Of a stretch of DNA of 64,000 nt, positions 1 to 64,000 are shown piece by piece; positions within the stretch are counted from its first letter, which is position 1, and every line of letters begins with the position of its first letter. Origin of the DNA: Oscillospiraceae bacterium (GTDB lineage: Bacteria > Bacillota > Clostridia > Oscillospirales > Oscillospiraceae); assembly GCA_021202845.1 (NCBI GenBank), contig JAJQCF010000028.1, positions 3,796 to 67,795 of the forward strand. Reading direction: 5' to 3'. Position numbers and translations under genes: made by a program. The notes below the pieces were generated by a model. It did not search any database, was not told the origin of the DNA, and saw only the letters and a list, made by a program, of their open reading frames with translations.

Positions 1-825
1 AGCGTGCATTGGCTGACCGTACTCGAGCATGACGTAGTTTGTTATATCGACAATGTTGTTAATTGGCCTCACGCCGCTGTTGCGCAGTCTCTCGCGCATC
101 CACTCCGGCGAGGGCTGAATTTTTACGTTGCGCACCATGCGCGCGGTGTAGCGCGGGCAGAGGACGGCATCGGCAATTTCTATGGAGGCGAGGTCGGTTA
201 TGTCTCCGCCGCTGCCCTTGATGACCGGCGTGTGCTCGCGCAGAGGACGGTCGAACGTGACCGCCGCCTCGCGCGCAAGACCGATGACGGAGAGACAGTC
301 GGGGCGGTTGGGGGTTATCTCGAACTCAACTACCTTGTCGTCAAGACCGATGAGCGCGCCGATGTCGTCGCCCGGGCGGACATTGGGGTTGGTTATAATC
401 CAAATGCCGTCCTCTATGGCGTCGGGGTAGTCGTGCAGCGTCAGTCCCAGCTCGCTCAGCGAGCAGAGCATACCGTTGGACACAACGCCGCGCAGCTTGC
501 CGCGCTCTATGGCTTTGCCGCAGGGCAGCAGGCTCTTGTGCTTGGCCACGGGCACCATGTCGCCCTGCTTGACGTTCTGTGCGCCGGTGACAATCTGCAC
601 CGGCTCCGCCTCGCCTATATCCACAAGGCAGACCCACATATGGTCGCTGTTCTCGTGCCGCCAGATTTCCGTGACACGTCCCGCGACTACGTTTTTAATT
701 TTTTCGGACAGCACCTCGGTGCTCTCCACCTTGGAGCCGGAGAGGGTCATTGCCTCGGCAAAGTCCCTGTCGCTCATCTCCGGCACGTCCACAAACTCAC
801 TGAGCCATTTTCTGCTTAAAAGCAT
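1..825 (-). CDS. pheT: Phenylalanine--tRNA ligase beta subunit, N-terminal part (gene runs off the window start)
   Basis: Absent from the ORF track because it has no stop inside the window. Hand translation of the minus strand from ATG at 825 gives MLLSRKWLSEFVDVPEMSDRDFAEAMTLSGSKVESTEVLSEKIKNVVAGRVTEIWRHENSDHMWVCLVDIGEAEP..., a typical PheT N-terminal tRNA-binding domain. It lies 18 nt downstream of pheS, matching conserved pheST order. Plus-strand ORF 4..819 is its antisense shadow. Confidence 0.85.
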   Translation of the reverse strand, partial: MLLSRKWLSEFVDVPEMSDRDFAEAMTLSGSKVESTEVLSEKIKNVVAGRVTEIWRHENSDHMWVCLVDIGEAEPVQIVTGAQNVKQGDMVPVAKHKSLLPCGKAIERGKLRGVVSNGMLCSLSELGLTLHDYPDAIEDGIWIITNPNVRPGDDIGALIGLDDKVVEFEITPNRPDCLSVIGLAREAAVTFDRPLREHTPVIKGSGGDITDLASIEIADAVLCPRYTARMVRNVKIQPSPEWMRERLRNSGVRPINNIVDITNYVMLEYGQPMHA

Positions 826-843
826 TTACTGCCGCCCCCTCTC

Positions 844-1869
844 TCAAAACTGCTCAAGGAACCGCGTGTCATTTTCAAAAATGAGACGCAGGTCGGAAAT
901 TTTGTAGCTGCGCAGCGCCAGACGCTCCAGACCCATGCCGAAGGCCCAGCCGGAGTAGACGTCGGGGTCTATGCCGCAGCCGGCCAAGACCTTGGGGTGA
1001 ATCATGCCCGCGCCCAGAACCTCAATCCAGCCCTCGCCCTTGCAGGTGGGGCAGCCGACGCCGCCGCACTTGTGGCACTGCACGTCCATTTCGCAGCTCG
1101 GCTCGGTGAAGGGGAAGTGGTGGGGGCGGAAGCGCGTGACGGTGTTCTCGCCGTAAAGGCGGCGGACGACGGTGTTCAGCGTGCCCTTGAGGTCGGCCAT
1201 AGTCACGCCCTTGTCTATCGCCATGCCCTCTATCTGGTGGAACATGGGCGAGTGGGTGGCGTCAACCTCGTCCTTGCGGTAGACGCGCCCGGGGGCGATT
1301 ATGCGTATGGGCAGAGTGCGCGTTTCCATTGCGTGAACCTGCATGGGGCTTGTCTGCGTGCGCAGGCAGACGCGGCTGTCGGGCGTGAAGTAGAATGTGT
1401 CCGTCCACTCGCGGGAGGGGTGTCCCTCGTCAATGTTCAGCTTGGTGAAGTTGTATTCGCCCAGCTCCACTTCGGGGCCGTCCAAAATGTCGAAGCCCAT
1501 GCCGATGAATATTTCCTTTATCTCGTCCAGCACCGTGTACATGGGGTGACGGTGGCCAAGGCGGTACTCCGCGCCGGGTATCGTCACGTCCAGCGTCTCG
1601 CTCTTGAGCTTGTGCTCCAGCGCGGCGGCGGCTATGGCCTCGCCGCGCTCGGCCAGACGGCGCTCAAGCTGCGCGCGCACGTCGTTGGCGAGCTGGCCCA
1701 TTGCGGGGCGCTCCTCGGCGGAGAGCTTGCCCATTTGCTTCAGCACCGCGGTCAGCTCGCCCTTTTTGCCGAGGTACTTGACCCTCAGCTCCTCCAGCGC
1801 CTGAGCCGAATCCGCGCTCTCGATGGCCGAAAGAGAACGCTCCTTCAGCTCCCTCAAAAGTTCCTTCAT
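844..1869 (-). CDS. pheS: Phenylalanine--tRNA ligase alpha subunit
   Basis: 341-aa ORF. The N-terminal coiled region (ALEELRVKYLGKKGELT) and class II core (FTEPSCEMDV, GWAFGMGLERL) are characteristic of PheS. A T-box leader lies upstream and pheT downstream. Confidence 0.95.
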   Translation of the reverse strand: MKELLRELKERSLSAIESADSAQALEELRVKYLGKKGELTAVLKQMGKLSAEERPAMGQLANDVRAQLERRLAERGEAIAAAALEHKLKSETLDVTIPGAEYRLGHRHPMYTVLDEIKEIFIGMGFDILDGPEVELGEYNFTKLNIDEGHPSREWTDTFYFTPDSRVCLRTQTSPMQVHAMETRTLPIRIIAPGRVYRKDEVDATHSPMFHQIEGMAIDKGVTMADLKGTLNTVVRRLYGENTVTRFRPHHFPFTEPSCEMDVQCHKCGGVGCPTCKGEGWIEVLGAGMIHPKVLAGCGIDPDVYSGWAFGMGLERLALRSYKISDLRLIFENDTRFLEQF

Positions 1870-1928
1870 TTACATTTATCCTTTCAAATATTGATGTGAC
1901 GGTTTTGCTAAGATTGGCTCCGCGGCGC

Positions 1929-2190
1929 AAAAAAGCCGCTCCGCCCCGAAATTTTTTCAGGACGAAAGCAGCAGCTTCCGCGGTACCACCCGAATTTGCC
2001 CGACCCCGATTTTGCCGAGAGGGGGGGTGAGCACACTCTTTTTCCCGTATAACGGCGGGCGCCGTCCCGTTTTTGGCGGGACGCTCGCGGGCGAACCGGA
2101 CGCAGCGCTTTTCGCGGGCGGCTTTCAGCCTGTGGCACGCCCTCTCTGTCGCGGGCTGATGCGTCATTTTCCCGTTCACAGCGTTTTCAC
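1929..2190 (-). promoter_or_regulatory. T-box leader (tRNA-sensing transcription attenuator) upstream of pheST
   Basis: The minus strand contains the conserved T-box sequence AAATTCGGGTGGTACCGCGG (plus coordinates about 1977..1996). An AGAGAG bulge motif and a GGCTGAAAG distal-loop-like element lie upstream. A terminator helix (AAGCTGCT...AGCGGCTT) followed by TTTTTTG lies downstream. A UUC (Phe) triplet sits in ...GUCCGGUUCGCC... at roughly the expected specifier position, but I could not fold stem I with certainty. Confidence 0.8.
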
Positions 2191-2196
2191 CCGCTT

Positions 2197-2225
2197 ATTA
2201 TATATCACATTCCGCCGCTTGGCAA
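2197..2225 (-). promoter_or_regulatory. Candidate sigma-A promoter of the pheST T-box leader
   Basis: Minus strand reads TTGCCA - 17 nt - TATAAT immediately upstream of the T-box leader. Confidence 0.45.
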
Positions 2226-2682
2226 GCGAAAAATTGCCGGTTTTTCCGCCCTCGCCCTCCGCGCCGCCGAGACGGATAAAGAAGTGATTACTATTTGTAT
2301 AATCGCCGAGCGCGCAGGCGGCTGCGCAGTCATAAAATTTTTTTGTCAAGCCGCTTATTGCACAAATTTCGCGCGTCGATTTTTCAAAATCATAAAAAGA
2401 TTTTTTCGTTTGCGCCCCTTGACACGCTCGGAGAATTGTGCTTTGCAGGGCACTGAGTTTGCCTCAGCTAATTTATTAGAGTTTACATAACATGATTATT
2501 TTTTGTCAATGCCGAAAAGTTATCAACAATTCCAACAGAGTTTTCAACAAAGTCGATTTTGGCGAATTTGCGGCGTTTTACGCAGAATTTACACTATGTA
2601 GCAAACCCGCAACCGCGCCCTGCGACAAATTTTGCGCCGAGGATTCGGTTTGCATAATCGTTATGCTGCGCGCTCGGGGTGC

Positions 2683-2711
2683 TTGTGCTTTTCGCGCAGA
2701 GAGAGTATAAT
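2683..2711 (+). promoter_or_regulatory. Candidate promoter of uvrB
   Basis: TTGTGC - 17 nt - TATAAT, located 48 nt upstream of the uvrB ATG. Confidence 0.4.
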
Positions 2712-2758
2712 GTAAGCATGAGAAGAAATTGACGCATTTTGTAAGGGGGCGCAGGGAA

Positions 2759-4726
<1,968 letters not shown>

Positions 4727-4739
4727 GATTGAGATATAA

Positions 4740-6098
4740 ATGGATACGCAAGAAAAGAAAAACGACTTCACCGAGGGCAGCATTGCCGCGGTGATACTGC
4801 GCATGGCCGCGCCCATGACCGTGGCACAGCTGGTGAGCGTGCTCTACAGCATTGTGGATAGAATGTACCTCGGCCACTTGGAGGGCATGGGCACAATGGC
4901 GCTCACCGGCCTCGGCATAGGTATGCCGCTCATTGTGATAATAAACGCCTTCGCCAACCTCTGCGGCATGGGCGGTGCGCCGCTGTGCTCCATAGACCGC
5001 GGCGCGGGGCGCATTGCCGAGGCGGAAAAGCTCATGGCCAACAGCCTGACGCTGCTGCTCGCGTTCGGCGTGGCGCTGACCGCCGTGACGCAGATTTTTC
5101 TGCGCCCGCTGCTCTACGCCTTCGGCGCGAGCGACCAGACTTACGGCTACGCCGCGGAGTATATGCGCTTTTACTGCGTCGGCTGCATACCCGTCATGCT
5201 GGGGCTGGGTATGCACTCTTTCATCAACGCGCAGGGCTTTGCCAAAATGAGTATGCTGACGACCATATTCGGCGCGGCGGTGAACATTGTGCTCGACCCC
5301 ATTTTCATATTCGCGCTGGGGCTCGGCATACGAGGCGCGGCGCTGGCCTCGGTGCTGGCGCAGACGGCCTCCGCCGTGTGGGTCATGCGTTTTCTCTGCT
5401 CGCGCCGCGCCGTGCTCACGCTGCGCCGCGCGGACATGGCGCCGGATATTAAGCTCTGCGGCAGAATTTTGGCAATGGGTGCCAGCACGTTCGTTATGAA
5501 CTGCACCGCCAGCCTGATACAGATTGTCGCCAACGTCCAGCTGCGGCTTTACGGCGGCGACCTCTACGTCGGCGTAATGACGGTTGTCAACTCCATAGAG
5601 CAGGTGTTTTTCTTGGTGATGAACGGGCTCAATCAGGGCGCGCAGCCCGTCATGGGCTATAACTACGGCGCGCACCGCCACGACCGCCTGCGGCAGGGTA
5701 TGCACTTCATGTGGAAAACTTGGGTCGGCTACGCCACTGCCGTGACGGTTATAATCCTCGTCTTCCCTCGCCCCTTCGCGCTCATGTTCAGCAGCGACGA
5801 GGAGCTGGTGACGCTGGCGGCGCACTCCATAAGGCTCTTCTTCTGCACGTTCATGTTCATGGGTCTGCAAAGCGTGTCGCAGTGCCTGTTCCAGTCGTTC
5901 GGCCGCTCGGGCAAGGCCATATTCTTCTCGCTTCTGCGCAAGGCCATTATTGTTGTGCCGCTGACGGTGCTGCTGCCGCGCTGGGGCTTCGGCGTGGATG
6001 GCGTGTTCTTGGCCAACGCCGTCAGCTGCGTGCTGGGCGGCACCGCCTGCTTTGTCACCATGTACTTCACCGAGTACAGGCGGCTGGAAAAGTGCTGA
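4740..6098 (+). CDS. MATE family efflux transporter
   Basis: 452-aa polytopic membrane ORF. The N-terminus ...GSIAAVILRMAAPMTVAQLVSVLYSIVDRMYLGH... is typical of MATE/NorM-type exporters, and the length fits 12 TM helices. Confidence 0.85.
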   Translation: MDTQEKKNDFTEGSIAAVILRMAAPMTVAQLVSVLYSIVDRMYLGHLEGMGTMALTGLGIGMPLIVIINAFANLCGMGGAPLCSIDRGAGRIAEAEKLMANSLTLLLAFGVALTAVTQIFLRPLLYAFGASDQTYGYAAEYMRFYCVGCIPVMLGLGMHSFINAQGFAKMSMLTTIFGAAVNIVLDPIFIFALGLGIRGAALASVLAQTASAVWVMRFLCSRRAVLTLRRADMAPDIKLCGRILAMGASTFVMNCTASLIQIVANVQLRLYGGDLYVGVMTVVNSIEQVFFLVMNGLNQGAQPVMGYNYGAHRHDRLRQGMHFMWKTWVGYATAVTVIILVFPRPFALMFSSDEELVTLAAHSIRLFFCTFMFMGLQSVSQCLFQSFGRSGKAIFFSLLRKAIIVVPLTVLLPRWGFGVDGVFLANAVSCVLGGTACFVTMYFTEYRRLEKC

Positions 6099-6207
6099 AA
6101 AGCTCCCGCAGTATAGCAGACGCGTAAAAATTTTGCTAAGTTTCTGAAAAATTCACAAAATTCGTAGTGTTTTTTGCTGAGAAATATGGTATAATTGACC
6201 GCATAGG

Positions 6208-8121
6208 GTGAGACTCAACGCATTCCTGACGGAGGTAACAGGCGTGGAATACGAGAAATACATAAGCTGCGAGCGGCTGCCCGACTATGTTTCCGGCAGC
6301 TGCGCCTGCGGCTGGGAGCTGTTCGGCTGCCGCTATGCGGCGGAGCGCGGGGCGTGGCTCTTCACCGTCTATGCCCCCAACGCGGACAGCGTGGAGCTGG
6401 TCGGCGACTTCTGCTCTTGGGACGCGGGAGTGCCCATGCAGCGCGGCGAGAGCGGACTGTGGTACGCCTTTTCCGCCGAGGCGCGGCGCGGTCAGGTCTA
6501 TAAATACGCCGTCACGCACGGAGGCACAAGAGTGCTGAAAAGCGACCCCTACGCCCTGCACTGCGAAACCGGTCCCGCCACCGGCTCCAAGGTCTGGGAG
6601 CTGGACGGCGTGCGGTGGACGGACGGCGCGTGGATGGCCTCGCGCGAGCGGCGGGACATTGCCGCCTCGCCGGTGTCCATATACGAGGTTCACTTAGGCT
6701 CGTGGCGCAAACGCGAGGGGGAGGTCTACCCCAACTACCGCGCCCTTGCGCCGGAGCTCGCCGCCTACTGCGTGAACATGGGCTATACGCATGTGGAGCT
6801 GATGCCGGTGACGGAGTACCCGTTCGAGGGCTCGTGGGGCTATCAGGTGACGGGCTACTTCGCCCCCACCTCTCGCTACGGCACGCCGGAGGACTTCGCC
6901 TATCTCATAAACGAACTGCACCGCGCGGGGCTCGGCGTCATCATGGACTGGGTTCCGGCGCACTTCCCGCGCGACGCCCACGGTCTCGCCGCGTTTGACG
7001 GCACCGCGCTCTATGAGCGCTCCGACCCCAAAATGGCCGCGCACCCCGAGTGGGGGACGCTGATATTCGACTACTCCAAGGGCAGTGTCAGGAGCTTCCT
7101 GCTCTCCTCGGCCTGCTTCTTCGCGCGCAAATACCACATAGACGGCATACGCATGGACGCCGTCAGCTCCATGCTCTACCTCAGCTACGCCAGAGACGAC
7201 TACGTCCCCAACAGCCTCGGCGGGGACATAGACCTCGGCGCGGCAGATTTGCTGCGGCTTATAAACACCCGCCTGCACGCCCTCGGCGTCATCACTGTGG
7301 CGGAGGAATCCACAGCCTACCCCAAGGTGACGGAGAGCGAGGAGCGCGGCGGGCTCGGCTTCACGTTCAAGTGGGACATGGGCTTCATGCACGACACGCT
7401 GGACTATATGTCCCTCGACCCCTACTTCCGCGGCGGCAGCCACAACAAGCTGAGCTTTTCCATGATGTACGCCTTTTCCGAGCGCTATATCCTGCCGTTT
7501 TCCCACGACGAGGTGGTACACGGCAAAAAGTCCATGTTAGACAAGATGTACGGCGACTATGACCAGAAGTTTGCCTCACTGCGCGCGCTGTACGCCTTTC
7601 AGTTCGCGCACCCGGGCAAAAAGCTGACGTTCATGGGCAGCGACTTCGGGCAGTTCATCGAGTGGAACTACAAGCGCGAGTTAGACTGGTTCCTGCTGCA
7701 ATACCCGCGGCATGACGAGATGCGCCGCTTCTTCCGCAAAATAAATCAATTTTACCGCGCCCACCCCGCGATGTGGGCGGCCGACTGCGGCTGGGAGGGC
7801 TTCAAGTGGCTCAACGTGGACGACGCCGACCGCAGCTGCGTGGCCTTCATGCGCATTGCGCCGGAGGGCGAAAGGATAGTCTGCGCCTTCAACTTCACGC
7901 CCAAGGTCTGGGAGCTGCAAATCGGCCTGCCCTCGCGCGGGCGGCTGCAGCTGCGCATAAACAGCGACGAGCCGAACTTCGGCGGCACGGGCGCCAAGGT
8001 CAAGAAGTGGACGGCAGCGCGCGCGGAGCCGTTTTTGGAGCACCCCTGCTCCGCACTGCTTACGCTGCCGCCTCTGGGCGCGGTTTACTACGAATTTAAA
8101 GCCTCCGCAAAAGCTGACTGA
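6208..8121 (+). CDS. glgB: 1,4-alpha-glucan branching enzyme
   Basis: 637-aa ORF with a CBM48-like N-terminus (FTVYAPNADSVELVGDFCSWD) and GH13 catalytic regions (DWVPAHF, GIRMDAV, AEEST, FSHDEVVHGK). The GTG start at 6208 is the first start codon in frame; exact start not verified. Confidence 0.9.
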   Translation: MRLNAFLTEVTGVEYEKYISCERLPDYVSGSCACGWELFGCRYAAERGAWLFTVYAPNADSVELVGDFCSWDAGVPMQRGESGLWYAFSAEARRGQVYKYAVTHGGTRVLKSDPYALHCETGPATGSKVWELDGVRWTDGAWMASRERRDIAASPVSIYEVHLGSWRKREGEVYPNYRALAPELAAYCVNMGYTHVELMPVTEYPFEGSWGYQVTGYFAPTSRYGTPEDFAYLINELHRAGLGVIMDWVPAHFPRDAHGLAAFDGTALYERSDPKMAAHPEWGTLIFDYSKGSVRSFLLSSACFFARKYHIDGIRMDAVSSMLYLSYARDDYVPNSLGGDIDLGAADLLRLINTRLHALGVITVAEESTAYPKVTESEERGGLGFTFKWDMGFMHDTLDYMSLDPYFRGGSHNKLSFSMMYAFSERYILPFSHDEVVHGKKSMLDKMYGDYDQKFASLRALYAFQFAHPGKKLTFMGSDFGQFIEWNYKRELDWFLLQYPRHDEMRRFFRKINQFYRAHPAMWAADCGWEGFKWLNVDDADRSCVAFMRIAPEGERIVCAFNFTPKVWELQIGLPSRGRLQLRINSDEPNFGGTGAKVKKWTAARAEPFLEHPCSALLTLPPLGAVYYEFKASAKAD

Positions 8122-8138
8122 GAAAGGAACTTATTATA

Positions 8139-11100
8139 ATGCATGACGCTCTGCAAGCCATACTCCACCACAAGCACCGCACCCAGCTGCCGAATGTCCT
8201 CATAGCGGCTGCCGAATGCTCGCCGCTCTCCAAAACCGGCGGTCTGGCCGACGTTGTCGGCGCGCTGCCCAAGTCGCTGGCCAAGCTCGGCTTCGACGCG
8301 CGCGTCATCACGCCCTACCACCGCTGCATAAAGGAGAAGTACGCCGATAAAATTGAGCACATCTGGAGCTTCGACTTGCGCCTCGGCTGGCGTACGCAGT
8401 ATGTGGGGCTTGAAAAAACGGTCATAGACGGCGTGACGGTGTATTTGATAGACAACGAATACTATTTCGGCGACGCCATATACCGCGGCGGGCTGGCGGA
8501 GGGCGAGCAGTACTGCTACTTCCAGCGCGCGGTTTTGGAGTGCATACCGTTTTTGGACTTCAAGCCGGAGGTGCTGCACTGCAACGACTGGCACACGGCC
8601 ATGCTGCCGTTTCTCATAAAAACCCAGTACCAAGGCCAAGCGCAGGGCGCGCTGGGTACGGTGCTGACAATACACAATCTGGCGTTTCAGGGCTGGTTCG
8701 GCTTCGACTTCGTCTCCGATATGCTCAGCGTAGACCGCCGCTGGTACACGCCGGAGTACATACAGCACTTTGACTGCGTGAACTTCCTCAAGTCCGGCTG
8801 CGTCTTTGCCGACCGCATAACCACCGTCAGCCCCAACTATATGCGCGAGATTCAAACCCGCGAGTACGGCGAGGGGCTGGAGGACGTGCTGCGCTGGCGC
8901 TCCAGCGACCTCAGCGGCATTATAAACGGCATCGACACCGCGGTTTTCAACCCCGAAACCGACCCCAATCTCGTGCGCAGCTATTCCGCCGCAACCGTAC
9001 AAGAGGGCAAGCGCGAAAATAAAACGGCGCTCTTGAACGAATTGGGGCTGAACGCCGACGCGGACACGCCGGTTATCGCCATGGTCTCCCGCCTGACGGC
9101 GCAAAAGGGCATAAAGTTAGTGCTCGGTCAGGCCGACGCCATACTGGACGCGGGCGCTGTGCTCATCGTCTTGGGCTCCGGCGACAGCGGCTTCGAGGAC
9201 GCCATGCGCGACATCGAAAATCGCCACCGCGGACGTATGTGCGCCTACATAGGCTACAGCGAGCCCTTGGCGCGCCGGATATACGCCGGAGCGGACTTTC
9301 TGCTCATGCCGTCGCTGTTCGAGCCGTGCGGATTGAGCCAGATGATTGCCCAGCACTACGGCACTCTGCCCATAGTGCGCGAGACCGGCGGACTGCGCGA
9401 CACCGTGAACCCCTATAACCGCTACACCGGCTCCGGCGACGGCTTCTCCTTTGCCGAGGCCGACGGCGGCGTTATGCTCGGCGTCGTGCGCTACGCGCTG
9501 GAGACTTATCAAGATAAACCCGCAATGAGCAGGCTCATTGCCGAGGCCATGTCCCGCAGCTGCGGCTTTGACGGCCCCGCGCTGGAGTACGGCAAGCTGT
9601 TCGCCGCCGTCTGCCACGGCGCGCCGCTCAGCGCTTGGGCGGGCAGGGCGTCGCACACCCCGTGGAACGAGGACTGCCGCAAGCCGCTGGGCGCGGTGAG
9701 GTGCGGCGAGAGCGTCACGCTGCGCATCGAGGCGGAAAAGGAGATAACCGAGGCCGAGCTTGTGATAGACGGCGAGAGCGTGGCCATGACCTGCCACGGC
9801 CCCATTTGGGAGGCAACCGTCACCGCGGCGGCGGAGCCGACGGTGGAGTGGTACTACTTCCGCCTCAACGGCGAGGTGCTGCTGGGCGCGGACGGCGTGA
9901 GCTTCGACCGAGTCAAGGCGTTCCAGCTCACGGTCTGGGACGCGGCTTTCTCCACGCCCGAGTGGGCAAAGGGCGCGGTCATGTATCAAATATTCCCCGA
10001 CCGTTTCTGCCGCAAGGGCTCCGCACCGACCAAGGGCGCGGCCTACCACCGCTCGCTGGGGCGCAGCGTGGAAATGCACAAGCGCTGGGACGAGCCGGTG
10101 AAGTCGAGCGGCAAAAACGGGATGTACTACTACCCCGACGACTTCTACGGCGGCACCCTCAGCGGCATAGCGAGCCGCCTGCCGGAGCTGAAAGCAATGG
10201 GCGTGGACTGCATATACTTAAACCCCGTGTTCGAGTCGGACTCCAACCACCGCTATAATACGGCAGACTACCTGAAGATTGACCCCATACTGGGCACGAA
10301 CGCGGCTTTCAAAAAGCTCTGTGCCGAGGCCAAAAAGCTCGGTATGCGCGTCATTATAGACGGCGTTTTCTCCCACACCGGCGACGACAGCGTCTACTTC
10401 GACCGCCGCGGCGTCTACGGCGGCGGAGCCTGCTCCGGCGAGACTTCGCCGTATTATAAATGGTACGATTTCAAGGACTTCCCCGACGACTACCGCTGCT
10501 GGTGGGGCTTCCGTTCGCTGCCGGAGGTGAACGAGTGCGACCCTGATTGGCAAAACTTTGTCATCGACGGCGACAACAGCGTCATCAAGACGTGGCTGCG
10601 CGCAGGCGCCTCCGGCTACCGCCTCGACGTGGCCGACGAGCTGCCGGACGGCGTTATAGCAAAAATGCGCTCGGCAATCAAGTCCGAGGGCGAAAACCTG
10701 CTCATCGGCGAAGTCTGGGAGGACGCGACGACCAAGTTCAGCTACGGCAGCCGGCGCGCCTTCGCCTTGGGGCTGGAGCTGGACAGCGTGATGAACTATC
10801 CCCTGCGCAACTCGGTGCTGGCGTTCGCGCTGGGAGGTATAGACGCGGGAGAGCTGTGCCAATTTCTCGTGGAGCAAAAATTAAATTACCCCCAGCCAAT
10901 GTACCACTGTCTGATGAACATGCTGGGCAGCCACGACACGGCGCGGCTGCGCACGGTGCTCTCGCTCGGCATGGACGGCAGCGGCTTAACACGCGAGCAG
11001 CAGGCCGAGTTGGAGGTTCCCGAGGACAAAAACGAGCGCGGACGGCGGCTGCAGCGCGTGTGTGCCGCCATTCAGTTCACGCTGCCGGGAATGCCCAGCG

Positions 11101-11498
11101 TCTACTACGGCGACGAGGAGGGTATGCAGGGCTTCCGCGACCCGTTCTGCCGCAGCCCGTATGAGCAAAAAGAAGGCGAGCTGCGCGGGTACTACGCCGC
11201 GCTTGCCTCGGCGCGCCACGGCTCGACAGCGCTCATGCACGGTGACGCGGCCTTCTGCGCGCCCACGCCGGATGTTGTGTGCATACTGCGCTTCGACGGT
11301 CAGACAACCGCGCTCTGCGCCGTCAACCGCTCGGAAAACGAGGTCACAATAGTACCCAGAGCGGCGGACTTCATCGGCGCGGCGCGCTCGGAGCTTGGCA
11401 GGCTGCCGCTCATGCCGCGCATGACGCTCGGCGGCACGGACGTAATGCTGGCCGCCGAGACAAACGGGGAGTGGACGGAGCTTGAGCTTGGAGTTTGA
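8139..11498 (+). CDS. glgA: Fusion protein: glycogen synthase (GT5, about aa 1-485) plus GH13 alpha-amylase/neopullulanase-like domain (about aa 490-1119)
   Basis: Single uninterrupted 1119-aa ORF. The N-terminal half has the GlgA signature (AAECSPLSKTGGLADVVGALPK, HCNDWHTA, SLFEPCGLSQM). The C-terminal half has an N-domain and then GH13 conserved regions: YQIFPDRF (about 9981), DGVFSHTG, GYRLDVADE (about 10613), GEVWED, LGSHDTAR. Confidence 0.85.
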   Translation: MHDALQAILHHKHRTQLPNVLIAAAECSPLSKTGGLADVVGALPKSLAKLGFDARVITPYHRCIKEKYADKIEHIWSFDLRLGWRTQYVGLEKTVIDGVTVYLIDNEYYFGDAIYRGGLAEGEQYCYFQRAVLECIPFLDFKPEVLHCNDWHTAMLPFLIKTQYQGQAQGALGTVLTIHNLAFQGWFGFDFVSDMLSVDRRWYTPEYIQHFDCVNFLKSGCVFADRITTVSPNYMREIQTREYGEGLEDVLRWRSSDLSGIINGIDTAVFNPETDPNLVRSYSAATVQEGKRENKTALLNELGLNADADTPVIAMVSRLTAQKGIKLVLGQADAILDAGAVLIVLGSGDSGFEDAMRDIENRHRGRMCAYIGYSEPLARRIYAGADFLLMPSLFEPCGLSQMIAQHYGTLPIVRETGGLRDTVNPYNRYTGSGDGFSFAEADGGVMLGVVRYALETYQDKPAMSRLIAEAMSRSCGFDGPALEYGKLFAAVCHGAPLSAWAGRASHTPWNEDCRKPLGAVRCGESVTLRIEAEKEITEAELVIDGESVAMTCHGPIWEATVTAAAEPTVEWYYFRLNGEVLLGADGVSFDRVKAFQLTVWDAAFSTPEWAKGAVMYQIFPDRFCRKGSAPTKGAAYHRSLGRSVEMHKRWDEPVKSSGKNGMYYYPDDFYGGTLSGIASRLPELKAMGVDCIYLNPVFESDSNHRYNTADYLKIDPILGTNAAFKKLCAEAKKLGMRVIIDGVFSHTGDDSVYFDRRGVYGGGACSGETSPYYKWYDFKDFPDDYRCWWGFRSLPEVNECDPDWQNFVIDGDNSVIKTWLRAGASGYRLDVADELPDGVIAKMRSAIKSEGENLLIGEVWEDATTKFSYGSRRAFALGLELDSVMNYPLRNSVLAFALGGIDAGELCQFLVEQKLNYPQPMYHCLMNMLGSHDTARLRTVLSLGMDGSGLTREQQAELEVPEDKNERGRRLQRVCAAIQFTLPGMPSVYYGDEEGMQGFRDPFCRSPYEQKEGELRGYYAALASARHGSTALMHGDAAFCAPTPDVVCILRFDGQTTALCAVNRSENEVTIVPRAADFIGAARSELGRLPLMPRMTLGGTDVMLAAETNGEWTELELGV

Positions 11499-11943
11499 AA
11501 CGTATATGCGCCGCGCCCTTGACTTGGCGCGCGAGGCTGCGGCGGCGGGCGAGGTGCCGGTCGGCTGCGTCATAGCCGACGCGGAGGGCAAAATAATCGG
11601 AGAGGGGCGCAACCGCCGCGAGGCCACGCGCCTTGTGCGCTCCCACGCGGAAATGGACGCCATAGACATGGCCTGCGCCGCGCGCGGCGACTGGCGGCTG
11701 GACGACTGCACGCTGTTCGTCACCCTCGAACCCTGCCCCATGTGCGCCGGAGCGATGATAAACGCCCGCCTCGGCCGATTAGTGTATGCCGCCCGCGACA
11801 GCGTCTACGGCTCCTGCGCCGGAGTGCTGAACCTCTTTGCAGAAAACTACCCCGCCCACACCGCAATCTACGCCGGCATAATGGCCGCCGAGAGCGAAAG
11901 ATTGCTGAAAGAGTTCTTCGGCAGTCTGCGTCAGGAGCAGTGA
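11482..11943 (+). CDS. tadA: tRNA adenosine(34) deaminase
   Basis: CDA-fold zinc motifs HAEMDAI and PCPMCAGA, and a length of about 150 aa. The start is either TTG at 11482 (overlapping the upstream stop by 17 nt) or ATG at 11506. Confidence 0.85.
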   Translation: MSLEFETYMRRALDLAREAAAAGEVPVGCVIADAEGKIIGEGRNRREATRLVRSHAEMDAIDMACAARGDWRLDDCTLFVTLEPCPMCAGAMINARLGRLVYAARDSVYGSCAGVLNLFAENYPAHTAIYAGIMAAESERLLKEFFGSLRQEQ

Positions 11944-12043
11944 AATTGAGACGAGCCTGCGGCGTCCGACAAGGAGTATGCAGAGTTCATTTTAGATTAG
12001 CTGTCCGGCCACTATCATCTGCATAAAGTCTAAGAACAAAAAA

Positions 12044-12066
12044 GCGTGCCTCGCGCACGTCTTTTT
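12044..12066 (+). terminator. Weak candidate intrinsic terminator after tadA
   Basis: Short stem CGTGC/GCACG followed by TCTTTTT. Confidence 0.35.
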
Positions 12067-12071
12067 ACCCC

Positions 12072-12100
12072 TTGACATATACCCCCGACGGGTATATAAT
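12072..12100 (+). promoter_or_regulatory. Promoter (TTGACA-17-TATAAT) with an embedded CsoR-type palindrome
   Basis: TTGACA at 12072..12077 and TATAAT at 12095..12100. The spacer is almost entirely the inverted repeat ATATACCC-CCGAC-GGGTATAT (12077..12097), which resembles the GC-cored ATACCC...GGGTAT operators bound by CsoR-family repressors. Confidence 0.55.
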
Positions 12101-12157
12101 ACGGTTAATACCCATAAAATCGGTGGACAATGGATTGGCTGCGCGGAGGAGAGCGTT

Positions 12158-12988
12158 ATGGAGCGGAGTTTGGAGATAAAATATGAAAAATTGCTGGACT
12201 GCCTGAAGGGCTTCGGCGGTGCTGCCGTGGCGTTTTCCGGCGGGGCGGATTCCGCGCTGTTGCTTTTTGCGGCGCGGAAGGCGCTGGGGGAGCGGGTGCT
12301 GGCTGTGACCGCCGCCTCGCGCATTTTCCCGCGGCGGGAGCTGGCAGAGAGCGAGGCGTTTTGCCGCGAGTACGGTGTGCGGCAGGTCGTTGTTGAGCTG
12401 AATGAGGCGGACGTAGAGGGCTTCCGCCAAAATCCGCCGAACCGCTGTTACCTCTGCAAGCGGGCGCTTTTCACAAAGTTCCTTGCCGCGGCGGAGGAAA
12501 ACGGTTTTGCCGTGGTCACGGAGGGGTCGAACACGGACGACGAGGGCGACTACCGCCCGGGGCTGGCGGCGGTGCGGGAGCTGGGCGTGGCAAGTCCGCT
12601 GCGCGCCGCGGGGCTGACGAAGGCGGAGGTCCGCGCCATATCCAAGGCTCTGGGGCTGCCGACGTGGAACAAGCCCTCCTTTGCCTGCCTTGCCTCGCGC
12701 TTCGCCTATGGGGAGGAAATCAGCGCGGAGAAGCTGCAAATGGTGGACGCGGCGGAGCAGCGGCTGCTGGACTTGGGCTTTGGTCAGGTGCGTGTGCGCG
12801 TCCACGGCGGCGCCGCGCGCATAGAAATCCTGCCCGAGGAATTTGATAAGCTGCTGCGGGTGCGGACAGAGATTTATGATGAGTTTAAGAAGATAGGCTT
12901 TGCTTACGCGGCGCTTGACTTGCTGGGATACCGCACGGGCAGCATGAACGAGACGCTGGCAGAGCGGAAAGGAAGCGCGGCGTGCTGA
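12158..12988 (+). CDS. PP-loop ATP-utilising enzyme, LarE-like (TIGR00268-type sulfur transferase family)
   Basis: PP-loop SGGADS near the N-terminus (AVAFSGGADSALLL) and a conserved NRCYLCK motif. Size is 276 aa. Family-level call only. Confidence 0.7.
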   Translation: MERSLEIKYEKLLDCLKGFGGAAVAFSGGADSALLLFAARKALGERVLAVTAASRIFPRRELAESEAFCREYGVRQVVVELNEADVEGFRQNPPNRCYLCKRALFTKFLAAAEENGFAVVTEGSNTDDEGDYRPGLAAVRELGVASPLRAAGLTKAEVRAISKALGLPTWNKPSFACLASRFAYGEEISAEKLQMVDAAEQRLLDLGFGQVRVRVHGGAARIEILPEEFDKLLRVRTEIYDEFKKIGFAYAALDLLGYRTGSMNETLAERKGSAAC

Positions 12989-13698
12989 ACGAGTTTTCCA
13001 GAACGGAGATGCTGCTGGGCAGCGCGGGCATGGAGCGTCTGGCGCGCGCCCGCGTTGCGGTGTTCGGCATCGGCGGCGTCGGCGGCTTCGCGGCGGAGGC
13101 GCTGGCGCGCAGCGGCGTGGGGTCGATAGTGTTAGTGGACAGCGACAGGGTCTGCCTCACGAATATAAACCGCCAGATTATCGCCACAAGAAAGACCGTA
13201 GGACGCTACAAGACCGAGGTTATGCGCGAGCGGATATTGGACATCAATCCCGCGGCGGAGGTGGAGGAGCGGCGCTGCTTCTATCTGCCGGAGAACGCCG
13301 ACGAGTTCGACTTCTCGCGTTACTCCTACGTCGTGGACGCTGTGGACACCGTGACGGCGAAGTTAGAGATAATCACGCGCGCGCACGGCTGCGGCGTGCC
13401 GGTAATAAGCTGCATGGGCGCGGGCAACAAGCTCGACCCGACGCGCTTTCGCGTGGCGGATATTTATGAGACAAAAATTTGTCCGCTGGCAAGGGTCATG
13501 CGGCGCGAGTGCCGCAGGCGCGGCATAACCTCGCTCAAGGTGGTGTATTCCACGGAGGAGAGCGCGGCTCCGCAGGCGGGCGAGGAGACGAGCGACGCGG
13601 AGCGGCCCATACCCGGCAGCGTGGCCTTTGTGCCCTCTGTGGCGGGCATGATTCTGGCCGGAGAGGTCATAAAGGACTTGGCGCAGGCAGCGCGATAG
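12982..13698 (+). CDS. tcdA: tRNA threonylcarbamoyladenosine dehydratase (ThiF/E1-like, TcdA/CsdL family)
   Basis: Rossmann motif VAVFGIGGVGGFAAEALARSGVG, then VDSD.V...NINRQ, and a C-terminal ...SVAFVPSVAGMILAGEVIKDL typical of TcdA. Confidence 0.75.
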   Translation: MLNEFSRTEMLLGSAGMERLARARVAVFGIGGVGGFAAEALARSGVGSIVLVDSDRVCLTNINRQIIATRKTVGRYKTEVMRERILDINPAAEVEERRCFYLPENADEFDFSRYSYVVDAVDTVTAKLEIITRAHGCGVPVISCMGAGNKLDPTRFRVADIYETKICPLARVMRRECRRRGITSLKVVYSTEESAAPQAGEETSDAERPIPGSVAFVPSVAGMILAGEVIKDLAQAAR

Positions 13699-13710
13699 GA
13701 GGAAAATGCA

Positions 13711-14034
13711 ATGGAAGAATATTCGGAAAAAGCCGCCTGCGAGTGCTGCTGCGGCAAAAAGACAAAGGAGCGCTCGCCGGAGGAGTACAAAAAGCTCATT
13801 CACCGCCTGAACCGTATTGAAGGGCAAATTCGGGGCATAAAAGGAATGGTGGAGCGCGACGCCTACTGCACGGACATTTTGGTGCAGTCCTCCGCCGTTG
13901 CCGCCGCGCTGAACGCCTTTAACAAGGAGCTGCTCGCCAACCACATCCGCACCTGTGTCGCCGACGACATTCGCAGCGGTCACGACGAGGTCATCGACGA
14001 GCTGGTGAACACGCTGCAAAAGCTGATGAAGTAA
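13711..14034 (+). CDS. csoR: CsoR-family copper-sensing transcriptional repressor
   Basis: 107-aa ORF with [13 protein letters not shown]......C.DIL.Q..A, the CsoR/RcnR family core. Cys/His ligand positions are present (C..., H...C near ANHIRTC). It lies immediately upstream of copA. Confidence 0.85.
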
Positions 14035-14059
14035 TGTAAATTTTCGGGGAGATTTAGCA

Positions 14060-16609
14060 ATGGAACAGTACACAGTAACCGGCATGAGCTGTGCGGCCTG
14101 CTCTGCCAGAGTGGAAAAGGCCGTGAGCCGCGTTTCCGGCGTGACGGCCTGCTCCGTCAGCCTGCTGACAAACTCAATGGGCGTGGAGGGCACGGCCTCG
14201 CCGCAGGCGATAATTTCCGCAGTGACGGCGGCGGGTTACGGCGCGGCGCTCAAGGGCGCGGGGACGGAAAAGACTGCGGCCTCCGCCGACGAGGACGCGC
14301 TGCGCGACCGCGAAACGCCGGTTTTGAAAAAGCGGCTTATCGCCTCAATCGGCTTTTTGCTTGTGCTCATGTACTTTTCCATGGGGCACATGATGTGGGG
14401 CTGGCCGCTGCCGAGCTGGTTCGATGGCAACCACGTCGCCATGGGGCTGGTGCAGCTGCTGCTGGCGACAATCGTCATGGTGATAAACCAAAAGTTTTTC
14501 ATCAGCGGCGCCAAGGGGCTGCTGCACCGCTCACCGAATATGGATACGTTGGTGGCGCTCGGCTCGTTCGCCTCGTATGCGTGGAGCGTGTATGCGCTGT
14601 TTATGATGACCGATGCCGTTGTCAAGGGCAGCGACGCGCTGGTTATGGAATACATGGACGAATTTTATTTCGAGTCCGCGGCCATGATTCTCACGCTCAT
14701 CACAGTCGGCAAAATGCTGGAGGCGCGCTCCAAGGGCAAGACGACGGACGCACTGAAAAGCCTGATGAGGTTAGCGCCCAAGCAGGCGACCGTCGTGCGG
14801 GACGGCGCGGAGACGGCGGTGCCTGTTGAGCAGGTGCGGCTGGGCGACGTGTTCGTGGTGCGCCCGGGCGAGAGCATACCCGTGGACGGCGTGATAATGC
14901 AGGGGACGAGCGCCGTGAACGAGGCGGCGCTGACGGGCGAGAGCATACCCGTGGACAAGGCGGAGGGCGACAGCGTCTCCGCGGCGACGATAAACCAGTC
15001 CGGCTTCATAACCTGCCGCGCCACGCGCGTAGGCGAGGACACAACGCTGGCGCAGATAATAAAAATGGTCAGCGACGCGGCGGCGACAAAAGCGCCCATT
15101 GCCAAGATTGCCGACCGCGTCTCCGGCGTTTTTGTGCCGACGGTCATCGCCATTGCGTTTGTGACAACGCTCGTGTGGCTGCTGTGCGGCCAGAGCTTCG
15201 GCTTTGCGCTGGCGCGGGGCATATCCGTGCTCGTCATCTCCTGCCCCTGTGCGCTGGGTCTGGCGACGCCGGTGGCTATCATGGTGGGCAGCGGCATGGG
15301 CGCGAAAAACGGTATTCTGTTCAAAACCGCCGTCTCGCTCGAGCAGGCTGGCAAGGTGAAGATAGTGGCTCTGGACAAGACCGGCACAATCACGAGCGGC
15401 AGCCCGCAGGTGACGGACATGGTCGCCGCCGAGGGCTGCACGGAGGATGAGCTGCTGGACGCGGCGCTGGCGCTGGAGAGCAAGAGCGAGCACCCGCTGG
15501 CGAAGGCCATTTTGCAAAAGGCCGCGGAGACGGGGCGCACCGCCGCCGAGGTGACGGACTTCCGCGCGCTGACCGGCAGCGGACTTACCGCCGTGCGGGA
15601 GGGCGAAACGCTGCTGGGCGGCAGCGTGAGGTTCATTTCCGAGAGCTTGACCGTGCCGCCCGCGCTGCTAACCGAGGCCGAGGCGCTGGCGGAGGGCGGC
15701 AAAACGCCGCTGCTGTTTGCCAAGGGCGGCAGAGTGCTGGGCATAATTGCCGTGGCGGACACGATTAAGGAGGACAGCCCCGCCGCCGTGCGCGAGCTGC
15801 AAAACATGGGGCTCAAAGTCGTCATGCTCACCGGCGACAACGAAAAAACCGCCCGCGCCATAGGCAGGCAGGCGGGCGTGGACGAGGTCGTGGCGGGCGT
15901 GCTGCCGGAGGGCAAGGAGGCGGTCATACGCACTCTCCGCTCCGGCGGCGCTGTGGCTATGGTCGGCGACGGCATAAACGACGCGCCCGCCCTCACGCGC
16001 GCTGACATAGGCATTGCCATAGGCGCGGGGGCGGACGTGGCGATTGACGCGGCGGACGTGGTGCTGATGAAGAGCAGGCTTTCCGACGTTCCCGCGGCCA
16101 TTCGCCTCAGCCGCGCGACGCTGCGCAATATTCACCAGAACCTGTTTTGGGCGTTTTTCTACAACTGCATAGGCATTCCGCTGGCGGCGGGCGTGTTCAT
16201 CTCGCTGCTGGGCTGGAAGCTGAACCCCATGTTCGGCGCGGCGGCCATGAGTCTGTCGTCATTTTGCGTAGTCTCGAACGCGCTGCGGCTGAATCTTTTC
16301 AAGATGCACGACGCGCGGCGCGACAGGCGGCTGCGGCATGAAGCCGTGCTGCCGGACTTGAGCGGCGGCGCGGAGGGCGAGCCCACGGCGGGGATAAACG
16401 TGACGCTCGCCGTCAAGGGCATGATGTGCTGCCACTGCGAAAACGCCGTAAAAACCGCGCTGGAGGCGCTGCCGCAGGTGCAAAGCGCGGCAGCCGACCA
16501 CGAAAAGGGCACGGCTGCCGTCAGCCTCAGCGCGGATATAAGCGACAAGGAGTTAAAAGAGTGCGTCAAGGCGGCGGGCTACAAGGTCACGTCCGTCAAG
16601 CGCGGGTGA
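14060..16609 (+). CDS. copA: Copper-translocating P1B-type ATPase with N-terminal and C-terminal HMA domains
   Basis: N-terminal HMA ([15 protein letters not shown]), TM CPC motif ([11 protein letters not shown]), phosphorylation site DKTGTIT, and hinge GDGINDAP. An extra C-terminal HMA-like domain ([20 protein letters not shown]) lies at about 16382..16606. Confidence 0.95.
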
Positions 16610-16613
16610 GGCT

Positions 16614-17747
16614 TTACTTCAAAACAAAAATCTTCAGCTCCGTACCGGCGGGCTGGGGCGGGGAACCGGCAGGGATAAGGGCAATGGCGTTGCAGTCGCA
16701 GAAGGACATGAGCGAGCCGTTGCCCTGTCCCTCGTTGGGGCGGAACATGACGCGCCCGTTTTCTGGGAACACGCGGCCGCGGAGATAGCGGAACTGCGGG
16801 CTTTTTTTGCCGAACGGCTCCGAGAGCGCGGCCGTAGTCTCCGCCCACTGCAAGTCGCGGCGGCCGCACAGCGCCTTGATGTGCGGCATACCGACCATCA
16901 GCAGCGCCAGCAGCGCCGAGGCGGGGTTCCCGCTCAGGCCGAGAATCAGCTTGCCGTCCTTGACCGAGGCAATCATCGCCCCGCCCGGCTTCATGCGCAC
17001 ATTGCGCAGCACAACCTCCGCGCCCAACTTTTCCGCCGCGGCTACGTCGAAGTCGTAGTCGCCGACGGAAGCGCCGCCGGTGGTGAGAACACAGTCGCAT
17101 TTTTCAAGAGCTCCGCCCAGCGCGGAGGCGATAACGTCGGGGTCGTCGCCCACCATATCAAGGCAGCCGAGCTCCGCGCCCCAAGAGCGCAGGAAGCTGC
17201 CAATGGCGAAAAGGGAGCTGTTGTATATCTGTCCCTTTTTCAGCTCCTCGCCCGGGCGCACGAGCTCCGAGCCGGTGCTGATGACGCCTATAACGGGCTT
17301 TTTGTATACGTTCACGCGCGTGAACCCTTGGGAGGCCAGCACGCCAATGTGCGCGGGGGTCAGCACCTCGCCGCGCTCGGCCAGCAGCGAACCGGCGGTG
17401 ATGTCCTCGCCCGCGCGGACGACGTTGCTGCCCGCGGCGAAGGGGGAGAGGAACGTCACCGTCTCCGCCGTGAACTGCACGCGCTCATAGCCGATTGTGG
17501 TGTTCGCGCCTTCGGGCATGGGTGCGCCGGTGAGAATTTTGGCGCAGGTGCCCGCGGTGACGGGCTTGGTCGGCGCGCTGCCCGCGGGAATTTCCTCCGT
17601 TATGGTGAGCGTAACGGGGTTTTCGGGCGAGGCCGAGGCCGTGTCCTCGCCGCGGAAGGCGTAGCCGTCAAAGGGGCTTTTGTCAAACGGCGGCGAGGCG
17701 AGGCGGGCGTAAACGCTCTCCGCCAAAACGCGCCCGCAGGCGTCCAT
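16614..17747 (-). CDS. moeA: Molybdopterin molybdenumtransferase
   Basis: MoeA family motifs (PFDKSPFDGYAF, ISTGSEL, GGASVGDYD, MKPGGAM). The coordinates use the first ATG, but homology-like sequence continues in frame upstream to about 17837 with no canonical start codon (see findings). Confidence 0.85.
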   Translation of the reverse strand: MDACGRVLAESVYARLASPPFDKSPFDGYAFRGEDTASASPENPVTLTITEEIPAGSAPTKPVTAGTCAKILTGAPMPEGANTTIGYERVQFTAETVTFLSPFAAGSNVVRAGEDITAGSLLAERGEVLTPAHIGVLASQGFTRVNVYKKPVIGVISTGSELVRPGEELKKGQIYNSSLFAIGSFLRSWGAELGCLDMVGDDPDVIASALGGALEKCDCVLTTGGASVGDYDFDVAAAEKLGAEVVLRNVRMKPGGAMIASVKDGKLILGLSGNPASALLALLMVGMPHIKALCGRRDLQWAETTAALSEPFGKKSPQFRYLRGRVFPENGRVMFRPNEGQGNGSLMSFCDCNAIALIPAGSPPQPAGTELKIFVLK

Positions 17748-17875
17748 AAGCTCCAGCGTCTCGCTCTCCGGCGCTTTAGCAAGGCCGAGCAGCAGCTCGG
17801 CCGCCTCCGGTACGGTAAGTCCTTTTTTTATAGTAATCGCTCCCTTGCAGTAAAATTGTTAGTTCTATATTTTCT

Positions 17876-17904
17876 ATTCTACCCGCAAACCGCCGCAGCG
17901 TCAA
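17876..17904 (-). promoter_or_regulatory. Candidate promoter of moeA
   Basis: Minus strand reads TTGACG - 17 nt - TAGAAT, about 40 nt upstream of the AAGGGAG ribosome-binding site. Confidence 0.4.
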
Positions 17905-17926
17905 GCGGTTTTGCAAATAACGCCAA

Positions 17927-17957
17927 GCGGCGGAGCCTTTGTTTTTGGCTCCGCCGC
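17927..17957 (-). terminator. Intrinsic terminator after the feo operon
   Basis: 11-bp GC-rich stem GCGGCGGAGCC / GGCTCCGCCGC with a 9-nt loop. T-rich flanks on both strands. Confidence 0.6.
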
Positions 17958-17978
17958 AGTTTTGCTTTATTCAGTCTC

Positions 17979-18125
17979 TCACTTGCAGCACTGGTCGTGG
18001 TGCGCGCAGCCCTCGCAGCCGCAGGAGCAGCCAACGTGGTGGCGGCGGTTGTAGACGCCGCGGGCTATTATGCCGACCACGGCTGCCGCAATGAGCAGAC
18101 AGATGATTATAGACGCGAGGTTCAT
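17979..18125 (-). CDS. FeoB-associated Cys-rich small membrane protein
   Basis: Below the ORF-track size cutoff. Hand translation gives MNLASIIICLLIAAAVVGIIARGVYNRRHHVGCSCGCEGCAHHDQCCK (48 aa): one TM helix plus a Cys-rich tail. It starts 13 nt downstream of the feoB stop, the usual position for this family. Confidence 0.7.
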   Translation of the reverse strand: MNLASIIICLLIAAAVVGIIARGVYNRRHHVGCSCGCEGCAHHDQCCK

Positions 18126-18137
18126 GGGGTATTCTCC

Positions 18138-20618
18138 TTATTTCGCGGAGACCGCTTCCACGGAGCGGAGGCTGGGGCCGGCTTCGGTATACTTGTTCTT
18201 GCGGAACAGGAGGTAGATAAGTCCGGCCAGCAGCAGTACGGCCACTATGGTGAACAGATTGAAGGAGACCTGACCGGCGAAGAGTCCGCCGATTTGGTAG
18301 ACAATTAGCGCTATGACGTAGGCGTAAATGCACATATAGCCTATAGCCGCCCAAGTCCACTTGGCGTTGTTCATCTCGCGTTTGATGGCTCCCATTGCCG
18401 CGAAGCAGGGCGCGCACAGCAGGTTGAATACCATGAAGGAGTAAGCGGTGAGACCGGTGAAGTGCATCGCTATCTCCGCGCTGAGGTTGCCGGGGAAGAG
18501 CACGCCCATTGTGCTGACGACTTCTTCTTTGGCGATGAGGCCGGTGATTGTTGCCACCGTCGCCTGCCAAGTGCCGAAGCCGAGGGGCGCGAATATCCAG
18601 CAGATTGCGCCGCCGATTACGGCCAGCAGCGAGTCCTCGCTGTCCTCAACCATGCCGAACGAGCCGTTTTCCACGCCGAAGCTGTTCAGGAACCAGAGAA
18701 TGATTGTGGAGAGAAGTATGACCGTGCCCGCGCGCTTGATGAACGACCAGCCGCGCTCCCACATGGCGCGGAGCACGTTCTTGGCTGTCGGCGCGTGGTA
18801 GGCGGGCAGCTCCATGACGAAGGGAGCGGGCTCACCGGCGAAGGACTTGAACTTCTTGAGCATGATGCCGGAGATAATAACGGAGGCGATGCCGATGAAG
18901 TAGGCGGAGGTTGCGACCCAAGCGGAGCCGCCGAAGAGAGCGCCCGCGAAGAGGGCGATGATAGGCAGCTTTGCGCCGCAGGGGATAAAGCAGGTGGTCA
19001 TAATCGTCATTTTTCTGTCTCTGTCCTGCTCAATGGTGCGCGAGGCCATTACGCCCGGCACGCCGCAGCCGGAGGCCACGAGCAGAGGAATGAACGACTT
19101 GCCGGAAAGACCGAAGCGGCGGAAAATGCGGTCCATGATGAACGCTATACGGGACATATATCCGATGTCCTCCAAAATAGCCAGCAGCAGGAACAGCACG
19201 AGCATCTGGGGAACGAAGCCCAGCACCGCGCCGACGCCGGCCACTATGCCGTCAAGTATGAGCGAGGCCACGACCTCGTTGCAGTTCACGGCGTCCAGCA
19301 GGGACTCGACAAGCGCGGGGATACCCGGAATCCAAGTGCCGTAGTCGCTCGGCTCCGGCTCGGCCACGGTCACGGCCTCGGTGAACTCGGCAGCGCCGAC
19401 CTCGACCGTCTCCGTTTCGCCCGCCTCGTCGTCGTAGAGGTAGATTTCGGATGTGACGTCGGGAGCCTCGGCGGCGAGCGCGGCGGCCATTGCGCTGTCG
19501 GCCTCGCCCGCTTCCCAAGCCTCGGCAAACTCGGCGGTGTCAACTCCGGCTTCTTCAGCGGCCTCGAGATAAGCCTCGATGGTCTGGGTAGCCTCGTCAA
19601 ATGCGCCGAGGTCGTCCTCGTAGCCGTCGCCGCCCGCTATGAACCAGCCGTCGCCGAACAGTCCGTCGTTCGCCCAGTCGGTGAGCGCGGTGCCTATGGA
19701 CACCGTCCAGCCGCCCATTGCGATGGCGTAGACACAGAACATGACAACGACGAATATCGGCAGCGCCAGTATGCGGTTCGTGACAATGCGGTCAATTTTG
19801 TCGGAGACGGTGAGGTTTTTCTTCGAGCCCTTTTTCTTCACCGCCTTGGAGACAACGCCGCTTATGTAGGCGTAGCGCTGGTTGGTGATGATGCTCTCCG
19901 CGTCGTCTTCCATTTCCTTTTCGCAGTCGGCGATGTGAGCTTCAAGGTGTTCGCTGAGTGTTTTGTCCAGCTTGAGTTCTTCCAGCACCTTTTCGTCGCG
20001 CTCGAATATTTTTATTGCGTACCAGCGGAGGTTCTTTTCATCGACCTTGCCGCTTATGGACTCCTCGATGTGCGCCACGGCGTGCTCAACGCTGCCGGTG
20101 AAAACGTGCGGCGGCTCGCTTGTCAGACCCTTTTTGGCCTCCTCAATAGCTTTTTCTGCGGCCTCGATGCAGCCCGTGCCCTTGAGCGCGCTCATCTCCA
20201 CCACGGCGCATCCGAGGGAGGCGGAGAGCTTGTCAAGGCTGATGGTGTCGCCGTTTTTCTTCAGCACGTCCATCATGTTCACGGCCACCACAACGGGTAT
20301 GCCGAGCTCTATGAGCTGGGTGGTGAGGTAGAGGTTGCGCTCTATGTTCGTGCCGTCCACAATGTTGAGGATGACGTCCGGCTTTTCATTGACAAGGTAG
20401 CCGCGCGCCACGACCTCCTCCAGAGAATAGGGGGACAGCGAGTATATGCCGGGCAGGTCCTGAATTATAACGTCCTTGTGGTTCTTGAGCCGCCCGTCCT
20501 TCTTTTCCACGGTAACGCCCGGCCAGTTGCCGACATATTGGTTCGAGCCGGTCAGCGCGTTGAACAGTGTTGTCTTGCCGCAGTTCGGGTTTCCGGCAAG
20601 TGCTATTTTGATTTCCAT
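18138..20618 (-). CDS. feoB: Ferrous iron transporter FeoB (with a large acidic loop insertion)
   Basis: N-terminal G-domain (GNPNCGKTTLFN, DLPG, NMMD) followed by a polytopic permease. At 826 aa it is longer than usual because of an acidic insert at about aa 325-430. Confidence 0.95.
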   Translation of the reverse strand: MEIKIALAGNPNCGKTTLFNALTGSNQYVGNWPGVTVEKKDGRLKNHKDVIIQDLPGIYSLSPYSLEEVVARGYLVNEKPDVILNIVDGTNIERNLYLTTQLIELGIPVVVAVNMMDVLKKNGDTISLDKLSASLGCAVVEMSALKGTGCIEAAEKAIEEAKKGLTSEPPHVFTGSVEHAVAHIEESISGKVDEKNLRWYAIKIFERDEKVLEELKLDKTLSEHLEAHIADCEKEMEDDAESIITNQRYAYISGVVSKAVKKKGSKKNLTVSDKIDRIVTNRILALPIFVVVMFCVYAIAMGGWTVSIGTALTDWANDGLFGDGWFIAGGDGYEDDLGAFDEATQTIEAYLEAAEEAGVDTAEFAEAWEAGEADSAMAAALAAEAPDVTSEIYLYDDEAGETETVEVGAAEFTEAVTVAEPEPSDYGTWIPGIPALVESLLDAVNCNEVVASLILDGIVAGVGAVLGFVPQMLVLFLLLAILEDIGYMSRIAFIMDRIFRRFGLSGKSFIPLLVASGCGVPGVMASRTIEQDRDRKMTIMTTCFIPCGAKLPIIALFAGALFGGSAWVATSAYFIGIASVIISGIMLKKFKSFAGEPAPFVMELPAYHAPTAKNVLRAMWERGWSFIKRAGTVILLSTIILWFLNSFGVENGSFGMVEDSEDSLLAVIGGAICWIFAPLGFGTWQATVATITGLIAKEEVVSTMGVLFPGNLSAEIAMHFTGLTAYSFMVFNLLCAPCFAAMGAIKREMNNAKWTWAAIGYMCIYAYVIALIVYQIGGLFAGQVSFNLFTIVAVLLLAGLIYLLFRKNKYTEAGPSLRSVEAVSAK

Positions 20619-20657
20619 GCTCTGTGATTACCTCCTCTTTGCCAGCACAAACTAAAA

Positions 20658-20671
20658 TTAGTTTTTGCTAA
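20658..20671. promoter_or_regulatory. TTAG-N6-CTAA palindrome in the feoA-feoB intergenic region
   Basis: TTAGTTTTTGCTAA read directly. It has the same half-sites and spacing as the sites at 21264, 47170 and 47444. Confidence 0.3.
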
Positions 20672-20734
20672 CGCTTAATTAAAATTAAAGGCGGATTTAT
20701 TCCGCGGCCGCCGCGCGGTTAAAAATGCTCTGTG

Positions 20735-20956
20735 TCAGACGACCTCTATCATCTCGGCGTCGCCTTTGCGTACGCTCAGCTCGTAGCCGCGCACCTGAAG
20801 CTCCATCGGGTCTCCCAGCGGGGCGACCTTGCGCACAAATATTTCTGTGCCCTTGGTGATGCCCATGTCCATAATGCGGCGCTTCACGGGGCCTGTGCCG
20901 TTGAGCTTTGTGACGGTGACGGTTTCGCCGACCTTTACGTCCTTGAGTGTTGCCAT
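20735..20956 (-). CDS. feoA: FeoA family protein
   Basis: 73-aa SH3-like FeoA (VGETVTV.KL.G.G..RRI.DMGI.KGT.I.V....PLGDP.E). Confidence 0.9.
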   Translation of the reverse strand: MATLKDVKVGETVTVTKLNGTGPVKRRIMDMGITKGTEIFVRKVAPLGDPMELQVRGYELSVRKGDAEMIEVV

Positions 20957-21004
20957 GTCGTTTCCTCCTCTTTTATATGATTTCGCGCCGCGCGGCGCGG
21001 GTGT

Positions 21005-21217
21005 TCACACCATTATGCGGTTGGCCATCGACTTGTCCAGCGCGATGCGGCTGTCCTTGACCTGAACGATTATATTGCCGCTCAGCTGGGTTACAACCGT
21101 AACGTCCGTGTCCACGACGAAGCCGAGCTCGGCCAAGTGCTGGCGGACGCTGTCGCTACCCGTTATTTTGCGCACGGTGACTGTCTCGCCGGCGTTGACA
21201 AAACTTATAGGCATCAT
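21005..21217 (-). CDS. feoA: FeoA family protein (second copy)
   Basis: ORF 21005..21286. I prefer the ATG at 21217 (MMPISFVNAGETVTVRKITGSDSVRQHLAELGF...), which follows GGGAGG with good spacing. Confidence 0.85.
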   Translation of the reverse strand: MMPISFVNAGETVTVRKITGSDSVRQHLAELGFVVDTDVTVVTQLSGNIIVQVKDSRIALDKSMANRIMV

Positions 21218-21260
21218 AATCCTGCCTCCCAAGCCGGTATGCACCGGCGCGTTTACACGG

Positions 21261-21280
21261 GGGTTAGCAATTTCTAACCC
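21261..21280. promoter_or_regulatory. Perfect palindrome GGGTTAG-CAATTT-CTAACCC just downstream of the feo promoter -10 (candidate metalloregulator operator)
   Basis: 7-bp perfect inverted arms with a 6-nt spacer, 12 nt downstream of the TATACT -10 box of the feoA-feoA-feoB promoter. Confidence 0.45.
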
Positions 21281-21291
21281 TCGCAAATGTA

Positions 21292-21320
21292 AGTATACGC
21301 TAACTCCGCATACTTGTCAA
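21292..21320 (-). promoter_or_regulatory. Candidate promoter of the feoA-feoA-feoB operon
   Basis: Minus strand reads TTGACA - 17 nt - TATACT. Confidence 0.5.
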
Positions 21321-21371
21321 CACTTTTTTTCGGCCGCGGAGCGAATTTCGACACGCTCCGCGGACAGGCTC

Positions 21372-24300
21372 TCAAATCTCCGTCCAGACGCCCGGGGTGA
21401 GGAAGCAGAGCAGGCGCGAGGCCACGGGCAGGGAGGTGATGCGCTCAAGGGCGCGGGCATAGGCTGCAAGCTGCTCGGCGTACTCCCGCGCGCGCTCGGG
21501 TACGGCGGAGGCGGGTATGCGGTCGGTTTTGTAGTCGATGACTGTTATTTGCCCCTTTTCCACAATCCAGCAGTCAACAATGCCCTGCAAAAGTATTTCG
21601 TCACCGACCGAGGCGGAGGCAAAGTAGTCCGCGGCGGGGGTCAGCAGCGTGAAGCGGAACTCGCGGTGAACCTCCTCGGCGGCGAGTATGCGCCGCCCCT
21701 CCGGCGAGGCGAAAAGACGCGCGACCGCCGCTGCGTCCACGGCTGCGGCCTCGTCGGGCGTCAGCAGCCCTTCGGCTTCCAGACGCAGAATTTCCGCGCT
21801 CACGTCCTCCGCGGAGCCGACCTTGGCGAAATCTATATATTGCAGCAGCGTGTGCGTGGCTGTGCCGCGCTCGGCGGCGGTCAGGCGCGGCGCGGCGTCC
21901 GCTGTCGGCAGCCTGAGCGGGCGCGGGGGAGGTGTCAGCAGCCGCTCCGCCTCGGGGTCGGCGTCATCGCGGCGCAGATTTTTCAGCTCCGTGGCCGTCA
22001 GCTTGGACGGCAGGCTGACCGACCCCGCCCACGGGTAGCGCCAGTCCAGCGCCTGCCCCAGCTCCGCGCTGCCGCGCGCGGCCTGCTCGGAGGCGGCAAG
22101 GCTGTCCGGCTGCTCGCTCTCCTCTGCGTCGGGGTTCACGTTCAGGGTAATGACGCTCTCGTCCGCCAGTGCCGCGGCGGCCAGCCAGACGGAGGGCGAG
22201 GAGTCGCGCAGCAGGCAGACGGGAGAGAGCGCCGCCTCCCGCTCGGCGCGCAGCTTTTGCAGCGTCTCCTGCGGCTTTTCCCACGTGCAGGACATGAAAA
22301 GCCGCTCCCGCGCGCGGGTTAGCGCCACGTAGAGCACGCGCACTTCCTCCGAGAGCATTTCCCGCTTCAGCACCGCGGAAATGGCCATGCGCGAGAGGGA
22401 GCTGTACTCCACGCCGCGCGCCGTGTCCGTCACCTTGGGACCCATGCCGAGGCGCGGGTGCAGCAGAACGCTGTCGCGCAAATCCAGCTTGTTGAACTGT
22501 TTGCCCAGCGCGCAGAGGAACACAAAGGGGAACTCCAGCCCCTTGCTCTTGTGTATGCTCATTATCTCCACGCCGCTCGTCCCGTGGGGCGAGGGCTCCT
22601 CGCCGCGCTCGGAGAGGGTGCGCAGCCACTTAACAAAGCGGTAAACCCCGCGCCCGCCGGAGCTTTCAAACCTCTGCGCCAGCTCGAACAGCGCCATGAG
22701 GTTCTCCCGCCGCGTCTCCGCCTCCGGCATGGCGGCGCAGACTGCGAAAAGCCCCGTCTCGTTTATAACGCGCCAGAGCAGGCGGCTCATGCTCAGCTGC
22801 TCCGCGGCGGCGCGCAGAGAATTTAATGTATCCAAAAAGCTCTGACAGCGCCCGCCGCGCTCGGCGGCGCACTTGGTCAGCGCGCCGTAAAAGTCCTCGT
22901 CCGGCGCCGCGGCGCGTATCTCCGCCAACTCGTCGGGCGAAAAGGCGAAAAGCGGCGAGCGCAGCACGGATATCAGCGGCACGTCGGAGTGCGGGTCGTC
23001 GATTATATCCAGCAAATCCACCGTCACGGAGACCTCGGTGCTGACAAAGTAGCCGCCCGCGCCGCCGGAGCCGGTGGGCACGCCCGCGCGCTCCAATTCC
23101 CGACGGAACACAGCGCCCGTCGTCCCGGGGGAGCGCAGCAAAATGGCGAAGTCCTCGGGGCGGCAGGCCCTCTCCGCGCCGTTTTCGCGCACCGGCGCGC
23201 CGAGAGCGAGCATATTTTTAATTTTCAGCGCCGTGAAGCGCGCCTCCGCCGTCAGCTTGTCGTCAAACGGGTCGTCGCCGTCGGGGGAGAATATATTAAA
23301 CTCGGCGGGGCAGTCCGTACCCTCGGGGTAGTCGCGCGCGCCGAAGAGCAGCGCGGCGTCCTCGCCGTAGTCCAGCTCGCCCAGCTCGCGCGTCATTATC
23401 TGCCCGAAAACGAGGTTGGCCGCGTCCAGTACGCAGCGGCGGGAGCGGAAGTTTTCCCGCAGCAGAATTTTTTCCGGCGCGTCGGGGGCTGTTGAGCGCA
23501 GCTTTTCCAAAAATATTGTCGGGTCGGCGAGGCGGAAGCGGTAGATGCTCTGCTTCACGTCGCCCACCATGAACAGGTTTTCCCCGTCGCGGCTGACGGC
23601 GCGGAATATGGCCTCCTGCACGGCGTTCACGTCCTGATACTCGTCCACCATTATTTCCGTGTAGCGCGGGCGCAGACCGAGGGCGAAGTCCGTGGGCGAG
23701 CCGTCGGGGCGCACTAACAGCTCTATGGCAAGGTGCTCCAAGTCGGAGTAGTCAAGGCTGTCGGCGCGGCGCTTTTCCGCGGAGTAGGCTTTGTCCAGCT
23801 CCAGCGTCAGCTCCAGCAGCGCGCGCATGGCGGGCGCGGTACGGCGAATATCCGACATCAGCGAGGCGGAGGCGGAGGAGAATGTTTTGGACAGCTCCTC
23901 GCATATCCCCTTGCACGTCTCGCGCAGAGCCTTCAGCCGCGCGGCCTGCTCGGGGTCCTCCGGCGAGCGCAGGGCGCGCAGCGCGGGCAGCGTCAGCGGC
24001 ACGGCCTCGTGCGCTTTATCCCAGCCCATGTCAAGGCGGCGGCAGAAGTCCCGCAGCAGCGCCGCGCCCTCGGAAAAGGCGGCGAGATAGGCTTTTTTCA
24101 GCTTTTCCCCGCCCGCGGCAATCTCCTGCGCGGCGCGCTCCAGCGTCTCGGCGCACCACTCGGCGTCAGCGTGCGCGGCGGAGAGCAGCTCGCGCCCCCA
24201 GACAGTCTCGTCCGCGGCGCAGTCGAGGCTCTCCAGCTCCGCGGCACGCTCCGCCGCCCAGCGTTCGGGGTAGGGCTGGGCGCGCAGCTTTTCATGCAGC

Positions 24301-24836
24301 GAGAGCACTATATTCGCAAGGCGGCTGTCGTCGCGCCCTGCGCCCACGGTGTCCACCAGCAGACGAAACGGCTCGTCGTCCATTATGCGCTCATAGCGCG
24401 CGTCCAGCACCTTTTCCAGCGCACGGGCGCGCATGGCCTCCGCGCGGTCGCCGTCGGCCACGCCGAAGGAGGGCGGGAGGCCCAAAATGTGGCTGCCCTC
24501 GCGCAGCAGCGAGGCGCAGAAGGAGTGAATTGTGCCGATGGGCGCGCTGTAGCAGAGGTTTTGCTGGCGGCGCAGCCTGCGGTCGGTCGGGTCGACCGCC
24601 GCCAGCGCGCCCAGCGCGGAAATTATGCGCTCGCGCAGCTCCGCCGCCGCCGCACGGGTGTAGGTTATGACAAGGAATGTGTCTATGTCCTTGGGGTCGG
24701 CGCTGTCCGTGACGCGGCGCACCAGCCGCTCCGTGAGCACGCGCGTTTTGCCGCTGCCAGCGCCCGCGGAGACGAGCGCCGCACGGCCGCGCAGCTCAAT
24801 GGCGCGGCGCTGGTCAGTGGTAAATTCAAAGCTCAT
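21372..24836 (-). CDS. addA: ATP-dependent helicase/nuclease AddA
   Basis: 1154-aa ORF. It has a UvrD-like helicase N-terminus (FTTDQRRAIE...VSAGAGSGKT), DEYQD, and a C-terminal RecB-type nuclease region (GIVDCWIVE...DYKTD). It overlaps addB by 4 nt. Confidence 0.9.
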   Translation of the reverse strand: MSFEFTTDQRRAIELRGRAALVSAGAGSGKTRVLTERLVRRVTDSADPKDIDTFLVITYTRAAAAELRERIISALGALAAVDPTDRRLRRQQNLCYSAPIGTIHSFCASLLREGSHILGLPPSFGVADGDRAEAMRARALEKVLDARYERIMDDEPFRLLVDTVGAGRDDSRLANIVLSLHEKLRAQPYPERWAAERAAELESLDCAADETVWGRELLSAAHADAEWCAETLERAAQEIAAGGEKLKKAYLAAFSEGAALLRDFCRRLDMGWDKAHEAVPLTLPALRALRSPEDPEQAARLKALRETCKGICEELSKTFSSASASLMSDIRRTAPAMRALLELTLELDKAYSAEKRRADSLDYSDLEHLAIELLVRPDGSPTDFALGLRPRYTEIMVDEYQDVNAVQEAIFRAVSRDGENLFMVGDVKQSIYRFRLADPTIFLEKLRSTAPDAPEKILLRENFRSRRCVLDAANLVFGQIMTRELGELDYGEDAALLFGARDYPEGTDCPAEFNIFSPDGDDPFDDKLTAEARFTALKIKNMLALGAPVRENGAERACRPEDFAILLRSPGTTGAVFRRELERAGVPTGSGGAGGYFVSTEVSVTVDLLDIIDDPHSDVPLISVLRSPLFAFSPDELAEIRAAAPDEDFYGALTKCAAERGGRCQSFLDTLNSLRAAAEQLSMSRLLWRVINETGLFAVCAAMPEAETRRENLMALFELAQRFESSGGRGVYRFVKWLRTLSERGEEPSPHGTSGVEIMSIHKSKGLEFPFVFLCALGKQFNKLDLRDSVLLHPRLGMGPKVTDTARGVEYSSLSRMAISAVLKREMLSEEVRVLYVALTRARERLFMSCTWEKPQETLQKLRAEREAALSPVCLLRDSSPSVWLAAAALADESVITLNVNPDAEESEQPDSLAASEQAARGSAELGQALDWRYPWAGSVSLPSKLTATELKNLRRDDADPEAERLLTPPPRPLRLPTADAAPRLTAAERGTATHTLLQYIDFAKVGSAEDVSAEILRLEAEGLLTPDEAAAVDAAAVARLFASPEGRRILAAEEVHREFRFTLLTPAADYFASASVGDEILLQGIVDCWIVEKGQITVIDYKTDRIPASAVPERAREYAEQLAAYARALERITSLPVASRLLCFLTPGVWTEI

Positions 24837-27800
24837 TTTTCGCCCTCCCCGTTCTCGTTTTCCAGCAGCCCCCAGACCTCGTCGGACTTCATCTTGTGGA
24901 GTATGCGCGGCATGTCCGTCTCGCCGTCGAAGCGGCAGGCGCGGCGGTAGTCGCAGAATTCGCAGGCCGAGTCCGTGCGGGAGCGGAAGTAGGGGTCGGC
25001 CTCGATGCTGCCCGCCCTCGTTTCCCGCGCCAGTGAGCGGAGCAGCCCCGAAATATGTCGGCTGAGCTGCCCGAAGCGCTCCGCCGAGGCGAGCGCGGAG
25101 CCGACGTGCGCGCCGTCTTTGAACTTCACGGGGATAAACTTGGGCGCGGTGCCGTGCTCCATTGCGTTCAGCACGTCCTCGTCGTCCAGCACCATCCCGC
25201 TGCGCCGCCGCTTCTTGGCCTTTTCCTCAATTATCTGCTCGTCGGTCAGCTCTGTGGGCGAGGAGATGAGCGCGTCGCGCGCGGGGACATACAGCACTCC
25301 CGCGGGCACTATCTCCGCGCCGTAGCGCACCGAGCCGCTGCGCTCCAAGGCAAAGAGGTAGAGCAGCATTTGCAGCCCCAGCCCGTACCACACGTCGGAG
25401 AGCGAAAAATCTTTGCGCCCCGTTTTGTAGTCCACAACGCGCAGGTAGAGCTTGCCGCCGTGCAGCCAGCCGTCCACGCGGTCGGCAATGCCCGTCAGCG
25501 TCAGCCCCTCGCCCAGCTCTATCGGCGGAATGTCCCCCGCGGCGGAAAAGTCCAGCTCAAAGTCCAGCGGAACGAAGTCAGAACCTCGCAGCTCCTCCGC
25601 CATGTCCGCCACAACCGCGCGCACCGTGGCGCTCAGGCGCTTGAAAAGGTAGACAAAGCGCGGGGACTTGTCGCGGAAGTTGTTCAGAGTTTCTTCTATA
25701 TATTTGGCGACGTATTTATCGCACAGCTCGTCCGTGCGCTCGCGCCGCACGTCGGCAAAGCCGCCCTCGGCCTGTATGTCCGAAGCCACGCCTTGGAGCA
25801 CAAAGTGCATGAACGTGCCCATTTCCGGCGGTGAAAAGGCCGCGCTGCGGCGGGGCTTGGCCTTGAGGCCGTATTGCAGGAAGTAGGCAAAGCGGCAGGA
25901 GGCCAGCTTTTCCGCGCGCGAGGCGGAAAGACGCAGACGGTCGCCGTAAAGACTTTTCACCGCCTTGCCCGAGAGCCGCCCGCGGCCCATTGCCGCCGCC
26001 GTTTGTATCCGCTCTAACTCCGCGCCGCGGTCGTTCGCGCGGAAGTATTCCGCCGTCCCCGCGTCGCCCGCGCAGGCCAGCTCGAACGCCGGTTCCGCCG
26101 CCAGCATACGGCAGCGCCGCAAATCAATCTGCGTCTCGCTAAGTGAGAATATCTCCGCCGCGCGCGTCACCACGAACGCCGGCTGTGCCGCCGCGCCGCC
26201 TTCATCCGCCGTGCAGCGGCTCATGTAAAGCGTCTCCGACGGCAGCGTGAGGCAGTTATACAGCAGCGAAAATTCGCGGTAGAGCCTGTCCGGCGCGCTC
26301 TCGCCGATGGGCAGACCGAGACCGGCCAGCGTCTCGCGGTCGCTGTCCGTGAATATGCCCGCCGAGGGCGACGGCATGGGAATCCGCGCGCTGCCGCAGC
26401 CGAGCACTATGAGGTGCTTTATGTGGCGGCGGCGCATCCTGTCCATGTCTCCGGCGGAAACGCGGTCGAGCGTCAGCGGTATCGTGCCCACGTCGTAGCC
26501 GTCAAGGCAGAGGCAGAAAAGCCGCCCAAATGTCTCCTGCTCCATTTCCATGCCGCCCAGCACCGCCGCGCACTGTTCCAGCGCTTCCACAGTGATGTCC
26601 CAGAGCTGCGCCGAGACCGCGGCCTCCTGCTCCATGCCGGCGCTCCGCAGAGCCTCGACCCGCGCGGACATTATCTGCGGCAGCTCCAGCGCGGCAAAAT
26701 AATCAGCCAGTGCCTTAGCCTGCTCGCGCGCCGTGCCGCCGCGCCCGCCCTCCTGCAATATTTTTAACGGCTGTACCACGCGGCGGCGCAGAGCGTTTAT
26801 GCGTTCAAGCCGCGCCGAGGCCGCGTCGTCAAATTTTTCGGCAAAGCCCGCGGGGTGCTGCGTCCAGTCCGCCTCGCGGTACCATGCGCTGCCGCGCAGC
26901 TGCCACAGCAGCGCGTAGCCGCACAGCTCGTCGCTCTCGTCCGCGCTCAGCCCCGTGAGGCCGGATTTTATGTAGCCGAGCACGTCGTCAGCGTCCCAGC
27001 CGCCGGTGACGATGTCGAACGCGGCGCGTATCAGCGCGGGCAGCGGCTCGGCGGAAAGGCTGCTCTTGCGCGCGGTGTAAAGCGGCACGCCGTAGCGCTC
27101 GAACACCGCCTCCAGCGCCGCGCGGTAGTCCTCGAACCCGCGCACGGCCACGGCAATGTCCCGCCAGCGGCAGCCCGCGCGCGCCAGCTCAAGGCAGCGC
27201 GCCGCCGCGCCCTCGCACTCCGCCGTCACGCTCTGCGCGCTTTTCAGCACCACCGCGCCGCCGCTCTCCGCACGCACAGCGCCAAAGGCGAAAAGCCCGC
27301 ACTCCACGGCGTCCATAGGCGCGTCGGTGTAGTTTTTCTGCGTTTTTTCTATTGTATACTCCACGCCCAGCGACTGCGCAATGCGCACAAGCTCTCCCGC
27401 GGCGCGTTGGCTGGGCTCGAATATTTCGTGCCCCTCGGTCAGCGCGTCACAGGTCAGGCATACCGTGGCGTCGCCGCCGCAGCGCAGTATGGCCGCAATA
27501 ACGTCCAATTCCTGCCGTGTGAAGTCCGTAAAGCCGTCCAGCCAAAAGCGCGAGCGCGCCAGCGGCGAGGCGGGCAGAGCCGCGGCCAGCTCCGTCAGCG
27601 CGTCGGTCGGGTCGGCGTGACCCTGCGCGGCCACGGCGCTGTAGCCCTCGTATATGAGCGCGAGGTCGCGCATTTTGCCGCTCAGTCCTCCGCTGCAGCG
27701 CTCCGCTGTCTCCGTGAGCGCTTCCGGCCCGATGCAGGCGGACTTGAGCTCGTCGATAGCGCCCAGCAGCTCGCTCTGCAGCTCCGGCGAGCGCCGCGCG

Positions 27801-28123
27801 CTGCCGTACACCCTGAGCCTCGGCCCTGCGGCGTCCAGCGCGAGCGCCATGCACAGTCTGCGCCCGCACTTGTCCAGCCGCTGCACTCTGCGCCCGCTTT
27901 GCGCCTCCACCCGCTGGGCAAGGCGCGAGAAGCTCAGCACCTCGGCGTGCAGACTCATGCGCTCCCCGACGGCGCGCAGCAGCTCGCGCTCCGCCTCGTG
28001 GCTGTACTGCTCCGGTGCCAGCAGCACCATACCGCGTTCTCCGGCAGCCGTGAGAGCCGCAATCTCCGCCATAGCCGCCGCCGTCTTCCCGCTCTTAGCG
28101 CGCCCGATAATAATTTTCAGCAT
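24833..28123 (-). CDS. addB: ATP-dependent helicase/deoxyribonuclease AddB
   Basis: 1096-aa ORF with N-terminal Walker A (GRAKSGKT), a C-terminal nuclease (VDYKTG) and a Cys cluster (CEFCDYRRAC) typical of the AddB Fe-S domain. Confidence 0.9.
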   Translation of the reverse strand: MLKIIIGRAKSGKTAAAMAEIAALTAAGERGMVLLAPEQYSHEAERELLRAVGERMSLHAEVLSFSRLAQRVEAQSGRRVQRLDKCGRRLCMALALDAAGPRLRVYGSARRSPELQSELLGAIDELKSACIGPEALTETAERCSGGLSGKMRDLALIYEGYSAVAAQGHADPTDALTELAAALPASPLARSRFWLDGFTDFTRQELDVIAAILRCGGDATVCLTCDALTEGHEIFEPSQRAAGELVRIAQSLGVEYTIEKTQKNYTDAPMDAVECGLFAFGAVRAESGGAVVLKSAQSVTAECEGAAARCLELARAGCRWRDIAVAVRGFEDYRAALEAVFERYGVPLYTARKSSLSAEPLPALIRAAFDIVTGGWDADDVLGYIKSGLTGLSADESDELCGYALLWQLRGSAWYREADWTQHPAGFAEKFDDAASARLERINALRRRVVQPLKILQEGGRGGTAREQAKALADYFAALELPQIMSARVEALRSAGMEQEAAVSAQLWDITVEALEQCAAVLGGMEMEQETFGRLFCLCLDGYDVGTIPLTLDRVSAGDMDRMRRRHIKHLIVLGCGSARIPMPSPSAGIFTDSDRETLAGLGLPIGESAPDRLYREFSLLYNCLTLPSETLYMSRCTADEGGAAAQPAFVVTRAAEIFSLSETQIDLRRCRMLAAEPAFELACAGDAGTAEYFRANDRGAELERIQTAAAMGRGRLSGKAVKSLYGDRLRLSASRAEKLASCRFAYFLQYGLKAKPRRSAAFSPPEMGTFMHFVLQGVASDIQAEGGFADVRRERTDELCDKYVAKYIEETLNNFRDKSPRFVYLFKRLSATVRAVVADMAEELRGSDFVPLDFELDFSAAGDIPPIELGEGLTLTGIADRVDGWLHGGKLYLRVVDYKTGRKDFSLSDVWYGLGLQMLLYLFALERSGSVRYGAEIVPAGVLYVPARDALISSPTELTDEQIIEEKAKKRRRSGMVLDDEDVLNAMEHGTAPKFIPVKFKDGAHVGSALASAERFGQLSRHISGLLRSLARETRAGSIEADPYFRSRTDSACEFCDYRRACRFDGETDMPRILHKMKSDEVWGLLENENGEGEK

Positions 28124-28186
28124 TGAAATACCCCGCTAATATACAAAACGACCGCCCGCCAGCGGGAGGCCGTTCTATGGTTAATT

Positions 28187-28753
28187 TTGAATAAAAACAG
28201 CCGAACCGTCAGCCATCGGCACTTTAATATTCATTATAACAATTCAGCCCGCATTGTCAAGAAAAAGCTCAATGCCGCCCACGGCAACAGTACAGAGGAC
28301 GTTGCCGAGCAAAATGCGTCCTCTTACGCCCGCGCGGCGGCTAAGGTTATTATGGAGCAGGACGAGCCTGTGATATTGGTTGGGCACAGCCTCGGAGGCG
28401 CGGTTATATCGCTTTGCGCGGAGATTTGTCCGCAAAAGATTAAGCGTCTTGTTTATATCGCGGCATGGCTGCTGAAATCAAGGTGCAGCGTTGACGGACC
28501 AATAAGCATGAGGCCGTTGAACTGGGCGCACAAGAATCCCGAAGCTCCGGCCGCTCAGTATGAGCCTGTTTATACAACGGAAAAGTTTGAATCAATCCCG
28601 CGAGTGTATGTCCGCACAACGCTTGATATGTCAATACTGCCGGAAATTCGGGATAAAATGCTTGAGGAGCTGCCGTGCGAACGTGTTTATGCCATTCCAT
28701 CCGGACATATGGTTCGGCTTTCAAAGCCCGATGAACTGAACGCAGTAATATGA
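28187..28753 (+). CDS. Alpha/beta hydrolase fragment, possibly N-terminally degraded
   Basis: Nucleophile elbow VGHSLGG and C-terminal ...IPSGHMVRLSKPDEL are present. The usual N-terminal HG oxyanion strand and about 30-40 residues appear missing or degenerate. TTG start, and the surrounding DNA is AT-rich. Confidence 0.45.
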   Translation: MNKNSRTVSHRHFNIHYNNSARIVKKKLNAAHGNSTEDVAEQNASSYARAAAKVIMEQDEPVILVGHSLGGAVISLCAEICPQKIKRLVYIAAWLLKSRCSVDGPISMRPLNWAHKNPEAPAAQYEPVYTTEKFESIPRVYVRTTLDMSILPEIRDKMLEELPCERVYAIPSGHMVRLSKPDELNAVI

Positions 28754-28758
28754 CCTGT

Positions 28759-28797
28759 GCACCTGCCGTATAATTCAGTATTTGCGGCAGGTGCTTT
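28759..28797 (+). terminator. Intrinsic terminator
   Basis: 10-bp stem GCACCTGCCG / CGGCAGGTGC followed by TTTC. Confidence 0.5.
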
Positions 28798-29495
28798 CAA
28801 ATACTCGCAATTAAGCAAGAAAAGAGAACTAAAACAATCGCTTTCTAAAATTTAGCATACAAATCTGAAAATCCAATTAATTGCTGCGGTTTTGCGTCGA
28901 AAACAGCGCCCGCATCACAATAATTTGTATAATTTTTAGTCAATTTGCAATATAATAATCTTCACCATTACCATGATAATGCGCACTGTATTTGCTCATT
29001 TTATAAGCTACAATGAGCTTTAACATGAATTTCGGAAACAGGGCGCGGTATTTCTATAAATAGCACCTCCGAAGTTCAATTTGAGTGCATATCACCGACA
29101 AACAAAAAGGAGAAAGAGTTATGAACAAAAGAGCCATTTCCATCATTTTTACGCTGGCAATGCTGCTCAACGGTACGGGAGCGCAATTTTCCGTAGACTA
29201 CGACGTAACCGAGGCCTATATGTGGCTGGTCGAGACGGTTTCGCGGAAGCCATTGATTATTTGAGCGCACTTGCGTGAGGTCACTCGGTAATAGCGCGGC
29301 ACGAAGCGGTTGCTCTCGTAGAAACGTTTCCCGCGGGCAGAGCAGTCCTTCATTTCCAAAGCAAACGAATTCGGCTGTATTGGGGGGTTGAAGAAATCTG
29401 TGATTTATGTGATAATGTCACGGAACTCTCTTGGGAATACTGATAAAATACAATTACAAACAATACAAAACAATACAAAACAAGGAGGAAACGAC

Positions 29496-29801
29496 ATGAG
29501 CGTTATCAACATCACAAAAAACAATTTTCGTGAGGAGGTTCTGGCCTCCGATAAGCCTGTGCTTTTGGACTTCTGGGCGAGCTGGTGCGGGCCGTGCCGC
29601 ATGGTCAGCCCATTTGTGGACGAAATCGCCGCCGAGCGCGACGACATCAAGGTGGGCAAGGTCAACGTAGACGAGCAGCCGGAGCTTGCCGCGGAGTTTC
29701 GGGTCACAAGTATTCCTACACTGGCGGTTGTCAGGGACGGCAATGTAACGAACCGCGCCGTCGGTGCGCGCCCCAAAGAGCAGATTTTAGCTCTGCTGTG
29801 A
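29496..29801 (+). CDS. trxA: Thioredoxin
   Basis: WCGPC active site (DFWASWCGPCRM), 101 aa, and AAGGAGG 7 nt upstream of the ATG at 29496. The longer track ORF starting at 29388 is rejected. Confidence 0.9.
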   Translation: MSVINITKNNFREEVLASDKPVLLDFWASWCGPCRMVSPFVDEIAAERDDIKVGKVNVDEQPELAAEFRVTSIPTLAVVRDGNVTNRAVGARPKEQILALL

Positions 29802-29811
29802 GGGAGACATT

Positions 29812-31503
29812 ATGAAGGTTGTAATCGTGGGCGGCGTGGCGGGAGGCGCAACCGCTGCCGCCCGAATCCGCCGCCTTGACGAATGCGCGGAAATCGTTAT
29901 TTTCGAGCGCACGCAGTATATTTCCTACGCTAACTGCGGTCTGCCGTATTATATCGGCGGTGTCATCGCTGACCGCTCCGAACTGACACTGCAAACGCCG
30001 GAGAGCTTCGGCGGGCGCTTTCGCGTGGACGTGAGAGTGCGGCACGAGGTGCTGGCAATTTACCCCGAGAACAAGGCGGTTTTAGTGAAGAACTTAGAGA
30101 GCGGCAAAGAGTTTACCGAGTACTACGACAAGCTGCTGCTCTCTCCCGGAGCTAAGCCCACGCAGCCCCGGCTGACGGGCGCAGACAGCCGCCGCGTGTT
30201 CACGCTGCGCACCGTGGAGGATGCCCTGCGCATACGTGAGTATATTGACCGGCAGCACCCAAAATCCGCAGTGCTGGCGGGCGGCGGGTTTATCAGTCTG
30301 GAGACCGCCGAGAACCTGCGCAGGCTGGGACTGGATGTTACGATAGTGCAGCGCCCTATGCAGCTCATGAACCCGTTTGACCGCGACATGGCGGCCTTCA
30401 TTCACTCTGAAATGCGGCGGCACGGCATAAAGCTGGCGCTGGGGCACACGGTGGAGGGCTTCGAGGAAAGCGGCGGCGGCATAAACGTGCTGCTCCGCGA
30501 CGCCGCACCGCTGCGTGCGGACATAGTTCTATTGGCAATCGGCGTCACTCCGGATACTACCCTTGCCAAAGAAGCGGGGCTGGCGCTGGGTGTGAAGGAC
30601 AGCATTTTGGTCAACGACCGCATGGAAACCTCCGCTGCGGATATTTACGCCGTGGGCGACGCCGTACAGGTGAAAAATTTTGTCTCCGGCCAAGCCGCGC
30701 TCATCTCGCTGGCCGGCCCTGCCAACAAGCAGGGGCGCATTGCCGCTGACAACATCTGCGGAGGCAGCAGCCGCTACGCGGGAAGTCAGGGCAGCTCCGT
30801 TATTCGGGTCTTTGACTTGACCGCCGCCGTTACGGGGCTGAACGAATCTGACGCGAAAACCGCGGGTTTTGACACGGACAAGGTGCTGCTTTCGCCGATG
30901 AGCCACGCCGGTTACTACCCGGGAGGCAAGCTGATGACGATGAAAGTGGTCTTTGAAAAGGGAACCTATCGGCTGTTGGGCGCGCAGATTGTAGGTTACG
31001 ATGGTGTGGACAAGCGCATTGACGTGCTGGCAACGGCAATTCGTGCGGGCATGAAAGCCACCGAGCTGCAGGACCTTGACCTCGCCTACGCTCCGCCTTA
31101 CTCCTCCGCTAAGGACCCTGTAAATATGGCCGGGTATATTATAGATAACATCGCGCGCGGCGTAGTTAAGCAGTGGTACGCAGAGCAGGCTGACGCTCTC
31201 CCGCGCGACGGCAGCGTAACGCTGCTGGACACTCGCACCGAGGCGGAGTACCGCCACGGGCACATCGAGGGCTTTAAGAATATCCCTCTGGACGAGCTGC
31301 GCGGGCGCATTGCGGAAATAGAGCGCGGCAAACCGGTCTACGTTTACTGCCAGAGCGGCGTGCGCAGCTACATTGCTTCGCGTATCCTCACCGCAAACGG
31401 CTTCGACTGCTACAATTTAGCCGGCGGATACCGTTTCTATGACATTTTAAAAAATGACGGCCTCCTGACTCAAGCTGCCGCACCCTGCGGAGCGGATAAA
31501 TAA
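29812..31503 (+). CDS. CoA-disulfide reductase / NADH oxidase family flavoprotein with C-terminal rhodanese domain
   Basis: FAD motif VIVGGVAGGATAA, redox Cys in SYANCGLPYYIGG, a second Rossmann fold (VLAGGGFISLE), and a C-terminal rhodanese active-site loop YCQSGVRS. Confidence 0.85.
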   Translation: MKVVIVGGVAGGATAAARIRRLDECAEIVIFERTQYISYANCGLPYYIGGVIADRSELTLQTPESFGGRFRVDVRVRHEVLAIYPENKAVLVKNLESGKEFTEYYDKLLLSPGAKPTQPRLTGADSRRVFTLRTVEDALRIREYIDRQHPKSAVLAGGGFISLETAENLRRLGLDVTIVQRPMQLMNPFDRDMAAFIHSEMRRHGIKLALGHTVEGFEESGGGINVLLRDAAPLRADIVLLAIGVTPDTTLAKEAGLALGVKDSILVNDRMETSAADIYAVGDAVQVKNFVSGQAALISLAGPANKQGRIAADNICGGSSRYAGSQGSSVIRVFDLTAAVTGLNESDAKTAGFDTDKVLLSPMSHAGYYPGGKLMTMKVVFEKGTYRLLGAQIVGYDGVDKRIDVLATAIRAGMKATELQDLDLAYAPPYSSAKDPVNMAGYIIDNIARGVVKQWYAEQADALPRDGSVTLLDTRTEAEYRHGHIEGFKNIPLDELRGRIAEIERGKPVYVYCQSGVRSYIASRILTANGFDCYNLAGGYRFYDILKNDGLLTQAAAPCGADK

Positions 31504-31521
31504 TAAGCACAGACAAAAATC

Positions 31522-31556
31522 CCGCCGCGCATCTCCCCAACCGAGAGGCGCGGCGG
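31522..31556. terminator. Bidirectional terminator between convergent genes
   Basis: 9-bp stem CCGCCGCGC / GCGCGGCGG with inner pairing. A/T runs on both flanks. Confidence 0.55.
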
Positions 31557-31562
31557 CAATAT

Positions 31563-32231
31563 TTATCTTTCAGCCAATTTCCCCAGCTTGTCCTTGTTCG
31601 TCAGTTCCACCATGCCGCGGGAGAGCTTTACCATGCCTTCACTCTGGAAGTAGCTGAGCATCCTTGTTACGACCTCGCGCGCCGTGCCCATGTGCTTGCC
31701 TATGAGCTCGTGAGTAATTTTCAGTTTCGCGGTGCTCTCCAGCGCGGATTCCTCCAGCAGGAAACCCGCCAGACGGCGGTCGAAGCTCTTCCACATTATC
31801 TGCTCCACAAGCCACATAACCTCGGAAAAGCGGCTGGCCATAATCTCATTTGTGTAGTTCGCCAGCGGCGCGGAGTCCGTCATTATCTGCTTGTACACCT
31901 CCGCCGGTATCAGCCAAGCCTCGGTGTTCTTTTCCGCTTCAATGGATATGTCGAACTGGATACTGTGCATAATGCACGAGGCGGAAAACAGACATATATC
32001 CCGCTCGAACAGGCGGTATATCGTAATCTCTCTGCCCTCGTCGGAAACTATGTACGCCCTCAGCTGACCCGACTGCACCAAAAACAGTCCCGTACAGTCG
32101 GCCGCGCCGCTGTGAACGAGCTGTCCTTTGCCGAAGCTCTGCTTATATGCCGCTGTCGAGAGCTCCGTCTGCTGCGCGGCAGTAAGTTTTTCCCACATAG
32201 GGAAGTAACCCTTCATCTCCATTGCGCTCAT
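31563..32231 (-). CDS. Crp/Fnr family transcriptional regulator
   Basis: cNMP-binding-like beta-roll followed by a C-terminal HTH (THELIGKHMGTAREVVTRMLSYF). Confidence 0.8.
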   Translation of the reverse strand: MSAMEMKGYFPMWEKLTAAQQTELSTAAYKQSFGKGQLVHSGAADCTGLFLVQSGQLRAYIVSDEGREITIYRLFERDICLFSASCIMHSIQFDISIEAEKNTEAWLIPAEVYKQIMTDSAPLANYTNEIMASRFSEVMWLVEQIMWKSFDRRLAGFLLEESALESTAKLKITHELIGKHMGTAREVVTRMLSYFQSEGMVKLSRGMVELTNKDKLGKLAER

Positions 32232-32857
32232 CTTATCCTCACTCCCCGAAAGGCCGTGCCGCGGGCGGCGGGGGTTACGGCGCCGGAGGTGAGCTCTGTC
32301 AGGTCGCGGGCGAAGGCCTCGGCGCAGTCGGCGCGCACCATTAGCTCCAGCACCACGTCCGCGGCGAAGCTCGTATCCTCTATTACCGCGCCGTGGCGCT
32401 CGGCCAGCCGCCGCACGCGCTCATACAGCGAGTAGGAGCAGGGCACGGAGAGGCTCAGCCACTCCGCCATGCGGCAGACGCCCGCCGCGTCCAGCGCAGC
32501 CTTGGCTGCCGCCGAGTATGCGCGCACCAGTCCGCCCGCGCCCAGCAGCGTGCCGCCGAAGTAGCGCGTCACCACGCAGCAGACGTTGACAATGTTCTCT
32601 TGGCGGAACACGTTCAGCGTCGGCTGGCCGGAGGTGCCCTGCGGCTCGCCGTCGTCGGAGTAGCGCATTACGCCGTTTTCGCGGACTATGTAGGCGTAGA
32701 CGTTGTGTGTGGCGTCGTAGTGCTGGCGGCGCATGGCCTCTATGTGCGCCGTGGCCTCGCTCTCGCTCTCCACCGGCCAGACGCGGCCAATGAAGCGGCT
32801 GCGCTTTTCCGTAAATTCCGCCTCGCCGAAGCCGAAGGGCTGCAAATATTCCGTCAC
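32228..32857 (-). CDS. YigZ / IMPACT family protein
   Basis: EKRSRFIG....V.SE.EA..HI......YDATHNVYAY core of UPF0029/IMPACT N-terminal domain plus a C-terminal DUF1949-like part. Confidence 0.8.
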   Translation of the reverse strand: MTEYLQPFGFGEAEFTEKRSRFIGRVWPVESESEATAHIEAMRRQHYDATHNVYAYIVRENGVMRYSDDGEPQGTSGQPTLNVFRQENIVNVCCVVTRYFGGTLLGAGGLVRAYSAAAKAALDAAGVCRMAEWLSLSVPCSYSLYERVRRLAERHGAVIEDTSFAADVVLELMVRADCAEAFARDLTELTSGAVTPAARGTAFRGVRIR

Positions 32858-34122
32858 TGTTCCGCCTCCCCACTGTATACGAACTCACGCAGGCGCGGCC
32901 AAAGCTCCTGCCCGATGACTGCCTCTATAATCTGCCCCTCGGCGGTGTACTCCGCGTCCAGCACGGCGGCGTCGCGGTGGAGCAAATCTGCCAATTCTCC
33001 GCGCGAGTAGGGAATGAGGAAGCGCGCGCGGCGCTTACCCCTGCCCAGAACCTCGGCCACGCGGCGCAGCAGCTCGTCCGTGCCCTCGCCGGTGCGCGCG
33101 GAGATGCAGACGCTGTCCGCCTCGCGCGGCAAGTCCCCGCCGCAGAGGTCGCACTTGTTGAATACCCTGATGCACGGCGTCTGCCCCGCGCCCAGCTGGC
33201 TGACTATGCTGTCCACGGTGCGCGCCTGCTCCTGCCACTCCGGCGAGGAGAGGTCGATGACGTGCAGCAGGACGTCCGCGTAGCTCAGCTCCTCCAGCGT
33301 GGCCTTGAACGCTTCAATCAGGTGCGTCGGCAGGCGGCGGATAAAGCCCACGGTGTCGGAGAGCAGCGCCTCCGTCACCTCGTCCACCATCAGGCGGCGG
33401 GTCGTGGTGTCCAGCGTGTCGAAAAGCCGATTGTTCGCGGGAATGTCGCTGTCCGTCAGGCGGTTGAGCAGAGTGCTCTTGCCCGCATTGGTGTAGCCGA
33501 TGAGGGCGATGACCGGCATGGCGTTTTTCTCGCGGCGGCGGCGCTGGACGGAGCGCACCTTGCGCACCTCCTCTAATTCCTCCTGTAATTTGGAGATTTT
33601 GCGGCGAATATGGCGGCGGTCGCTCTCCAGCTGCGTTTCGCCGGGGCCGCGCGTGCCGATTGCGCCCTCCTGCCGCTCCAAGTGCGTCCACATGCCCATG
33701 AGCCGCGGAAGCAGATATTTGTACTGCGCCAGCTCAACCTGCAGCTGCCCCTCCCGCGTGCGGGCACGTTGGGCAAATATGTCTAAAATGAGTCCGGAGC
33801 GGTCGAGCACCTTGACGCCAAGCTCCTCGCCGAGCACGCGCATCTGCGAGGGGGACAGCTCGTTGTCGAACACAGCCAGCGTACACTCGTTGGCCTCAAT
33901 CAGCTCGCGCAGCTCCCGCACCTTGCCCTCGCCGAGAAAGCTGTGCGCATCCGGCGCCGGACGGTTTTGCACCACCGAGGCCACGGCGACGCCGCCCGCG
34001 GTCTCCACAAGCGCCTCCAGCTCCGCCATGCTCGCCTCGTCCGAGCTCTCACCCGGCGCAAAGCAGGCCGCGCAAAGCCCCGCCAGCACCGCGCGCTCTC
34101 TCTTTTGTTCAATATCCGTCAT
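32854..34122 (-). CDS. hflX: GTPase HflX
   Basis: HflX N-domain (LDIFAQRARTREGQLQVELAQ), G motifs GYTNAGKSTL, DTVGF, NKCD. Confidence 0.9.
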   Translation of the reverse strand: MTDIEQKRERAVLAGLCAACFAPGESSDEASMAELEALVETAGGVAVASVVQNRPAPDAHSFLGEGKVRELRELIEANECTLAVFDNELSPSQMRVLGEELGVKVLDRSGLILDIFAQRARTREGQLQVELAQYKYLLPRLMGMWTHLERQEGAIGTRGPGETQLESDRRHIRRKISKLQEELEEVRKVRSVQRRRREKNAMPVIALIGYTNAGKSTLLNRLTDSDIPANNRLFDTLDTTTRRLMVDEVTEALLSDTVGFIRRLPTHLIEAFKATLEELSYADVLLHVIDLSSPEWQEQARTVDSIVSQLGAGQTPCIRVFNKCDLCGGDLPREADSVCISARTGEGTDELLRRVAEVLGRGKRRARFLIPYSRGELADLLHRDAAVLDAEYTAEGQIIEAVIGQELWPRLREFVYSGEAEQ

Positions 34123-34245
34123 ACCAATCCTCCACTGTCCACATATCTTTCCCTCGCGGGTGAGCTTTGATTCGTTGATTTATAGTATATTTTAATTAGC
34201 GGAATCCGTCAAGGGCGGGCGCGGGAAAACGCGCCTCGCCGCGGC

Positions 34246-34287
34246 AAAAGCCGCTCTGTCCTTTCGCTTCGGGCAGAGCGGCTTTTT
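34246..34287 (-). terminator. Intrinsic terminator after the ABC importer operon
   Basis: Stem GCCGCTCTG / CAGAGCGGC flanked by an A-run and a T-run (bidirectional form). Confidence 0.6.
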
Positions 34288-34299
34288 CATTTTGCTTTT

Positions 34300-35103
34300 T
34301 CACTGTGACAGCAGCATTCTGTCCTCGTCCAGCGCTTCGCCGACTTTGGACTTGAACAGCTCCAGCATGTCGTTTACCGTCAGGCCGGCGCGCTGGGGGC
34401 CGCTGACGTCTAAGACTATGTGGCCGGAGTCCATCATAAAGGTGCGGTTGCCCAGCTCTAAGGCTTGGTGCATATTGTGCGTCACCATGAGCGTCGTAAT
34501 GGAGTTCTCCGCGACTACGCGCGCCGTTATTTCCAACACCTTTTCCGCCGTGGCGGGGTCGAGGGCGGCGGTGTGCTCGTCGAGCATCAGCAGTCGGGGC
34601 GGCACCATTGTTGCCATCAGCAGCGTCAGCGCTTGGCGCTGGCCGCCGGAGAGCAGGCCGACGGGCTGCTTCATGTGGTTTTCCAGCCCCATGCCGAGCG
34701 TGCGCAGCTGCTCGCGGAACAGGTCGCGCTCCGCGCGGCTGACGCGGCTCAAGGGGTTGTTGCTGCGCCCCGCCGTGCGCTGGTAGGCCAGAGCCATATT
34801 CTCCTCAATGGACATATGCGGCGCGGTGCCGCGCATGGGGTCTTGGAACAGGCGGCCGATGTCGCGGCTGCGCTTATACTCCGGCAGGTAGGTCACGTCG
34901 CGCCCCGCTAACTCTATCGTCCCGCTGTCGGGCGGGAACACGCCGGAAATGGCGTTGAAGAGCGTGGACTTGCCCGCACCGTTGGAGCCGACAATGGTGA
35001 CAAAGTCGCCCGGGGCGAGGTGCAGACTCACGCCGTCCAGCGCGCGGCGCTCATTAACCGTGCCGGCATTGAAGGTCTTGGAAAGATTTTTTACTTTAAG
35101 CAT
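34300..35103 (-). CDS. ABC transporter ATP-binding protein
   Basis: Walker A GSNGAGKST, signature LSGGQRQ, Walker B LLMLDEHT. Last gene of the SBP-permease-ATPase operon. Confidence 0.85.
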   Translation of the reverse strand: MLKVKNLSKTFNAGTVNERRALDGVSLHLAPGDFVTIVGSNGAGKSTLFNAISGVFPPDSGTIELAGRDVTYLPEYKRSRDIGRLFQDPMRGTAPHMSIEENMALAYQRTAGRSNNPLSRVSRAERDLFREQLRTLGMGLENHMKQPVGLLSGGQRQALTLLMATMVPPRLLMLDEHTAALDPATAEKVLEITARVVAENSITTLMVTHNMHQALELGNRTFMMDSGHIVLDVSGPQRAGLTVNDMLELFKSKVGEALDEDRMLLSQ

Positions 35104-36034
35104 TTCCGCCGTCCTTTCCCAGCGAGTGCGTCAGGCGGCGCTTCCAGCCCGGCCACTGGCGTTTGAGGTAGGGGCCGGAAATAGCGATTATGACTATCAC
35201 GGAGCTGACGAGCTTGAGCATATAGGCCGGCATATCCAGACGCAGCGCGATTGTGTACACCAATCTGAAAATGACAGAGCCGATGACGGCAAAGAGAATA
35301 CGCAGCCCCATGCGGCCGTGGCCCTTGAGCGTGGAGCCTATGAGCAGGCTGGCGAGGGCGATTGTCACCATGCCGGAGCCGATGTTTATCTCCGTAGACT
35401 TCTGGCTCTGCGCCAGCAGGCAGCCGCTGAGCGCCGTGAAGGCGTTGGCCACGCACAGGCCGACGGTGGTGGTGAATATGGGGTTTATGGAGCTGGAGCG
35501 CACCATGTCGGGGTTGTCGCCCGTGGCGCGTATGCTCAGTCCGAGGCGGGTGTTGAGGAACCACACGAGGAACAGCGCTACCAGCAGCACCGCCAAGGCG
35601 GCAATTATCAGCGTCTGGCAGCCCGCGAGCGGGGTATCCGCCAGTGCGGTTTTGAGCATGGTGAACGCCGTTTCCGCCTTGTTGAGGTTGACTATGGACG
35701 AGCCGCCCATTATGGCGATGTTGACGGAGTAGAGGCCGGTGTTGACTATTATGCCGGCCAGCAGGCTCTCCACGCCGAGGCGGGTCTGCAAAAACGCGGT
35801 TATCCAGCCCGAGCAAACGCCCGCGGCCATTGCCGCCGGAAGGCTCAGCAGAGGATAGCCCGCCGCAGCTACCATAGCGCCGACACAGGCGCCCATAGTG
35901 AAGCAGCCGTCCGTGCTCAGGTCGCAGACGTTCAGCATGGAATAGCTCAGGAACAGTGCCAGCACCGTGAGCGAGCAGATAAGCCCCAGCTCAAAGGCGG
36001 TCTGACCCAGCCCCAGCATCGAGGAAACCGACAT
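35096..36034 (-). CDS. ABC transporter permease (branched-chain/BPD_transp_2-like)
   Basis: 312-aa polytopic ORF that overlaps the ATPase gene by 8 nt. Confidence 0.8.
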   Translation of the reverse strand: MSVSSMLGLGQTAFELGLICSLTVLALFLSYSMLNVCDLSTDGCFTMGACVGAMVAAAGYPLLSLPAAMAAGVCSGWITAFLQTRLGVESLLAGIIVNTGLYSVNIAIMGGSSIVNLNKAETAFTMLKTALADTPLAGCQTLIIAALAVLLVALFLVWFLNTRLGLSIRATGDNPDMVRSSSINPIFTTTVGLCVANAFTALSGCLLAQSQKSTEINIGSGMVTIALASLLIGSTLKGHGRMGLRILFAVIGSVIFRLVYTIALRLDMPAYMLKLVSSVIVIIAISGPYLKRQWPGWKRRLTHSLGKDGGNA

Positions 36035-36170
36035 TATTATAACTCCTTTTTAAAGCGTTATGCACATTGGCATAAGTCGAGAAAACTGCCGCTCGACCGC
36101 GGGGAGGCGAAATGGATTACGTTTCGCTCCCCGTCAGTTCCGATAATTGTGTCAGAACCTAAAGCCGAGC

Positions 36171-36424
36171 GGCAGCAGATAAATTTCAGTCAAGCGTCAG
36201 CAGCGCATTGTGTTCCACGCAGGCAAAGATTCGTGTATTGCCTGTCAGCAAAACAAGTCGAGTGACAGCAGATAAGTATCAGTTATGCGTCCGTGACGCA
36301 TTGACCCCGCGCCCTGCGCGGGCAGTTCTTATCTTGCCTTGCCTGTCGGAAAAACAAGTCGAGTGACAGCAGATAAACGCCAGTCAAGCGTCCGTGACGC
36401 ATTGGCTCCGCGCCCTGCGCGGCG
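36171..36424. repeat. About 2.5 tandem copies of a roughly 95-101 bp hairpin-rich unit in the SBP-permease intercistronic gap
   Basis: Full units lie at 36238..36322 and 36339..36422 (TTGCCTGTC(A/G)G(C/A)AAAACAAGTCGAGTGACAGCAGATAA...GCGTCCGTGACGCATTG.C.CCGCGCCCTGCGCGG). A partial unit lies at 36171..36223. Each unit carries stems CTGTCA/TGACAG, GCGTC/GACGC and CCGCGC/GCGCGG. Confidence 0.7.
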
Positions 36425-36428
36425 CGGG

Positions 36429-37571
36429 TTATTGTTCGAGGTCGTCGAAGCTCTCGGCGGTTACTATGGTGTTGAGCTGGGTGCAGAGCGGCTCGAAAGC
36501 GGCAGCTATCTCGTCAAAGTCGAAGCCTATGGTCTCGCAGGTCTCGGTGTTGACGGTGACAATGCCGTTTTCAAAGGTCACGACAGGGTAGGTGGAGATG
36601 TCCTCGCCCTCGACAAGAATGTCGGCAATGATGTTGGCGGTCTGTACGCCCAGCTCCGCGTAGTCAACGCCGTAGCCGAGGAACGCGCCGTTGAGGGCGA
36701 AGGAGTCGGCGCCGGTGTAGTGCGGGATTCCCGCCTCGGCGAGAGACTCATAAATGCTCAGCTCAGCGGTCATAATAGTGTTGTCGGAAGGAGTGAACAC
36801 GGCGTCCACGCCGTCGGCAATCAGGGACTCGACAGCCAGCATTACCTCGGAGGTGTTCGTGCCGGTGTACTCCTTGTACTCGATGCCCATTTCCGTCAGC
36901 ACATCCTTGGCGGTGGCGATAGCGGTGGTGGAGGAGTCCTGACCTACGTCGTAGAGCAGACCCACGCAGTCAATGTCGGGGTCGGCGGCGACCATGAGGT
37001 TGATAACTGCGGTCGCGTCAAAGTAGTCGCTCGTGCCGGTGATGTTGCTGCCGGAGGCTTCCCAGCTCGGCATAATGCCGGTGCCCACGGGGTCGGAAAC
37101 AGCGGCGAATACGACGGGAATCTGGTTGTCCTCAGTCGCGGCCTGCATAGCCATTGCCACAGGGGTGGCGACGCCGACCATGATGTCCACGTCGTCGGCT
37201 ATGAAGTTGGCTATTATCTGGTTCATAATGGTGGAGTCGGCGTTGGGGTTGTCGTAGGAGACCTCGAACGTCACGCCCATGAACTCGCCCAGAACCTCAA
37301 GCTGGCTCTGGATGTTCTCCACAATCTGGTTGAGGGAGGCGTCGTCAACATAGTTGCAGATGCCAACCTTGTAAACGGTGTTCTCGGCAGCGTCGTCGCC
37401 GGTGTCGTCCTCGGTCACGTCCGTGTAGGTGGCAGGCGCGGAGCCGCTGTCCTCGGAGGTCGTGGTGGAGGTGGAGGTAGAGGTCGTGGTGCTGCTGCCG
37501 GAGCCGCACGCGGCCAGAGTGAACAGCATGGCAAGAGCCATTGCAATGCAGATTAGCTTTTTCATCTTCAT
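36429..37571 (-). CDS. ABC transporter substrate-binding lipoprotein (ABC_sub_bind/PF04392-like), candidate tryptophan-related importer
   Basis: Lipobox LAACGS, a Ser/Thr-rich linker, then a periplasmic-binding fold. It is preceded by a T-box leader with a UGG specifier. Confidence 0.8.
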   Translation of the reverse strand: MKMKKLICIAMALAMLFTLAACGSGSSTTTSTSTSTTTSEDSGSAPATYTDVTEDDTGDDAAENTVYKVGICNYVDDASLNQIVENIQSQLEVLGEFMGVTFEVSYDNPNADSTIMNQIIANFIADDVDIMVGVATPVAMAMQAATEDNQIPVVFAAVSDPVGTGIMPSWEASGSNITGTSDYFDATAVINLMVAADPDIDCVGLLYDVGQDSSTTAIATAKDVLTEMGIEYKEYTGTNTSEVMLAVESLIADGVDAVFTPSDNTIMTAELSIYESLAEAGIPHYTGADSFALNGAFLGYGVDYAELGVQTANIIADILVEGEDISTYPVVTFENGIVTVNTETCETIGFDFDEIAAAFEPLCTQLNTIVTAESFDDLEQ

Positions 37572-37654
37572 TTTTCTCCTTACTGAAATATTTTGCGCTT
37601 GTCGGTACGGTAAGCCGCGGAGCTTGGGGAGGCGTTTTCCTCAGCGGTGGGGCA

Positions 37655-37947
37655 AAACAAAAAAGCCCTATCCCGGAACCACGTTTTTCGTGTTCCTTGG
37701 GACAAGACTGTTTTACATCCTGCGGTGCCACCCAAATTGCCTAAAGGCCGCTTGCTGCGCACTTTTAATAATCGGTGCGCCCCGCGCGTAACGGGCGCGG
37801 TCCCCGTCAGCTGCTACTCGCTTTCGCTTTCGGCTGCCCTCGCAGGTCCATTCGCCAAAGGCTCCGCTGCCGCCTTCCCATCATCGGCGGCTCTCTTAGA
37901 GCTTTGCGCAGAGGCTACTTACTCCCGCTCACAGGTTTACCATATCA
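37655..37947 (-). promoter_or_regulatory. T-box leader with apparent Trp (UGG) specifier
   Basis: The minus strand shows, in canonical order: the AGUA S-turn element, the AGAGAG bulge, then GAA-UGG-A (UGG at plus coordinates 37848..37850). It continues with the T-box sequence AATTTGGGTGGCACCGCAG (37721..37738) and a terminator hairpin followed by CTTTTTTGTTTTG. Confidence 0.8.
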
Positions 37948-37953
37948 GGGTTT

Positions 37954-37982
37954 ATTTTATCCTCAATTTCCACCGCCGTCAA
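37954..37982 (-). promoter_or_regulatory. Candidate promoter of the Trp T-box leader
   Basis: Minus strand reads TTGACG - 17 nt - TAAAAT. Confidence 0.5.
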
Positions 37983-38189
37983 GAGTAATTTCTTCCGAAT
38001 TGCCGCCGCGCTCGCGCACCCCTTACCGTGATTTCACACAATTTTATCGTCCGAATTGCATGGCGCAGTAATGCATACCGCCGTTTTTGCGCCGTTGTTT
38101 AAAGTTTCTTTGCTTTTGCGGGCGCAAAGTGTTGTATAATCAAGTCATGATTTTGCGCTTGGCGGCGCGCGGAAAGGGGCGGAGAGGCG

Positions 38190-39617
38190 TTGCGGTCGTG
38201 GAAAAAGAGCATAAAGACCTATCTGTTTTTAGCCAACTCCCTCATGGTGGTCGTTGTTGTCGGCCTGTTCATGCTCATCTACGGCGTTTTGATAAGCGCC
38301 TACGAGTACCACCAGCAGAATGACGACGTCAGCGACCGCGAACTGGCCGACGGCGCTTACGAGCTTGGCGCAATGCTGACGGCGCGCGACTGGGACGCCG
38401 TCTCGCTCCCCGAGCTGGAGCGGCTGGGCGGCGAGCTGGAGGACATGGAGTTTTACATCTGCGTCACGCGCGGCGGAGAAACCCTCTACTCCACGCTGGG
38501 CGACAGCGAGAGCGAGACGAGCGAGGACATGGAAAAATACTATGTCCCCGACGGCGCGGCGCACATCTACTTTGTGGACGGCATGACCGCCGTAACGCTC
38601 TCCGCGGGAGACACGCAGGTATATGCGCTGAACTTCACCGAGGGCGTGATGACAAGCACCTCGCACATCATACTGCTGTATTTGGTGGCCGTGGCGCTCT
38701 TTATGCTCATACTCTCCGTGTCGGGGCTCGTCTCCACGCGGCAGCTAACGCGGCACATCATGCGCCCGCTGGATAAGCTCATAACCGCCTCGGAGAGCGT
38801 GCAGCGCGGCGACTATTCCCACAGGATAGAATATAACGGCGACTGGGAGTTCGAGAACGTGTGCAGCTCGTTCAACGAGATGCAGATCCAGATACGCGAG
38901 AACGAGCGCCGCGCCGCCGCATACGAAAAAGCGCGCACGGACGTTGTGGCGGGCATCTCCCACGATTTGCGCACGCCGCTGACCGCTATACGCGGCACGA
39001 TAAAGGGTATGCAGGACGGCGTTGCCAAAACGCCGGAGATGCAGAAAAAGTTCCTCGACACCGCCTACCAGCGCACGCTGGAGATGGAGCGGCTGTTAGA
39101 GCAGCTGTTCTACTTCTCCAAAATGGAGACCGGAGATATGCCGCTATTTATAGAGACCGTGGAGTGGGGCACATTCTTGGACAGCTATGTGGACAAGCTC
39201 CGGCGCGACACCGCCTCGCCTCCGGCGGAATTTATATTGGAAAACAAAGCCGGCGCGGTCTGCTCGCGCATAGACTGCCGCGAAATGGAACGGGCGCTGA
39301 ATAATATAGTCGTCAACAGCCGCAAGTATGCCGGAGCGGAGCATTTGACAGTGCGCTTTAGCCTCACGCGCGAGGGAGAGCGGGTGCTGCTGCGCATTGC
39401 GGATAACGGCAGGGGCGTGCCGGAGGAAAAGCTGCCGCTCATTTTCGACAAGTTCTACCGCGCGGACGAGTCGCGCACACGCCCCGAGGGCAACGGTCTG
39501 GGGCTGCACATTGTAAAATATCTGGCCGAGGCCATGCAGGGCACGGTGCGGGCCGAAAATAACGGCGGACTGCAAATTGACATGACATTTCCCATAGCTG
39601 AGGAGGGCGTAGCATGA
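38190..39617 (+). CDS. Sensor histidine kinase (two TM helices, HAMP, HisKA, HATPase_c)
   Basis: H-box SHDLRTPLTAIRG, N-box NSRKY, G-boxes DNGRGVP and GNGLGLHIV. Two hydrophobic segments flank a loop of about 130 aa. Confidence 0.85.
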   Translation: MRSWKKSIKTYLFLANSLMVVVVVGLFMLIYGVLISAYEYHQQNDDVSDRELADGAYELGAMLTARDWDAVSLPELERLGGELEDMEFYICVTRGGETLYSTLGDSESETSEDMEKYYVPDGAAHIYFVDGMTAVTLSAGDTQVYALNFTEGVMTSTSHIILLYLVAVALFMLILSVSGLVSTRQLTRHIMRPLDKLITASESVQRGDYSHRIEYNGDWEFENVCSSFNEMQIQIRENERRAAAYEKARTDVVAGISHDLRTPLTAIRGTIKGMQDGVAKTPEMQKKFLDTAYQRTLEMERLLEQLFYFSKMETGDMPLFIETVEWGTFLDSYVDKLRRDTASPPAEFILENKAGAVCSRIDCREMERALNNIVVNSRKYAGAEHLTVRFSLTREGERVLLRIADNGRGVPEEKLPLIFDKFYRADESRTRPEGNGLGLHIVKYLAEAMQGTVRAENNGGLQIDMTFPIAEEGVA

Positions 39618-40309
39618 GCGAAAAGTACAAAATTCTGATAGTAGAGGACGACGAGGACATCAGCATGGTCGAGCAGGTGTACCTTGAGAGCAGCGGCTAT
39701 GAAACCCACGTCGAGCACAGCGGCGTGAACATTGAGGAAATACTGGACAGCGGCAAGTTCGACCTCGTGCTGCTGGACGTTATGCTGCCGGGGCGCAACG
39801 GCTACGACATCTGCCGCGCCATAAGGGAGAAGTATACCATGCCCATACTCATGGTGACGGCCAAGACGGAGTCCATTGACAAGGTGCGCGGGCTGAACAT
39901 CGGCGCGGACGATTACATCACCAAGCCCTTTGACCCCGCGGAGCTGGTGGCGCGCGTGGGCGCGAACCTGCGCCAGTATGAGCGCGGCAGCGCGGCGCAT
40001 GAGGACGCGGACGAGGTGGTCGTCAACTCCCTGCGCATTATCAAGAGCGCGCACAAGGTGTATCTGGACGGGCGCGAGATTCGCTTCCCCAACCGCGAAT
40101 TTGAGCTGCTGCTGTTTATGGCGGAGAACGCGAATATAGTGTTCTCCAAGGAACAGCTTTTTGAAAAAATATGGGGCTGCGGCTACATGAGCGACAGCGC
40201 CACGGTCATGGTGCATATCAACCGCATACGCGACAAAATAGAGGCCGACAGCAAGAACCCGAAGATTATAGAAACCGTCTGGGGCGCGGGCTATCGGCTG
40301 AATAAATGA
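39614..40309 (+). CDS. OmpR/PhoB-family response regulator
   Basis: Receiver domain (ILIVEDDEDI...DLVLLDVMLPG) and a winged-helix output (...VWGAGYRL). The start overlaps the kinase stop (ATGA). Confidence 0.9.
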   Translation: MSEKYKILIVEDDEDISMVEQVYLESSGYETHVEHSGVNIEEILDSGKFDLVLLDVMLPGRNGYDICRAIREKYTMPILMVTAKTESIDKVRGLNIGADDYITKPFDPAELVARVGANLRQYERGSAAHEDADEVVVNSLRIIKSAHKVYLDGREIRFPNREFELLLFMAENANIVFSKEQLFEKIWGCGYMSDSATVMVHINRIRDKIEADSKNPKIIETVWGAGYRLNK

Positions 40310-40342
40310 GTTTTTTACGCAGCGAACGAAGGTTTTACGGAA

Positions 40343-40359
40343 TGTTTATGGATTGTTTA
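40343..40359 (+). promoter_or_regulatory. Direct repeat TGTTTA-N5-TGTTTA (candidate OmpR-family response-regulator site)
   Basis: Two identical hexamers with an 11-bp period, 34 nt after the regulator stop and about 110 nt upstream of the next gene. Confidence 0.35.
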
Positions 40360-40466
40360 TGGTTCAGGGGCGAGAAAATTTAACGCGGTGATGTAAAATA
40401 GTCGATGTCGGAATCCCGCGAGATGTTATTCGAGCGCGGGAGCGGAAAGGAAAACTATACTGCCGA

Positions 40467-41075
40467 ATGAAATTTATCGACCACAAAACCTTGGCTGTGT
40501 TCTGGGCCAAAAACTGCGGCGCGGAGATGTCGCTTATAAACCGCTGCGCCTTTGTTTTCGGGAACATTCAGCCGGATATGAACGTGCTGACGTTCCTGCA
40601 CGGGTTCAGAAAACACCAAAAATTCCACGGCCACAACTTCAACAACGTCCTGCCCGTGCTGCTGCGCCTTGTGGAGAGCCGCGGCAAGAGCCCGCTAACA
40701 GTCTGCAACTATTACCGCCTCGGCAAGTGCCTGCACTACACGGCGGACATATTCACTTTTGCCCACAACGAGAGCTTCACCGGCGACATAAGCGAGCACC
40801 GGCGCTATGAGTTCGCCCTCCACGACCGCCTGACGGAGCGCCTTGACGAGTTCACCCCGCAGATGTCCCCGCTCACCACGAGCGCGGAGATGCTGAAGCG
40901 CACGCTCGTGGCCATGCACGACCGCTACCTTGCGGACGGCCCCGGCTGCGCGCGCGACTGCGGCTATATTTTGGGCTCCACAAGAATGTTGATGGAGGCC
41001 AGCTTACAGCCGGAGAAAAAGGTTATGCCGTATGCGAATTTTGCTTACAACAGACTGGTTTCTTCCCGAAATTAA
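40467..41075 (+). CDS. Hypothetical protein, possibly zinc-dependent phospholipase C-like
   Basis: 202-aa ORF with scattered His/Asp motifs (GNIQPD, HGHNF, HYTADIFTFAHN) reminiscent of the PLC/P1-nuclease zinc fold. The assignment is weak, and the ribosome-binding site is poorly spaced. Confidence 0.4.
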   Translation: MKFIDHKTLAVFWAKNCGAEMSLINRCAFVFGNIQPDMNVLTFLHGFRKHQKFHGHNFNNVLPVLLRLVESRGKSPLTVCNYYRLGKCLHYTADIFTFAHNESFTGDISEHRRYEFALHDRLTERLDEFTPQMSPLTTSAEMLKRTLVAMHDRYLADGPGCARDCGYILGSTRMLMEASLQPEKKVMPYANFAYNRLVSSRN

Positions 41076-42201
41076 CGGCGTTGTCACCTCCGTGCTGGGA
41101 CTGCGCCGCGAGTTAGAGCGCGAGGGTCACAGCGTGCTTATCCTCACGCTCTCCCACGACCGCACCTCGCATCAGGAGGGCAGCGTAATTTATATCGCCT
41201 CCGTCAGCATAGACGAGATTTACCCGGGCGCGCGGGAAAGGCTGCGCATAGACCCCGCTTGGCTGAAAAAAATAACGAACTGGTGCCCCGACGTCGTTCA
41301 CTCGCAGTGCGAGTTCAGCACGTTCGGCATCGCCAAGCGCATATCCCGCGCGCTTGATATTCCGCTTGTCCACACCTACCACACGATTTACGAGGACTAC
41401 GCGCACTACGTCATTCCCGTGCGTAGAATGGGCAGGCAGGCGGCGCGGCTGCTGACGCGCAAGGCCTGCGGCAGCGTGGACTGGGTCATAGCGCCGACGC
41501 GGAAGGTGGAAAAGCTGCTGCTCGGTTACGGCGTCGCCACGCCCGTCTCCGTTGTCCCGAGCGGGCTGAACATGGAAAGATTCCGCCGCGCCAAGGCGCC
41601 AAACCGCGGCGACTGGGGCATTGCGCCGGACGAGACGCTGCTGATATACGTCGGACGGCTGGCGAAGGAGAAGAACCTTGACGAAATAATCCGCTGCCTC
41701 TGCGCCTGCCGCACGGAGCGCCTTGCGCTGCTGATTGTCGGCGACGGTCCCCACCGCGCGGCGCTGGAGCGCGAGGCCGAAGCCGCGCCGGAGAACATAA
41801 AAATCCGCTTCACGGGCGCCGTGCCCTCATCTCAAGTGGCCGACTATTACGCAATGGGCGATTTGTTCGTCTGCGCCTCCCAGAGCGAGGCTCAGGGACT
41901 GACATATATAGAAGCCGCGGCCTCCGGCCTGCCGCTGCTGTGCAAGCGCGACGACTGCCTCGGCAGCGTGCTTGTCTCGGGCGAAAACGGCTGGCAGTAC
42001 GCCGACGAGCGGGACTTCCTCGCCGCGCTCGCCGCTTTCATCTCCGCAGACAAAACCCGCCGCGCCGCTCTCTCCGCCGCCTCCCGCCGCATAGCCGCGC
42101 GCTACGACATCCGCACCACCGTCCCGCAGATATTGAACGTCTACGCCCAAGCCGCCGAAGCGCGGCGCGCGGACGAGGAACAAAAAAATAAGGCTATTTA
42201 G
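41032..42201 (+). CDS. GT4-family glycosyltransferase (diacylglycerol glycosyltransferase-like)
   Basis: MRILLTTDWFLPEINGVVTS... N-terminus and the C-terminal E-x7-E region (SEAQGLTYIEAAASGLPLL). Confidence 0.8.
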   Translation: MRILLTTDWFLPEINGVVTSVLGLRRELEREGHSVLILTLSHDRTSHQEGSVIYIASVSIDEIYPGARERLRIDPAWLKKITNWCPDVVHSQCEFSTFGIAKRISRALDIPLVHTYHTIYEDYAHYVIPVRRMGRQAARLLTRKACGSVDWVIAPTRKVEKLLLGYGVATPVSVVPSGLNMERFRRAKAPNRGDWGIAPDETLLIYVGRLAKEKNLDEIIRCLCACRTERLALLIVGDGPHRAALEREAEAAPENIKIRFTGAVPSSQVADYYAMGDLFVCASQSEAQGLTYIEAAASGLPLLCKRDDCLGSVLVSGENGWQYADERDFLAALAAFISADKTRRAALSAASRRIAARYDIRTTVPQILNVYAQAAEARRADEEQKNKAI

Positions 42202-42206
42202 CAGAA

Positions 42207-42236
42207 ATTATGCCGAGGCGAAAACCTCGGCATAAT
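42207..42236. terminator. Bidirectional terminator between convergent genes
   Basis: Perfect 12-bp stem ATTATGCCGAGG / CCTCGGCATAAT with a 6-nt loop. Confidence 0.65.
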
Positions 42237-42244
42237 CAGTATAA

Positions 42245-42880
42245 TCAGTCTTTGTATGCAAACTCGCTCACGGCGGCGTAGTCTGTTACGGTTATGCGGC
42301 CGTATTTCAGCTCCAGCCAGCCGCGCGAGGCGAGGGCGGAGAGCGCTTGGTTGACAGTGGCGCGGCTCAGGCCGAGGGCTTTGCCTATAAACTCCTGCGT
42401 ACACTCCAGCTCGTAGCCGAAAGCGGTCTTTTCGCACTGGCCATAGCGTATGCGGCGGCAGAGGAAGCGCGAGAGCTTTATCTGCGGGTCGAGCAGGGCG
42501 CTGTCGGCCAGCTGCTCGCACAGCACTATCACGTCGAACGCCATGTCGTCCATGACGGCGCTGCGGAACTCGGCGTTTTCCGCCATCAGCTTTTCCGCAA
42601 GAGGTCGGGGAAATGTGTAAATTACGCTCTTGCGCATAACCATTTCGTTCGCGCGGTGCTTCTCGCGGCGGAGGAACACTCCCGCAGCCAGCGTTTTCTG
42701 CGGCCACGTCGTCATAATTATTCTCTCGCGCCCGTCGCTGGCGAGTGAAAAAGCCTGCGTCAGCCCGGATTTGAGGTAGAAAAACTCATCCGCGCTCTCG
42801 CCCTGCCGGAAAAGTATTTCCCCCGGCATATATGTCTTGGGCGTGACGAGCGCCAATATGTCTTCGGATAGCTGTGCCAA
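42245..42880 (-). CDS. Crp/Fnr family transcriptional regulator
   Basis: cNMP-binding-like N-domain (GEILFRQGESADEFFYLKSG) and C-terminal HTH (TQEFIGKALGLSRATVNQALSAL). Confidence 0.8.
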   Translation of the reverse strand: MAQLSEDILALVTPKTYMPGEILFRQGESADEFFYLKSGLTQAFSLASDGRERIIMTTWPQKTLAAGVFLRREKHRANEMVMRKSVIYTFPRPLAEKLMAENAEFRSAVMDDMAFDVIVLCEQLADSALLDPQIKLSRFLCRRIRYGQCEKTAFGYELECTQEFIGKALGLSRATVNQALSALASRGWLELKYGRITVTDYAAVSEFAYKD

Positions 42881-42919
42881 TGCCGCCGCCTCCCCGCATG
42901 AATGTGCAGGGCTATCATA

Positions 42920-43831
42920 TCACTTTTCACTGCCGTTCGGCAAGCACTTCTCCGAAATTTTTTCATTTCTGGATTTAATCACGCTGTTGGCGGAGAACAC
43001 GGCCAGCCCGACCCAGATAAAGCCGAAGCAGACGAACTTCATGCCGCTGACCTCTTCCTTAAATACAAATATGCTGACGAGCAGGCTCACGGTCGGCCAG
43101 ATGTATTGCAGCACGCCCACGAGCGTCAGCGGCAGGTCGTTTATGCCCTTGCCGTGCAGCCAGAGCGGGAACGACGAGGCAAAGCCGGTGCCGATGAGCA
43201 GCAGAATTTCCCACCACTTCAGCGAGACGAGGTAGCCGTCGGCGCCGAAGCTGGTCGCGCCGAGGTACACGAGCGTTATCGGCAGCAGCGTCGTCATCTC
43301 CACCGTGAGGGTTATGGCGCTGTCGAGGCCGGAGCGCTTTTTGATAGCGCCGTTGAGGGCGAATGTGAACGCCAGCCCCAGCGCAATCCACGGCACGGAG
43401 CCCATTGCCACTGCGTAAATGATAACGCCCACAAGCGCGAAGCCGAGCGCCACGAGCTGCATTTTGTCATACTTTTCGCGGAACACGGTTATGCCGAACA
43501 GGAACACCATCAGCGGGCAGATGTAATAGGCCATGCTGGTGTCGGCCACGTGTCCGGCGTTCACCGCCCATGTGTACAAAAACCAGTTCCCCGCCATAAC
43601 CAAGCCGGAGCACAGCGACAGCAGCACGGTGGAGCGGCTGCGGAACGCGGGGCGAAACAGATAGAGCTTGTCGCTTATGGCAGCAAAAAAGATAGTGAAC
43701 GGTATGGACCACAGCATACGCTGGCCGAGTATGTACATGTTATCCACGCCGCTGAGAAATTTCCAATAGATAGGCATGACGCCGAATATGATGTTGGCGA
43801 CCACGGCGATTGTGATGTTAGACCTTTTCAA
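42920..43831 (-). CDS. rarD: EamA/RarD family transporter
   Basis: 303-aa, 10-TM DMT-type ORF. The N-terminus ...GVMPIYWKFL... is typical of RarD. TTG start follows AGGAGG. Confidence 0.75.
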   Translation of the reverse strand: MKRSNITIAVVANIIFGVMPIYWKFLSGVDNMYILGQRMLWSIPFTIFFAAISDKLYLFRPAFRSRSTVLLSLCSGLVMAGNWFLYTWAVNAGHVADTSMAYYICPLMVFLFGITVFREKYDKMQLVALGFALVGVIIYAVAMGSVPWIALGLAFTFALNGAIKKRSGLDSAITLTVEMTTLLPITLVYLGATSFGADGYLVSLKWWEILLLIGTGFASSFPLWLHGKGINDLPLTLVGVLQYIWPTVSLLVSIFVFKEEVSGMKFVCFGFIWVGLAVFSANSVIKSRNEKISEKCLPNGSEK

Positions 43832-43982
43832 GAGCAGCCCTCCTTGACATATTAACTCTTTTTATGAGTTAATTATACCTTGTCGGGAGGAAAAATTCTG
43901 TAAAGCGCTTGACAATCACAGCTTGTTACGGTTACTGCCGAGGTTTGTGACAAAGGACGGGGAGGCGTGGTTCTTTCAGCGT

Positions 43983-44011
43983 TTGCGCTTACGCCGCAAG
44001 TCTGCTATAAT
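43983..44011 (+). promoter_or_regulatory. Candidate promoter of the FHA-SEDS/PBP operon
   Basis: TTGCGC - 17 nt - TATAAT. Confidence 0.45.
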
Positions 44012-44039
44012 ATCCCCGTACGCGAAAGGAGGGCTTGGC

Positions 44040-45743
44040 TTGGAGGCTTTTAGTGATATTATCATTTCCGCGGCGCGGTGGGCGCTGCCGGTGCTTTCCG
44101 TTTGGCTGCTGGCGCGCTGCATGGCAAGTATGCTGCGCGAGAAATACGAGCCGGAGCTTTGGGCTTGGCTGGAGACCTCCGGCGGCGAAACGGCGGCCAT
44201 TCGCCATTGGGAGTGCATCATAGGCCGCGCCAAGGGCTGCGACATTGTCATCGACCGCGAGGAGCTTGCCCCGCGCCACGCCGCGCTCATACGCGACAGC
44301 CGCGGCGTCTGGACGCTCTACTCCCTCGCCGGAGGCGACGCGCTCTCCGTCGGCGGGCGCAGGGACGAGGGCGACGGCATCACCGTGGCCACCGGCGACA
44401 AAATCACGCTCGCGGGCGAAAAAGTCGTGTTCCGCGACCTCAGCGAAAAGCAGATTGAGGCCGCCGAGGCGCTCCGCAGCGAGGCCGGAGGCTATATCCG
44501 CCCGGGCGTGACGCTCTTTTTGCTCACGGTCATACAGCTGCTGCTGGTGCTGGAGTTCAGCGTCTACGCCGAGACGGAATACGTGCTGCCCATTGCGCTG
44601 AGCTTCGCCGCGCTCATCGCCGCCCAGTGGTGCTATTTTCTGCTCATGCGCGCCATAAACCGCTCGGGCTTCGAGCCGGAGACGCTGGCGTTCTACCTCT
44701 CCACGCTGGGGCTGGCCGTGGCCGCCGGCGCGGTGCCGGAGGATATGCTCAAGCAGCTTCTGCTGCTGTTTGCGGGAATTTTCACGTTTATAGGCGTCGG
44801 CTGGTTCCTGCGTGACCTCGGTAGAGCCAAGGCCATGCGCTGGCCGGTGGGCATTGCCGCCGCCGCGCTGCTGGCGCTGAACGTGCTCATGGGCGAAACG
44901 GTCTACGGCGCCACGAACTGGATAAGCATAGGCGGCGTGACGCTCCAACCCTCGGAGTTTGTCAAGGTGGCGTATGTCTGGGTCGGCGCGGCCACGCTGG
45001 ACAGGCTGTTCCGCAGCCGCAACCTGTTCTTCTTCATCGGCTTTTCCGCGGCCATTGTCGGCGCGCTGGCGCTCATGGGCGACTTCGGCAGCGCCGTGGT
45101 GTTCTTCGCCGCGTTCCTCATAATCTCCTTCATGCGCAGCGGCAGCTTTGCCACGGTGTTCCTCGCCATAGCCTCGGCGGTGCTGGCGGGATTTTTGGTG
45201 CTGACGGTCAAGCCTTACATCGCCACGCGCTTTGCCGCTTGGGGGCACATCTGGGACGACCCGTGGGACTCCGGCTGGCAGCAGACGCGCGCGCTCTCCG
45301 CTGCCGCCAGCGGCGGACTGCTGGGTGTCGGCGCGGGCAACGGCTGGCTGAAAGACATTTTTGCCGCCGATACCGACCTCGTTTTCTGCCTGCTGTGCGA
45401 GGAATTGGGGCTTATCGTGGCGTTTTGCGCAATGCTGGCGCTGCTGGCGCTGACGTTCTTTGCCGTGCGCAACGCCGCGCAGGGGCGCAGCAGCTTCTTC
45501 GTGATAGCGGCGGTTGCCTCGGCCGCGATAATGCTGGCGCAGCTGGCGCTGAACGTGTTCGGCTGCGTGGATATTCTGCCGTTCACGGGTGTGACGTTCC
45601 CATTCGTCTCGCGCGGCGGCTCAAGCCTCATCTCCTGCTGGGGACTGCTGGCGTTTATAAAAGCCTCGGATACGCGCCGCGGCGGCAGCTTCACCGTCCG
45701 CCTGCCCGTGCGCGAGGCTCACAGAAGGAGGAGCGAGAAATGA
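44040..45743 (+). CDS. FHA-domain / FtsW-RodA-SpoVE (SEDS) fusion protein
   Basis: I prefer the TTG at 44040, after AAAGGAGGG. It begins with an N-terminal TM helix and an FHA-like module (IIGRAKGCDIVIDREELAPRHAALIRDSRGVWTL). A polytopic SEDS core follows (...GVTLQPSEFVKVAYV..., ...LPFTGVTFPFVSRGGSS). Confidence 0.8.
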   Translation: MEAFSDIIISAARWALPVLSVWLLARCMASMLREKYEPELWAWLETSGGETAAIRHWECIIGRAKGCDIVIDREELAPRHAALIRDSRGVWTLYSLAGGDALSVGGRRDEGDGITVATGDKITLAGEKVVFRDLSEKQIEAAEALRSEAGGYIRPGVTLFLLTVIQLLLVLEFSVYAETEYVLPIALSFAALIAAQWCYFLLMRAINRSGFEPETLAFYLSTLGLAVAAGAVPEDMLKQLLLLFAGIFTFIGVGWFLRDLGRAKAMRWPVGIAAAALLALNVLMGETVYGATNWISIGGVTLQPSEFVKVAYVWVGAATLDRLFRSRNLFFFIGFSAAIVGALALMGDFGSAVVFFAAFLIISFMRSGSFATVFLAIASAVLAGFLVLTVKPYIATRFAAWGHIWDDPWDSGWQQTRALSAAASGGLLGVGAGNGWLKDIFAADTDLVFCLLCEELGLIVAFCAMLALLALTFFAVRNAAQGRSSFFVIAAVASAAIMLAQLALNVFGCVDILPFTGVTFPFVSRGGSSLISCWGLLAFIKASDTRRGGSFTVRLPVREAHRRRSEK

Positions 45744-47056
45744 AAACCGTCATGCGGCGCGCCTACGCCGCTCTGCTCGCCGCGGCGCTCATTGTCTGCG
45801 GCATGGCGCTCTACACTTACCGCTTTGTCACCGACGGCGCGGACTGGGCGAGCTTTTCCGGCAATCAGGCCGTCTACTCCTCCGGCGTGCTGCAGCTTGG
45901 CACGCTCACCGACCGCAGCGGCGTTGTGCTGGCTAAAAGCGCGGACGGCGTCTACTCCTACGCCGACGATTATCTGACGCGCGTGAGCTGCCTGCACGTT
46001 GTCGGCGACTACGGCGGCAGCATCGGCACCGGCGCGCTGACCGCCTTTGCCGACCGCTTGACGGGCTACAGCTCGCTCACCGGCCTTGCCGATGACGGCG
46101 CGGAGGTCGCGCTGACGATAGACTCCGAGCTGAACGCCGTGGCATACGAGGCGCTGGCGGGGCGCAGCGGCGCGATTATGGTGATGAACTACCAAACCGG
46201 CGAAATCCTCTGCATGGTCTCCACGCCCGCCTACGACCCCAACGAGGGCTTTGACGAGAGCGACAGCGCCTACGACGGCGTTTACATCAACCGCTGCATC
46301 AGCGCCAGCTACGTCCCGGGCTCGGTGTTCAAGCTCGTGACGCTGGCCGCGGCCATTGAGAACATTCCCGACCTCTACGAGCGCGAGTTTTACTGCTCCG
46401 GCAGCGTACAGGTGGGCGACAACACCGTCACCTGCACCGGCACGCACGGCAGCCAGACGGTGGAGCAGGCGCTTGCCAACTCCTGCAACTGCGCGTTTGC
46501 GGAAATAAGCCTCGAGCTGGGCGGCAGCGTTATCGGTGAGTATGCCGAAAAGTTAGGCTTTTGCTCCGAGCTGGACTTGAACGGCATCACGGTGAAGTCC
46601 GGCAGCTTCGACGTTGACGACTCCGGCTCGTCCTACACCGCGTGGTCGGGCATAGGGCAGTACAACGACCTCGTCACGCCCTACGCCATGCTGCGCTACG
46701 TGGCGGCGATAGCGGGCGGCGGGACAGCGCCGGAGCCTACGCTCCTGCTCGGCGAGAGCGGCGGCACGGTCAAGCTGCTCTCCGCCGAGACCGCAGAGGC
46801 GATAGGCGAGATGATGAGCTACGCCGTGACCTACTCCTACGGTGAGGCCACGTTCCCCGGCCTTGCGCTATGCGCCAAGAGCGGCACCGCCGAGGTGGGC
46901 GACGGCACGTCCCACAGCTGGTTCACCGGCTACCTGACCGACAGCGAGCACCCCTACGCCTTCGTCGTGCTGATAGAGCACGGCGGCAGCGGCCTGCGCA
47001 ACGCCGGCGCCGCAGCCAACACCGTCCTGCAAGCGGCGGTGGCGAGGGAGTATTGA
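45740..47056 (+). CDS. Class B penicillin-binding protein (transpeptidase)
   Basis: ATG at 45740 overlaps the upstream stop (ATGA). It has an N-terminal TM anchor and the motifs SVFK (SxxK), SCN (SxN) and KSGT (KTG-like). Confidence 0.85.
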   Translation: MKTVMRRAYAALLAAALIVCGMALYTYRFVTDGADWASFSGNQAVYSSGVLQLGTLTDRSGVVLAKSADGVYSYADDYLTRVSCLHVVGDYGGSIGTGALTAFADRLTGYSSLTGLADDGAEVALTIDSELNAVAYEALAGRSGAIMVMNYQTGEILCMVSTPAYDPNEGFDESDSAYDGVYINRCISASYVPGSVFKLVTLAAAIENIPDLYEREFYCSGSVQVGDNTVTCTGTHGSQTVEQALANSCNCAFAEISLELGGSVIGEYAEKLGFCSELDLNGITVKSGSFDVDDSGSSYTAWSGIGQYNDLVTPYAMLRYVAAIAGGGTAPEPTLLLGESGGTVKLLSAETAEAIGEMMSYAVTYSYGEATFPGLALCAKSGTAEVGDGTSHSWFTGYLTDSEHPYAFVVLIEHGGSGLRNAGAAANTVLQAAVAREY

Positions 47057-47165
47057 GGAGGAAACCATATGGAAGACAAGCAAATTGCGCTCAAGCCGTC
47101 CGCCGACCCGTTTTATTCCACGGACATATCGACAAGCGGAGTGGGGGAAATTGGAGGGGTGGGGG

Positions 47166-47183
47166 TTAGTTAGAATTGACTAA
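47166..47183. promoter_or_regulatory. TTAGTTAG-AATTGA-CTAA palindromic box (candidate DtxR-like operator)
   Basis: Contains TTAG-N6-CTAA (47170..47183), preceded by a second TTAG. Outer arms are TTAGT/ACTAA. Confidence 0.4.
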
Positions 47184-47301
47184 TAGGGTTTGCAGAAAAT
47201 TGCATTGTGCGACAATGTTGCAGTGATTAAATTATGCAGGGGGTTATTTTGGACATAACGCCGAAAATTTGGTGGGGAGTTAGCGTGGACAAATCTTTTG
47301 C

Positions 47302-47331
47302 TTGACATGATTTGACGCGAGGGTGTATGAT
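47302..47331 (+). promoter_or_regulatory. Candidate promoter TTGACA-18-TATGAT
   Basis: Read directly. Lies in the 600-bp intergenic region ahead of the NEAT-like genes. Confidence 0.4.
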
Positions 47332-47407
47332 TGAGGCGTGACGTAAGGGAGACCTGACGTGCGGTGCGGAAGCAGAGAAATGTTTGTGAAAAATGAATGA
47401 AAATCGT

Positions 47408-47431
47408 ATCCGGCGCGTGACCGGATTTTTC
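47408..47431 (+). terminator. Intrinsic terminator-like hairpin
   Basis: ATCCGG-CGCGTGA-CCGGAT followed by TTTTTC. Confidence 0.5.
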
Positions 47432-47439
47432 AAAGATGC

Positions 47440-47457
47440 TTAGTTAGAATATACTAA
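47440..47457. promoter_or_regulatory. TTAGTTAG-AATATA-CTAA palindromic box (second copy)
   Basis: Near-identical to the box at 47166 and overlaps a possible -10 (TATACT). Lies about 205 nt upstream of the NEAT-like gene start. Confidence 0.4.
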
Positions 47458-47662
47458 CCGCCCTGAAAACGGAGAGGGGTTATGAGAGAAACGGAGCGTC
47501 GGCGGATACGGTGGGCGGCAATGCGGGGCCGGGTTCGCATAAACTAACCTCCCGTGCCGGTCAGCATTTGGTATGCGTTCACGAATAGAACCGAACGGAA
47601 AATCTCCCTCTGTAAAAACCACATTTTGCCGCCGGACAAATCCGGCAGAAAGGAGTCAGAAA

Positions 47663-48118
47663 ATGACTGCAAGACGAAACCTCAAACGGGCAGGAGCCCT
47701 TGTGCTCGCCCTCGCCATGTGCTTCGCACTTGGCGCAACCGCGCTGGCCGACACCGACGTTGGCACTTACAGCGTGACTATCTATCAAGACGGCACGACC
47801 ACAAAATCTATGGCAGATGGCTGCATGGGTGACGCAACCGTTACCCTGTCCGGCACAACCTACACTGTATCCATTCCTCTCACCACCATAACAATGACTT
47901 ACGGTGATTCCACTTACGTCGGAAAAATTACTGATATTGAAATTGAGCAAGCGACAAAATGCAGTGCAGAAGACGATACACTTGTTTTCACTGTATCCAG
48001 CGATGATTTTGCGGAACTCACATTCGATGCCACCATGTCTGTCACTGTTACTGCCATTTCCGGCAGCGGCGGGTATACACATGATAATGTTGCCGCCGAT
48101 ATTGTTTTGAGCAAGTAA
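47663..48118 (+). CDS. Small secreted protein with a single NEAT-like domain (hemophore-like)
   Basis: ATG at 47663 follows AGGAG. It has a signal peptide (MTARRNLKRAGALVLALAMCFALGATALA/DTD) and then about 120 aa: GTYSVTIYQDGTTTKSMADGCMGDATVTLSGTTYTVSIPL...SVTVTAISGSGGYTHDNVAADIVLSK. This follows the NEAT pattern (G.Y.V.f......SMa....a.l.v..g.y.v.l ... Y.h....l). There is no anchor motif. Confidence 0.7.
   Translation: MTARRNLKRAGALVLALAMCFALGATALADTDVGTYSVTIYQDGTTTKSMADGCMGDATVTLSGTTYTVSIPLTTITMTYGDSTYVGKITDIEIEQATKCSAEDDTLVFTVSSDDFAELTFDATMSVTVTAISGSGGYTHDNVAADIVLSK
47750..48115 (+). repeat. Copy 1 of a roughly 366-bp duplicated NEAT-like coding module
   Basis: Long runs of perfect nucleotide identity with 50939..51304, for example a stretch of about 100 nt through CTATCTATCAAGACGGCACGACC...ACTGTATCCATTCC. 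The central third has diverged. Confidence 0.9.
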
Positions 48119-48217
48119 TAACCCCCAACACTGTAGAGGTGCTGTCTCAAAATGGTCTTATAAATCACAAGAGACAGCATCTTCACATTTTCAAATTACA
48201 AACATAAAGGAGTAAAT

Positions 48218-51200
48218 ATGGATATTAAGATATTCAATTTTAGACGCATAACATCCATTTTATTGGTTGCCGTCATGCTTCTTCTTTTCTTGCCGGCGGG
48301 CGTTTTTGCTTCTGATGATGAAGCAAGCGCTGCCGGAGAAAGCGAAACTGCTGCTGTAGAAAGCGCGGAGGCAGAAGCATCAACTGATGCAGACGACGAG
48401 ACTACAGAAACTGCCGAAGCTGCGACAACAGAGACTGCTGAAAACGAAATGAGCACTGATGAAAGCGGCACTGAGGAAAGTTTGACTATCGAAAATTCTC
48501 AAACCGAGGAAACAGAGACATCTGGAGAAAGTGAGGATGCCTCTGCTGCAGAAAATGAAGAAACCTTGATTTCAGTGGCTTCTGCAGAAGCCGAAGAAGA
48601 TACAGGCGCTTATATTGCGGAGGTTTCATATTCTCTCAATGACAGCACCGAAACAGTTAATGTTGCAGACACAGACAGTTTGGTTAATACGCTGGCTGAC
48701 ATTGACACAAGTGCAGCAGATGTTAAGGTAACGTTTTTGAATGACGTTGAATCCGAATGGGCTTCATACGAAATTCCCTGCTCTCTTGAGATAGACCTGA
48801 ACGGAAAAAACGTGTATTTAACCGGGTTATCCAGCGGCACGGCATTTACCATTTCGGCGGATTCTAATTATACCCTGACTGTTTCCGACAGTTCTGAATC
48901 GAATACCGGCGTACTCAAAACAGACGGTGCGGTGTTTAATACGAATGCAGGCACCAAATTGATTATCAATGGCGGAACTTTCATATCAGAAGGTTCTCGT
49001 GTGGTTGTATCTGAAGGCGAGTTGGTTATAAATGGGGGCAATTTTGAGAGTGCAACTGCTAAATCAACAATTCAGTTTCAAGGAACAAGCGCATACATAT
49101 CAAACTGTGATGTTAGAAACCTCTACTCAAGTTCAACCAAAGGGTTTGGAGCTGCTCTTGAGTTATTGAGTTCCGAATATTGTGAAAGTTTTTATTTAAA
49201 AGATTCACAACTAAGTTCCGGCGGCGGAGGTTGTATATACTTCCAGTCACCTCAAGACGAGGTTATATACAATATTGATTCATGCAATGTGGTCGGCGTC
49301 TACGATGCGATTTACGTTAAAAATAATGCAACAGGCGGGACCATTAACCTGCTCGGAGACACAACGCTATACAGCGAAAGCGGCGCGGCGGTGGAATTGA
49401 GAAAATCAGGAACCGGCCTCACGCTCAATTTTTCTGATACTGTTAAGGTGAGTTACAGTGACGCATCAATTCCCGTATTGCCGAGCAGCGCCGTTGCTGC
49501 CTTTCCGGCAGACGAGGACGGAAACCAAATGGTATTTAGTACAGAAGCCGACACCGACGGTTACTACAGCTTTGTAACAACCGCAGGCGTTGTACAATAT
49601 ATGAACGGCTACGAGTATCAAGGTTATCAGTATTTTGGAGACTTTGATGAAACCCTCGCAAGCTCAGAGGAAATTTACAATGCGGGGAATGACGACTCAT
49701 CTTGGGGTTCAGCGCTGTGGAAGGCGTTTAAAACGGCCTATGAAAACGCCTTGGCAGTGAAAGACAACACCAACGCCAACCAGAACGAGATAGACTACTT
49801 CGCAGACGCACTTGCCGCCGCATTGCTTGATTTGAAAGAAAGCAAGGCATCAACAATTAACTTTGACAGTCTGCTCAACGGCGACTACAACGTGAATGTC
49901 TCCATGTGGAACATCGGCTTTACAAATTACTCCATGGCAAATGGCGCGATGAACGAAGACGCGGTTCTGCACATCGGCGACGACGGCGCGTCCGTTACTC
50001 TCACCTTCCACCCGACAACGGCGCTCTTCACCGTCGGCGCGATGACAAACCTTTGGGTATACGAGGGCGAGAGCTTTGAAGCCGGTTACGCCAACCGCGT
50101 TGCGGGAGAAGGGCGCGTTGAGGGCACCTACGGCGACTGGTACACCTATGCCATTGACGACGAGGAAAACCTGACCTACACCACCGAGGCAGCCGAGGAG
50201 GACGCCGACGGCGCGCGCCCCGGCAGCGTCACCATTCCGCTCTATTACCTCGGCACTGACAGTGAGAGCAGAAAAATTTGCGTGCGCATCTCCGTTGACG
50301 TAATGACAGAAATGGGCGTTGGCGACCAAGACGCGATACTCTATCTGGATTACAGCAGCATATCCGCCGTGACGGACACGCTCAGCACCTCGCTCCGCGT
50401 GACGAACAGCGACGGCGAGAGTGCCGAGGACGCAATCACTATTGCCGCAGACAACGAGGGCGACGTGACCCGCACCGTCACGCTGCTGCAGGCGGCGGGC
50501 AGCGGCTATGTCCTTAGCCTCGAAAACAGCAATACGGACGCTGTCTCCGCCGTGCTTGGCGAAGCTGCGACCGAGAGCACAGAGATAGAACAGCTTGACA
50601 TGACCGTGGAGTCCTCGTCCCAGACCCTGACTATCGCAGCGGCGGAGGGACTGGAGGGCACGCAGACCGCAACACTGACGCTGACCGCGACAAACGGCAA
50701 CGACACGCTGACAAAGACCATAGAAGTGACCGTTTCCAGCGAAAAAGCTGTGAAGGTTGAAAGCGTCACCGTCGAAGACGCGACCGCAACCGCGACCCTC
50801 AGCGGCGGCGTTGTGGCGGAAAATGACACCGTGAGCGTCAGCGGCTCCGTCGTCACCGCCGACGCGACTACAGGCAATGCAGACGTCACCGCGGTGAACG
50901 TAATAATTCCGCAGAGCGTGGCCGCCGCGGTGCTGGGCGACACCGCTGTTGACACTTACAGCGTGGCTATCTATCAAGACGGCACGACCACAAAATCTAT
51001 GGCAGATGGCTGCATGGGTGACGCAACCGTTACCCTGTCCGGCACAACCTACACTGTATCCATTCCGCTTACCAGCATCACAATGGATTACGGCGACTCC
51101 ACCTACAGCGGAACGATTTCTGATATTAAGATTAAGCAGGCAAGTGATTGCGATGTGATAAACAATACACTTGTTTTCACTGTATCCAGCGATGATTTTG

Positions 51201-53233
51201 CGGAGCTCACATTCGATGCCACCATGTCTGTCACTGTTACCGCCATTTCCGGCAGCGGCGGGTACACACATAACGATGTTGCCGCCGATATTGTTTTGAG
51301 CAAGGCATCATCAATGCTGGGCGGCTACAGCTCTCTGGTGCTGGCGACCGACGTCGGCAGCGTAACGCTGGACAGCGATATTCTTGCGGGCATAACCGAG
51401 ACCGCAACGCTGACGATTGCCGTCAACAGCACTTACAGCAACTATACCGACGACGACGGCCACGTGTTTGTCTGCGGCTATGACCTGACCCTGAGCACGG
51501 ACTTCAACGGCGGCACGGCGACAGTGAGCGTCCCCTGCGAGAGCACAGATGTTGTTTACGCCTACTGCATAGACGACGACGGCTCCCTTGCCGAGCGCGC
51601 GGCGCTGACCGTAGTCAGCGGCTATGCGAGCTGGAGCACCACCCACTTCTCCACTTGGGCGCTGAGCGAAAAAGAGTACACAATCAGCTCCGGCAGCTCG
51701 TCCGGCGGCTCTTCCGGCGGCTCCTCCAGCAGCACAAGCAGCAGCTTCCTGAACACCGACGGCAACTACCTTGTGACAATCACACTGTACAAGGAGAGCG
51801 CAAACGAGGTTTCCATGGGCGACGTGGCCTTTGAGTACAACCGCAGCGCGCTTGTGACGGTTTCCGGCGGCGAGATAACCTATGTAGAAATTGCCACCAA
51901 CCCCGTCAAGGTTGACCTGTATGTGAGCGCCATGACCGCGCTGGCTCTCACGAACGGCGGAGACGTAGAGGTTCTGGAGCGCGGCGACTTCTCCACAAGC
52001 TACAACGGCACGACCACGAACACATACGAGGACGACAACGGCTACATCAAGCGCGCCAGCTTTGACATGCCCGACGAGGGACAGCCCTCCACGGCGGACT
52101 CCGTGACGTATATCGACGTTACCTTTACCGTTCCCGACACGCCGATGGACGACCTCTATGAAGAGCTTGCCGCGCGTATTCAGTTCGACTGGAGTACCGC
52201 GACAAAGACGAGCAAGAGCCACCTGACCGCTAACACCTCCACCGCGACAGGAAGCAGCAGCAGCGGCGGCGGAACGGCGACCACGGTTGAGGACATTTCG
52301 CTGACCGACAGCGCCACCGGCATCAAACTGGAGACCAACACCAACCGCCTTGACAGCGAGGCGGAGCTGAGAGTTACCGTAGTCACCGAGGGCGACGATT
52401 ACGACAACGCCGCCTCCCTGATGGGTACAGACGACGAGTGGACGCTGTACGAAATTGTCGCGTTGGTTGACGGCACGGTTACAGCTCCCAGCGGCAGCGT
52501 GACGCTGTATATCCCCTGCACCGACGAGGAAGGACTGACCGTCTACCGCATAAACGACAGCGGACGCACCGTCATCAAGGGCTCCGTCAGCGGCAGCTAC
52601 TACACCTTCACCACCAGCTCCCTCGGCCTGTTTGCGATAATCGGCAGCGTGGCCGACGCGGACGAAATTGTTCAGGTCTCCGAGAGCGGCTTCACGGACA
52701 TCGTGGGCCACTGGGCGGAGGAGTACATCGAAACGGTTGTGCAGCGCGGTCTGTTCAACGGCACGGGCGAGACGACATTCGACCCCGACAGCGGCCTGAC
52801 GCGCGGAATGTTCGTGACGGTTCTCGGACGGCTGTACGGCATTGACGCCGAGGCGGAGTTCACCAACGCCTTTGGCGATGTGGACGCCGAGGCATACTAC
52901 GCGCCGTACATAGCTTGGGCGAGCGAAAACGGCATTGTCAACGGCACGGGTGACGACACGTTCGAGCCCGACCGCGAGATAACCAGACAGGAAATGGCGA
53001 CCATAATGAGCCGCTACTTCGAGTTCGCGGAAATCACTCCGCTGGACGGCGAGGCGGTCAGCTACGCCGACGACGCCGACATTGCGGACTGGGCGCGCGA
53101 GGGCGTTGAAAACATGACGAAGGCCGGTTTGTTCTCCGGCACGGACAAGAACGAATTCAACCCGCTCGGCACAGCAACCAGAGCCGAGGCCGCGACGGTG
53201 TTCGCAAGGCTCATAGGCAGCTATGGTCTGTAA
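48218..53233 (+). CDS. Large SLH-anchored surface protein: signal/TM, acidic linker, beta-helix-like region, three NEAT-like domains, two Ig-like modules, three SLH domains
   Basis: 1671-aa ORF. A repetitive NGG/beta-helix-like segment lies at about 48785..49630. NEAT-like segments lie at about 49860..50360 (GDYNVNVSMWNIGFTNYSMANGAMNEDAVLHI), 50939..51304 and 51752..52195 (GNYLVTITLYKESANEVSMGDVAFEYNRSALVTV). Three SLH repeats at 52688..53230 begin FTDIVGHWAEEYI, FGDVDAEAYYAPYI and YADDADIADWAREGV. Confidence 0.85.
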   Translation: MDIKIFNFRRITSILLVAVMLLLFLPAGVFASDDEASAAGESETAAVESAEAEASTDADDETTETAEAATTETAENEMSTDESGTEESLTIENSQTEETETSGESEDASAAENEETLISVASAEAEEDTGAYIAEVSYSLNDSTETVNVADTDSLVNTLADIDTSAADVKVTFLNDVESEWASYEIPCSLEIDLNGKNVYLTGLSSGTAFTISADSNYTLTVSDSSESNTGVLKTDGAVFNTNAGTKLIINGGTFISEGSRVVVSEGELVINGGNFESATAKSTIQFQGTSAYISNCDVRNLYSSSTKGFGAALELLSSEYCESFYLKDSQLSSGGGGCIYFQSPQDEVIYNIDSCNVVGVYDAIYVKNNATGGTINLLGDTTLYSESGAAVELRKSGTGLTLNFSDTVKVSYSDASIPVLPSSAVAAFPADEDGNQMVFSTEADTDGYYSFVTTAGVVQYMNGYEYQGYQYFGDFDETLASSEEIYNAGNDDSSWGSALWKAFKTAYENALAVKDNTNANQNEIDYFADALAAALLDLKESKASTINFDSLLNGDYNVNVSMWNIGFTNYSMANGAMNEDAVLHIGDDGASVTLTFHPTTALFTVGAMTNLWVYEGESFEAGYANRVAGEGRVEGTYGDWYTYAIDDEENLTYTTEAAEEDADGARPGSVTIPLYYLGTDSESRKICVRISVDVMTEMGVGDQDAILYLDYSSISAVTDTLSTSLRVTNSDGESAEDAITIAADNEGDVTRTVTLLQAAGSGYVLSLENSNTDAVSAVLGEAATESTEIEQLDMTVESSSQTLTIAAAEGLEGTQTATLTLTATNGNDTLTKTIEVTVSSEKAVKVESVTVEDATATATLSGGVVAENDTVSVSGSVVTADATTGNADVTAVNVIIPQSVAAAVLGDTAVDTYSVAIYQDGTTTKSMADGCMGDATVTLSGTTYTVSIPLTSITMDYGDSTYSGTISDIKIKQASDCDVINNTLVFTVSSDDFAELTFDATMSVTVTAISGSGGYTHNDVAADIVLSKASSMLGGYSSLVLATDVGSVTLDSDILAGITETATLTIAVNSTYSNYTDDDGHVFVCGYDLTLSTDFNGGTATVSVPCESTDVVYAYCIDDDGSLAERAALTVVSGYASWSTTHFSTWALSEKEYTISSGSSSGGSSGGSSSSTSSSFLNTDGNYLVTITLYKESANEVSMGDVAFEYNRSALVTVSGGEITYVEIATNPVKVDLYVSAMTALALTNGGDVEVLERGDFSTSYNGTTTNTYEDDNGYIKRASFDMPDEGQPSTADSVTYIDVTFTVPDTPMDDLYEELAARIQFDWSTATKTSKSHLTANTSTATGSSSSGGGTATTVEDISLTDSATGIKLETNTNRLDSEAELRVTVVTEGDDYDNAASLMGTDDEWTLYEIVALVDGTVTAPSGSVTLYIPCTDEEGLTVYRINDSGRTVIKGSVSGSYYTFTTSSLGLFAIIGSVADADEIVQVSESGFTDIVGHWAEEYIETVVQRGLFNGTGETTFDPDSGLTRGMFVTVLGRLYGIDAEAEFTNAFGDVDAEAYYAPYIAWASENGIVNGTGDDTFEPDREITRQEMATIMSRYFEFAEITPLDGEAVSYADDADIADWAREGVENMTKAGLFSGTDKNEFNPLGTATRAEAATVFARLIGSYGL
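50939..51304 (+). repeat. Copy 2 of the duplicated NEAT-like coding module (inside the large surface protein gene)
   Basis: See copy 1. The encoded peptides differ mainly in the middle (ITMTYGDSTYVGKITDIEIEQATKCSAEDD versus ITMDYGDSTYSGTISDIKIKQASDCDVINN). Confidence 0.9.
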
Positions 53234-53331
53234 ACATTCGCACCTAAAGCAAAAACAGTAATCCCAAACACCTTGCCGGACGGCGGAGGGGCAAACCTCT
53301 CCGCCGCCTCGGCAGGGCGTAAACCGTTTTC

Positions 53332-53359
53332 AAAGCCGCAGAGACAGCTTTGCGGCTTT
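53332..53359 (+). terminator. Candidate terminator after the large surface protein gene
   Basis: Stem AAAGCCGCA / TGCGGCTTT. A second GC-rich hairpin lies at 53282..53305. Confidence 0.45.
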
Positions 53360-53386
53360 GAAAACAGCTTATGCGGAGGCAGGATA

Positions 53387-54205
53387 ATGAAGGAATTAAC
53401 CGTAAGACAGATGGAGTATCTCCTGCTGTTTGCAACCCACAAATATTCCGAGGCGGGCATGACGAGCGCCGCGGACGAGTTCGGAGTGACAAAGGCGACG
53501 GCCTGCGTCACCGTTGACGCGCTCGAAAGGGCGGGCATGATTACCCGCGGCGAGCTTGGCGAAATCGCGCCCACCGAGGTGGGCGGCGAGATTATAGCGC
53601 CGAGGGTGAAGGCGTTCCATATAGTCAGCGGCTGGATGATGGAGCACATGGGTCTGCTGCCGATAAGAGCGGAGCAGGCCGCAAGGACAATAGTCTGCTC
53701 GCTGGACGACGATATAATCGAAAAATTCCTTAAATATAACAATCAGCCCGCCGCGCCGAAGTCGGAGAGCGAGGATGCCCTTCTCGAAAATCTGCCATAC
53801 GGCGTTTATACGGTGGACTTTGAGGTGAGAAAAAAAGGCAGGACGGAGCTGTCTATGGCAAACGCCGGCTTTCTCAAGCCGGCAATGGCTCTGCGGGAAA
53901 ACGAACGCAGCCTTTTCACGCTCTGCCCTATAAGCATAACGCGGAACATTCGCCTTATGCCCAAACGCTCGGCCATTCTGGAAACGATGTGGTATTACCA
54001 CGGCGACTCGTGGCGCGAGGCGCAGAGCTCTCCCACGGGAGTGACGATTCCCGGGTACGCGATGCGCTTCGACCCCGTTCGCAAGACAGCAACAGTGCGC
54101 GTGCGCATGAGGACGTCCATTTCCCTGCGCTATATGCCGGAGAGCGAGGCGGACATCGTGTTTTTCCTCACCTCATGTGCGGAAGATGAGAAAGTATACT
54201 TATAA
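53387..54205 (+). CDS. DtxR-like winged-helix regulator fused to a C-terminal NEAT-like domain
   Basis: ATG at 53387 follows GGAGG. Residues 1-115 align by eye with the DtxR/MntR N-terminal and dimerisation regions (RQMEYLLLF...AADEFGVTKATACVTVDALERAGMITR...KAFHIVSGWMMEHMGL). Residues from about 135 onward (nt 53789 onward) read GVYTVDFEVRKKGRTELSMANAGFLKPAMALRENERSLFTL...TVRVRMRTSISLRYMPESEADIVFFL, which is NEAT-like. No signal peptide. Confidence 0.75.
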   Translation: MKELTVRQMEYLLLFATHKYSEAGMTSAADEFGVTKATACVTVDALERAGMITRGELGEIAPTEVGGEIIAPRVKAFHIVSGWMMEHMGLLPIRAEQAARTIVCSLDDDIIEKFLKYNNQPAAPKSESEDALLENLPYGVYTVDFEVRKKGRTELSMANAGFLKPAMALRENERSLFTLCPISITRNIRLMPKRSAILETMWYYHGDSWREAQSSPTGVTIPGYAMRFDPVRKTATVRVRMRTSISLRYMPESEADIVFFLTSCAEDEKVYL

Positions 54206-54235
54206 TTACATATACAAATCAGCGAGGTAAAAGAC

Positions 54236-55195
54236 ATGAGAGCAAAAACATTTGTATCCGCGCTGCTGTGCGCCGCGCTGCTGGCGGGCACTGCGGCGGT
54301 AAACGCAATGGCGCTGCAAACGGGAGCCTACACCGGCAGCGTGACAACCAGCTACTATAACCCCGACACGGGAAATGTTGACGACGGCGGTACGTCCAAC
54401 GCCGCGCTGGGCGAGGGAATGTGCCGCTCCGCCACCGCAAAAACGGGGCTTGTGGAAATAGACGGCGACGGAAACGTGTGGGTCACCATTCGCCTGCAGC
54501 TCCAAAGCAGCTGCAGCAACGTGGCGTTCTACACGCGCACGGGCTACGACAGCTATTCCAAGGTCAGCTACACCATTACCGCCGAGGACAGCGGCAATGA
54601 CTCCATAGACTACCGCTTTGCGATTCCCAGCGCCGGCACCTACATAAAGGCCACGATGTATGTGACGCCTATGGGGCGCGACGTGCTGTGGTATCTCTGG
54701 GTAGACACCTCAACGCTTACTTCCGGCAGCGGAGATTTTGTTGTGAGCATAGACCTTTCCGAATCCGCGGCTCCAACCGAAACAGAGGCTCCCGCGGAGA
54801 CTGCCGCGCCCGCCGAAACAGAGACACCGGACGAAACGCCGACGCCCGCCGAGACGCAGATGGCGGCTGAAACCGAGTCTCCGGCGGAAACGGCGCAGCC
54901 CGCCGCGGCCGAGCAGACCGCCGAGCCTGCCGCAGCCGAGTCTCCGCAGGAGACGACGGAGGCCGTAAGCACGGACGAGGACGACGCGGCGGACGTTAGC
55001 TCCGACGTGAGCGCCGCCGCGCCCGTCGAAGCCGACGAAGCCGACGAGGCCGCGAGCTCTGCGGACAGTGCCGACGAAGCGGAAAACGCGGACGAGGAAA
55101 GCCCCGCCGTATCCGGCGCTGTAATCGCTGTCATCGTGGTCATAGCCGCCGCGGCAGCAGTCGGCGCGGTATGCTGTGTGAAAAGGAAGCGGTGA
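54236..55195 (+). CDS. Shp-like heme-binding cell-surface protein with acidic linker and C-terminal TM anchor
   Basis: Signal peptide present. YNPDTGNVDDGGTSNAALGEGMCRS... and ...ATMYVTPMGRDVLWYLWVD match my recollection of Streptococcus pyogenes Shp (YRHPISGQIEDSGG...GQGMVEG and MFVEPMGREVVFYL), including both Met ligand positions. A PAET-rich linker follows, then AVIAVIVVIAAAAAVGAVCCVKRKR. Confidence 0.8.
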   Translation: MRAKTFVSALLCAALLAGTAAVNAMALQTGAYTGSVTTSYYNPDTGNVDDGGTSNAALGEGMCRSATAKTGLVEIDGDGNVWVTIRLQLQSSCSNVAFYTRTGYDSYSKVSYTITAEDSGNDSIDYRFAIPSAGTYIKATMYVTPMGRDVLWYLWVDTSTLTSGSGDFVVSIDLSESAAPTETEAPAETAAPAETETPDETPTPAETQMAAETESPAETAQPAAAEQTAEPAAAESPQETTEAVSTDEDDAADVSSDVSAAAPVEADEADEAASSADSADEAENADEESPAVSGAVIAVIVVIAAAAAVGAVCCVKRKR

Positions 55196-55198
55196 GCT

Positions 55199-56167
55199 AT
55201 GAGAAGGATTATTCTTGTCTGCATTGCCCTGTCCTTGGCTCTGGCGCTCTGCGCCTGCGTTGACCAGCACCCCGAAGAAGATACAGCGGCGGAAAGCACC
55301 GCTGCGGCGGAAAACGCGGCCGCGAATGAAGATGTGGAGGAGCCTGCGCGCATTATAGCGACGTCTTACTCAACCATACTTATATGTGACAAGCTGGGGC
55401 TTGACCTTGTGGCCGTTTGCTCAACCTCCGGCGAGCTGCCGGAGCGCTATCAGGATTTGCCCACCGTCGGCACGGCCATGTCTCCCGATGCGGAAGCCAT
55501 AGCTCTCTTGGAGCCGACGGATGTTATCGGCCCCGACACGCTGGCCGAGACAATAGAGCCTACATATCAGGCAGCGGGGGTGCCCTACACCTTCATAGAT
55601 TTGCAGAGCGTTCAGGGAATGTACGACAGCATTGCCATGCTGGGAGAAAAATACGGCGTGTCGGAGGCCGCCGATACGCTCATTGCCGAATATGAGGAAA
55701 TTTTAGCGGACTTCCAAACAAGCATTGAGGGCGAGGAGCAGCCGACGGTGCTGCTGCTCATGGGTCTGCCCGGAGCTTACATAGAGTGTACGCCCAACTC
55801 CTATGCCGGTTCGCTGCTGGAGCTTGCGGGAGCGGTGAACGTGGTACAGGTTGACGACGAGATGAACTTTGTCTCATGGAACACCGAGGAGCTTTTGGCG
55901 CTTGACCCCGATTACATACTGCTGACGGCTCACGGCCTGCCGGAGCTGGCTATGGAAATGTTCGCCGAGGAGTTTACTACCAACGACATTTGGAAGCATT
56001 TCAGAGCTGTCGAGGACGGGCACGTATATCAGCTTGACTATACGCTCTTCGGCATGAGCTGCACGTTTGACTGGCCGGAGGCGCTTGCAGTTTTGCAGGA
56101 AATACTGTACAGCGAAACATATGAGGCTTACGACGCGGAGGCTGCCTACCTTGAAAACAATTCATAA
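55199..56167 (+). CDS. Heme/siderophore-type ABC substrate-binding lipoprotein (Peripla_BP_2, HtsA/SiaA-like)
   Basis: Lipobox LALCAC. Class III binding-protein pattern (IIATSYST...LDLVAV...LEPTDVIGPD...). Sits directly after the Shp-like gene, as in shp-htsABC. Confidence 0.8.
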   Translation: MRRIILVCIALSLALALCACVDQHPEEDTAAESTAAAENAAANEDVEEPARIIATSYSTILICDKLGLDLVAVCSTSGELPERYQDLPTVGTAMSPDAEAIALLEPTDVIGPDTLAETIEPTYQAAGVPYTFIDLQSVQGMYDSIAMLGEKYGVSEAADTLIAEYEEILADFQTSIEGEEQPTVLLLMGLPGAYIECTPNSYAGSLLELAGAVNVVQVDDEMNFVSWNTEELLALDPDYILLTAHGLPELAMEMFAEEFTTNDIWKHFRAVEDGHVYQLDYTLFGMSCTFDWPEALAVLQEILYSETYEAYDAEAAYLENNS

Positions 56168-57146
56168 GGACATTTTCAAAGGTGTGGTCGGCTGCGCTGT
56201 GCTTGCCGCAATGATTTTTGCACTGACGCTGATTGCCATGAAACTCGGCAGCATCAGCATTACATACGGCGATTTGTTCAATGGCCTGTTCGTAGCCTAT
56301 GATAAACGCGTTGCGGTTATATATGACCTGCGGTTCCCGCGCATTATAGTAGCGCTGCTGGGCGGCGCGGCGCTGAGCTGCTCGGGACTGCTTTTTCAGG
56401 CTGTTCTGCGCAATCCGCTGGCCGACCCCGGCATTATCGGAATATCCGGCGGAGCCTCTCTGGCGGCGTCCGCTGTGACGGCGCTCTTCCCCGCGCTGTA
56501 TTTATCCGTACCGCTCATTGCCTTTTTTGGCGGTCTGGCAGCGTTCGCGGTAATATATTCTTTGTCATGGAAGGGCACGCTTGACCCCGTGAGGATTATC
56601 CTTGTAGGAATTGCCGTTGCCGCAGTGTTCACCGGACTTGGCGAGGTGCTGAACGGCATTGCCGACAGCACAGGAGTGTCGGTCAGCGTCAGCGGGCTTT
56701 CCCAACTCGTGTGGTCCGACGTGCGCATGATGGCGCTGTATTCCGCTGTCGGAATAGTGCTGGCCGCCGCACTGTCTCCCGCCTGTAATCTGCTGGCACT
56801 GGACGACAAAACTGTTCGCGGCCTCGGCGTTCGCGTTGACCGTCTGCGGCTTACCATTTCCGCCGTTGCCGTTCTGCTGGTAAGCGGCGTGACCGCGGTT
56901 ATCGGCGTAGTGGGTTTCCTTGCGCTTATTGTGCCCCATATGGCGCGGCGAATTGTTGGCTCCGACCATAGAGTGCTTGTGCCGTTTTGTGTCCTGCTGG
57001 GCGGCTTCGTCCTGCTTCTTGCCGACACAGCGGGGAGGCTGATTGCTTCCCCCAACGAGATTTCCGCAAGCATTATTATGAGCATAGTAGGCGGCCCATT
57101 CTTTATCTTTCTGCTCAAGCGAGGCGACAGACATGGTAAGCATTGA
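56151..57146 (+). CDS. FecCD-family ABC permease
   Basis: Polytopic ORF with RNPLADPGIIGISGGASL and other motifs typical of FecCD/BtuC. I prefer the TTG at 56151, after GGAGG; the track ORF begins at 56067. Confidence 0.85.
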   Translation: MKTIHKDIFKGVVGCAVLAAMIFALTLIAMKLGSISITYGDLFNGLFVAYDKRVAVIYDLRFPRIIVALLGGAALSCSGLLFQAVLRNPLADPGIIGISGGASLAASAVTALFPALYLSVPLIAFFGGLAAFAVIYSLSWKGTLDPVRIILVGIAVAAVFTGLGEVLNGIADSTGVSVSVSGLSQLVWSDVRMMALYSAVGIVLAAALSPACNLLALDDKTVRGLGVRVDRLRLTISAVAVLLVSGVTAVIGVVGFLALIVPHMARRIVGSDHRVLVPFCVLLGGFVLLLADTAGRLIASPNEISASIIMSIVGGPFFIFLLKRGDRHGKH

Positions 57147-57897
57147 ACATCTCACATTCTCCTATGACGGCCGGCCCGTATTGAATGACCTCTCCATTAA
57201 GATTAAAGACGGCGTAATAACCACCCTTTTGGGGGCAAACGGCTGCGGCAAAACCACGCTCCTGCAGCTGATGACAAAAAACCTCAAGCCGACTTGCGGA
57301 GCGATAAAGCTGGACGGCAGAGAGCTTAAAGACATATCGGTTAAAGAGTTTGCCCGCCGAGCGGCGATTGTTCATCAAAAAAATATAGCTCCCGACGACC
57401 TCAGCGTGGAGCGCCTTGTCAGCTATGGACGTCTGCCGTACAGCTCAATTTTCAGGCCGGGGCTGAACGAGGAAAATCAGGAGCAGGTGGAGCGGGCATT
57501 AAAGCTGACGAATATGGATACGCTGCGCGAGCGGCACGTTGGAACACTCTCCGGAGGACAGCGGCAGCGAGCGTTTATTGCAATGGCTCTGGCGCAAAAT
57601 ACGCGGCTGCTCTTTTTGGATGAACCGACCACGTTTCTCGATGTGCGTTATCAGGTGGAAATACTGCGCTTGGTAAAAACGCTGAACAAAGAGCAGGGCA
57701 TCACGATAGTCATGGTGCTCCACGACATCAATCAAGCGCTGACCTACTCGGATGAGGTGATAGGACTGCACGGCGGGAAGGCCGTTTTGCAGGGTGCTCC
57801 CGAGGATGTAATCAGCACGGAGAGCATACGCACGCTTTACGGCGTAGAGCTCCCGGTTTTTCACAGCGGCGGAAGGCTCTGCGTTATGGCGGTATAG
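57133..57897 (+). CDS. Heme/siderophore ABC transporter ATP-binding protein
   Basis: Walker A GANGCGKTT, signature LSGGQRQR, Walker B LLFLDEPT, H-loop VLHD. Confidence 0.9.
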   Translation: MVSIEHLTFSYDGRPVLNDLSIKIKDGVITTLLGANGCGKTTLLQLMTKNLKPTCGAIKLDGRELKDISVKEFARRAAIVHQKNIAPDDLSVERLVSYGRLPYSSIFRPGLNEENQEQVERALKLTNMDTLRERHVGTLSGGQRQRAFIAMALAQNTRLLFLDEPTTFLDVRYQVEILRLVKTLNKEQGITIVMVLHDINQALTYSDEVIGLHGGKAVLQGAPEDVISTESIRTLYGVELPVFHSGGRLCVMAV

Positions 57898-57900
57898 AAA

Positions 57901-58311
57901 ATGAAAGGTGCGGCTTTAACAATGAAAATATTTTTTATAATGCTCGGGCTTGTATGTCTCGGACTGGGCTGCATAGGCGTTGCGCTGCCGATACTGCCCA
58001 CCACGCCCTTCCTGCTTGCGGCGGCGTTCTGCTTTGCCAAAAGCTCCGAGCGCCTTAGCAACTGGTTCATGGGAACAAGGCTATATAAAAATAATCTTGA
58101 ACCCTTTGTGCGCGGAAATGGCATGACGTGGAGGGCGAAGCTGCGTATTATGGCAACTGTGACCGTTATTATGGTAATTGCTTTTATTGCTATGCGCGGC
58201 ACGACGGTCGGCAGGATATGTCTTGCCGTGGTGTGGGCGGCACATATCATAGCGTTTTGTTTTATTATCAAAACCTGTCCCCGTGAGGGAGAAAGCGGGG
58301 AAGAAAAATGA
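57901..58311 (+). CDS. ybaN: YbaN / DUF454 family inner-membrane protein
   Basis: GCIGVALPILPTTPFLLAAAFCFAKSS.RL..W is the DUF454 signature. The start is either 57901 or the ATG at 57922. Confidence 0.7.
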   Translation: MKGAALTMKIFFIMLGLVCLGLGCIGVALPILPTTPFLLAAAFCFAKSSERLSNWFMGTRLYKNNLEPFVRGNGMTWRAKLRIMATVTVIMVIAFIAMRGTTVGRICLAVVWAAHIIAFCFIIKTCPREGESGEEK

Positions 58312-60056
58312 TGATAAGCAAGCGTTTTTCGGCCATGCTGCCGGATATAAAACGCTTTATTTACGGCAAGGTATTTGTGAACTGGGTCTCGCTGCTGTCC
58401 GGCATATTGCTGTGGTTTGCCGTGGCGGATTTGCTGGAGCAGGCGCTGAACGGTCAGCTCTCAGCGGGCGGCACTGCGAGAGGCGTATGCATCGTCCTTG
58501 TGTGCGCGGCGGTCCGCTTTGTGCTGACGAAAGCCTCTGCGGAGCTGACGCACAGGGCTACTTCCCGCGTTAAGCTAAAGCTGAGGGAGCTGCTGTACGG
58601 AAAGCTCTGCCGTCTCGGCACAGACTATACGGACGCTTTTCCAACAGCGGAGGTCGTGCAGCTCGCGGGAGAGGGCGTGGAACAGCTGGAGAGCTATTAC
58701 GGCAATTTTCTTCCGCAGCTTTACTATGCGGTTCTGGCCCCAGTGACGCTTTTTGCGGTGTTCCTGCCTCTCTCACCGCTGACGGCTATAGTGCTTTTTG
58801 TCTGCGTGCCCCTGATTCCGGCTGCCATAATGTCCGTTGCGAAGGCCGCAAAGCGAATGATGGGAAAGTATTGGGATGCTTATGCCAATTTGGGCGACAG
58901 CTTTCTGGAAAACCTGCAAGGGCTGACAACTCTTAAAATCTATGGCGCTGACGAACGGCGCCACAGGCAAATGAATGAGGAAGCTGAACATTTCAGAAAA
59001 GTTACCATGAAGGTTCTCACCATGCAGCTCAATTCCGTAACAATCATGGATTTCGTAGCCTACGGCGGTACGGCGCTCGGCAGCATTTTATCCGTGTATG
59101 CGTTTATGAACGGACGGGTTTCATTCGGCGGCGCTGCTGCCATGATACTGCTTGCAAGCGAATTTTTCCTCGCCATGCGCGCGCTCGGCAGCTATTTTCA
59201 CGTTGCCATGAACGGAGCGGCGGCGAGCGAGAGAATGCTGCGGCTGCTCGACCTGCCGGAGCGCACAGACGGTGAGGCAGACATAAAGGACGGGGAAATA
59301 TCATTTGAAAATCTCAGCTTTTCTTATGGCAACGACAAAAAAGCCTTGGATTGTGTGAGCTTCATCGTTCCGCAGGGGAGTTTCGCTGCGGTCTGCGGCG
59401 AAAGCGGCTGCGGCAAGAGCACGCTGGCCTCAATTCTCGGCGGTTTGCGTTGCGGCTACAGCGGCAGCGCCTCAGTCGGCGGAACAGAGCTAAGCGCCGC
59501 GAAGTCGCAATGCCTGAGAAAACTGGTAACCGTCGTTTCAACAAACAGCTATATTTTCTCCGGCTCCATAAGGGATACTCTTTTGGAGGGAAAGCCGGAT
59601 GCCAATGACGAAGAGCTGTTGAATGCGCTGAAGCAGGTCAATCTTTTTGATTTTGTGCAGTCTCAGGGCGGGCTGGACATGAGCGTATCGGAGCGCGGCG
59701 CAAGTCTCTCCGGCGGGCAGAGGCAGCGTTTGGCGCTTGCGCGGGCGCTCTTGAGGGACAGTCCGATATATGTTTTCGACGAGGCGACAAGCAATATCGA
59801 CGCCGAAAGTGAGGCGGATATTATGAACGTAATACATTCTCTGCGCGGCAGGCATACGATTGTGCTCATATCCCACCGCCTTGCGAATGTAGTGGAAGCC
59901 GATTTTATAGCATATCTCAGCCGCGGCAAAATAGCGGAAATGGGAACACACTCGGAGCTTATAGGGCAAGGCGGAGAATATGCCGCAATGTATGCCGCAC
60001 AGCGGGAACTTGAACAAATAAGGGAGGGTGAAAAACAGTGCGCAGAAGCGGTTTGA
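58308..60056 (+). CDS. cydD: ABC exporter, fused permease/ATPase, CydD-like
   Basis: 582 aa with six TM helices plus an NBD (GESGCGKST, LSGGQRQR, VFDEATS). The N-terminal region resembles CydD-type thiol exporters, but the subfamily call is tentative. Confidence 0.6.
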   Translation: MMISKRFSAMLPDIKRFIYGKVFVNWVSLLSGILLWFAVADLLEQALNGQLSAGGTARGVCIVLVCAAVRFVLTKASAELTHRATSRVKLKLRELLYGKLCRLGTDYTDAFPTAEVVQLAGEGVEQLESYYGNFLPQLYYAVLAPVTLFAVFLPLSPLTAIVLFVCVPLIPAAIMSVAKAAKRMMGKYWDAYANLGDSFLENLQGLTTLKIYGADERRHRQMNEEAEHFRKVTMKVLTMQLNSVTIMDFVAYGGTALGSILSVYAFMNGRVSFGGAAAMILLASEFFLAMRALGSYFHVAMNGAAASERMLRLLDLPERTDGEADIKDGEISFENLSFSYGNDKKALDCVSFIVPQGSFAAVCGESGCGKSTLASILGGLRCGYSGSASVGGTELSAAKSQCLRKLVTVVSTNSYIFSGSIRDTLLEGKPDANDEELLNALKQVNLFDFVQSQGGLDMSVSERGASLSGGQRQRLALARALLRDSPIYVFDEATSNIDAESEADIMNVIHSLRGRHTIVLISHRLANVVEADFIAYLSRGKIAEMGTHSELIGQGGEYAAMYAAQRELEQIREGEKQCAEAV

Positions 60057-61687
60057 AAATTATGCTCGGTCTGCTTGGCCTTGTTAAGCCTTTGGCGCAT
60101 ATTATGCTGGCCGCTGTAGCAATGGGAACGGTGGGATATTTGTGCGCGATATCCATTACCGTTCTTGCCGTAAATATGCTGCTGACCTCCATGCATATAT
60201 CGCCGTGGCCGCTGTCTCTCAGCGCAGCAGCGGCGCTGATGCTGCTCTGCGCCCTGATGCGCGCCGCTCTGCGCTACGGAGAGCAGACCTGCGGCCACTA
60301 CATAGCGTTCAGACTGCTTGCCGTCATTCGTGACAGAGTTTTTGGCGCACTGCGCCGTCTGGCTCCCGCAAAGTTAGAGGGCAGAGGGCGCGGCGACCTT
60401 ATCTCGCTTATAACGGGAGACATAGAACTGCTGGAAGTTTTCTATGCCCACACGATAGCACCCGTCTGCATCGCGTTTTTGGTGTCTTTAACCGAGGCGA
60501 TTTTGATTAGCACGCTGTCACTGCCGCTCGGCTTGCTGGCAATTATATCGTACATCCTCGTCGGCTGTGTTATTCCCTTGGCCTCGGCACGCGCGGAGAA
60601 ATCCCGCGGAATGTCTGCCAGAAACAAACTCGGCGGGCTAAACTCTTTTTTTCTTGAATCCCTGCGCGGTATCCGCGAAACGCTGCAATATGGGCAGAAT
60701 GAAAAGCGCGCGCGGCGTGTTCAAAAGAAAACAGATGAGCTTAACAAAATTCAGGGCGAAATAAAGCGACACGAGGGAACAACCTCTGCACGTTCCGGAG
60801 CGGCGGTAACGCTCCTGACCCTTGCAATGTTTTTGGCCGGTTTGGCGCTGAGTGTAGATTTTTCGACGCTCGTTTTGACAACAGTGACGCTTTCAGCCTC
60901 ATTCGGACCCGTCCTTGCGCTTTCCAACCTCTCGGCTGCGCTCGGTCAAACGCTGGCCGCGGGAGAAAGAGTGCTGTCGCTGCTGGAGGAAATTCCCGAA
61001 ACCGAGGACATCACAAACGGTGAAACGCCGGAATATACGGGCGCGGAAGTCAAAAATCTCACATTTGCCTATGGCAGCGAGGAAATACTGCATGACCTTT
61101 CCGCGCAATTCCCGGCAGGTCAAATTGTGGCCGTAACAGGAAAAAGCGGCTCCGGCAAGAGTACGCTTTTGAAATTGCTTATGCGTTTTTGGAGCGCCGG
61201 AGACGGACAGGTGAACATCTCAGAAAGAGACATAGGTAAAATAAATACTGCCTGCCTGCGGGCAATGGAAGGCTATATGACACAGGAAAGCGACCTTTTC
61301 CATGACAGCATTGCCGACAACATCGGCATCGGCAAACCGGATGCCACAAGAGCGGAAATAGAAAACGCCGCCAAGAAGGCCTCGCTGCATGATTTCGTTA
61401 TTTCGCTGCCCAAAGGCTATGATACGCCCGTAGGGGAACTGGGCGAAACGCTCTCAGGAGGCGAACGCCAGCGCATAGGGCTCGCGCGCGCATTTCTGCA
61501 CGATGCGCCGCTGATGCTTTTGGACGAGCCGACCAGCAACCTTGACAGTCTGAACGAAGGCGTAATACTCAAGGCATTGCGTGAAAACCGTCAGGCAGGA
61601 CATACAGTGGTGCTGGTATCTCACCGCAAATCCACCCTTGCAATCGCCGACGCCTCTTACGCCGTGGAAAACGGTCGCTTCTGCTGA
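60038..61687 (+). CDS. cydC: ABC exporter, fused permease/ATPase, CydC-like
   Basis: 549 aa with NBD motifs GKSGSGKST, LSGGERQR, LLDEPTS. GTG start follows GGGAGGG and overlaps the upstream gene by 19 nt, as expected for a heterodimer partner. Confidence 0.6.
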   Translation: MRRSGLKIMLGLLGLVKPLAHIMLAAVAMGTVGYLCAISITVLAVNMLLTSMHISPWPLSLSAAAALMLLCALMRAALRYGEQTCGHYIAFRLLAVIRDRVFGALRRLAPAKLEGRGRGDLISLITGDIELLEVFYAHTIAPVCIAFLVSLTEAILISTLSLPLGLLAIISYILVGCVIPLASARAEKSRGMSARNKLGGLNSFFLESLRGIRETLQYGQNEKRARRVQKKTDELNKIQGEIKRHEGTTSARSGAAVTLLTLAMFLAGLALSVDFSTLVLTTVTLSASFGPVLALSNLSAALGQTLAAGERVLSLLEEIPETEDITNGETPEYTGAEVKNLTFAYGSEEILHDLSAQFPAGQIVAVTGKSGSGKSTLLKLLMRFWSAGDGQVNISERDIGKINTACLRAMEGYMTQESDLFHDSIADNIGIGKPDATRAEIENAAKKASLHDFVISLPKGYDTPVGELGETLSGGERQRIGLARAFLHDAPLMLLDEPTSNLDSLNEGVILKALRENRQAGHTVVLVSHRKSTLAIADASYAVENGRFC

Positions 61688-61748
61688 AGCGGAGCGATGA
61701 GCTTGAAACAACTTTGGCAAGCGGGGCATTTGTGCTACAAATGCAAAA

Positions 61749-61785
61749 AACGAGGAATTTCCGGCTAAGCGGATGCTCCTCGTTT
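61749..61785 (+). terminator. Candidate terminator after the CydC-like gene
   Basis: Outer stem ACGAGGA/TCCTCGT with inner stem TCCG/CGGA, followed by a modest T-rich tail. Confidence 0.35.
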
Positions 61786-62174
61786 CGCTTGCTGGTGTCT
61801 TCTCCCCAAACCCCTATTACAGCATGTTCTGTTGGTGCAAGCAACAAGATGATTTGGTTGGTGGGACAAGCCCGCCTTTTTAATAGGCCGCAGTTGGCGC
61901 GGGGCGCGCCTCGTGCCATACTCACGTCCTTTCGATGGAGTTTGGCAGCTTTTATCTTACAGGATTTTCGGGGGTGTGGTCTACTTTTTTCATATCCAAG
62001 AAAAATGTTGGTGCAGCCCTTCGCCTGCGGCGGTGGGTTACCCCAACATTTATAATAGTACCCTTTCTTTTTTCGACACATTACCCATAGAAAAGTTTCA
62101 ATTTACAAAAAAGTTTGGTTATATTAATATAATTTTAGGCAAAGTCCCAAACAAAAAAGAAAAGAGGTATTTCA

Positions 62175-64000
62175 ATGAAACAACAAAGGCGAATCACAAG
62201 GCTTATCTCTGTACTGCTTGTGCTGACAATGACGTTTACTTTGGCACCGTGCGTTTTGGCAGATACGGATAGCGCAGCGGCAGAGGTGAGGACGCTTGAC
62301 GTCAACGGTAGCAGTGCCTCGGTCGAGGTCTACAGCATTGACGGCGAGGACTATGTCAGCCTGCGCGATATTGCAGCGCTGATGAACGGAACGGACAGCC
62401 AGTTCTCTGTCTCGTACGACACCGACAGCAGCGTTGTCAGCGTAGTGCTTGGCGAGGCTTACGTTGCCGACGGCAGCGAGGTTGATGGGGACGGCGGCAG
62501 CGCTTCTTGCGTACCCAGCACGTGGAGTCTGCAGGTGAACGGTGTTGCGCTGGATGTTACCGCGTATGAAATAGACGGCGATAACTTCTATAGGCTGAGC
62601 GATATCGGAAACGCAGTCGGCCTGATTATCGAGTACGACGATAACGGCGCCGCGACAAAGCTGACCTCCGGCGGATATTCGCTGGTGTTTGACAGCAGTG
62701 ACTATGAAGTTTGCACGTACACGTTTGATGACGGTACGGAGATGCAATACCGTTTTTACGAAGGCATAGTATACTGCTCCAACCCCGCTCTGGTAGATTA
62801 TGAGGTACTGAACATATATGTACCCGCAGGATTTTATGAGGGCGACGGCACAGTCAACGGTTATACTGTAGATACTGCGCCGATATACAATCCGAACAGC
62901 GTCGGCGGCTATCTCTCTACCACTGCAGCAACACTGGAAAACAGAAACCAAGGCGCTGCAATGGCATATGCGCTTTCTATGGGATATGTATGCGTTACGG
63001 CTGCGGCGCGCGGCAACAACTCCACAGACGAGGACGGAAATTTTGTAGGGCTTGCTCCCGCCGGACTTGTGGATTTGAAAGCGGCAATACGCTATCTGCG
63101 CTTCAATGACGCGGTGATTCCGGGCGATACGGAAAAAATCATATCTAACGGCCTGAGCGCCGGTGGCGGCATGAGCTCTCTGCTGAGTGTTACCGGCAAC
63201 AGCGAGGATTACACAAAATATCTGCAGGAAATCAACGCTGCCGACACCAGAGACGATGTTTTTGCGGGCTTCTGCTTCTGCAACATTTTGGACCTCGAAA
63301 ATCTGAACGAAGCCTATGAATGGCTGTTTTCTCAGACAGGAGCGACAACCTATGCGGGCAAGTCCACTTGGAGCAAGAATACTGACGGAACGCCTATTGA
63401 AATGAGCGATGCCGAGCTGGCGCTGTCTGAAATTTTCTGCTCGATATATATTGACTATATTAACGGTATGAACCTGAAAAATCCCGAAACCGGAGAGGCG
63501 CTTTACCTGAACGAGGACGGCTCCGGTCCATTCTATGATTACCTGGAACAGCTCATAATAGAGGCCGCTCAGGAAGAGCTGGACAAAAACGGCACTCTGG
63601 TTTCCAACAACTATGGCGAGACCTTAGTGGATACGTTCACAGTTGAGGACGGAAAAGTAACGGATGTAGATATGAGCACATATCTGAACACCATTCAGCG
63701 TCTGACCGGCGTGGGCGCAATGGACAACGGCTTTATAGAGGTTTACAAGGACGGCGTGTATACGGGTCTTGTGCAGACCAACGAAGCAAAGCTCTTTGCC
63801 ATAAACGGCCTTTCGGAAATTGTTCACTTTGATTCCAACCTGATGCCGTCACTGGCTGCGGTCATCGAGCAGGGCTACACATTTGAGGCGCTGGAGAAGA
63901 ACGGCCTCACCGTGGAAGACTTTGCGGTGACAGAGGGCCTTGACCCGAGCGACCCTGAGAGCATTGTCTACATAATGAATCCGATGCACTATGTGGACGG
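62175..64000 (+). CDS. Secreted alpha/beta hydrolase, tannase (subtype B)-like, with two N-terminal copper-amine-oxidase-like stalk repeats (partial; runs off the window end)
   Basis: Absent from the ORF track (no stop in the window). Hand translation from ATG 62175 gives MKQQRRITRLISVLLVLTMTFTLAPCVLA... It contains two VNG...Y.IDG.(D/N)(Y/F)..L.DI repeats. These are followed by ...QYRFYEGIVYCSNP...VLNIYVPAGFYEG..., a nucleophile elbow NGLSAGGG, and a long cap region. Minus-strand ORF 62172..62951 is its shadow. Confidence 0.6.
   Translation, partial: MKQQRRITRLISVLLVLTMTFTLAPCVLADTDSAAAEVRTLDVNGSSASVEVYSIDGEDYVSLRDIAALMNGTDSQFSVSYDTDSSVVSVVLGEAYVADGSEVDGDGGSASCVPSTWSLQVNGVALDVTAYEIDGDNFYRLSDIGNAVGLIIEYDDNGAATKLTSGGYSLVFDSSDYEVCTYTFDDGTEMQYRFYEGIVYCSNPALVDYEVLNIYVPAGFYEGDGTVNGYTVDTAPIYNPNSVGGYLSTTAATLENRNQGAAMAYALSMGYVCVTAAARGNNSTDEDGNFVGLAPAGLVDLKAAIRYLRFNDAVIPGDTEKIISNGLSAGGGMSSLLSVTGNSEDYTKYLQEINAADTRDDVFAGFCFCNILDLENLNEAYEWLFSQTGATTYAGKSTWSKNTDGTPIEMSDAELALSEIFCSIYIDYINGMNLKNPETGEALYLNEDGSGPFYDYLEQLIIEAAQEELDKNGTLVSNNYGETLVDTFTVEDGKVTDVDMSTYLNTIQRLTGVGAMDNGFIEVYKDGVYTGLVQTNEAKLFAINGLSEIVHFDSNLMPSLAAVIEQGYTFEALEKNGLTVEDFAVTEGLDPSDPESIVYIMNPMHYVD

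Follow-up and report, generated by a model that had tools for sequence, protein, structure and literature searches.

A probable island for heme acquisition and homeostasis, conserved in gut Oscillospiraceae, with a regulator combining DtxR-type and NEAT folds

An Oscillospiraceae MAG (GC about 58-60%) carries a run of same-strand genes for NEAT-like surface proteins, a regulator and an ABC importer. The window, i.e. the whole stretch of DNA that was analysed, is 64 kb long. A first-pass annotation had described six genes ending at 57897 as compatible with heme capture and import. Gene calls and profile searches bear out the plus strand and the coordinates, but the count is seven consecutive genes (47663-57897), and the conserved unit does not stop there: it reaches 61687, taking in a DUF454 gene and a CydD/CydC-like ABC pair that follow the importer genes in nearly every related locus by synteny (Table 1). 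Computation established which genes are present, their folds, the conservation of ligand residues, the synteny and the enrichment of the boxes. Heme capture and import is the most likely function judging from profile, ligand-residue, fold and synteny evidence, so that the earlier functional reading is well supported. The stretch from 47.1 to 61.9 kb is, with fair confidence, one conserved island of gut Oscillospiraceae for heme acquisition and homeostasis, a reading that includes the proposal that its regulator senses heme.

Table 1. Positions of genes, domains and signals in the window
Coordinates	Strand	Feature	Evidence
47169..47184	.	Box 1, operator-like palindrome GTTAGAATTGACTAAT, GTTAG-N6-CTAAC, 1 mismatch, upstream of island	Motif search
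47302..47331	+	Best sigma-70-like promoter match, TTGACA-18-TATGAT, 11/12	Consensus match only
47443..47458	.	Box 2, perfect palindrome GTTAGAATATACTAAC	Motif search
47533..47548	.	Box 3, GTTCGCATAAACTAAC, 1 mismatch	Motif search
47663..48118	+	Secreted anchorless single-NEAT protein, hemophore-like, 151 aa	Pfam NEAT, AF2, PDB matches
48218..53233	+	S-layer-anchored multi-NEAT surface protein, 1671 aa	Gene call, Pfam
49865..50353	+	NEAT-like domain A, about aa 550-712	Pfam NEAT 27.5 bits, E 4.7e-6; hhalign
50939..51304	+	NEAT-like domain B, aa 908-1029	Pfam NEAT 20.1 bits; alignment to small protein
51755..52207	+	NEAT-like domain C, about aa 1180-1330	hhalign vs NEAT alignment; Pfam NEAT 16.2 bits
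52685..53233	+	SLH repeats x3, non-covalent cell-wall anchor	PF00395, 118 bits, 3 stretches
53326..53365	+	Perfect 15-bp inverted repeat between surface-protein and regulator genes	RNA fold
53387..54205	+	Regulator, 272 aa	AF2, Foldseek, family profile vs PDB
54236..55195	+	Shp-family heme-relay protein (predicted role), C-terminal transmembrane anchor	PF11545, 157.7 bits
55199..56167	+	IsdE/HtsA-type heme-binding lipoprotein (predicted), class III binding protein	NCBIfam TIGR03659
56151..57146	+	FecCD-family permease, 331 aa	PF01032, 266 bits
57133..57897	+	Importer ABC ATPase	PF00005
57901..58311	+	DUF454 membrane protein	PF04304, 121.6 bits
58308..60056	+	CydD-like ABC exporter half-transporter	TIGR02857, 392 bits; conserved synteny
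60038..61687	+	CydC-like ABC exporter half-transporter	TIGR02868, 326.8; PDB match
61860..61876	+	Terminator-like hairpin and T-run, 3' of last island gene	Consensus match only

Surface proteins and importer

The first-pass annotation had named each part of the relay and importer, and had proposed checking its domain assignments against Pfam and solved structures. The Shp-like protein scores above the Pfam threshold and matches the Shp structure 2q7a (E 1.6e-15), with M62 and M146 on the two Met ligands of Shp, M66 and M153. The binding lipoprotein passes the equivalog cut-off of the IsdE family (315.5 against 298.65) and matches IsdE 2q8p (E 2.7e-54) and Lmo2184 5joq (E 4.8e-58); its M94 and H245 align with the axial ligands of IsdE. 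The permease and ATPase assignments also stand, and the nearest NCBIfam families of the ATPase are those of iron and heme ABC ATPases.

The profiles for Shp and SLH were recovered as expected, but the NEAT matches of the small protein, the 1671-aa protein and the regulator all lie under the Pfam gathering score (32.8). The small protein (E 6.3e-5, 23.8 bits) starts with MTARR, has a signal peptide at about residues 1-28 ending ALA|DT, and lacks an anchor. Its AF2 model has a pLDDT of 94.2, obtained from an input alignment that held canonical NEAT domains and favoured a NEAT fold; the best 14 PDB matches of this model are all NEAT domains, including IsdC (2o6p, E 1.3e-4). Alignment with canonical NEAT domains shows a lip at S49-M50 and places Y138-T-H140 where the axial ligand lies, with the second Tyr of YxxxY missing. 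The secreted, anchorless single-NEAT protein of the first reading is retained, and so is the SLH-anchored protein with three NEAT-like domains, each of them sub-threshold.

The 1671-aa protein consists of a signal peptide, an acidic low-complexity region, an N-terminal region without assigned fold, domains A, B and C, and three SLH repeats. Domain A matches the NEAT alignment over its N-terminal half (hhalign probability 96.7%, E 3e-10), and its S572-M573 and M696 (VDxM) are invariant across 7-8 orthologous domains. Domain B, with M928 and Y1016-T-H1018 as key residues, is about 85% identical to the small NEAT protein (88.9% at the nucleotide level) and is absent from the giant-protein orthologues of other loci; it is a lineage-specific copy of the small protein. 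Domain C matches over 121 columns (95.7%, E 8.6e-9), placing M1310 (TPMD) on the axial Tyr column; it has a lip at S1199-M1200, with SMG and PM invariant among orthologues, and in most related loci it sits in an SLH protein of its own, about 530 aa long. The motif GGYTH(D/N)(N/D)V, previously given for the NEAT-like module as a whole, is real but confined to the small protein and domain B, whereas A and C have Met-containing motifs. The YTH motif thus occurs in two of six NEAT-superfamily domains, the remaining ones being Met-type, and the axial position of most NEAT-like domains of the island is predicted to be Met instead of Tyr. For domain A and the C-terminal domain of the regulator, the axial role of the C-terminal Met is suggested by where it lies in the secondary structure and not by a significant alignment; comparing the Shp family with these two domains by hhalign gave no significant match.

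From homology and conserved residues we infer that each of the domains binds heme; the direction of transfer is likewise a proposal. The secreted NEAT protein and the S-layer-anchored protein would capture heme outside the wall and pass it inward through NEAT-fold domains, most with an axial Met like Shp. Heme would then move to membrane-anchored Shp (Met/Met) and on to the lipoprotein (Met/His), and the permease and ATPase would bring it in. Importers built from class III binding proteins, FecCD permeases and their ATPases take up B12 and siderophores as well. The transporter has weaker NCBIfam matches to families of these types and the canonical Tyr pair is missing from the NEAT-like domains, which would fit handling of a corrinoid, another metalloporphyrin or a siderophore instead of heme. 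Such a ligand is very improbable given the equivalog-level lipoprotein with its Met and His ligands, the strong Shp match with both Met and the retained heme-ligand His of the CydC-like protein; in addition, searches of the window and the leader turned up no riboswitch, for cobalamin or otherwise.

Regulator and operator-like boxes

The first-pass annotation recorded the regulator gene correctly but missed its architecture. AF2 (pLDDT 80.8), Foldseek and profile searches assign residues 1-120 to a winged helix-turn-helix and helical dimerisation domain of the DtxR/IdeR/MntR fold and residues of about 135-266 to a NEAT fold; a signal peptide is lacking. Foldseek against the PDB matched the N-terminus to SloR, IdeR and DtxR (E about 1e-4) and the NEAT part to Hbp2-N2 (E 4e-6) and IsdX2-N5 (TM 0.69). 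The family profile matched MntR (1.5e-15) and IsdX2-N5 (8.8e-9), the C-terminal domain has an hhalign NEAT probability of 97.5%, and Pfam NEAT is matched by 46 of 90 family members. In this regulator a cytoplasmic NEAT-fold domain replaces the SH3-like domain of the DtxR family. The architecture is present in at least 100 clusters at 50% identity; no description of a fusion between a DtxR-type DNA-binding domain and a NEAT fold was found in the literature.

By alignment to IdeR, the DtxR scaffold has lost its metal ligands. The positions read (regulator/IdeR) E10/M10, F77/H79, S81/E83, E96/H98, R100/C102, V103/E105 and C104/H106, the IdeR residues being those we take to be ligands from established DtxR/IdeR structures. 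Another signal must therefore act on the regulator. The regulator is a DtxR-fold DNA-binding dimer, and its NEAT-fold domain is proposed to bind heme through a conserved Ser-Met lip and Met-Pro motif. Heme would serve as co-regulator in the role that metal has in DtxR, so that the island would be under feedback control.

The palindrome GTTAG-N6-CTAAC at the island promoter is likely to be the operator for a dimer of the DtxR family, which could be this regulator or an iron-dependent paralogue; box 2 shares bases with the -10 hexamer of another promoter-like site (47427-47455). With at most one mismatch, six sites occur in the window against 0.85 expected. In 297 kb there are eleven perfect sites, where shuffled sequence gives 0.24, and no GTTAG/CTAAC pair was found there at any of the other spacings between 0 and 12. 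Ten of the 11 perfect boxes are intergenic, in or adjoining these clusters, and one lies at the feo promoter.

The binder of these boxes could instead be a global Fe-dependent DtxR-type repressor encoded elsewhere, acting on feo and on an ordinary iron-repressed heme-uptake operon, with the local NEAT-like domain serving as a structural or dimerisation module or binding another ligand. The box in the feoA-feoA-feoB promoter of the same window is explained by such a repressor no less well than by the NEAT regulator, and GTTAG and CTAAC are the half-sites of the established DtxR/IdeR box consensus. Furthermore, the box does not change although the recognition helices of NEAT regulators differ, and canonical DtxR genes with Fe_dep_repr_C adjoin the island in three related loci (L002, L005, L010). 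This explanation is nonetheless considered unlikely. Besides the lost metal ligands, the top conservation among 90 regulators, down to about 20% identity, lies in the NEAT heme pocket: conservation reaches at least 90% at S156, M157, M250 and P251, which belong to a SMGDxGFxKPA lip very like the canonical NEAT SVMDxYxxKPA and a Met-Pro before the last strand. Regulator genes are linked to heme genes in all loci compared, and boxes adjoin them with no canonical DtxR gene nearby in L016, L006 and L009 (directly upstream) and in L017 (directly downstream, preceding the exporter genes). Sensing of heme, whether the island is activated or repressed, and which protein binds the boxes belong to the inferred part of this picture.

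The inverted repeat ahead of the regulator gene extends to an 18-bp stem (dG -46.8 kcal/mol, z -6.75) with no T-run in the hairpin; its role may be to attenuate transcription or to stabilise the transcript. Related loci have hairpins at this position too, though not homologous ones.

Exporter genes and the fate of heme

Eleven sequence-distinct related loci have their genes in the order regulator, shp, binding protein, permease, ATPase, (DUF454), cydD-like, cydC-like, with L014 truncated after shp; cultured Flintibacter porci and Flavonifractor sp. An92 are among them. In L016 a regulator about 20% identical adjoins NEAT, Shp and importer genes, and in the distant L017 another regulator adjoins CydC and a 708-aa DUF454-CydD fusion (DUF454, ABC_membrane and ABC_tran). 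The CydD-like and CydC-like proteins score below (cut-off 435) and just below (329.05) their respective NCBIfam cut-offs. The best PDB match of the CydC-like transmembrane domain is E. coli CydC (8ips, E 4e-12), and H87 aligns with His85 of that protein, which has a role in heme ligation (PMC11442138). DUF454 and the CydDC-like pair would probably move heme back into or across the membrane, either as supply to membrane hemoproteins or as overflow.

Supply could be the main purpose if a presumed heme-auxotrophic anaerobe salvages intact heme as a cofactor, for membrane hemoproteins such as cytochrome bd, and does not acquire iron. No heme oxygenase or anaerobic heme-degrading gene was found in or adjoining the island, and no heme-degrading enzyme was seen within the 64-kb window. 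The CydDC-like pair with its retained His accompanies the importer in nearly all loci, with the DUF454 fusion in L017, and CydDC is now regarded as a heme transporter in cytochrome bd assembly (PMC11442138). Against this, the box common to the island and feoAAB suggests that the island belongs to an iron regulon, and no cydAB was seen within the 64-kb window. Salvage is possible but less likely than not; it is a variant of the acquisition and homeostasis reading and compatible with it.

Comparison with known systems

The first-pass annotation had traced each element to a different lineage, which does not hold, as NEAT, Shp-like and HtsA-like parts occur together in two known systems. The S. 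pyogenes sia operon (shr-shp-htsABC) brings together the NEAT receptor Shr, Shp and HtsABC, as in the island. The C. perfringens cht locus comprises the multi-NEAT ChtD, the Shp-like ChtE with both Met and the HtsA-like ChtA, and its NEAT domains lack YxxxY (PMC5026354). Set against sia and cht, the new elements are SLH anchoring alongside a secreted NEAT protein, the regulator, and the exporter linked to the island, and the architecture of the regulator is the real novelty of the island.

Gene content and conservation of the island

The genes that the first-pass annotation had grouped into a heme-acquisition island are all present on the plus strand, between the stop of a PBP gene (47056) and position 57897, in an Oscillospiraceae MAG of about 58-60% GC (NCBI names). 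The unit extends to 61687 with genes for DUF454, CydD-like and CydC-like proteins, and is followed by a terminator-like site and by a gene for a secreted esterase-like protein unrelated to the island. Exact-protein look-ups and a scan of species-representative genomes, with a 9-sequence regulator alignment as the query, recovered 11 further sequence-distinct loci, among them those of Flintibacter porci P01025, Flavonifractor sp. An92 and Candidatus Pseudobutyricicoccus lothianensis. Within contig reach, all related loci share the order (small secreted protein), giant SLH protein with NEAT-like domain A, SLH protein of about 530 aa with NEAT-like domain C, regulator, Shp, binding protein, permease, ATPase, DUF454, CydD-like and CydC-like; domains A and C lie in a single protein in the window and in one related locus, L009. 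In one lineage an IS110-family transposase gene on the opposite strand breaks the otherwise contiguous island between the ATPase gene and DUF454 in three loci. The upstream neighbours of the island in the window (see the table of features) are followed by FHA-FtsW/RodA and class B PBP genes, and no connection of any of these to the island was seen.

The Shp-like assignment of the first-pass annotation was borne out by Pfam PF11545 (157.7 bits against a gathering score of 26.4) and by alignment to the heme domain of S. pyogenes Shp (2q7a, E 1.6e-15). Both Met ligand positions are kept, as had been claimed, with M62 and M146 on the columns of Shp M66 and M153, and the motifs GEGM and PMGR are invariant across 14 homologues. 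The protein carries a C-terminal membrane anchor (C-terminus AVIAVIVVIAAAAAVGAVCCVKRKR), and its gene lies directly upstream of the heme lipoprotein gene. This lipoprotein, the class III binding protein of the earlier annotation, scores above the cut-off of the NCBIfam IsdE equivalog TIGR03659 (315.5 against 298.65) and matches IsdE (2q8p, E 2.7e-54) and Listeria Lmo2184 (5joq, E 4.8e-58). In the alignment with IsdE 2q8p, its residues M94 and H245 fall in the GQPM and LPHG motifs; the axial heme ligands of IsdE are M78 and H229 in the numbering of established structures. The FecCD permease (266 bits) and the ABC ATPase of the original annotation are likewise solid assignments in Pfam and NCBIfam. 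Riboswitch control was considered and rejected, since no Rfam family matched in the window or in the 600-nt leader. Because the ligands of Shp and of the binding protein are kept and no riboswitch was found, heme is, judged from sequence, by far the most likely substrate of the island. Anchoring relies on SLH repeats and a transmembrane helix; no sortase, LPXTG protein or heme oxygenase is encoded among the island genes, which do not hold the combination of sortase-anchored NEAT protein and IsdG-type oxygenase that marks an Isd-type system.

The CydD-like and CydC-like proteins narrowly miss the NCBIfam equivalog cut-offs (392.4 against 435 and 326.8 against 329.05, respectively). The best PDB match of the transmembrane half of the CydC-like protein is E. 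coli CydC (8ips, E 4e-12); a search with the whole protein is dominated by the similarity of its nucleotide-binding domain to ABCB1. In the 8ips alignment its H87 falls on E. coli CydC His85, which is a heme axial ligand (PMC11442138). No cydAB genes adjoin the pair in the window or in the related loci. In the distant locus L017, DUF454 forms the N-terminus of a 708-aa CydD-like ABC transporter encoded directly downstream of a regulator-family gene. This fusion, together with the synteny, places DUF454 with the exporter, and hints that DUF454 (YbaN-like) proteins may work with CydDC-type heme transporters. A DUF454 gene is reported to be induced by iron restriction in Avibacterium paragallinarum (PMC7970244).

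Coordinates of features in the window and in related loci (L numbers) of other genomes
Feature	Sequence	Position	Strand	Detail
feoA-feoA-feoB ferrous-iron operon	window	18138-21310	minus	
Box	window	20657		between feoA and feoB
Boxes	window	21263, 21289		feo promoter region; one perfect, one with 1 mismatch
Upstream neighbours	window	38190-41075		histidine kinase and OmpR-type response regulator, zinc-dependent phospholipase C family protein, GT4 glycosyltransferase
Palindrome copies	window	47169, 47443, 47533		600-nt leader
Perfect box	window	47443-47458		overlaps -10 hexamer of promoter-like match
Small secreted protein gene	window	47663-48118	plus	
Segment of small protein gene	window	47747-48115		88.9% identical to domain B DNA
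Giant SLH protein gene	window	48218-53233	plus	1671 aa
N-terminal region of giant protein	window	48218-49850		aa 1-545
Domain B segment	window	50927-51310		
Hairpin without T-run	window	53326-53365		dG -46.8 kcal/mol, z -6.75
Regulator gene	window	53387-54205	plus	272 aa
Terminator-like site	window	61860		after last island gene
IS110-family transposase	L002	14605-15852	opposite	
IS110-family transposase	L003	11003-12250	opposite	
IS110-family transposase	L004	10872-12119	opposite	
GC-rich hairpin	L002	about 9930-9975		ahead of regulator gene
GC-rich hairpin	L011	about 6940-6985		ahead of regulator gene
GC-rich hairpin	L012	about 7930-7985		ahead of regulator gene
GC-rich hairpin	L013	about 7915-7975		ahead of regulator gene
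Classical DtxR/IdeR-type box and N6-spaced box	L005	467-485, 524-541		upstream of small protein gene
Tandem repeat elements	L014	2045-2395		between two SLH genes
DUF454-CydD-like fusion	L017	9122-11248		

NEAT-like domains of the surface proteins

The small secreted protein consists of a signal peptide and a NEAT domain with nothing beyond, and the 1671-aa giant protein carries three SLH repeats (PF00395, 118 bits), in line with the SLH anchoring first annotated. The proposed NEAT domains fared less evenly against PF05031: matches with small E-values were found, and every one lies below the gathering threshold of 32.8 bits (23.8 bits for the small protein, 27.5, 20.1 and 16.2 for domains A, B and C of the giant protein, and 19.3 for the regulator, where a match was unexpected; E 4.7e-6 to 0.015). 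Single-sequence searches of the small protein and of the regulator against PDB sequences gave nothing useful, and profiles and folds were needed.

Iterative search linked the small protein to canonical multi-NEAT proteins, and the lip Ser is invariant in its alignment with them. The AlphaFold and Foldseek comparison proposed for it came out in favour of the NEAT fold (AF2 pLDDT 94.2, 14 best PDB matches all NEAT; E 1.3e-4 and TM about 0.6 against IsdC), with the caveat that the model alignment took in canonical NEAT sequences from the iterative search, as it had to because there are only three close homologues in 5.8 billion sequences. For domains A and C, hhalign against the NEAT profile, the sole fold test for these two, gave probabilities of 96.7% and 95.7%, respectively. 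The small and giant proteins are both extracellular by their signal peptides and SLH repeats.

The GGYTH(D/N)(N/D)V motif described in the first-pass annotation as a departure from the canonical YxxxY pair is indeed present. The first Tyr (Y138) is kept and the second is replaced by Asn or Asp, so that the small protein and domain B, which read YTHDN or YTHND, have only the first Tyr of the pair. Orthologues of the small protein in other lineages have a Met near the axial position (QMDPTF, FMDHV, GHMP), which makes it uncertain whether Y138 or H140 would be the axial ligand in this lineage. In domain C the conserved Met of TPMD sits on the axial Tyr column, and orthologues of domain A have invariant SM and VDxM and no Tyr pair; the SM lip, with its Ser, is invariant in the orthologues of both domains. 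A conserved Met pair is found in four (A, C, Shp and the regulator) of the six NEAT-superfamily domains of the island. Since hhalign gave no significant match of the Shp family to domain A, domain C or the regulator domain (probability about 2%), the equivalence of these three to the bis-Met site of Shp is inferred from position only.

Domain B has no counterpart in the orthologous giant proteins of other lineages. To judge from its close identity to the DNA of the small gene, it appears to stem from a recent event in which the hemophore-like module was duplicated or inserted into the receptor gene. The N-terminal region of the giant protein comprises the signal peptide, an acidic Thr/Glu/Ala-rich stretch of about 100 aa, from which GC dips to 45%, and about 400 aa without a confident Pfam match, ending in a weak FIVAR-like helical segment just before domain A. 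This region could be a hemoprotein-binding or adhesive module. Low-complexity words dominated a homologue search with residues 540-1345, which yielded a single near-identical fragment.

The regulator and the GTTAG-N6-CTAAC box

The regulator joins a DtxR-like DNA-binding part to a NEAT-fold domain. Its AF2 model (pLDDT 80.8, 9-sequence alignment) has a wHTH and three long helices in residues 1-119, a linker, and an all-beta domain in residues 139-266. Foldseek against the PDB matched it both to the DtxR family (SloR, IdeR, DtxR, DR2539) and to NEAT domains (Hbp2-N2 at E 4e-6, IsdX2-N5 at TM 0.69, and also IsdX1, IsdA and IsdC; E 4e-6 to 1e-4). The same division appears with a 90-sequence family profile, of which the first 120 positions match MntR (1.5e-15) and SloR, IdeR and DtxR (1e-14 to 1e-11), and positions 135-191 match IsdX2-N5 (8.8e-9) and IsdX1. 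Pfam recognizes NEAT in 46 of these 90 members, Fe_dep_repress in 24 and Fe_dep_repr_C in 15. A regulator profile run against 1.84 billion representatives gave 1899 matches, with 61 below 1e-30 and more than 100 of full length (about 270 aa); it also reaches large multi-NEAT proteins through residues 130-180 only. One family member, P0013 (414 aa), has two tandem NEAT-like domains after the DtxR-like domain.

Aligned with IdeR, the metal ligands M10, H79, E83, H98, C102, E105 and H106 correspond to E10, F77, S81, E96, R100, V103 and C104 of the regulator, and the family consensus at these positions is e, v, t, e, r, v, l. By this alignment all seven N-domain ligands are gone, and with them the DtxR-type metal site. 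The NEAT fold stands where DtxR, IdeR and SloR have an SH3-like or FeoA-like domain; MntR has no such C-terminal domain. Among the residues whose conservation is at least 90%, in sequences down to about 20% identity, are S156, M157, F162 and P165 of the lip, where SMGDxGFxKPA is very like the canonical SVMDxYxxKPA, and M250, P251 and A255 just before the last strand. The regulator has the conserved Met and no YxxxY Tyr pair. It has no signal peptide and an N-terminal DNA-binding domain, and so departs from the extracellular location of NEAT proteins. A survey of 343 NEAT domains contained no cytosolic NEAT protein (PMC4143258), and no description of a NEAT-containing transcription factor was found in the literature searched. 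In two distant loci the regulator is about 20% identical to that of the window; in L016 it precedes a canonical NEAT protein, Shp and importer, and in L017 the DUF454-CydD-like fusion followed by a CydC-like gene. The regulator therefore travels with both import and export modules.

The 600-nt leader of the island contains three copies of a palindrome that comparison with other loci defined as GTTAG-N6-CTAAC. The operator had first been read as the 18-nt repeat TTAGTTAGAATWKACTAA, a reading refined by that comparison. Perfect boxes number 11 in the 297 kb of window and loci against 0.24 in shuffles, and no other half-site spacer from 0 to 12 gave a perfect site in the same 297 kb. All perfect boxes except the one in the feo promoter are intergenic, in or beside these clusters, and most of these precede the gene for the small protein, for the regulator or for the exporter. 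The half-sites match those of the DtxR/IdeR box, spaced here by N6 instead of 1 bp. They lie one helical turn apart, which suits a single wHTH dimer.

The remaining three boxes of the window are at the feoA-feoA-feoB operon, and since the box also occurs there, it is predicted to mark an iron/heme regulon. The same occurrence makes the assignment of the box to the NEAT regulator, which had been made first, uncertain. One candidate binder is still this regulator, the only DtxR-like gene product in the window; the other candidate is an iron-dependent DtxR paralogue, genes for which flank the island in three related loci (L002, L005 and L010). L005 adjoins a canonical Fe_dep_repr_C gene and carries, upstream of the small protein gene, both a DtxR/IdeR-type box of the classical kind (TTAGCTTAGGCTAACC), with 1 bp between its half-sites, and a box with N6 spacing. 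These two box types suggest separate iron and heme inputs into one promoter.

The hairpin in the window separates the regulator gene from the last surface-protein gene, and GC-rich hairpins of differing sequence occupy the same position in four related loci. Their placement suggests that attenuation or transcript processing at a conserved site would uncouple surface-protein from transporter expression. Between two SLH genes of L014, an element of about 170 nt with many GC hairpins (GTAGGGGCGAC...GTCGCCCCTAC) is present as two tandem copies.

Proposed heme relay and comparison with known systems

From the computed gene content, folds, ligand-residue conservation, synteny and box enrichment, we infer the following steps. 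Secreted and S-layer-bound NEAT proteins would capture heme and pass it through Met-ligated domains to Shp and on to the Met/His lipoprotein, from which the ABC transporter would import it. The NEAT domain of the regulator may bind cytoplasmic heme and switch DNA binding, as metal does in DtxR, and DUF454 with the CydDC-like pair may return heme to the membrane or to the outer face. No enzyme for heme degradation is encoded close by, so salvage of the cofactor is as plausible as acquisition of iron. It is possible, with a probability that we would place a little short of even, that the regulator founds a sizeable family of one-component heme sensors of the cytoplasm, with at least 100 clusters at 50% identity, in which the NEAT fold, until now known only extracellularly, has replaced both the metal site and the SH3-like domain of a DtxR-type repressor. 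On this reading the regulator, with heme held by two Met, would bind GTTAG-N6-CTAAC and, in gut Clostridia that are strict anaerobes, would co-ordinate a heme relay with mainly Met ligands, a CydDC-like heme exporter and even feoAAB.

To our knowledge, work on heme acquisition has dealt almost exclusively with pathogens. For the heme supply of abundant commensal gut anaerobes and its regulation, the island is a concrete conserved candidate system. It is of value chiefly for its regulator and for the cultured hosts, Flavonifractor sp. An92 and Flintibacter porci, in which it is directly testable. If the regulator binds heme, NEAT domains would extend from extracellular heme chaperones to intracellular sensors, a metalloregulator scaffold would have been rewired from metal to heme sensing, and the short list of bacterial heme-responsive transcription factors would gain a new class. 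The prevalent axial Met and the fixed link of importer, CydDC-like exporter and DUF454 offer leads on anoxic heme handling and on DUF454 function.

The sia operon of S. pyogenes comprises shr-shp-htsABC and is regulated by the DtxR-family repressor MtsR; in its Shp, two Met serve as heme ligands and the C-terminus anchors the protein in the membrane. The island shares with sia the single-strand set, in this order, of NEAT surface receptor, Shp of this kind, Met/His heme lipoprotein, FecCD permease and ATPase, as well as a DtxR-family regulator. Here, however, the receptor is SLH-anchored and much larger, a secreted NEAT protein is added, most NEAT domains have Met at the Tyr position, the regulator is encoded within the operon with a NEAT-fold domain and without metal ligands, and DUF454 and a CydDC-like exporter are attached.

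Fur boxes reportedly lie upstream of the cht genes of C. perfringens. This clostridial locus (ChtD, ChtE, ChtABC) also combines a surface protein with several NEAT domains, a Shp-like protein with one NEAT domain in which both Met are conserved, and a binding protein of the HtsA-like kind; its NEAT domains lack YxxxY, and the proteins nevertheless bind heme (PMC5026354). Cht anchoring is of the sortase type or C-terminal hydrophobic, whereas SLH repeats are used here; the passages searched describe no CydDC-like module at cht and lack the words "regulator" and "DtxR" (PMC5026354). The earlier view of the island as a composite of parts from different lineages was overstated in this light, as its import genes form a new member, or a variant, of the kind of system that Shr-Shp-HtsABC and Cht represent (PMC5026354). 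The literature matches listed included none on NEAT or heme uptake in Oscillospiraceae, and the literature searched held no DtxR-NEAT regulator, no predominance of Met-type NEAT domains, no combination of SLH anchoring with a secreted NEAT protein and no fixed link of a heme importer to a CydDC-like exporter with DUF454.

B. anthracis has secreted anchorless NEAT hemophores and BslK, which is anchored through three SLH repeats (PMC4143258). The pairing of IsdX1/IsdX2 with BslK resembles that of the small and giant proteins, and IsdX1 and IsdX2-N5 are among the best structural matches here. The domains of B. anthracis carry the canonical Tyr pair and deliver to IsdC, IsdE and IsdF by way of sortase-anchored proteins, whereas the island has no sortase or LPXTG protein and has Shp in the IsdC position.

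The CydDC-like pair resembles E. coli CydDC as a heterodimeric type IV ABC exporter with the His85 position kept, and differs in scoring just below the equivalog cut-offs and in being tied to a heme importer and DUF454 and not placed beside cydAB. The heme sensors HrtR, HatR, HsmR, PefR, FhtR, Irr, HssRS and ChrSA, which are cytoplasmic or membrane sensors, couple heme levels to transport genes (PMC11442138, PMC12670364). The regulator would be like them in tying heme sensing to transport genes, whereas they are TetR, MarR, Fur-like or two-component proteins, none named with a NEAT or DtxR scaffold. With DtxR, IdeR, MntR and SloR it shares the wHTH and helical dimerisation fold, the sequence profile and the candidate operator half-sites; it differs from them in the loss of every IdeR metal ligand, in the NEAT domain that replaces the SH3-like or FeoA-like domain, and in a half-site spacing of 6 bp in place of 1.

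Follow-up and report, generated by a model that had tools for sequence, protein, structure and literature searches.

A conserved 16-bp palindrome, very probably an operator of heme- and iron-uptake genes, in Oscillospiraceae-type Clostridia

Two short, nearly identical boxes in the leader of a heme-uptake operon are very probably, to judge from their sequence and surroundings, genuine operators, copies of a conserved 16-bp palindrome through which heme- and iron-uptake genes are repressed. The DNA analysed (the window) is the whole 64-kb stretch of an Oscillospiraceae genome, and the putative members of the regulon within it are the NEAT/Shp/ABC heme operon and the feoA-feoA-feoB operon. The interpretation that we favor, with moderate confidence, is that the boxes are one-dimer operators of a small heme and iron regulon, that the likeliest binder is the product of the open reading frame at 53387-54205, and that heme acts as the co-repressor.

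The box motif in the window

The initial annotation had described the boxes as 18-bp palindromes forming a candidate operator pair, and both are present where it placed them, at 47166-47183 and 47440-47457, with 16 of 18 positions identical. They are the sole occurrences of TTAGTTAGAA-N3-ACTAA in the window, and a search with TTAGTTAGAANNNACTAA allowing up to two mismatches recovers these two only, where shuffled sequences are expected to give 0.01. While the repeat stands, the palindrome is not the 18-mer; the repeated unit proper is 16 bp long, the palindrome R-GTTAG-N6-CTAAC-Y with A/T at its centre, of which box 1 is an imperfect copy (CTAAT). The extra TTAG at the 5′ side of both boxes is offset by 4 bp (not 5), has no partner, and is not kept at other loci. 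An operator role is likewise supported, but the pair is better described as a cluster of three, with a weaker third box at 47533-47548.

The core TTAG-N6-CTAA (TTAGNNNNNNCTAA) occurs four times in the 64 kb, at 20658, 21264, 47170 and 47444, against a shuffle mean of 0.31 (0 of 100 shuffles reach four); these sites had been found by eye, and a full scan shows that the list was complete. All four adjoin heme or iron genes and fit GTTAG-N6-CTAAY, and N6 is the only spacing that occurs, with no matches in the window at N4, N5, N7 or N8. Perfect copies of GTTAG-N6-CTAAC number two against 0.03 expected in block shuffles, and when one mismatch is allowed there are six sites against 1.22 expected in composition-preserving block shuffles, three in the heme leader (47169, 47443, 47533) and three in the feo control regions (21263, 21289, 20657).

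Organization of the heme-operon leader

The features of the heme-operon leader are as follows.

47169..47184: box 1, candidate auxiliary operator, GTTAGAATTGACTAAT; one mismatch, extra TTAG at 47166-47169
47302..47331, forward strand: P1, strong sigma-70-type promoter TTGACA-18-TATGAT; 11 of 12 matches, between boxes 1 and 2
47408..47430, forward strand: terminator-like hairpin ATCCGG-cgcgtga-CCGGAT; a T-run comes next, its end 12 nt short of box 2
47427..47455, forward strand: P2, promoter-like TTTTCA-17-TATACT; -10 inside box 2
47443..47458: box 2, candidate primary operator, GTTAGAATATACTAAC; perfect palindrome arms, extra TTAG at 47440-47443
47533..47548: box 3, GTTCGCATAAACTAAC, a weak site with one mismatch; lies 90 bp downstream of box 2
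47663..61687, forward strand: heme-uptake operon, putative target

The operon starts with genes for a small NEAT protein, a 1671-residue NEAT/SLH surface protein, the regulator and Shp, and continues with a heme ABC importer (binding protein, FecCD permease and ATPase), a DUF454 protein and two ABC exporters, a gene order that is shared with related loci. Box 2 overlaps the -10 element of P2 (TATACT, 47450-47455), and a perfect box equivalent to it is present in all orthologous leaders. Box 1 lies about 120 bp upstream of P1, and locus L028 has a comparable one-mismatch box about 65 nt before its own P1; one-mismatch secondary boxes downstream of the main box are found also in L001, L004 and L011.

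On sequence grounds P2 is convincing in the window, where its TATACT stands in the same register relative to the box as that of the feo near-box GTTAGCGTATACTTAC. We also considered and rejected a universal P2 with TAACNN as its -10 element, for which about 4 of 11 leaders have an acceptable -10 and spacer when inspected by eye; the last -10 position is T in 9 of 28 boxes.

A strong P1-like promoter is situated 44-165 nt before the box among the 11 leader boxes examined. A T-run ends 6-14 nt before 14 of 16 leader boxes, whereas the mirror side has one at 1 of 16 boxes and the background is 10%, and a hairpin with a T tract precedes 8 of the 16, against a background of 4.9%. The heme-operon leaders have a recurring order in which a strong promoter is followed by a terminator-like hairpin and T-run, with the box 17-21 nt further on, an arrangement that may reflect either promoter occlusion or roadblock-assisted termination. 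By eye the leaders show no evident resemblance in sequence, and the overall stability of the P1 leader RNA (47339-47432) is not unusual (z = -1.0).

A second set of boxes in the feo operon

The feo features all lie on the reverse strand.

21292..21320, reverse strand: feo promoter TTGACA-17-TATACT, read straight from the sequence
21289..21304, reverse strand: feo near-box GTTAGCGTATACTTAC; one mismatch, overlaps the -10 TATACT
21263..21278, reverse strand: candidate feo operator GTTAGAAATTGCTAAC; perfect, begins 13 nt past the -10 of the feoA1 promoter
20657..20672, reverse strand: intra-operon box GTTAGCAAAAACTAAT, between feoA2 and feoB; preceded by a GC hairpin and T-rich tract
18138..21217, reverse strand: feoA1-feoA2-feoB operon, putative second target of the box; Pfam FeoA, FeoA and FeoB_N/Gate/FeoB_C

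The recurrence of the core at two places in this operon, noted previously, is genuine, and the sites are promoter-proximal. A Fur regulon was also considered and rejected: neither the feo promoter nor the heme leader contains a 19-mer resembling GATAATGATAATCATTATC (up to six mismatches) or a 7-1-7 arrangement (up to three), and a Fur-like match at 28105 does no more than overlap the beginning of the open reading frame at 24833-28123.

Conservation across related loci

Every readable leader or regulator-upstream region contains one box or more, in 13 of 13 loci including the window (the others being L001, L004, L005, L008, L009, L011, L020, L023, L025, L028, L030 and L032). These loci span 35 to 60% GC and their regulators are 23-41% identical to that of the window. 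At the AT-rich extreme, L030 (35% GC) encodes a regulator with 23% identity and has eight boxes, six of them perfect, within 13 kb that contain no DtxR-type gene besides that of the NEAT-fusion regulator. The initial annotation had proposed a comparison of orthologous upstream regions, and the outcome is that the box is conserved in all readable leaders and is the sole palindrome that they share: in an exhaustive count over seven leaders (half-sites of 4-5 nt, spacers of 0-12), TTAG-N6-CTAA and its sub-words are the only palindrome in common. In all cases the box is accompanied by the NEAT-fusion gene or its short form.

Across 28 sites the two arms, GTTAG and CTAAC, hardly vary if at all and the centre of the spacer is always A/T, a pattern expected of a sequence read by protein rather than of an RNA stem; within the spacer, C is favored at position 6 and G at position 11. 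Perfect boxes number 24 over about 0.3 Mb of sequence from related loci, with roughly 0.3 expected for 10 specified bases. Relative to promoters, the boxes coincide with or closely follow -10 elements, or else are at transcription start sites, and three (L011 722, L020 19193 and L020 19403) lie three to four nt past the -10. In five loci (L005, L008, L020, L030 and L032) a box immediately precedes the regulator gene, which would fit autoregulation.

Other candidate elements were set aside. The palindrome count gave no second shared operator that a second regulator might use; GTTANCCWWGGNTAAC, which in L001, L004 and L028 had looked like a distinct motif, forms a continuum with the main box; and a 12-mer, AAGACGGGCAGT, common to L030 and L032 has no copy in the intergenic regions of any other locus. 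Known RNA families were also sought, with nothing at the Rfam gathering threshold in the whole window and only noise at E values up to 10 in the leaders of the window, L001 and L004.

The candidate regulator

53387..54205, forward strand: candidate cognate regulator, 272 residues; residues 1-120 a DtxR-type winged-helix and dimerisation core, residues ~135-266 a NEAT fold

The locus had been said to encode a DtxR-like regulator, a description that holds for remote homology and fold but not at the Pfam DtxR threshold, which the window protein alone does not reach with any model; against the NCBIfam MntR model it scores 19 bits, where the cut-off is 153 bits. A family profile over residues 1-119 matches SSO2273 (5.5e-7), MntR (3e-6), and IdeR, DtxR, ScaR and SloR (1e-4 to 7e-4), and the family profile also matches the NEAT domains of IsdX2 and IsdX1 (E ∼5e-5). 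A structure model, built on nine sequences (pLDDT 80.8, pTM 0.49), gives Foldseek matches of DtxR type to SloR, IdeR and DtxR at about 1e-4, and of NEAT type to Hbp2-N2 (E 4.1e-6), IsdX2-N5 (5.1e-6, target-normalised TM-score 0.69), IsdX1, IsdA and IsdC. A phmmer search of all six-frame open reading frames of the window, with E values up to 10, finds no other DtxR, Fur or MntR homologue.

Equivalents of the metal ligands H79, E83, H98, C102, E105 and H106 are absent from the window protein, in which the metal-site segment is AEQAARTIVCSL (family consensus AEQEARRMVV) as compared with HDEACRWEHVMS in DtxR, and the NEAT fold replaces the C-terminal SH3-like/FeoA domain of the IdeR/DtxR/MtsR subgroup. 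Because the metal ligands are lost and a NEAT domain is carried, heme rather than Fe2+ is the likely signal. Heme binding by this domain is nonetheless only a candidate property, since the YxxxY heme motif is absent and the PF05031 score of the window protein is below threshold (19.3 bits, threshold 32.8); an L020 paralogue scores 31.3 bits, and the family member P0009 has a precomputed PF05031 match. Among 50 diverse members the conservation of S156, M157, M250 and P251 is at least 90%, and M157 in the lip and M250 before beta-8 occupy positions analogous to Shp M66 and M153, although BLASTP of the C-terminal domain against the window's own Shp gives nothing significant (E 11). Neither the sequence nor the model of the regulator shows a signal peptide or anchor, the N-terminus being the DNA-binding domain.

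Clustered at 50% identity, the NEAT-fusion family has more than 100 clusters; to date it has been found inside heme-uptake loci, and the members with a named organism are from gut Clostridia. Its recognition helix varies (TKATACV, SKPTAFN, KKSSASI) while the box is constant, which counts against the NEAT fusion as the binder; the objection is softened by the finding that the Q43A and P39G variants of IdeR still recognise their site (PMC8464063).

A possible mode of action and its alternatives

In the mechanism that we propose, heme bound to the NEAT domain, probably through Met157 and Met250, would switch on DNA binding. A dimer on box 2 would cover the P2 -10 element, while at the feo boxes it would sit at or just past the -10, such that when heme is plentiful the bound dimer would shut down both heme and ferrous-iron uptake, with boxes 1 and 3 as weaker auxiliary sites. 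P1 transcripts would reach the hairpin and T-run 12 nt before box 2, where the bound repressor could block or terminate them. More speculatively, the locus could represent an undescribed class of heme sensor, with a DtxR core and a NEAT domain (probably Met/Met) in place of the metal site, that is combined with roadblock-assisted intrinsic termination, in which the box-bound repressor would stall RNA polymerase in the U-tract so that a leaky terminator becomes efficient; we regard this fuller version as less likely than not.

An alternative with appreciable but lesser probability is that the boxes are operators for a metal-sensing DtxR-family repressor with Fe2+ or Mn2+ as the signal, either the Fe_dep_repress/Fe_dep_repr_C protein that adjoins some of the loci or a global regulator encoded outside the 64-kb window, and that the NEAT fusion binds elsewhere, shares the site, or modulates this first regulator. 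A second DtxR-family gene does adjoin the locus in seven cases (L001, L004, L009, L011, L023, L025 and L028). Its product has both Pfam domains above threshold in L011 and L009 and keeps the equivalents of H79, C102, E105 and H106, the ligands being retained (EACHMEHG or EACYMEHG) in 5 of the 5 adjacent proteins with this region read, and in L011 a perfect box at the gene's own promoter overlaps its transcription start. In the genomes that carry the gene we consider the adjacent protein an equally plausible binder. Moreover, iron is the usual control of feo operons, heme repression of feo being less expected, while TTAG/CTAA sites are read by IdeR/DtxR (PMC8464063) and shr/shp/sia is controlled by MtsR (PMC6698748). 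However, the adjacent-type gene is absent from the 64 kb of the window (the L001, L009 and L011 proteins as queries give no match there), from 20 kb of L020 with five boxes, and from 13 kb of L030 with eight, and the box tracks the NEAT-fusion gene or its short form without exception but does not track the adjacent gene. The adjacent subfamily is rare (five clusters) and found only beside the heme locus, and is therefore not a global regulator; its recognition helix, moreover, is as variable as that of the NEAT fusion.

It also could be supposed that the palindromes act in RNA, as a GUUAG-N6-CUAAC stem-loop for processing, attenuation or protein binding, since most leader boxes are within the P1 transcript directly past the hairpin and U-run, and the feo boxes at 21263 and 20657 are transcribed as well. 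This is very improbable: the arms are unchanged over the 28 sites and distant taxa with zero compensatory changes, several boxes straddle or precede transcription starts and one centres a divergent promoter pair and so serves both strands (L011 722 and L020 19193), the stem would have only 5 bp, and there is no Rfam family match. Chance similarity, or a short dispersed repeat without a regulatory role, is more improbable still. The leader is AT-rich in a 60% GC genome and will contain more TTAG/CTAA words, and the initial annotation had itself named a chance-level frequency as the outcome that would count against the motif, but dinucleotide- or local-composition shuffles predict 0.01 to 1.2 sites where 2 to 6 are seen, the perfect boxes of the related loci exceed expectation as given above, and the box positions are fixed relative to promoters. 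This explanation is effectively refuted.

Significance

Heme and iron acquisition in gut Clostridia (Intestinimonas, Flavonifractor, Flintibacter) is poorly understood, and the 16-bp box provides a concrete cis-element with which genomes can be scanned. It defines a putative regulon consisting of the NEAT/Shp/ABC heme importer, the linked ABC exporters, feoAB, and a few unknown genes in relatives. The candidate sensor, if the proposal is correct, would be the first example of an intracellular NEAT domain serving as the ligand-sensing module of a transcription factor. It would also reveal how a DtxR scaffold came to be re-tooled from metal sensing to heme sensing, and would supply synthetic biology with a switch that responds to heme. 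The fixed order of terminator and operator, if functional, would constitute a new coupling of a DNA-bound repressor to intrinsic termination.

Comparison with known systems

The resemblance to DtxR/IdeR boxes that was remarked upon earlier is sound, in that the half-sites and spacing correspond to a one-dimer IdeR site (PMC8464063). In the IdeR 19-mer TTAGGTTAGSCTAACCTAA one dimer occupies repeats 1 and 3, with the second dimer on repeats 2 and 4; each dimer reads TTAG-N6-CTAA, a one-dimer site is bound alone, and site recognition is kept in the Q43A and P39G variants (PMC8464063). The box has the same half-sites and per-dimer spacing as the IdeR/DtxR iron box of the Actinobacteria, and it too is placed at iron- and heme-uptake promoters (the feo promoter and heme leader in the window, and heme loci in 12 relatives), where repression would be through promoter occlusion. 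The differences are that IdeR/DtxR use a four-repeat 19-mer with two overlapping dimers whereas the box here is a single-dimer 16-bp site, that the conserved flanking base is outside the tetramer here (GTTAG/CTAAC) and inside it in IdeR (TTAGG/CCTAA), and that the host is a member of the Clostridia (Oscillospiraceae-type), not the Actinobacteria, with a candidate binder that lacks a metal site. No site within five mismatches of TTAGGTTAGCCTAACCTAA occurs in the window, the nearest near a box being at 47529 with six mismatches, and among the loci L004 alone approaches the IdeR 19-mer, at 16 of 19 positions.

Another parallel is MtsR of Streptococcus pyogenes, a DtxR-family repressor of an operon encoding Shp and a heme ABC transporter (shr/shp/sia, or hts). 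A single MtsR dimer recognises TTAA-N6-TTAA; the full motif is 22 bp long, is built around a tetramer-N6-tetramer core, and occurs as several sites per promoter (PMC6698748). MtsR differs in having TTAA rather than TTAG half-sites, in sensing Mn/Fe through two metal sites, in its FeoA/SH3-type C-terminal domain without a NEAT domain, and in being encoded outside the heme operon.

The C-terminal 130 residues of the regulator are predicted to share the NEAT fold of IsdX1/X2, IsdA/C, Hbp2 and Shr. IsdX2 N5 and the regulator both have S-M in the lip motif, and Shp has Met66 and Met153 in GQGM and EPMGRE, where the regulator family likewise has one Met in the lip and one before beta-8. The described NEAT and Shp proteins, however, are all secreted or wall-anchored heme carriers, whereas the regulator is a DNA-binding fusion with no signal peptide; a literature search of incomplete coverage found no description of a NEAT-containing transcription factor. 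The heme-responsive regulators of Gram-positive bacteria include HrtR and FhtR (TetR family), PefR and HsmR (MarR family), HatRT and HssRS, cytoplasmic or membrane sensors that link the heme level to transcription of heme transport genes. Most of them de-repress efflux or detoxification genes in response to heme and have other folds and operators, and we know of none with a NEAT domain or a DtxR core.

Natural coupling of a terminator with an operator is also without a description that we could find in the literature, our coverage again being incomplete. The nearest likeness is to roadblock repression (LacI, CcpA, CodY, PurR), in which, as here, a strong promoter stands a good distance upstream of the operator; a box 44-165 nt past the -10 could physically stop an elongating polymerase as roadblock operators do. 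Unlike those operators, the box is fixed 17-21 nt past a terminator-like hairpin and T-run.

A palindrome shared by the heme and feo control regions

The initial annotation described two boxes in the leader upstream of the NEAT-like genes, TTAGTTAGAATTGACTAA (47166-47183) and TTAGTTAGAATATACTAA (47440-47457), and direct reading of 46700-48100 recovers both, 274 bp apart and identical at 16 of 18 positions. Their near-identity stands, but the 18-mer is not itself palindromic; the palindrome is a 16-bp core (R-GTTAG-N6-CTAAC-Y, hereafter the box), and the extra 5′ TTAG of these two copies (boxes 1 and 2) lacks a symmetric partner and is not conserved in other loci. The sequence TTAGTTAGAANNNACTAA with up to two mismatches occurs only at these two sites in 64 kb, against 0.01 expected. 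The shorter core TTAGNNNNNNCTAA has four matches in the window (shuffle mean 0.31; none of 100 shuffles reaches four), and because the scan returns just 20658, 21264, 47170 and 47444, the list of core sites originally compiled by eye proves complete for the window. Cores with N4, N5, N7 or N8 spacers have no match there. The longer form GTTAG-N6-CTAAY fits all four core sites, and GTTAG-N6-CTAAC is present six times with at most one mismatch and twice perfectly, against 1.22 and 0.03 expected from composition-preserving block shuffles.

Boxes in the window with at most one mismatch
47169, 47443, 47533: boxes 1, 2 and 3, heme side, within the 606-bp heme-locus leader
21263, 21289, 20657: feo side, in the feo control regions

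The box pair is real and its reading as a pair of candidate operators holds; the boxes are very probably operators of some DtxR-fold repressor.

Features of the heme locus
45239-47056, plus strand: penicillin-binding protein (PBP)
47057-47662, plus strand: leader (606 bp)
47302-47331: P1, TTGACA-18-TATGAT, between boxes 1 and 2 (promoter scan, 11/12 matches)
47408-47430: terminator-type hairpin ATCCGG/CCGGAT then TTTTT, ending 12 nt before box 2
47427-47455: P2, TTTTCA-17-TATACT, with its -10 within box 2 (promoter scan)
47663-48118, plus strand: small NEAT-like protein
48218-53233, plus strand: 1671-aa NEAT/SLH surface protein
53387-54205, plus strand: candidate regulator (272 aa), no Pfam match above threshold
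54236-55195, plus strand: Shp
55199-57897, plus strand: heme-type ABC importer
57901-58311, plus strand: DUF454
58308-61687, plus strand: two ABC exporters

The feo sites are those of a feoA-feoA-feoB operon on the minus strand. Its promoter (TTGACA-17-TATACT) is followed 13 nt further on by a perfect box, GGTTAGAAATTGCTAACC, and its -10 is overlapped by GTTAGCGTATACTTAC, a box with one mismatch; the third site lies between feoA2 and feoB. The TATACT of P2 and that of the feo near-box are in the same register relative to the box. A mismatch-tolerant scan finds neither a Fur-like box nor a full 19-bp DtxR box at the heme-leader or feo promoters, and no Rfam family matches the window or the heme leader. 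A Fur-like word at 28105 was rejected, as it simply coincides with the start codon of the 24833-28123 ORF; GC content is lower after this ORF (0.48-0.51 at 28001-30000, vs ∼0.60). Immediately after the PBP gene comes a 34-codon ORF (MEDKQIALKPSADPFYSTDISTSGVGEIGGVGVS; 47069-47173), which has a GGAGG ribosome-binding site and a TAG stop codon inside box 1.

Conservation of the box in related loci

Related loci were fetched through homologues of the 53387 ORF. Each is a heme locus with the gene set of the window, and the organisms that have a name belong to Oscillospiraceae-type Clostridia (Flintibacter, Flavonifractor, Candidatus Pseudobutyricicoccus and Intestinimonas). A box with no more than one mismatch is present at least once in every locus for which the operon leader or the regulator-upstream region lies inside the fetched DNA, the readable box-bearing loci being the window and fetched loci L001, L004, L005, L008, L009, L011, L020, L023, L025, L028, L030 and L032. 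The box-less loci are uninformative: the sequence breaks off within the gene for the large surface protein, an insertion disrupts the locus (L016), or the upstream DNA amounts to just 92 nt (L006). The most distant loci are the most telling: L030, with 35% GC and a regulator only 23% identical to that of the window, contains eight boxes in 13.4 kb, six of them perfect and two with one mismatch, and L032 has one box on either side of its regulator gene. These two loci also each contain an exact 12-mer, AAGACGGGCAGT, at two intergenic positions (L030 3872 and 4998; L032 3882 and 4865), which is absent from the intergenic DNA of all other loci.

A count of all short palindromes shows TTAG-N6-CTAA to be the only one common to all seven leaders, and the consensus of 28 sites is R-GTTAG-(C/h)-n-W-W-n-(G/d)-CTAAC-Y, with A/T at the two central spacer positions in 27-28 of 28. 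The arms never co-vary, which favours a DNA site read by protein over an RNA stem. Further box targets in the relatives are an adjacent DtxR-type gene (L011), a regulator paralogue and a glyoxalase-like plus DUF6796 gene pair (both L020), an FMN_bind protein (L030) and small unknown genes (L025, L028).

Box placement and a possible mechanism

Boxes of one class, class I, lie 3-13 nt after a -10 (the window feo promoter; L011 722; L020 19193 and 19403; L025 3662; L028 360), and would act by classical occlusion of the promoter or transcription start. The box at L020 19193 is at the centre of a 46-bp near-perfect palindrome (19176-19221; GGTCGTAGTATAATG tg GTTAGCTATCTCTAAC tg CATTATACTACGACC) with divergent -10s around it, between the glyoxalase-like gene and the DUF6796 membrane-protein gene.

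The heme-operon leaders, in contrast, have a different and oriented layout. Each of the 11 leader boxes examined has a strong promoter 44-165 nt upstream, and in 14 of 16 leader boxes a T-run of at least four stops 6-14 nt short of the box, as compared to 1/16 on the mirror side and a 10% background. Eight of the 16 have a perfect-stem hairpin plus T tract (background 4.9%), with the stem ending 17-21 nt before the box in seven of these eight. The succession of strong promoter, hairpin with T-run and operator is seen at window 47408-47430 and in the leaders of L001, L008, L011, L020, L023 and L028; the box inside the feo operon likewise comes after a GC-rich hairpin (ccgcg..cgcgg) and T-rich tract (20673-20720, minus strand, feoA2-feoB gap), recalling this layout.

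Two readings of the layout may be considered. The T-run and following GA could be the -35 of a weak second promoter with its -10 in the box, which is convincing in the window, L001, L005 and L008 and poor elsewhere. Alternatively, P1 would be the operon promoter, and bound repressor would stall polymerase at a point where the active site lies within the U-tract, favouring termination; this relies on a roadblock stall distance that is reportedly ∼14 nt in EcoRI-Q111 experiments. In the window, P2 occlusion would act together with blocking of read-through from P1, and the weaker boxes 1 and 3 might contribute cooperative binding, looping, or a block of read-through from the upstream operon. We infer that heme is a co-repressor, since the regulon consists of uptake genes and feo and DtxR proteins work in this way, while a heme effect of opposite polarity is possible.

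Between the box and the first gene there is a GC-rich, structured 5′UTR of ∼200 nt (window 47459-47662; L001 2081-2304; L004 540-800; L023 1062-1160), for which no Rfam family matches. Those of L001, L004 and L023 have common hairpins with compensatory changes (CTTCCCG..CGGGAGG vs CTTTCTG..CAGAAAG) and the linker GTTNAGAYACCA, and in the leaders of the window, L011, L025 and L028 the final hairpin abuts an CAGAAAGGA(G) ribosome-binding site. L001 (14605-15852), L002 and L003 have an IS110-family transposase inserted into the heme operon, between the importer ATPase gene and DUF454.

A DtxR-type core joined to a NEAT fold

The initial annotation also held that the locus encodes a DtxR-like regulator, and this is borne out, as remote homology and fold, for the N-terminal part of ORF 53387-54205 by profile and model searches. 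Against solved structures, residues 1-119 match the DtxR family (SSO2273, 5.5e-7; E. coli MntR, 3e-6; IdeR, DtxR, ScaR and SloR, ∼1e-4) and residues ∼132-190 match NEAT domains (IsdX2-N5, 4.5e-5; also IsdX1, Hbp2 and Shr). An AlphaFold model (pLDDT 80.8, shallow alignment) searched against the PDB likewise resembles SloR, IdeR and DtxR in its N-terminal half and NEAT in its C-terminal half. The DtxR metal ligands are absent, with AEQAARTIVCSL (family consensus AEQEARRMVV) vs HDEACRWEH in DtxR, and the protein has no signal peptide. Across 50 diverse members, S156, M157, M250 and P251 are conserved at 90% or more, and these residues (in the lip and just before strand β-8) parallel the two methionine ligands of Shp in an alignment to 2q7a; the C-terminal domain has no significant BLASTP similarity to the window's own Shp (E 11). 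We infer a cytoplasmic heme sensor.

A word-indexed search recovers only nine clusters of the family, while an exhaustive profile search gives 262 matches below 1e-10 and more than 100 full-length ∼270-aa representatives at 50% identity. Most members have no significant Pfam assignment, NCBI names WP_058117860.1 (Intestinimonas butyriciproducens) 'metal-dependent transcriptional regulator' or 'hypothetical protein', and the literature searched describes no NEAT-containing transcription factor. NEAT-less forms of 127-136 aa occupy the same place before shp in L025 (12732-13142), L026 (14177-14587) and L027 (14016-14399), and short forms also occur among the family representatives; shp and importer genes are missing from L025.

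Which protein binds the box

The distribution of genes and boxes leads us to favour, with some reserve, the NEAT fusion as a binder. It, or its short form (L025-L027), is present in every box-bearing locus; in L005, L008, L020, L030 and L032 its gene has a box immediately upstream; and no other DtxR-fold gene is present in the window (64 kb), L020 (20 kb) or L030 (13 kb). That a metal-sensing DtxR protein is instead the sole binder seems rather unlikely, although a candidate exists: a second gene adjoins the heme locus in L001, L004, L009, L011, L023, L025 and L028, its product, a genuine member of the DtxR family for which the two Pfam domains exceed threshold in L011 and L009, retains EACHMEHG-type ligands in the five loci with the metal-binding region read, and in L011 the gene's own promoter carries a perfect box. 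Its subfamily is rare (5 clusters), found only at the heme locus, and absent from the window.

Second DtxR gene, with a long helical C-terminal extension in the product
L001: 1029-1799
L011: 938-1825
L009: 10983-11888
L025: 4247-5194
L028: 4890-5813

Recognition helices are variable in both proteins and do not discriminate between them, since the IdeR variants Q43A and P39G still bind (PMC8464063). Because only one palindrome is conserved, the NEAT fusion and the second DtxR protein may share the box.

Relation to known DtxR-family operators

Two features stand out: the family of regulators with a DtxR core and NEAT fold, and the fixed arrangement of terminator and operator. The literature searched contains no description of either, and cultured Intestinimonas or Flavonifractor strains would allow direct tests of both. 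The operator itself represents a variation on a known type. In IdeR-DNA structures each subunit reads one CCTAA repeat of TTAGGTTAGSCTAACCTAA, and a site with the repeats of one dimer alone is still bound, with a KD of ∼78 nM (PMC8464063); each IdeR dimer thus reads TTAG-N6-CTAA, the geometry of the window boxes. MtsR, the DtxR-family repressor of the S. pyogenes shr/shp/sia heme operon, binds as one dimer to a 22-bp motif with a TTAA-N6-TTAA core (PMC6698748). The resemblance to DtxR/IdeR iron boxes that was noted initially therefore extends to the one-dimer geometry but not to the four-repeat iron box of IdeR and DtxR, which is approached only by L004, with TTAGCTTAGGCTAACCAAC; taken together, the IdeR geometry and the MtsR motif argue that the boxes are single-dimer DtxR-type sites.

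Follow-up and report, generated by a model that had tools for sequence, protein, structure and literature searches.

Pathogens are known to have heme receptors with several NEAT domains and hemophores with a single one. To our knowledge, the origin of one of these from the other has not been documented, and we know of essentially no study of heme acquisition in uncultured gut Oscillospiraceae. Among the closest described systems, the IsdX1/IsdX2 pair of Bacillus anthracis (PMC2515342; PDB 3SIK, 4H8P) likewise places a secreted single-NEAT protein beside a multi-NEAT protein in a heme locus, and the Shr-Shp-HtsABC (sia) operon of Streptococcus pyogenes encodes a NEAT receptor, Shp, an IsdE/HtsA-type protein, a permease, an ATPase and ABC exporters in the same order as the locus described here. 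The B. anthracis protein BslK, with a NEAT domain and three SLH repeats, is a precedent for an SLH-anchored NEAT protein. The NEAT domains of the clostridial group all lack the YXXXY motif, and their within-species clusters were attributed to duplication (Honsa et al., 2014, PMC4143258). Clostridium perfringens ChtD and ChtE bind heme despite missing this motif (Choo et al., 2016, PMC5026354).

The locus was found in a 64,000-nucleotide stretch of Oscillospiraceae DNA (hereafter, the window). A small secreted gene and a giant surface-protein gene are followed by an unannotated ORF of 310 codons (53273-54205), a gene for a Shp-like cell-surface heme-binding protein (54236..55195, +; PF11545, E 2.3e-46, 157.7 bits against a cut-off of 26.4) and one for an IsdE-type heme ABC substrate-binding protein (55199..56167, +), which scores 315.5 bits against the TIGR03659 equivalog (cut-off 298.65) and matches Lmo2184 and S. 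aureus IsdE in the PDB. The ABC importer comes next, as a FecCD-type permease and an ATPase (56151..57897, +; PF01032 and PF00005), and further ABC exporter genes stand after it. A Shp domain, an IsdE/HtsA-type protein and a FecCD/ATPase importer are thus present in one gene string, as in a relay of the Shr/Shp/HtsABC type. Compared with the sia operon, there is an extra small secreted NEAT-fold gene upstream, and the giant protein differs from Shr in lacking DUF1533 hemoglobin-binding domains and a leucine-rich repeat (by Pfam) and in having three SLH repeats as its anchor. A corrinoid rather than a heme system was considered and rejected, since no riboswitch, cobalamin included, or other Rfam family was found in the window and the score of the binding protein is above the cut-off of the IsdE equivalog.

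The small gene (47663..48118, +) encodes 151 amino acids, identical to P0003, and is preceded by a Shine-Dalgarno sequence AAGGAG 8 nt upstream. It consists of a Sec signal peptide (47663-47749, +) ending in ATALA|DT, one NEAT-fold domain (47750-48115, +) and a stop codon directly after. No LPXTG, SLH, C-terminal TM segment or lipobox was found in the protein sequence, which has the secreted, single-domain and anchor-free architecture of a hemophore. The AF2 model (pLDDT 86.8) is an eight-stranded immunoglobulin-like beta-sandwich, and its 14 best Foldseek matches in the PDB were all NEAT domains, including IsdC (2o6p), IsdX2-N5 (4h8p), IsdA, Hbp2-N2, Hal, IsdH and IsdB, with probabilities of 0.92-1.00 and target-normalised TM scores of 0.41-0.59 for single-domain chains and 0.16-0.18 for the multi-domain IsdH/IsdB chains. 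The family profile matched IsdX1 (E 4e-4). Against Pfam PF05031 the small protein reached 23.2 bits (E 1e-4), under the gathering threshold of 32.8, and its family member P0008, 36% identical, reached 39.5 bits; the link of the module to NEAT is therefore one of transitive homology.

The IsdX1/IsdX2 domains carry canonical SXXXXY and YXXXY motifs, whereas the lip (3-10 helix) of the small protein reads S49-M-A-D-G-C54 and its last hairpin Y138-T-H-D-N142, so that neither the lip motif nor the heme-iron ligand motif of the last strand was found. In the family, the lip serine is invariant and the methionine nearly so, the position of the tyrosine is occupied by Cys in this protein and usually by Ala in its relatives, Y138 is unconserved, and a His two residues further on is present in most members. 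With respect to the clostridial NEAT domains, the module additionally lacks the lip-motif tyrosine, is sub-threshold in Pfam and comes from an uncultured member of the Oscillospiraceae. Heme binding by the module is inferred from the operon context, namely the Shp-like and IsdE-equivalog genes.

The giant gene (48218..53233, +) encodes 1671 amino acids arranged as a signal peptide, an acidic tract, a variable N-terminal region, three NEAT-like domains, N1 (aa ~552-700), N2 (aa 908-1029) and N3 (aa ~1178-1300), and three C-terminal SLH repeats, by which it is SLH-anchored, unlike IsdX2. The SLH match is strong (E 1.4e-34) and the NEAT matches are sub-threshold (28-29.5 bits for N1 against PF05031); Pfam found nothing else on the protein, which does not have the architecture of a Shr-type receptor.

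A near-identical 366-bp NEAT-like module shared by the secreted and the wall-anchored protein had been reported in the initial annotation and was confirmed; the two are true paralogous NEAT-fold copies in a heme-uptake locus. The homology extends 6 bp further 5', giving an ungapped alignment of 372 bp between 47744..48115 (+) and 50933-51304 with 42 mismatches (88.7% identity); the copy inside the giant gene, N2, occupies 50939..51304 (+). The homologous stretch opens where the signal peptide of the small protein is cleaved (ALA|DT) and runs through the last sense codon of the small gene. The alignment is a mosaic rather than uniformly diverged. The perfectly identical runs described for both ends are a 100-bp run at 47778..47877 (+), which is the same in giant6 and giant7 (the giant genes of strains L006 and L007), and 3' runs of 40, 35, 23 and 29 bp. 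The substitution-rich, residue-changing middle is a 98-bp patch at 47878..47975 (+) that holds 31 of the mismatches and corresponds to protein residues 73-105, in predicted strands 4-6; for it, both peptides originally quoted were correct, and the other mismatches fall in 47748-47777 (five) and 48016-48086 (six). When 42 mismatches were placed at random over 372 sites 100,000 times, a run of 100 bp or more arose at a frequency of 1e-5 and a 98-bp interval with at least 31 mismatches never did. The clustering of identity and divergence between the paralogs is therefore significant (p ~1e-5), which is one of the signs of concerted evolution. Searched at the DNA and protein levels and with the profile, the genome yielded these two copies of the module only; the idea that a third copy had donated the patch was rejected, as the other profile matches in the genome were to signal peptides only.

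Several features point to N2 as an insertion. A more distant relative, L010, has a colinear giant ortholog without exactly aa 905-1033 and with the small gene upstream. The insertion in the giant gene is 384 bp long, in frame, and bounded by an 8-bp direct repeat, TGCTGGGC, whose left copy (50931..50938, +) encodes VLG and whose right copy (51315..51322, +) marks where host sequence resumes, reading LGGY against LAAY in the insertion-free ortholog. The VLG at the start matches the signal-peptide end of the small protein, VLA, for which small5 (the small gene of strain L005) has GTGCTGGCC, and the junctions have TGCTGG(G/C)C in common. The support from the direct repeat is modest, because an 8-mer at such spacing is shared by some 1% of segment pairs drawn at random from the giant gene. 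Moreover, N2 is a compositional island, whose GC3 of 0.56 lies between the 0.475 of the small gene and the 0.74 and 0.79 of the 400-bp stretches that flank it. In four lineages a small secreted gene stands directly upstream of a giant gene; besides L010, the synteny was seen in L008 and G277. The polarity from small to giant gene is drawn from one insertion-free ortholog together with the base composition and the features of the junctions; that L010 lost the module precisely is a formally possible alternative. The model of the L010 ortholog around the site, of low confidence (pLDDT 60.9), suggests that the insertion may lie at a boundary before a beta-sandwich domain.

For the strain comparison, four genomes of the species were used, three of them as MAG contigs, with the L005 giant gene and the L007 small gene missing. 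Searches for more strains returned nothing in the word-index protein search with the giant module region, only the query itself when the L007 giant fragment was used, and no relatives in scans of genome and metagenome contigs. The patch lies in a strain-variable low-GC block (47830..49622, +; GC 0.43-0.47 against 0.59 for the window) that takes in the last three-quarters (3') of the module in the small gene and reaches across the intergenic region as far as codon 468 of the giant gene. Identity to L006 falls in this block from ~96% to 42-70%, as measured as far as 48099, and across 48110-49622 no DNA match to L006 was detectable. Since this 1.8-kb block continues into non-repeated sequence, the difference of L006 is an allelic replacement and not a conversion between paralogs.

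The best explanation is probably a recent graft of the domain from the small into the giant gene, combined with allelic recombination in this strain-variable block. The alternative of ongoing or episodic conversion, which the initial annotation had proposed, would have N2 long resident in the giant gene and tracts overwriting the small gene (or the reverse) with the centre spared. In the mosaic evolution of bacterial surface-protein paralogs, a general phenomenon, near-identical tracts alternate with strongly diverged ones and allele structure depends on the strain, through recombination or conversion. A 100-bp perfect run adjoining a patch 30% diverged is what such conversion would leave, and the extent of giant-like sequence does vary among small genes, from almost throughout in L005, where giant states occupy most patch sites at which the window and L006 agree on another state, to the flanks only in the window and the first ~90 bp in L006. 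The orthologs, however, argue otherwise. Three flank sites (47763, 47777 and 48016) and two patch sites (47941 and 47953) separate the small genes of the window and L005 from the giant genes of the window, L006 and L007, and small6 (the small gene of L006) is small-type at 47763 and 47777, so that paralog-specific sites persist in all strains and the window flanks carry small-type, not giant-type, states. Within one genome the paralogs are no closer than the orthologs are between genomes: the flanks differ at 10/264 positions between the two window copies, and at 4/264 both between the small genes of the window and L005 and between the giant genes of the window and L006. The giant genes group together in the flank tree (85% support), and the flank dS between paralogs is about the divergence between strains (background dS 0.03-0.19). 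These are not the relations left by concerted evolution, and allelic exchange with one recent graft fits them better. The extension of the L006 difference beyond the repeat, the low GC3 of the small gene retained by N2 inside a high-GC3 host gene, and the difficulty of explaining a tract that stops precisely at the stop codon, with no homology further downstream, also count against conversion, which we consider rather unlikely. The divergence is a mosaic made by recombination, with no sign of ongoing exchange between the paralogs. The same picture would result if the insertion were older and a single conversion had homogenised it before the strains separated.

The other reading put forward at the outset, a recent duplication after which point substitutions accumulated in one surface patch under positive or diversifying selection, is very improbable. 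It would suit the position of 14 of the 18 amino acid differences in residues 73-105 and the ratio of 0.6-0.7 (7-8 non-synonymous and 3 synonymous changes) in the patch between small5 and the giant genes. By contrast, synonymous divergence between the window small gene and the giant genes is inflated as much as the non-synonymous (patch dS 0.94-0.99, dN 0.27-0.29), the patch dS being ~12 times that of the flanks (0.064-0.081, a value counted on only 4-5 synonymous differences), with the same dN/dS of ~0.3 in both. Ordinary mutation cannot place 31 substitutions beside 100 untouched bases, and 12 of the patch states that set the window small gene apart from small5 and the giant genes recur in the divergent small allele of L006. 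A diversity-generating retroelement was also rejected, as its signature is missing and the 31 mismatches are not restricted to adenines (A in the giant gene at 9 and in the small gene at 13; 20 transitions and 11 transversions). Equally hard to believe is an artefact, in which a collapsed or chimeric short-read assembly or a mixture of strains had produced the repeat or assigned the patch to the wrong gene. The repeat does break assemblies, as had been predicted: the L007 contig begins 5 bp inside the perfect run, and the L005 contig has a 1,065-bp deletion and ends soon afterwards. P0009 was rejected as a second contig break inside the module, its gene being split by a frameshift and not by a contig end. 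Assemblers do not, however, make two loci identical, the window contig spans both copies and the unique sequence between them, the independent assemblies of L006 and L007 have N2 at the same site, and the small gene of L005 has the same flanks. The giant genes of the two independent assemblies differ from the window giant patch at 0/57 positions in its first half and 0-1/45 in its second; since they carry this patch, a swap of the two patches by the assembler is excluded.

The course of events under the recent graft would be as follows. Both tracts encode one divergent NEAT-fold domain within one heme-uptake operon, in which the small gene is probably older than the copy in the giant gene. In a recent ancestor of the species, a linker of the giant gene would have received, in frame, a 384-bp copy comprising the last three signal-peptide codons of the small gene and the whole mature domain, at an age close to the divergence between the compared strains; the wall-anchored protein would therefore carry a copy of the domain of the secreted protein. 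The patch of small5 differs from the giant genes at 11/102 sites and its flanks at 6/264 (Fisher p 0.001), an excess for which a single recent copying event alone does not account. The 98-bp centre of the window small gene would be neither new mutation nor what conversion from the giant gene had left untouched, but part of an older allele of the small gene, which homologous recombination between strains had set between small5-type flanks, within a low-GC block from the small-gene module to the giant N-terminus that differs wholesale from strain to strain.

The free domain may capture heme outside the cell and hand it on to its anchored copy and the remaining NEAT-like domains, and from there through the Shp-like protein to the IsdE-type importer. 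The comparison of the pair with a hemophore and its receptor, already drawn in the initial annotation, is reasonable as a hypothesis. It is doubtful that the graft goes further and created a matched carrier and docking pair, with homotypic NEAT-NEAT hand-off of heme through identical pocket-forming flanks and the hypervariable strand 4-6 patch, whose deeply diverged alleles would be kept in the population, as a surface for specificity or evasion. If so, the patch might block piracy of the carrier by neighbouring strains or aid escape from phage or host antibody, and the locus would be a natural system for the evolution of hemophore-receptor specificity in gut commensals.

The case is clear, though fairly ordinary as surface-protein evolution goes. 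The locus differs from IsdX1/IsdX2, whose NEAT domains are old and diverged paralogs, in what appears to be a near-identical recent graft, and from the clostridial NEAT duplications in that the putative transfer runs from a free gene into a receptor gene and is not a tandem domain repeat. It presents a putative domain graft at DNA resolution, with the junction repeat, a signal-peptide fossil and the composition of the donor still visible, and it suggests that mosaic identity between paralogs, usually taken as conversion, can stem from a recent graft and allelic recombination; orthologs from other strains should be compared before conversion is called. It also extends a divergent NEAT subfamily that occurs in uncultured gut Oscillospiraceae and lacks both canonical motifs; Ser-Met is conserved in the lip of this subfamily, and its last hairpin often has a His.

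Additionally, a hairpin was observed between the small and giant genes (48132..48187, +), with a U-rich stretch after it. It was not called by the consensus terminator scan; its predicted stability (dG -23.6 kcal/mol, z -4.3) was reached by 0/200 shuffled sequences, and the hairpin could act as a partial terminator or attenuator.

The small gene (47663-48118, plus strand), which encodes a secreted NEAT-fold protein, and the giant gene (48218-53233, plus strand), which encodes an SLH-anchored surface protein, were compared without gaps. Homology extended over 372 bp with 42 mismatches (47744-48115 in the small gene and 50933-51304 in the giant gene), from the point at which the signal peptide of the small protein is cleaved to the last sense codon of the small gene. 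Five of the mismatches were found at the 5′ edge of the module (47748-47777), none along a perfect run of 100 bp (47778-47877), 31 in a central patch (47878-47975) and six in 48016-48086. When the mismatches were placed at random 100,000 times, a run as long as 100 bp appeared with a frequency of 1e-5, and a 98-bp window with 31 mismatches was never obtained. The initial annotation had described a near-identical module shared by both genes, with identical ends and a substitution-rich middle, and this observation was confirmed; its interpretation was partly supported. No further copy of the module was found in the whole host genome (2.24 Mb in 37 contigs, 99.35% complete), where the extra matches of a family-profile search were signal peptides only.

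The small gene most likely starts at the ATG at 47663, preceded by AAGGAG, and in its 151-aa product a Sec signal peptide (…ATALA|DT) is followed by a single domain; no anchor was found in this protein. The Pfam NEAT family matched it with 23.2 bits, under the threshold of 32.8. When 1.8 billion representative proteins were searched exhaustively, 15 relatives were detected, most of them secreted single-domain proteins of 145–175 aa, and one of these, P0008, reached 39.5 bits, above the Pfam NEAT threshold. Among solved structures, the family profile matched B. anthracis IsdX1, IsdC and IsdX2-N5 (E 4e-4 to 0.03), and when an AlphaFold2 model from the family alignment (pLDDT 86.8) was compared with the PDB by Foldseek, the best 14 matches were all NEAT domains. 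The canonical SXXXXY lip motif was absent, the lip being S49-M-A-D-G-C54, and so was the YXXXY motif, with Y138-T-H-D-N in the last hairpin. The module is therefore classed as a NEAT-fold domain and placed in a divergent subfamily. The YXXXY motif is missing from all NEAT domains of the clostridial group (Honsa et al., PMC4143258), and the NEAT proteins of C. perfringens bind heme nonetheless (Choo et al., PMC5026354). Across the family, S49 is invariant, M50 is nearly invariant and most members have H140; the three residues sit in the flanks, the parts of the module on either side of the patch, which are common to both copies. The patch spans predicted strands 4–6 (residues 73–105). From the genomic context, we infer that the module binds heme, and the small protein is a putative secreted heme carrier. 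One small-gene homolog, P0009 (L024 71-551), is broken up into overlapping ORFs, one of 86 and one of 78 aa, the cause being a frameshift or else an error in the sequence of the Logan contig.

In the giant ORF (1671 aa), a signal peptide is followed by an acidic tract, an N-terminal region that is variable, and three NEAT-like stretches, N1 (aa ~552-700), N2 (908-1029, the shared module) and N3 (~1178-1300); three SLH repeats form its end. Between this gene and the next annotated one, an unannotated ORF of 310 codons (53273-54205) gave no match in Pfam and NCBIfam searches; its residues ~178-298 showed a weak family-profile match (E 5e-4). Downstream lie the genes for a Shp-type heme-binding protein (PF11545, E 2.3e-46), a substrate-binding protein recognized as the NCBI IsdE equivalog (315.5 bits, cut-off 298.65), whose best solved relatives were Listeria Lmo2184 and S. 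aureus IsdE, a FecCD permease and an ABC ATPase, a DUF454 protein and two ABC exporters. No riboswitch or any other Rfam family was detected within the 64-kb window. Given the Shp-type, IsdE and importer genes and this Rfam result, we assign the locus to the heme-uptake operons of the Shr/Shp/Hts and Isd type, in which the anchored N2 twin, N1 and N3, together with the Shp-like protein, would relay heme to the IsdE-type importer. A stable hairpin follows the small gene (48132-48187, -23.6 kcal/mol, z -4.3), and the small protein might be produced in excess because of partial termination at this site. Ahead of the small gene, a stretch of 500 bp (47150-47662) is 90–100% identical between strains and contains a strong promoter-like site, TTGACA-18-TATGAT (47302-47331); translation of the upstream frame by which the small ORF could be lengthened to 47573 is improbable.

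The comparison drew on three further assemblies from the same species-level group: L005 (GCA_021203555.1, 97–98% identity to the window), with the small gene; L006 (GCA_965306355.1, about 96% identity), with both genes; and L007 (GCA_021202595.1), with the giant gene from within the module onward. The proteins of the closest relatives are labelled by NCBI as Oscillospiraceae bacterium MAGs, and the small gene was also located directly upstream of the giant gene in the more distant loci L008 and L010 and in genome G277. In L006 and in L007, each an independent assembly, the same N2 module occupies the same place in the giant gene, and L005 independently carries a small gene with the same flanks. 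Moreover, the patch of the window's giant gene is that of the other giants, which means that the assembler did not swap the two patches. This evidence is indirect and favours a correct assembly. The warning that the repeat is an assembly hazard was well founded, since the L007 contig starts at window-equivalent 50972, 5 bp inside the perfect run.

The giant of L010 was colinear with that of the window minus exactly aa 905-1033, and the small gene was present upstream despite the lack of the module in the giant. The host halves abut in L010 (…TDTAAA|LAAYETTVETDVG…, versus …QSVAAA[VLG…SSM]LGGYSSLVLATDVG… in the window), and the empty site of a giant without the module would read GCG|CTGGGCGGCTAC. 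The insert is bounded by an 8-bp direct repeat, TGCTGGGC (50931-50938 and 51315-51322), with a spacing of 384 bp, that is, 128 codons; an 8-mer shared at this spacing was found in about 1% of random window pairs in the giant gene. The GC3 of the giant's module was 0.56, compared with 0.74 and 0.79 in the flanking 400 bp and 0.475 in the module of the small gene. Additionally, the insert opens with the codons GTG CTG GGC (VLG), which have no role inside the giant and match the three codons at the end of the signal peptide of the L005 small protein, GTG CTG GCC (VLA). The host region of L010 was modelled with low confidence, and there the insertion site is predicted at the boundary before a beta-sandwich domain. 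Taken together, these features point to an origin of the giant's module from the small gene by in-frame insertion, probably joined at microhomology. Tandem stops (TAA TAA, 48116-48121) close the small gene, and the filler behind the giant's module (51308-51313 region) is GCA TCA TCA; the two TCA codons are each one base from TAA but offset by one extra codon, and may be fortuitous or else left over from read-through at the copied stops.

Differences from the giants' modules were counted in the 5′ flank (126 sites), the two patch halves (57 and 45) and the 3′ flank (138). They amounted to 4/126, 14/57, 16–17/45 and 4–7/138 for the small gene of the window, 3/126, 3/57, 7–8/45 and 3–6/138 for that of L005, and 23/126, 27/57, 24–25/45 and 51–53/138 for that of L006. 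The giants' modules were nearly identical among themselves, with 5/366 differences between the window and L006. Flank sites 47763, 47777 and 48016 distinguished both the window's small gene and that of L005 from each of the three giants, as did patch sites 47941 and 47953, and the L006 small gene had the small-type state at 47763 and 47777. The paralog-specific states at the three flank sites argue that the flanks of the window's small gene are of the small-gene type. At the flanks, the two paralogs of the window differed at 10/264 sites versus 4/264 in each orthologous pair, and the giants clustered together in the flank tree (85% support). No concerted evolution was detected in the window and the compared strains, and the ongoing gene conversion between paralogs that had been proposed was not borne out by these persisting sites and counts. 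An older insertion homogenised by conversion is the main rival explanation, and is considered rather unlikely. A recent small-to-giant domain graft, with allelic recombination in a strain-variable block, is the reading we prefer and regard as fairly probable.

Among the patch states separating the window's small gene from that of L005 and the giants, 12 were common to the distant L006 allele, and the patch is old small-gene sequence. When the window's small gene was compared with the giants by the Nei-Gojobori method, dS in the patch was 0.94 and dN 0.27–0.29 (ratio 0.3); these values and the 12 shared states speak against the alternative proposal of diversifying change in one patch. The dS of the flanks (0.064–0.081) lies in the range of the background between strains in neighbouring genes (0.03–0.19), which dates the copying behind the likeness of the flanks to roughly the time of the strain radiation. 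The patch is far older than this event. A signature of retroelement mutagenesis in the patch was excluded, since the mismatches were not adenine-specific.

The identity of L006 to the window fell from about 96% to 42–70% at about 47830 (measured to 48099), and no L006 DNA match to window 48110-49622 (up to giant codon 468) was detectable. This divergence runs on through non-repeated sequence, which indicates that the small-gene allele of L006 belongs to an allelic replacement of 1.8 kb and is not a product of paralog conversion. The GC content of the variable block was low in both the window and L006 (0.43–0.47, versus 0.58–0.61 in the remaining giant). The locus joins two known kinds, NEAT hemophore/receptor systems and mosaic surface-protein evolution, as a tidy and instructive case that will not surprise a specialist.

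The first ~468 codons of the giant (window 48218-49621; L006 1675-3027) showed no detectable DNA similarity between the window and L006, and their proteins aligned only loosely; beyond codon ~468 the two giants were about 96% identical. The GC3 of this N-terminal region was 0.40 versus 0.72–0.80 in the rest of the gene, and the region looks like an exchangeable cassette. L005 (10495-10502) jumps from the middle of the hairpin after the small gene to window-equivalent 49231, with window 48166-49230 missing, and its giant is left without start codon, signal peptide and the first ~338 codons; the contig ends 295 bp later, and the gap reflects a genuine deletion that inactivates the gene or else a misassembly of the MAG. 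L005 also carries an extra segment of ~840 bp (5480-6319) at window 43955-43981, not present in the window. This segment includes a 219-aa ToxN_toxin (PF13958) gene and resembles an abortive-infection insertion of the ToxIN type, variable between strains and located immediately upstream of the FHA-SEDS gene. In another genus, the giant of L023 (G277:C16, 10408-13902, minus strand), which adjoins a small-gene homolog, ends in about 100 atypical, low-complexity-looking residues and lacks the C-terminal half including the SLH repeats, suggesting a frameshift or a truncated gene.
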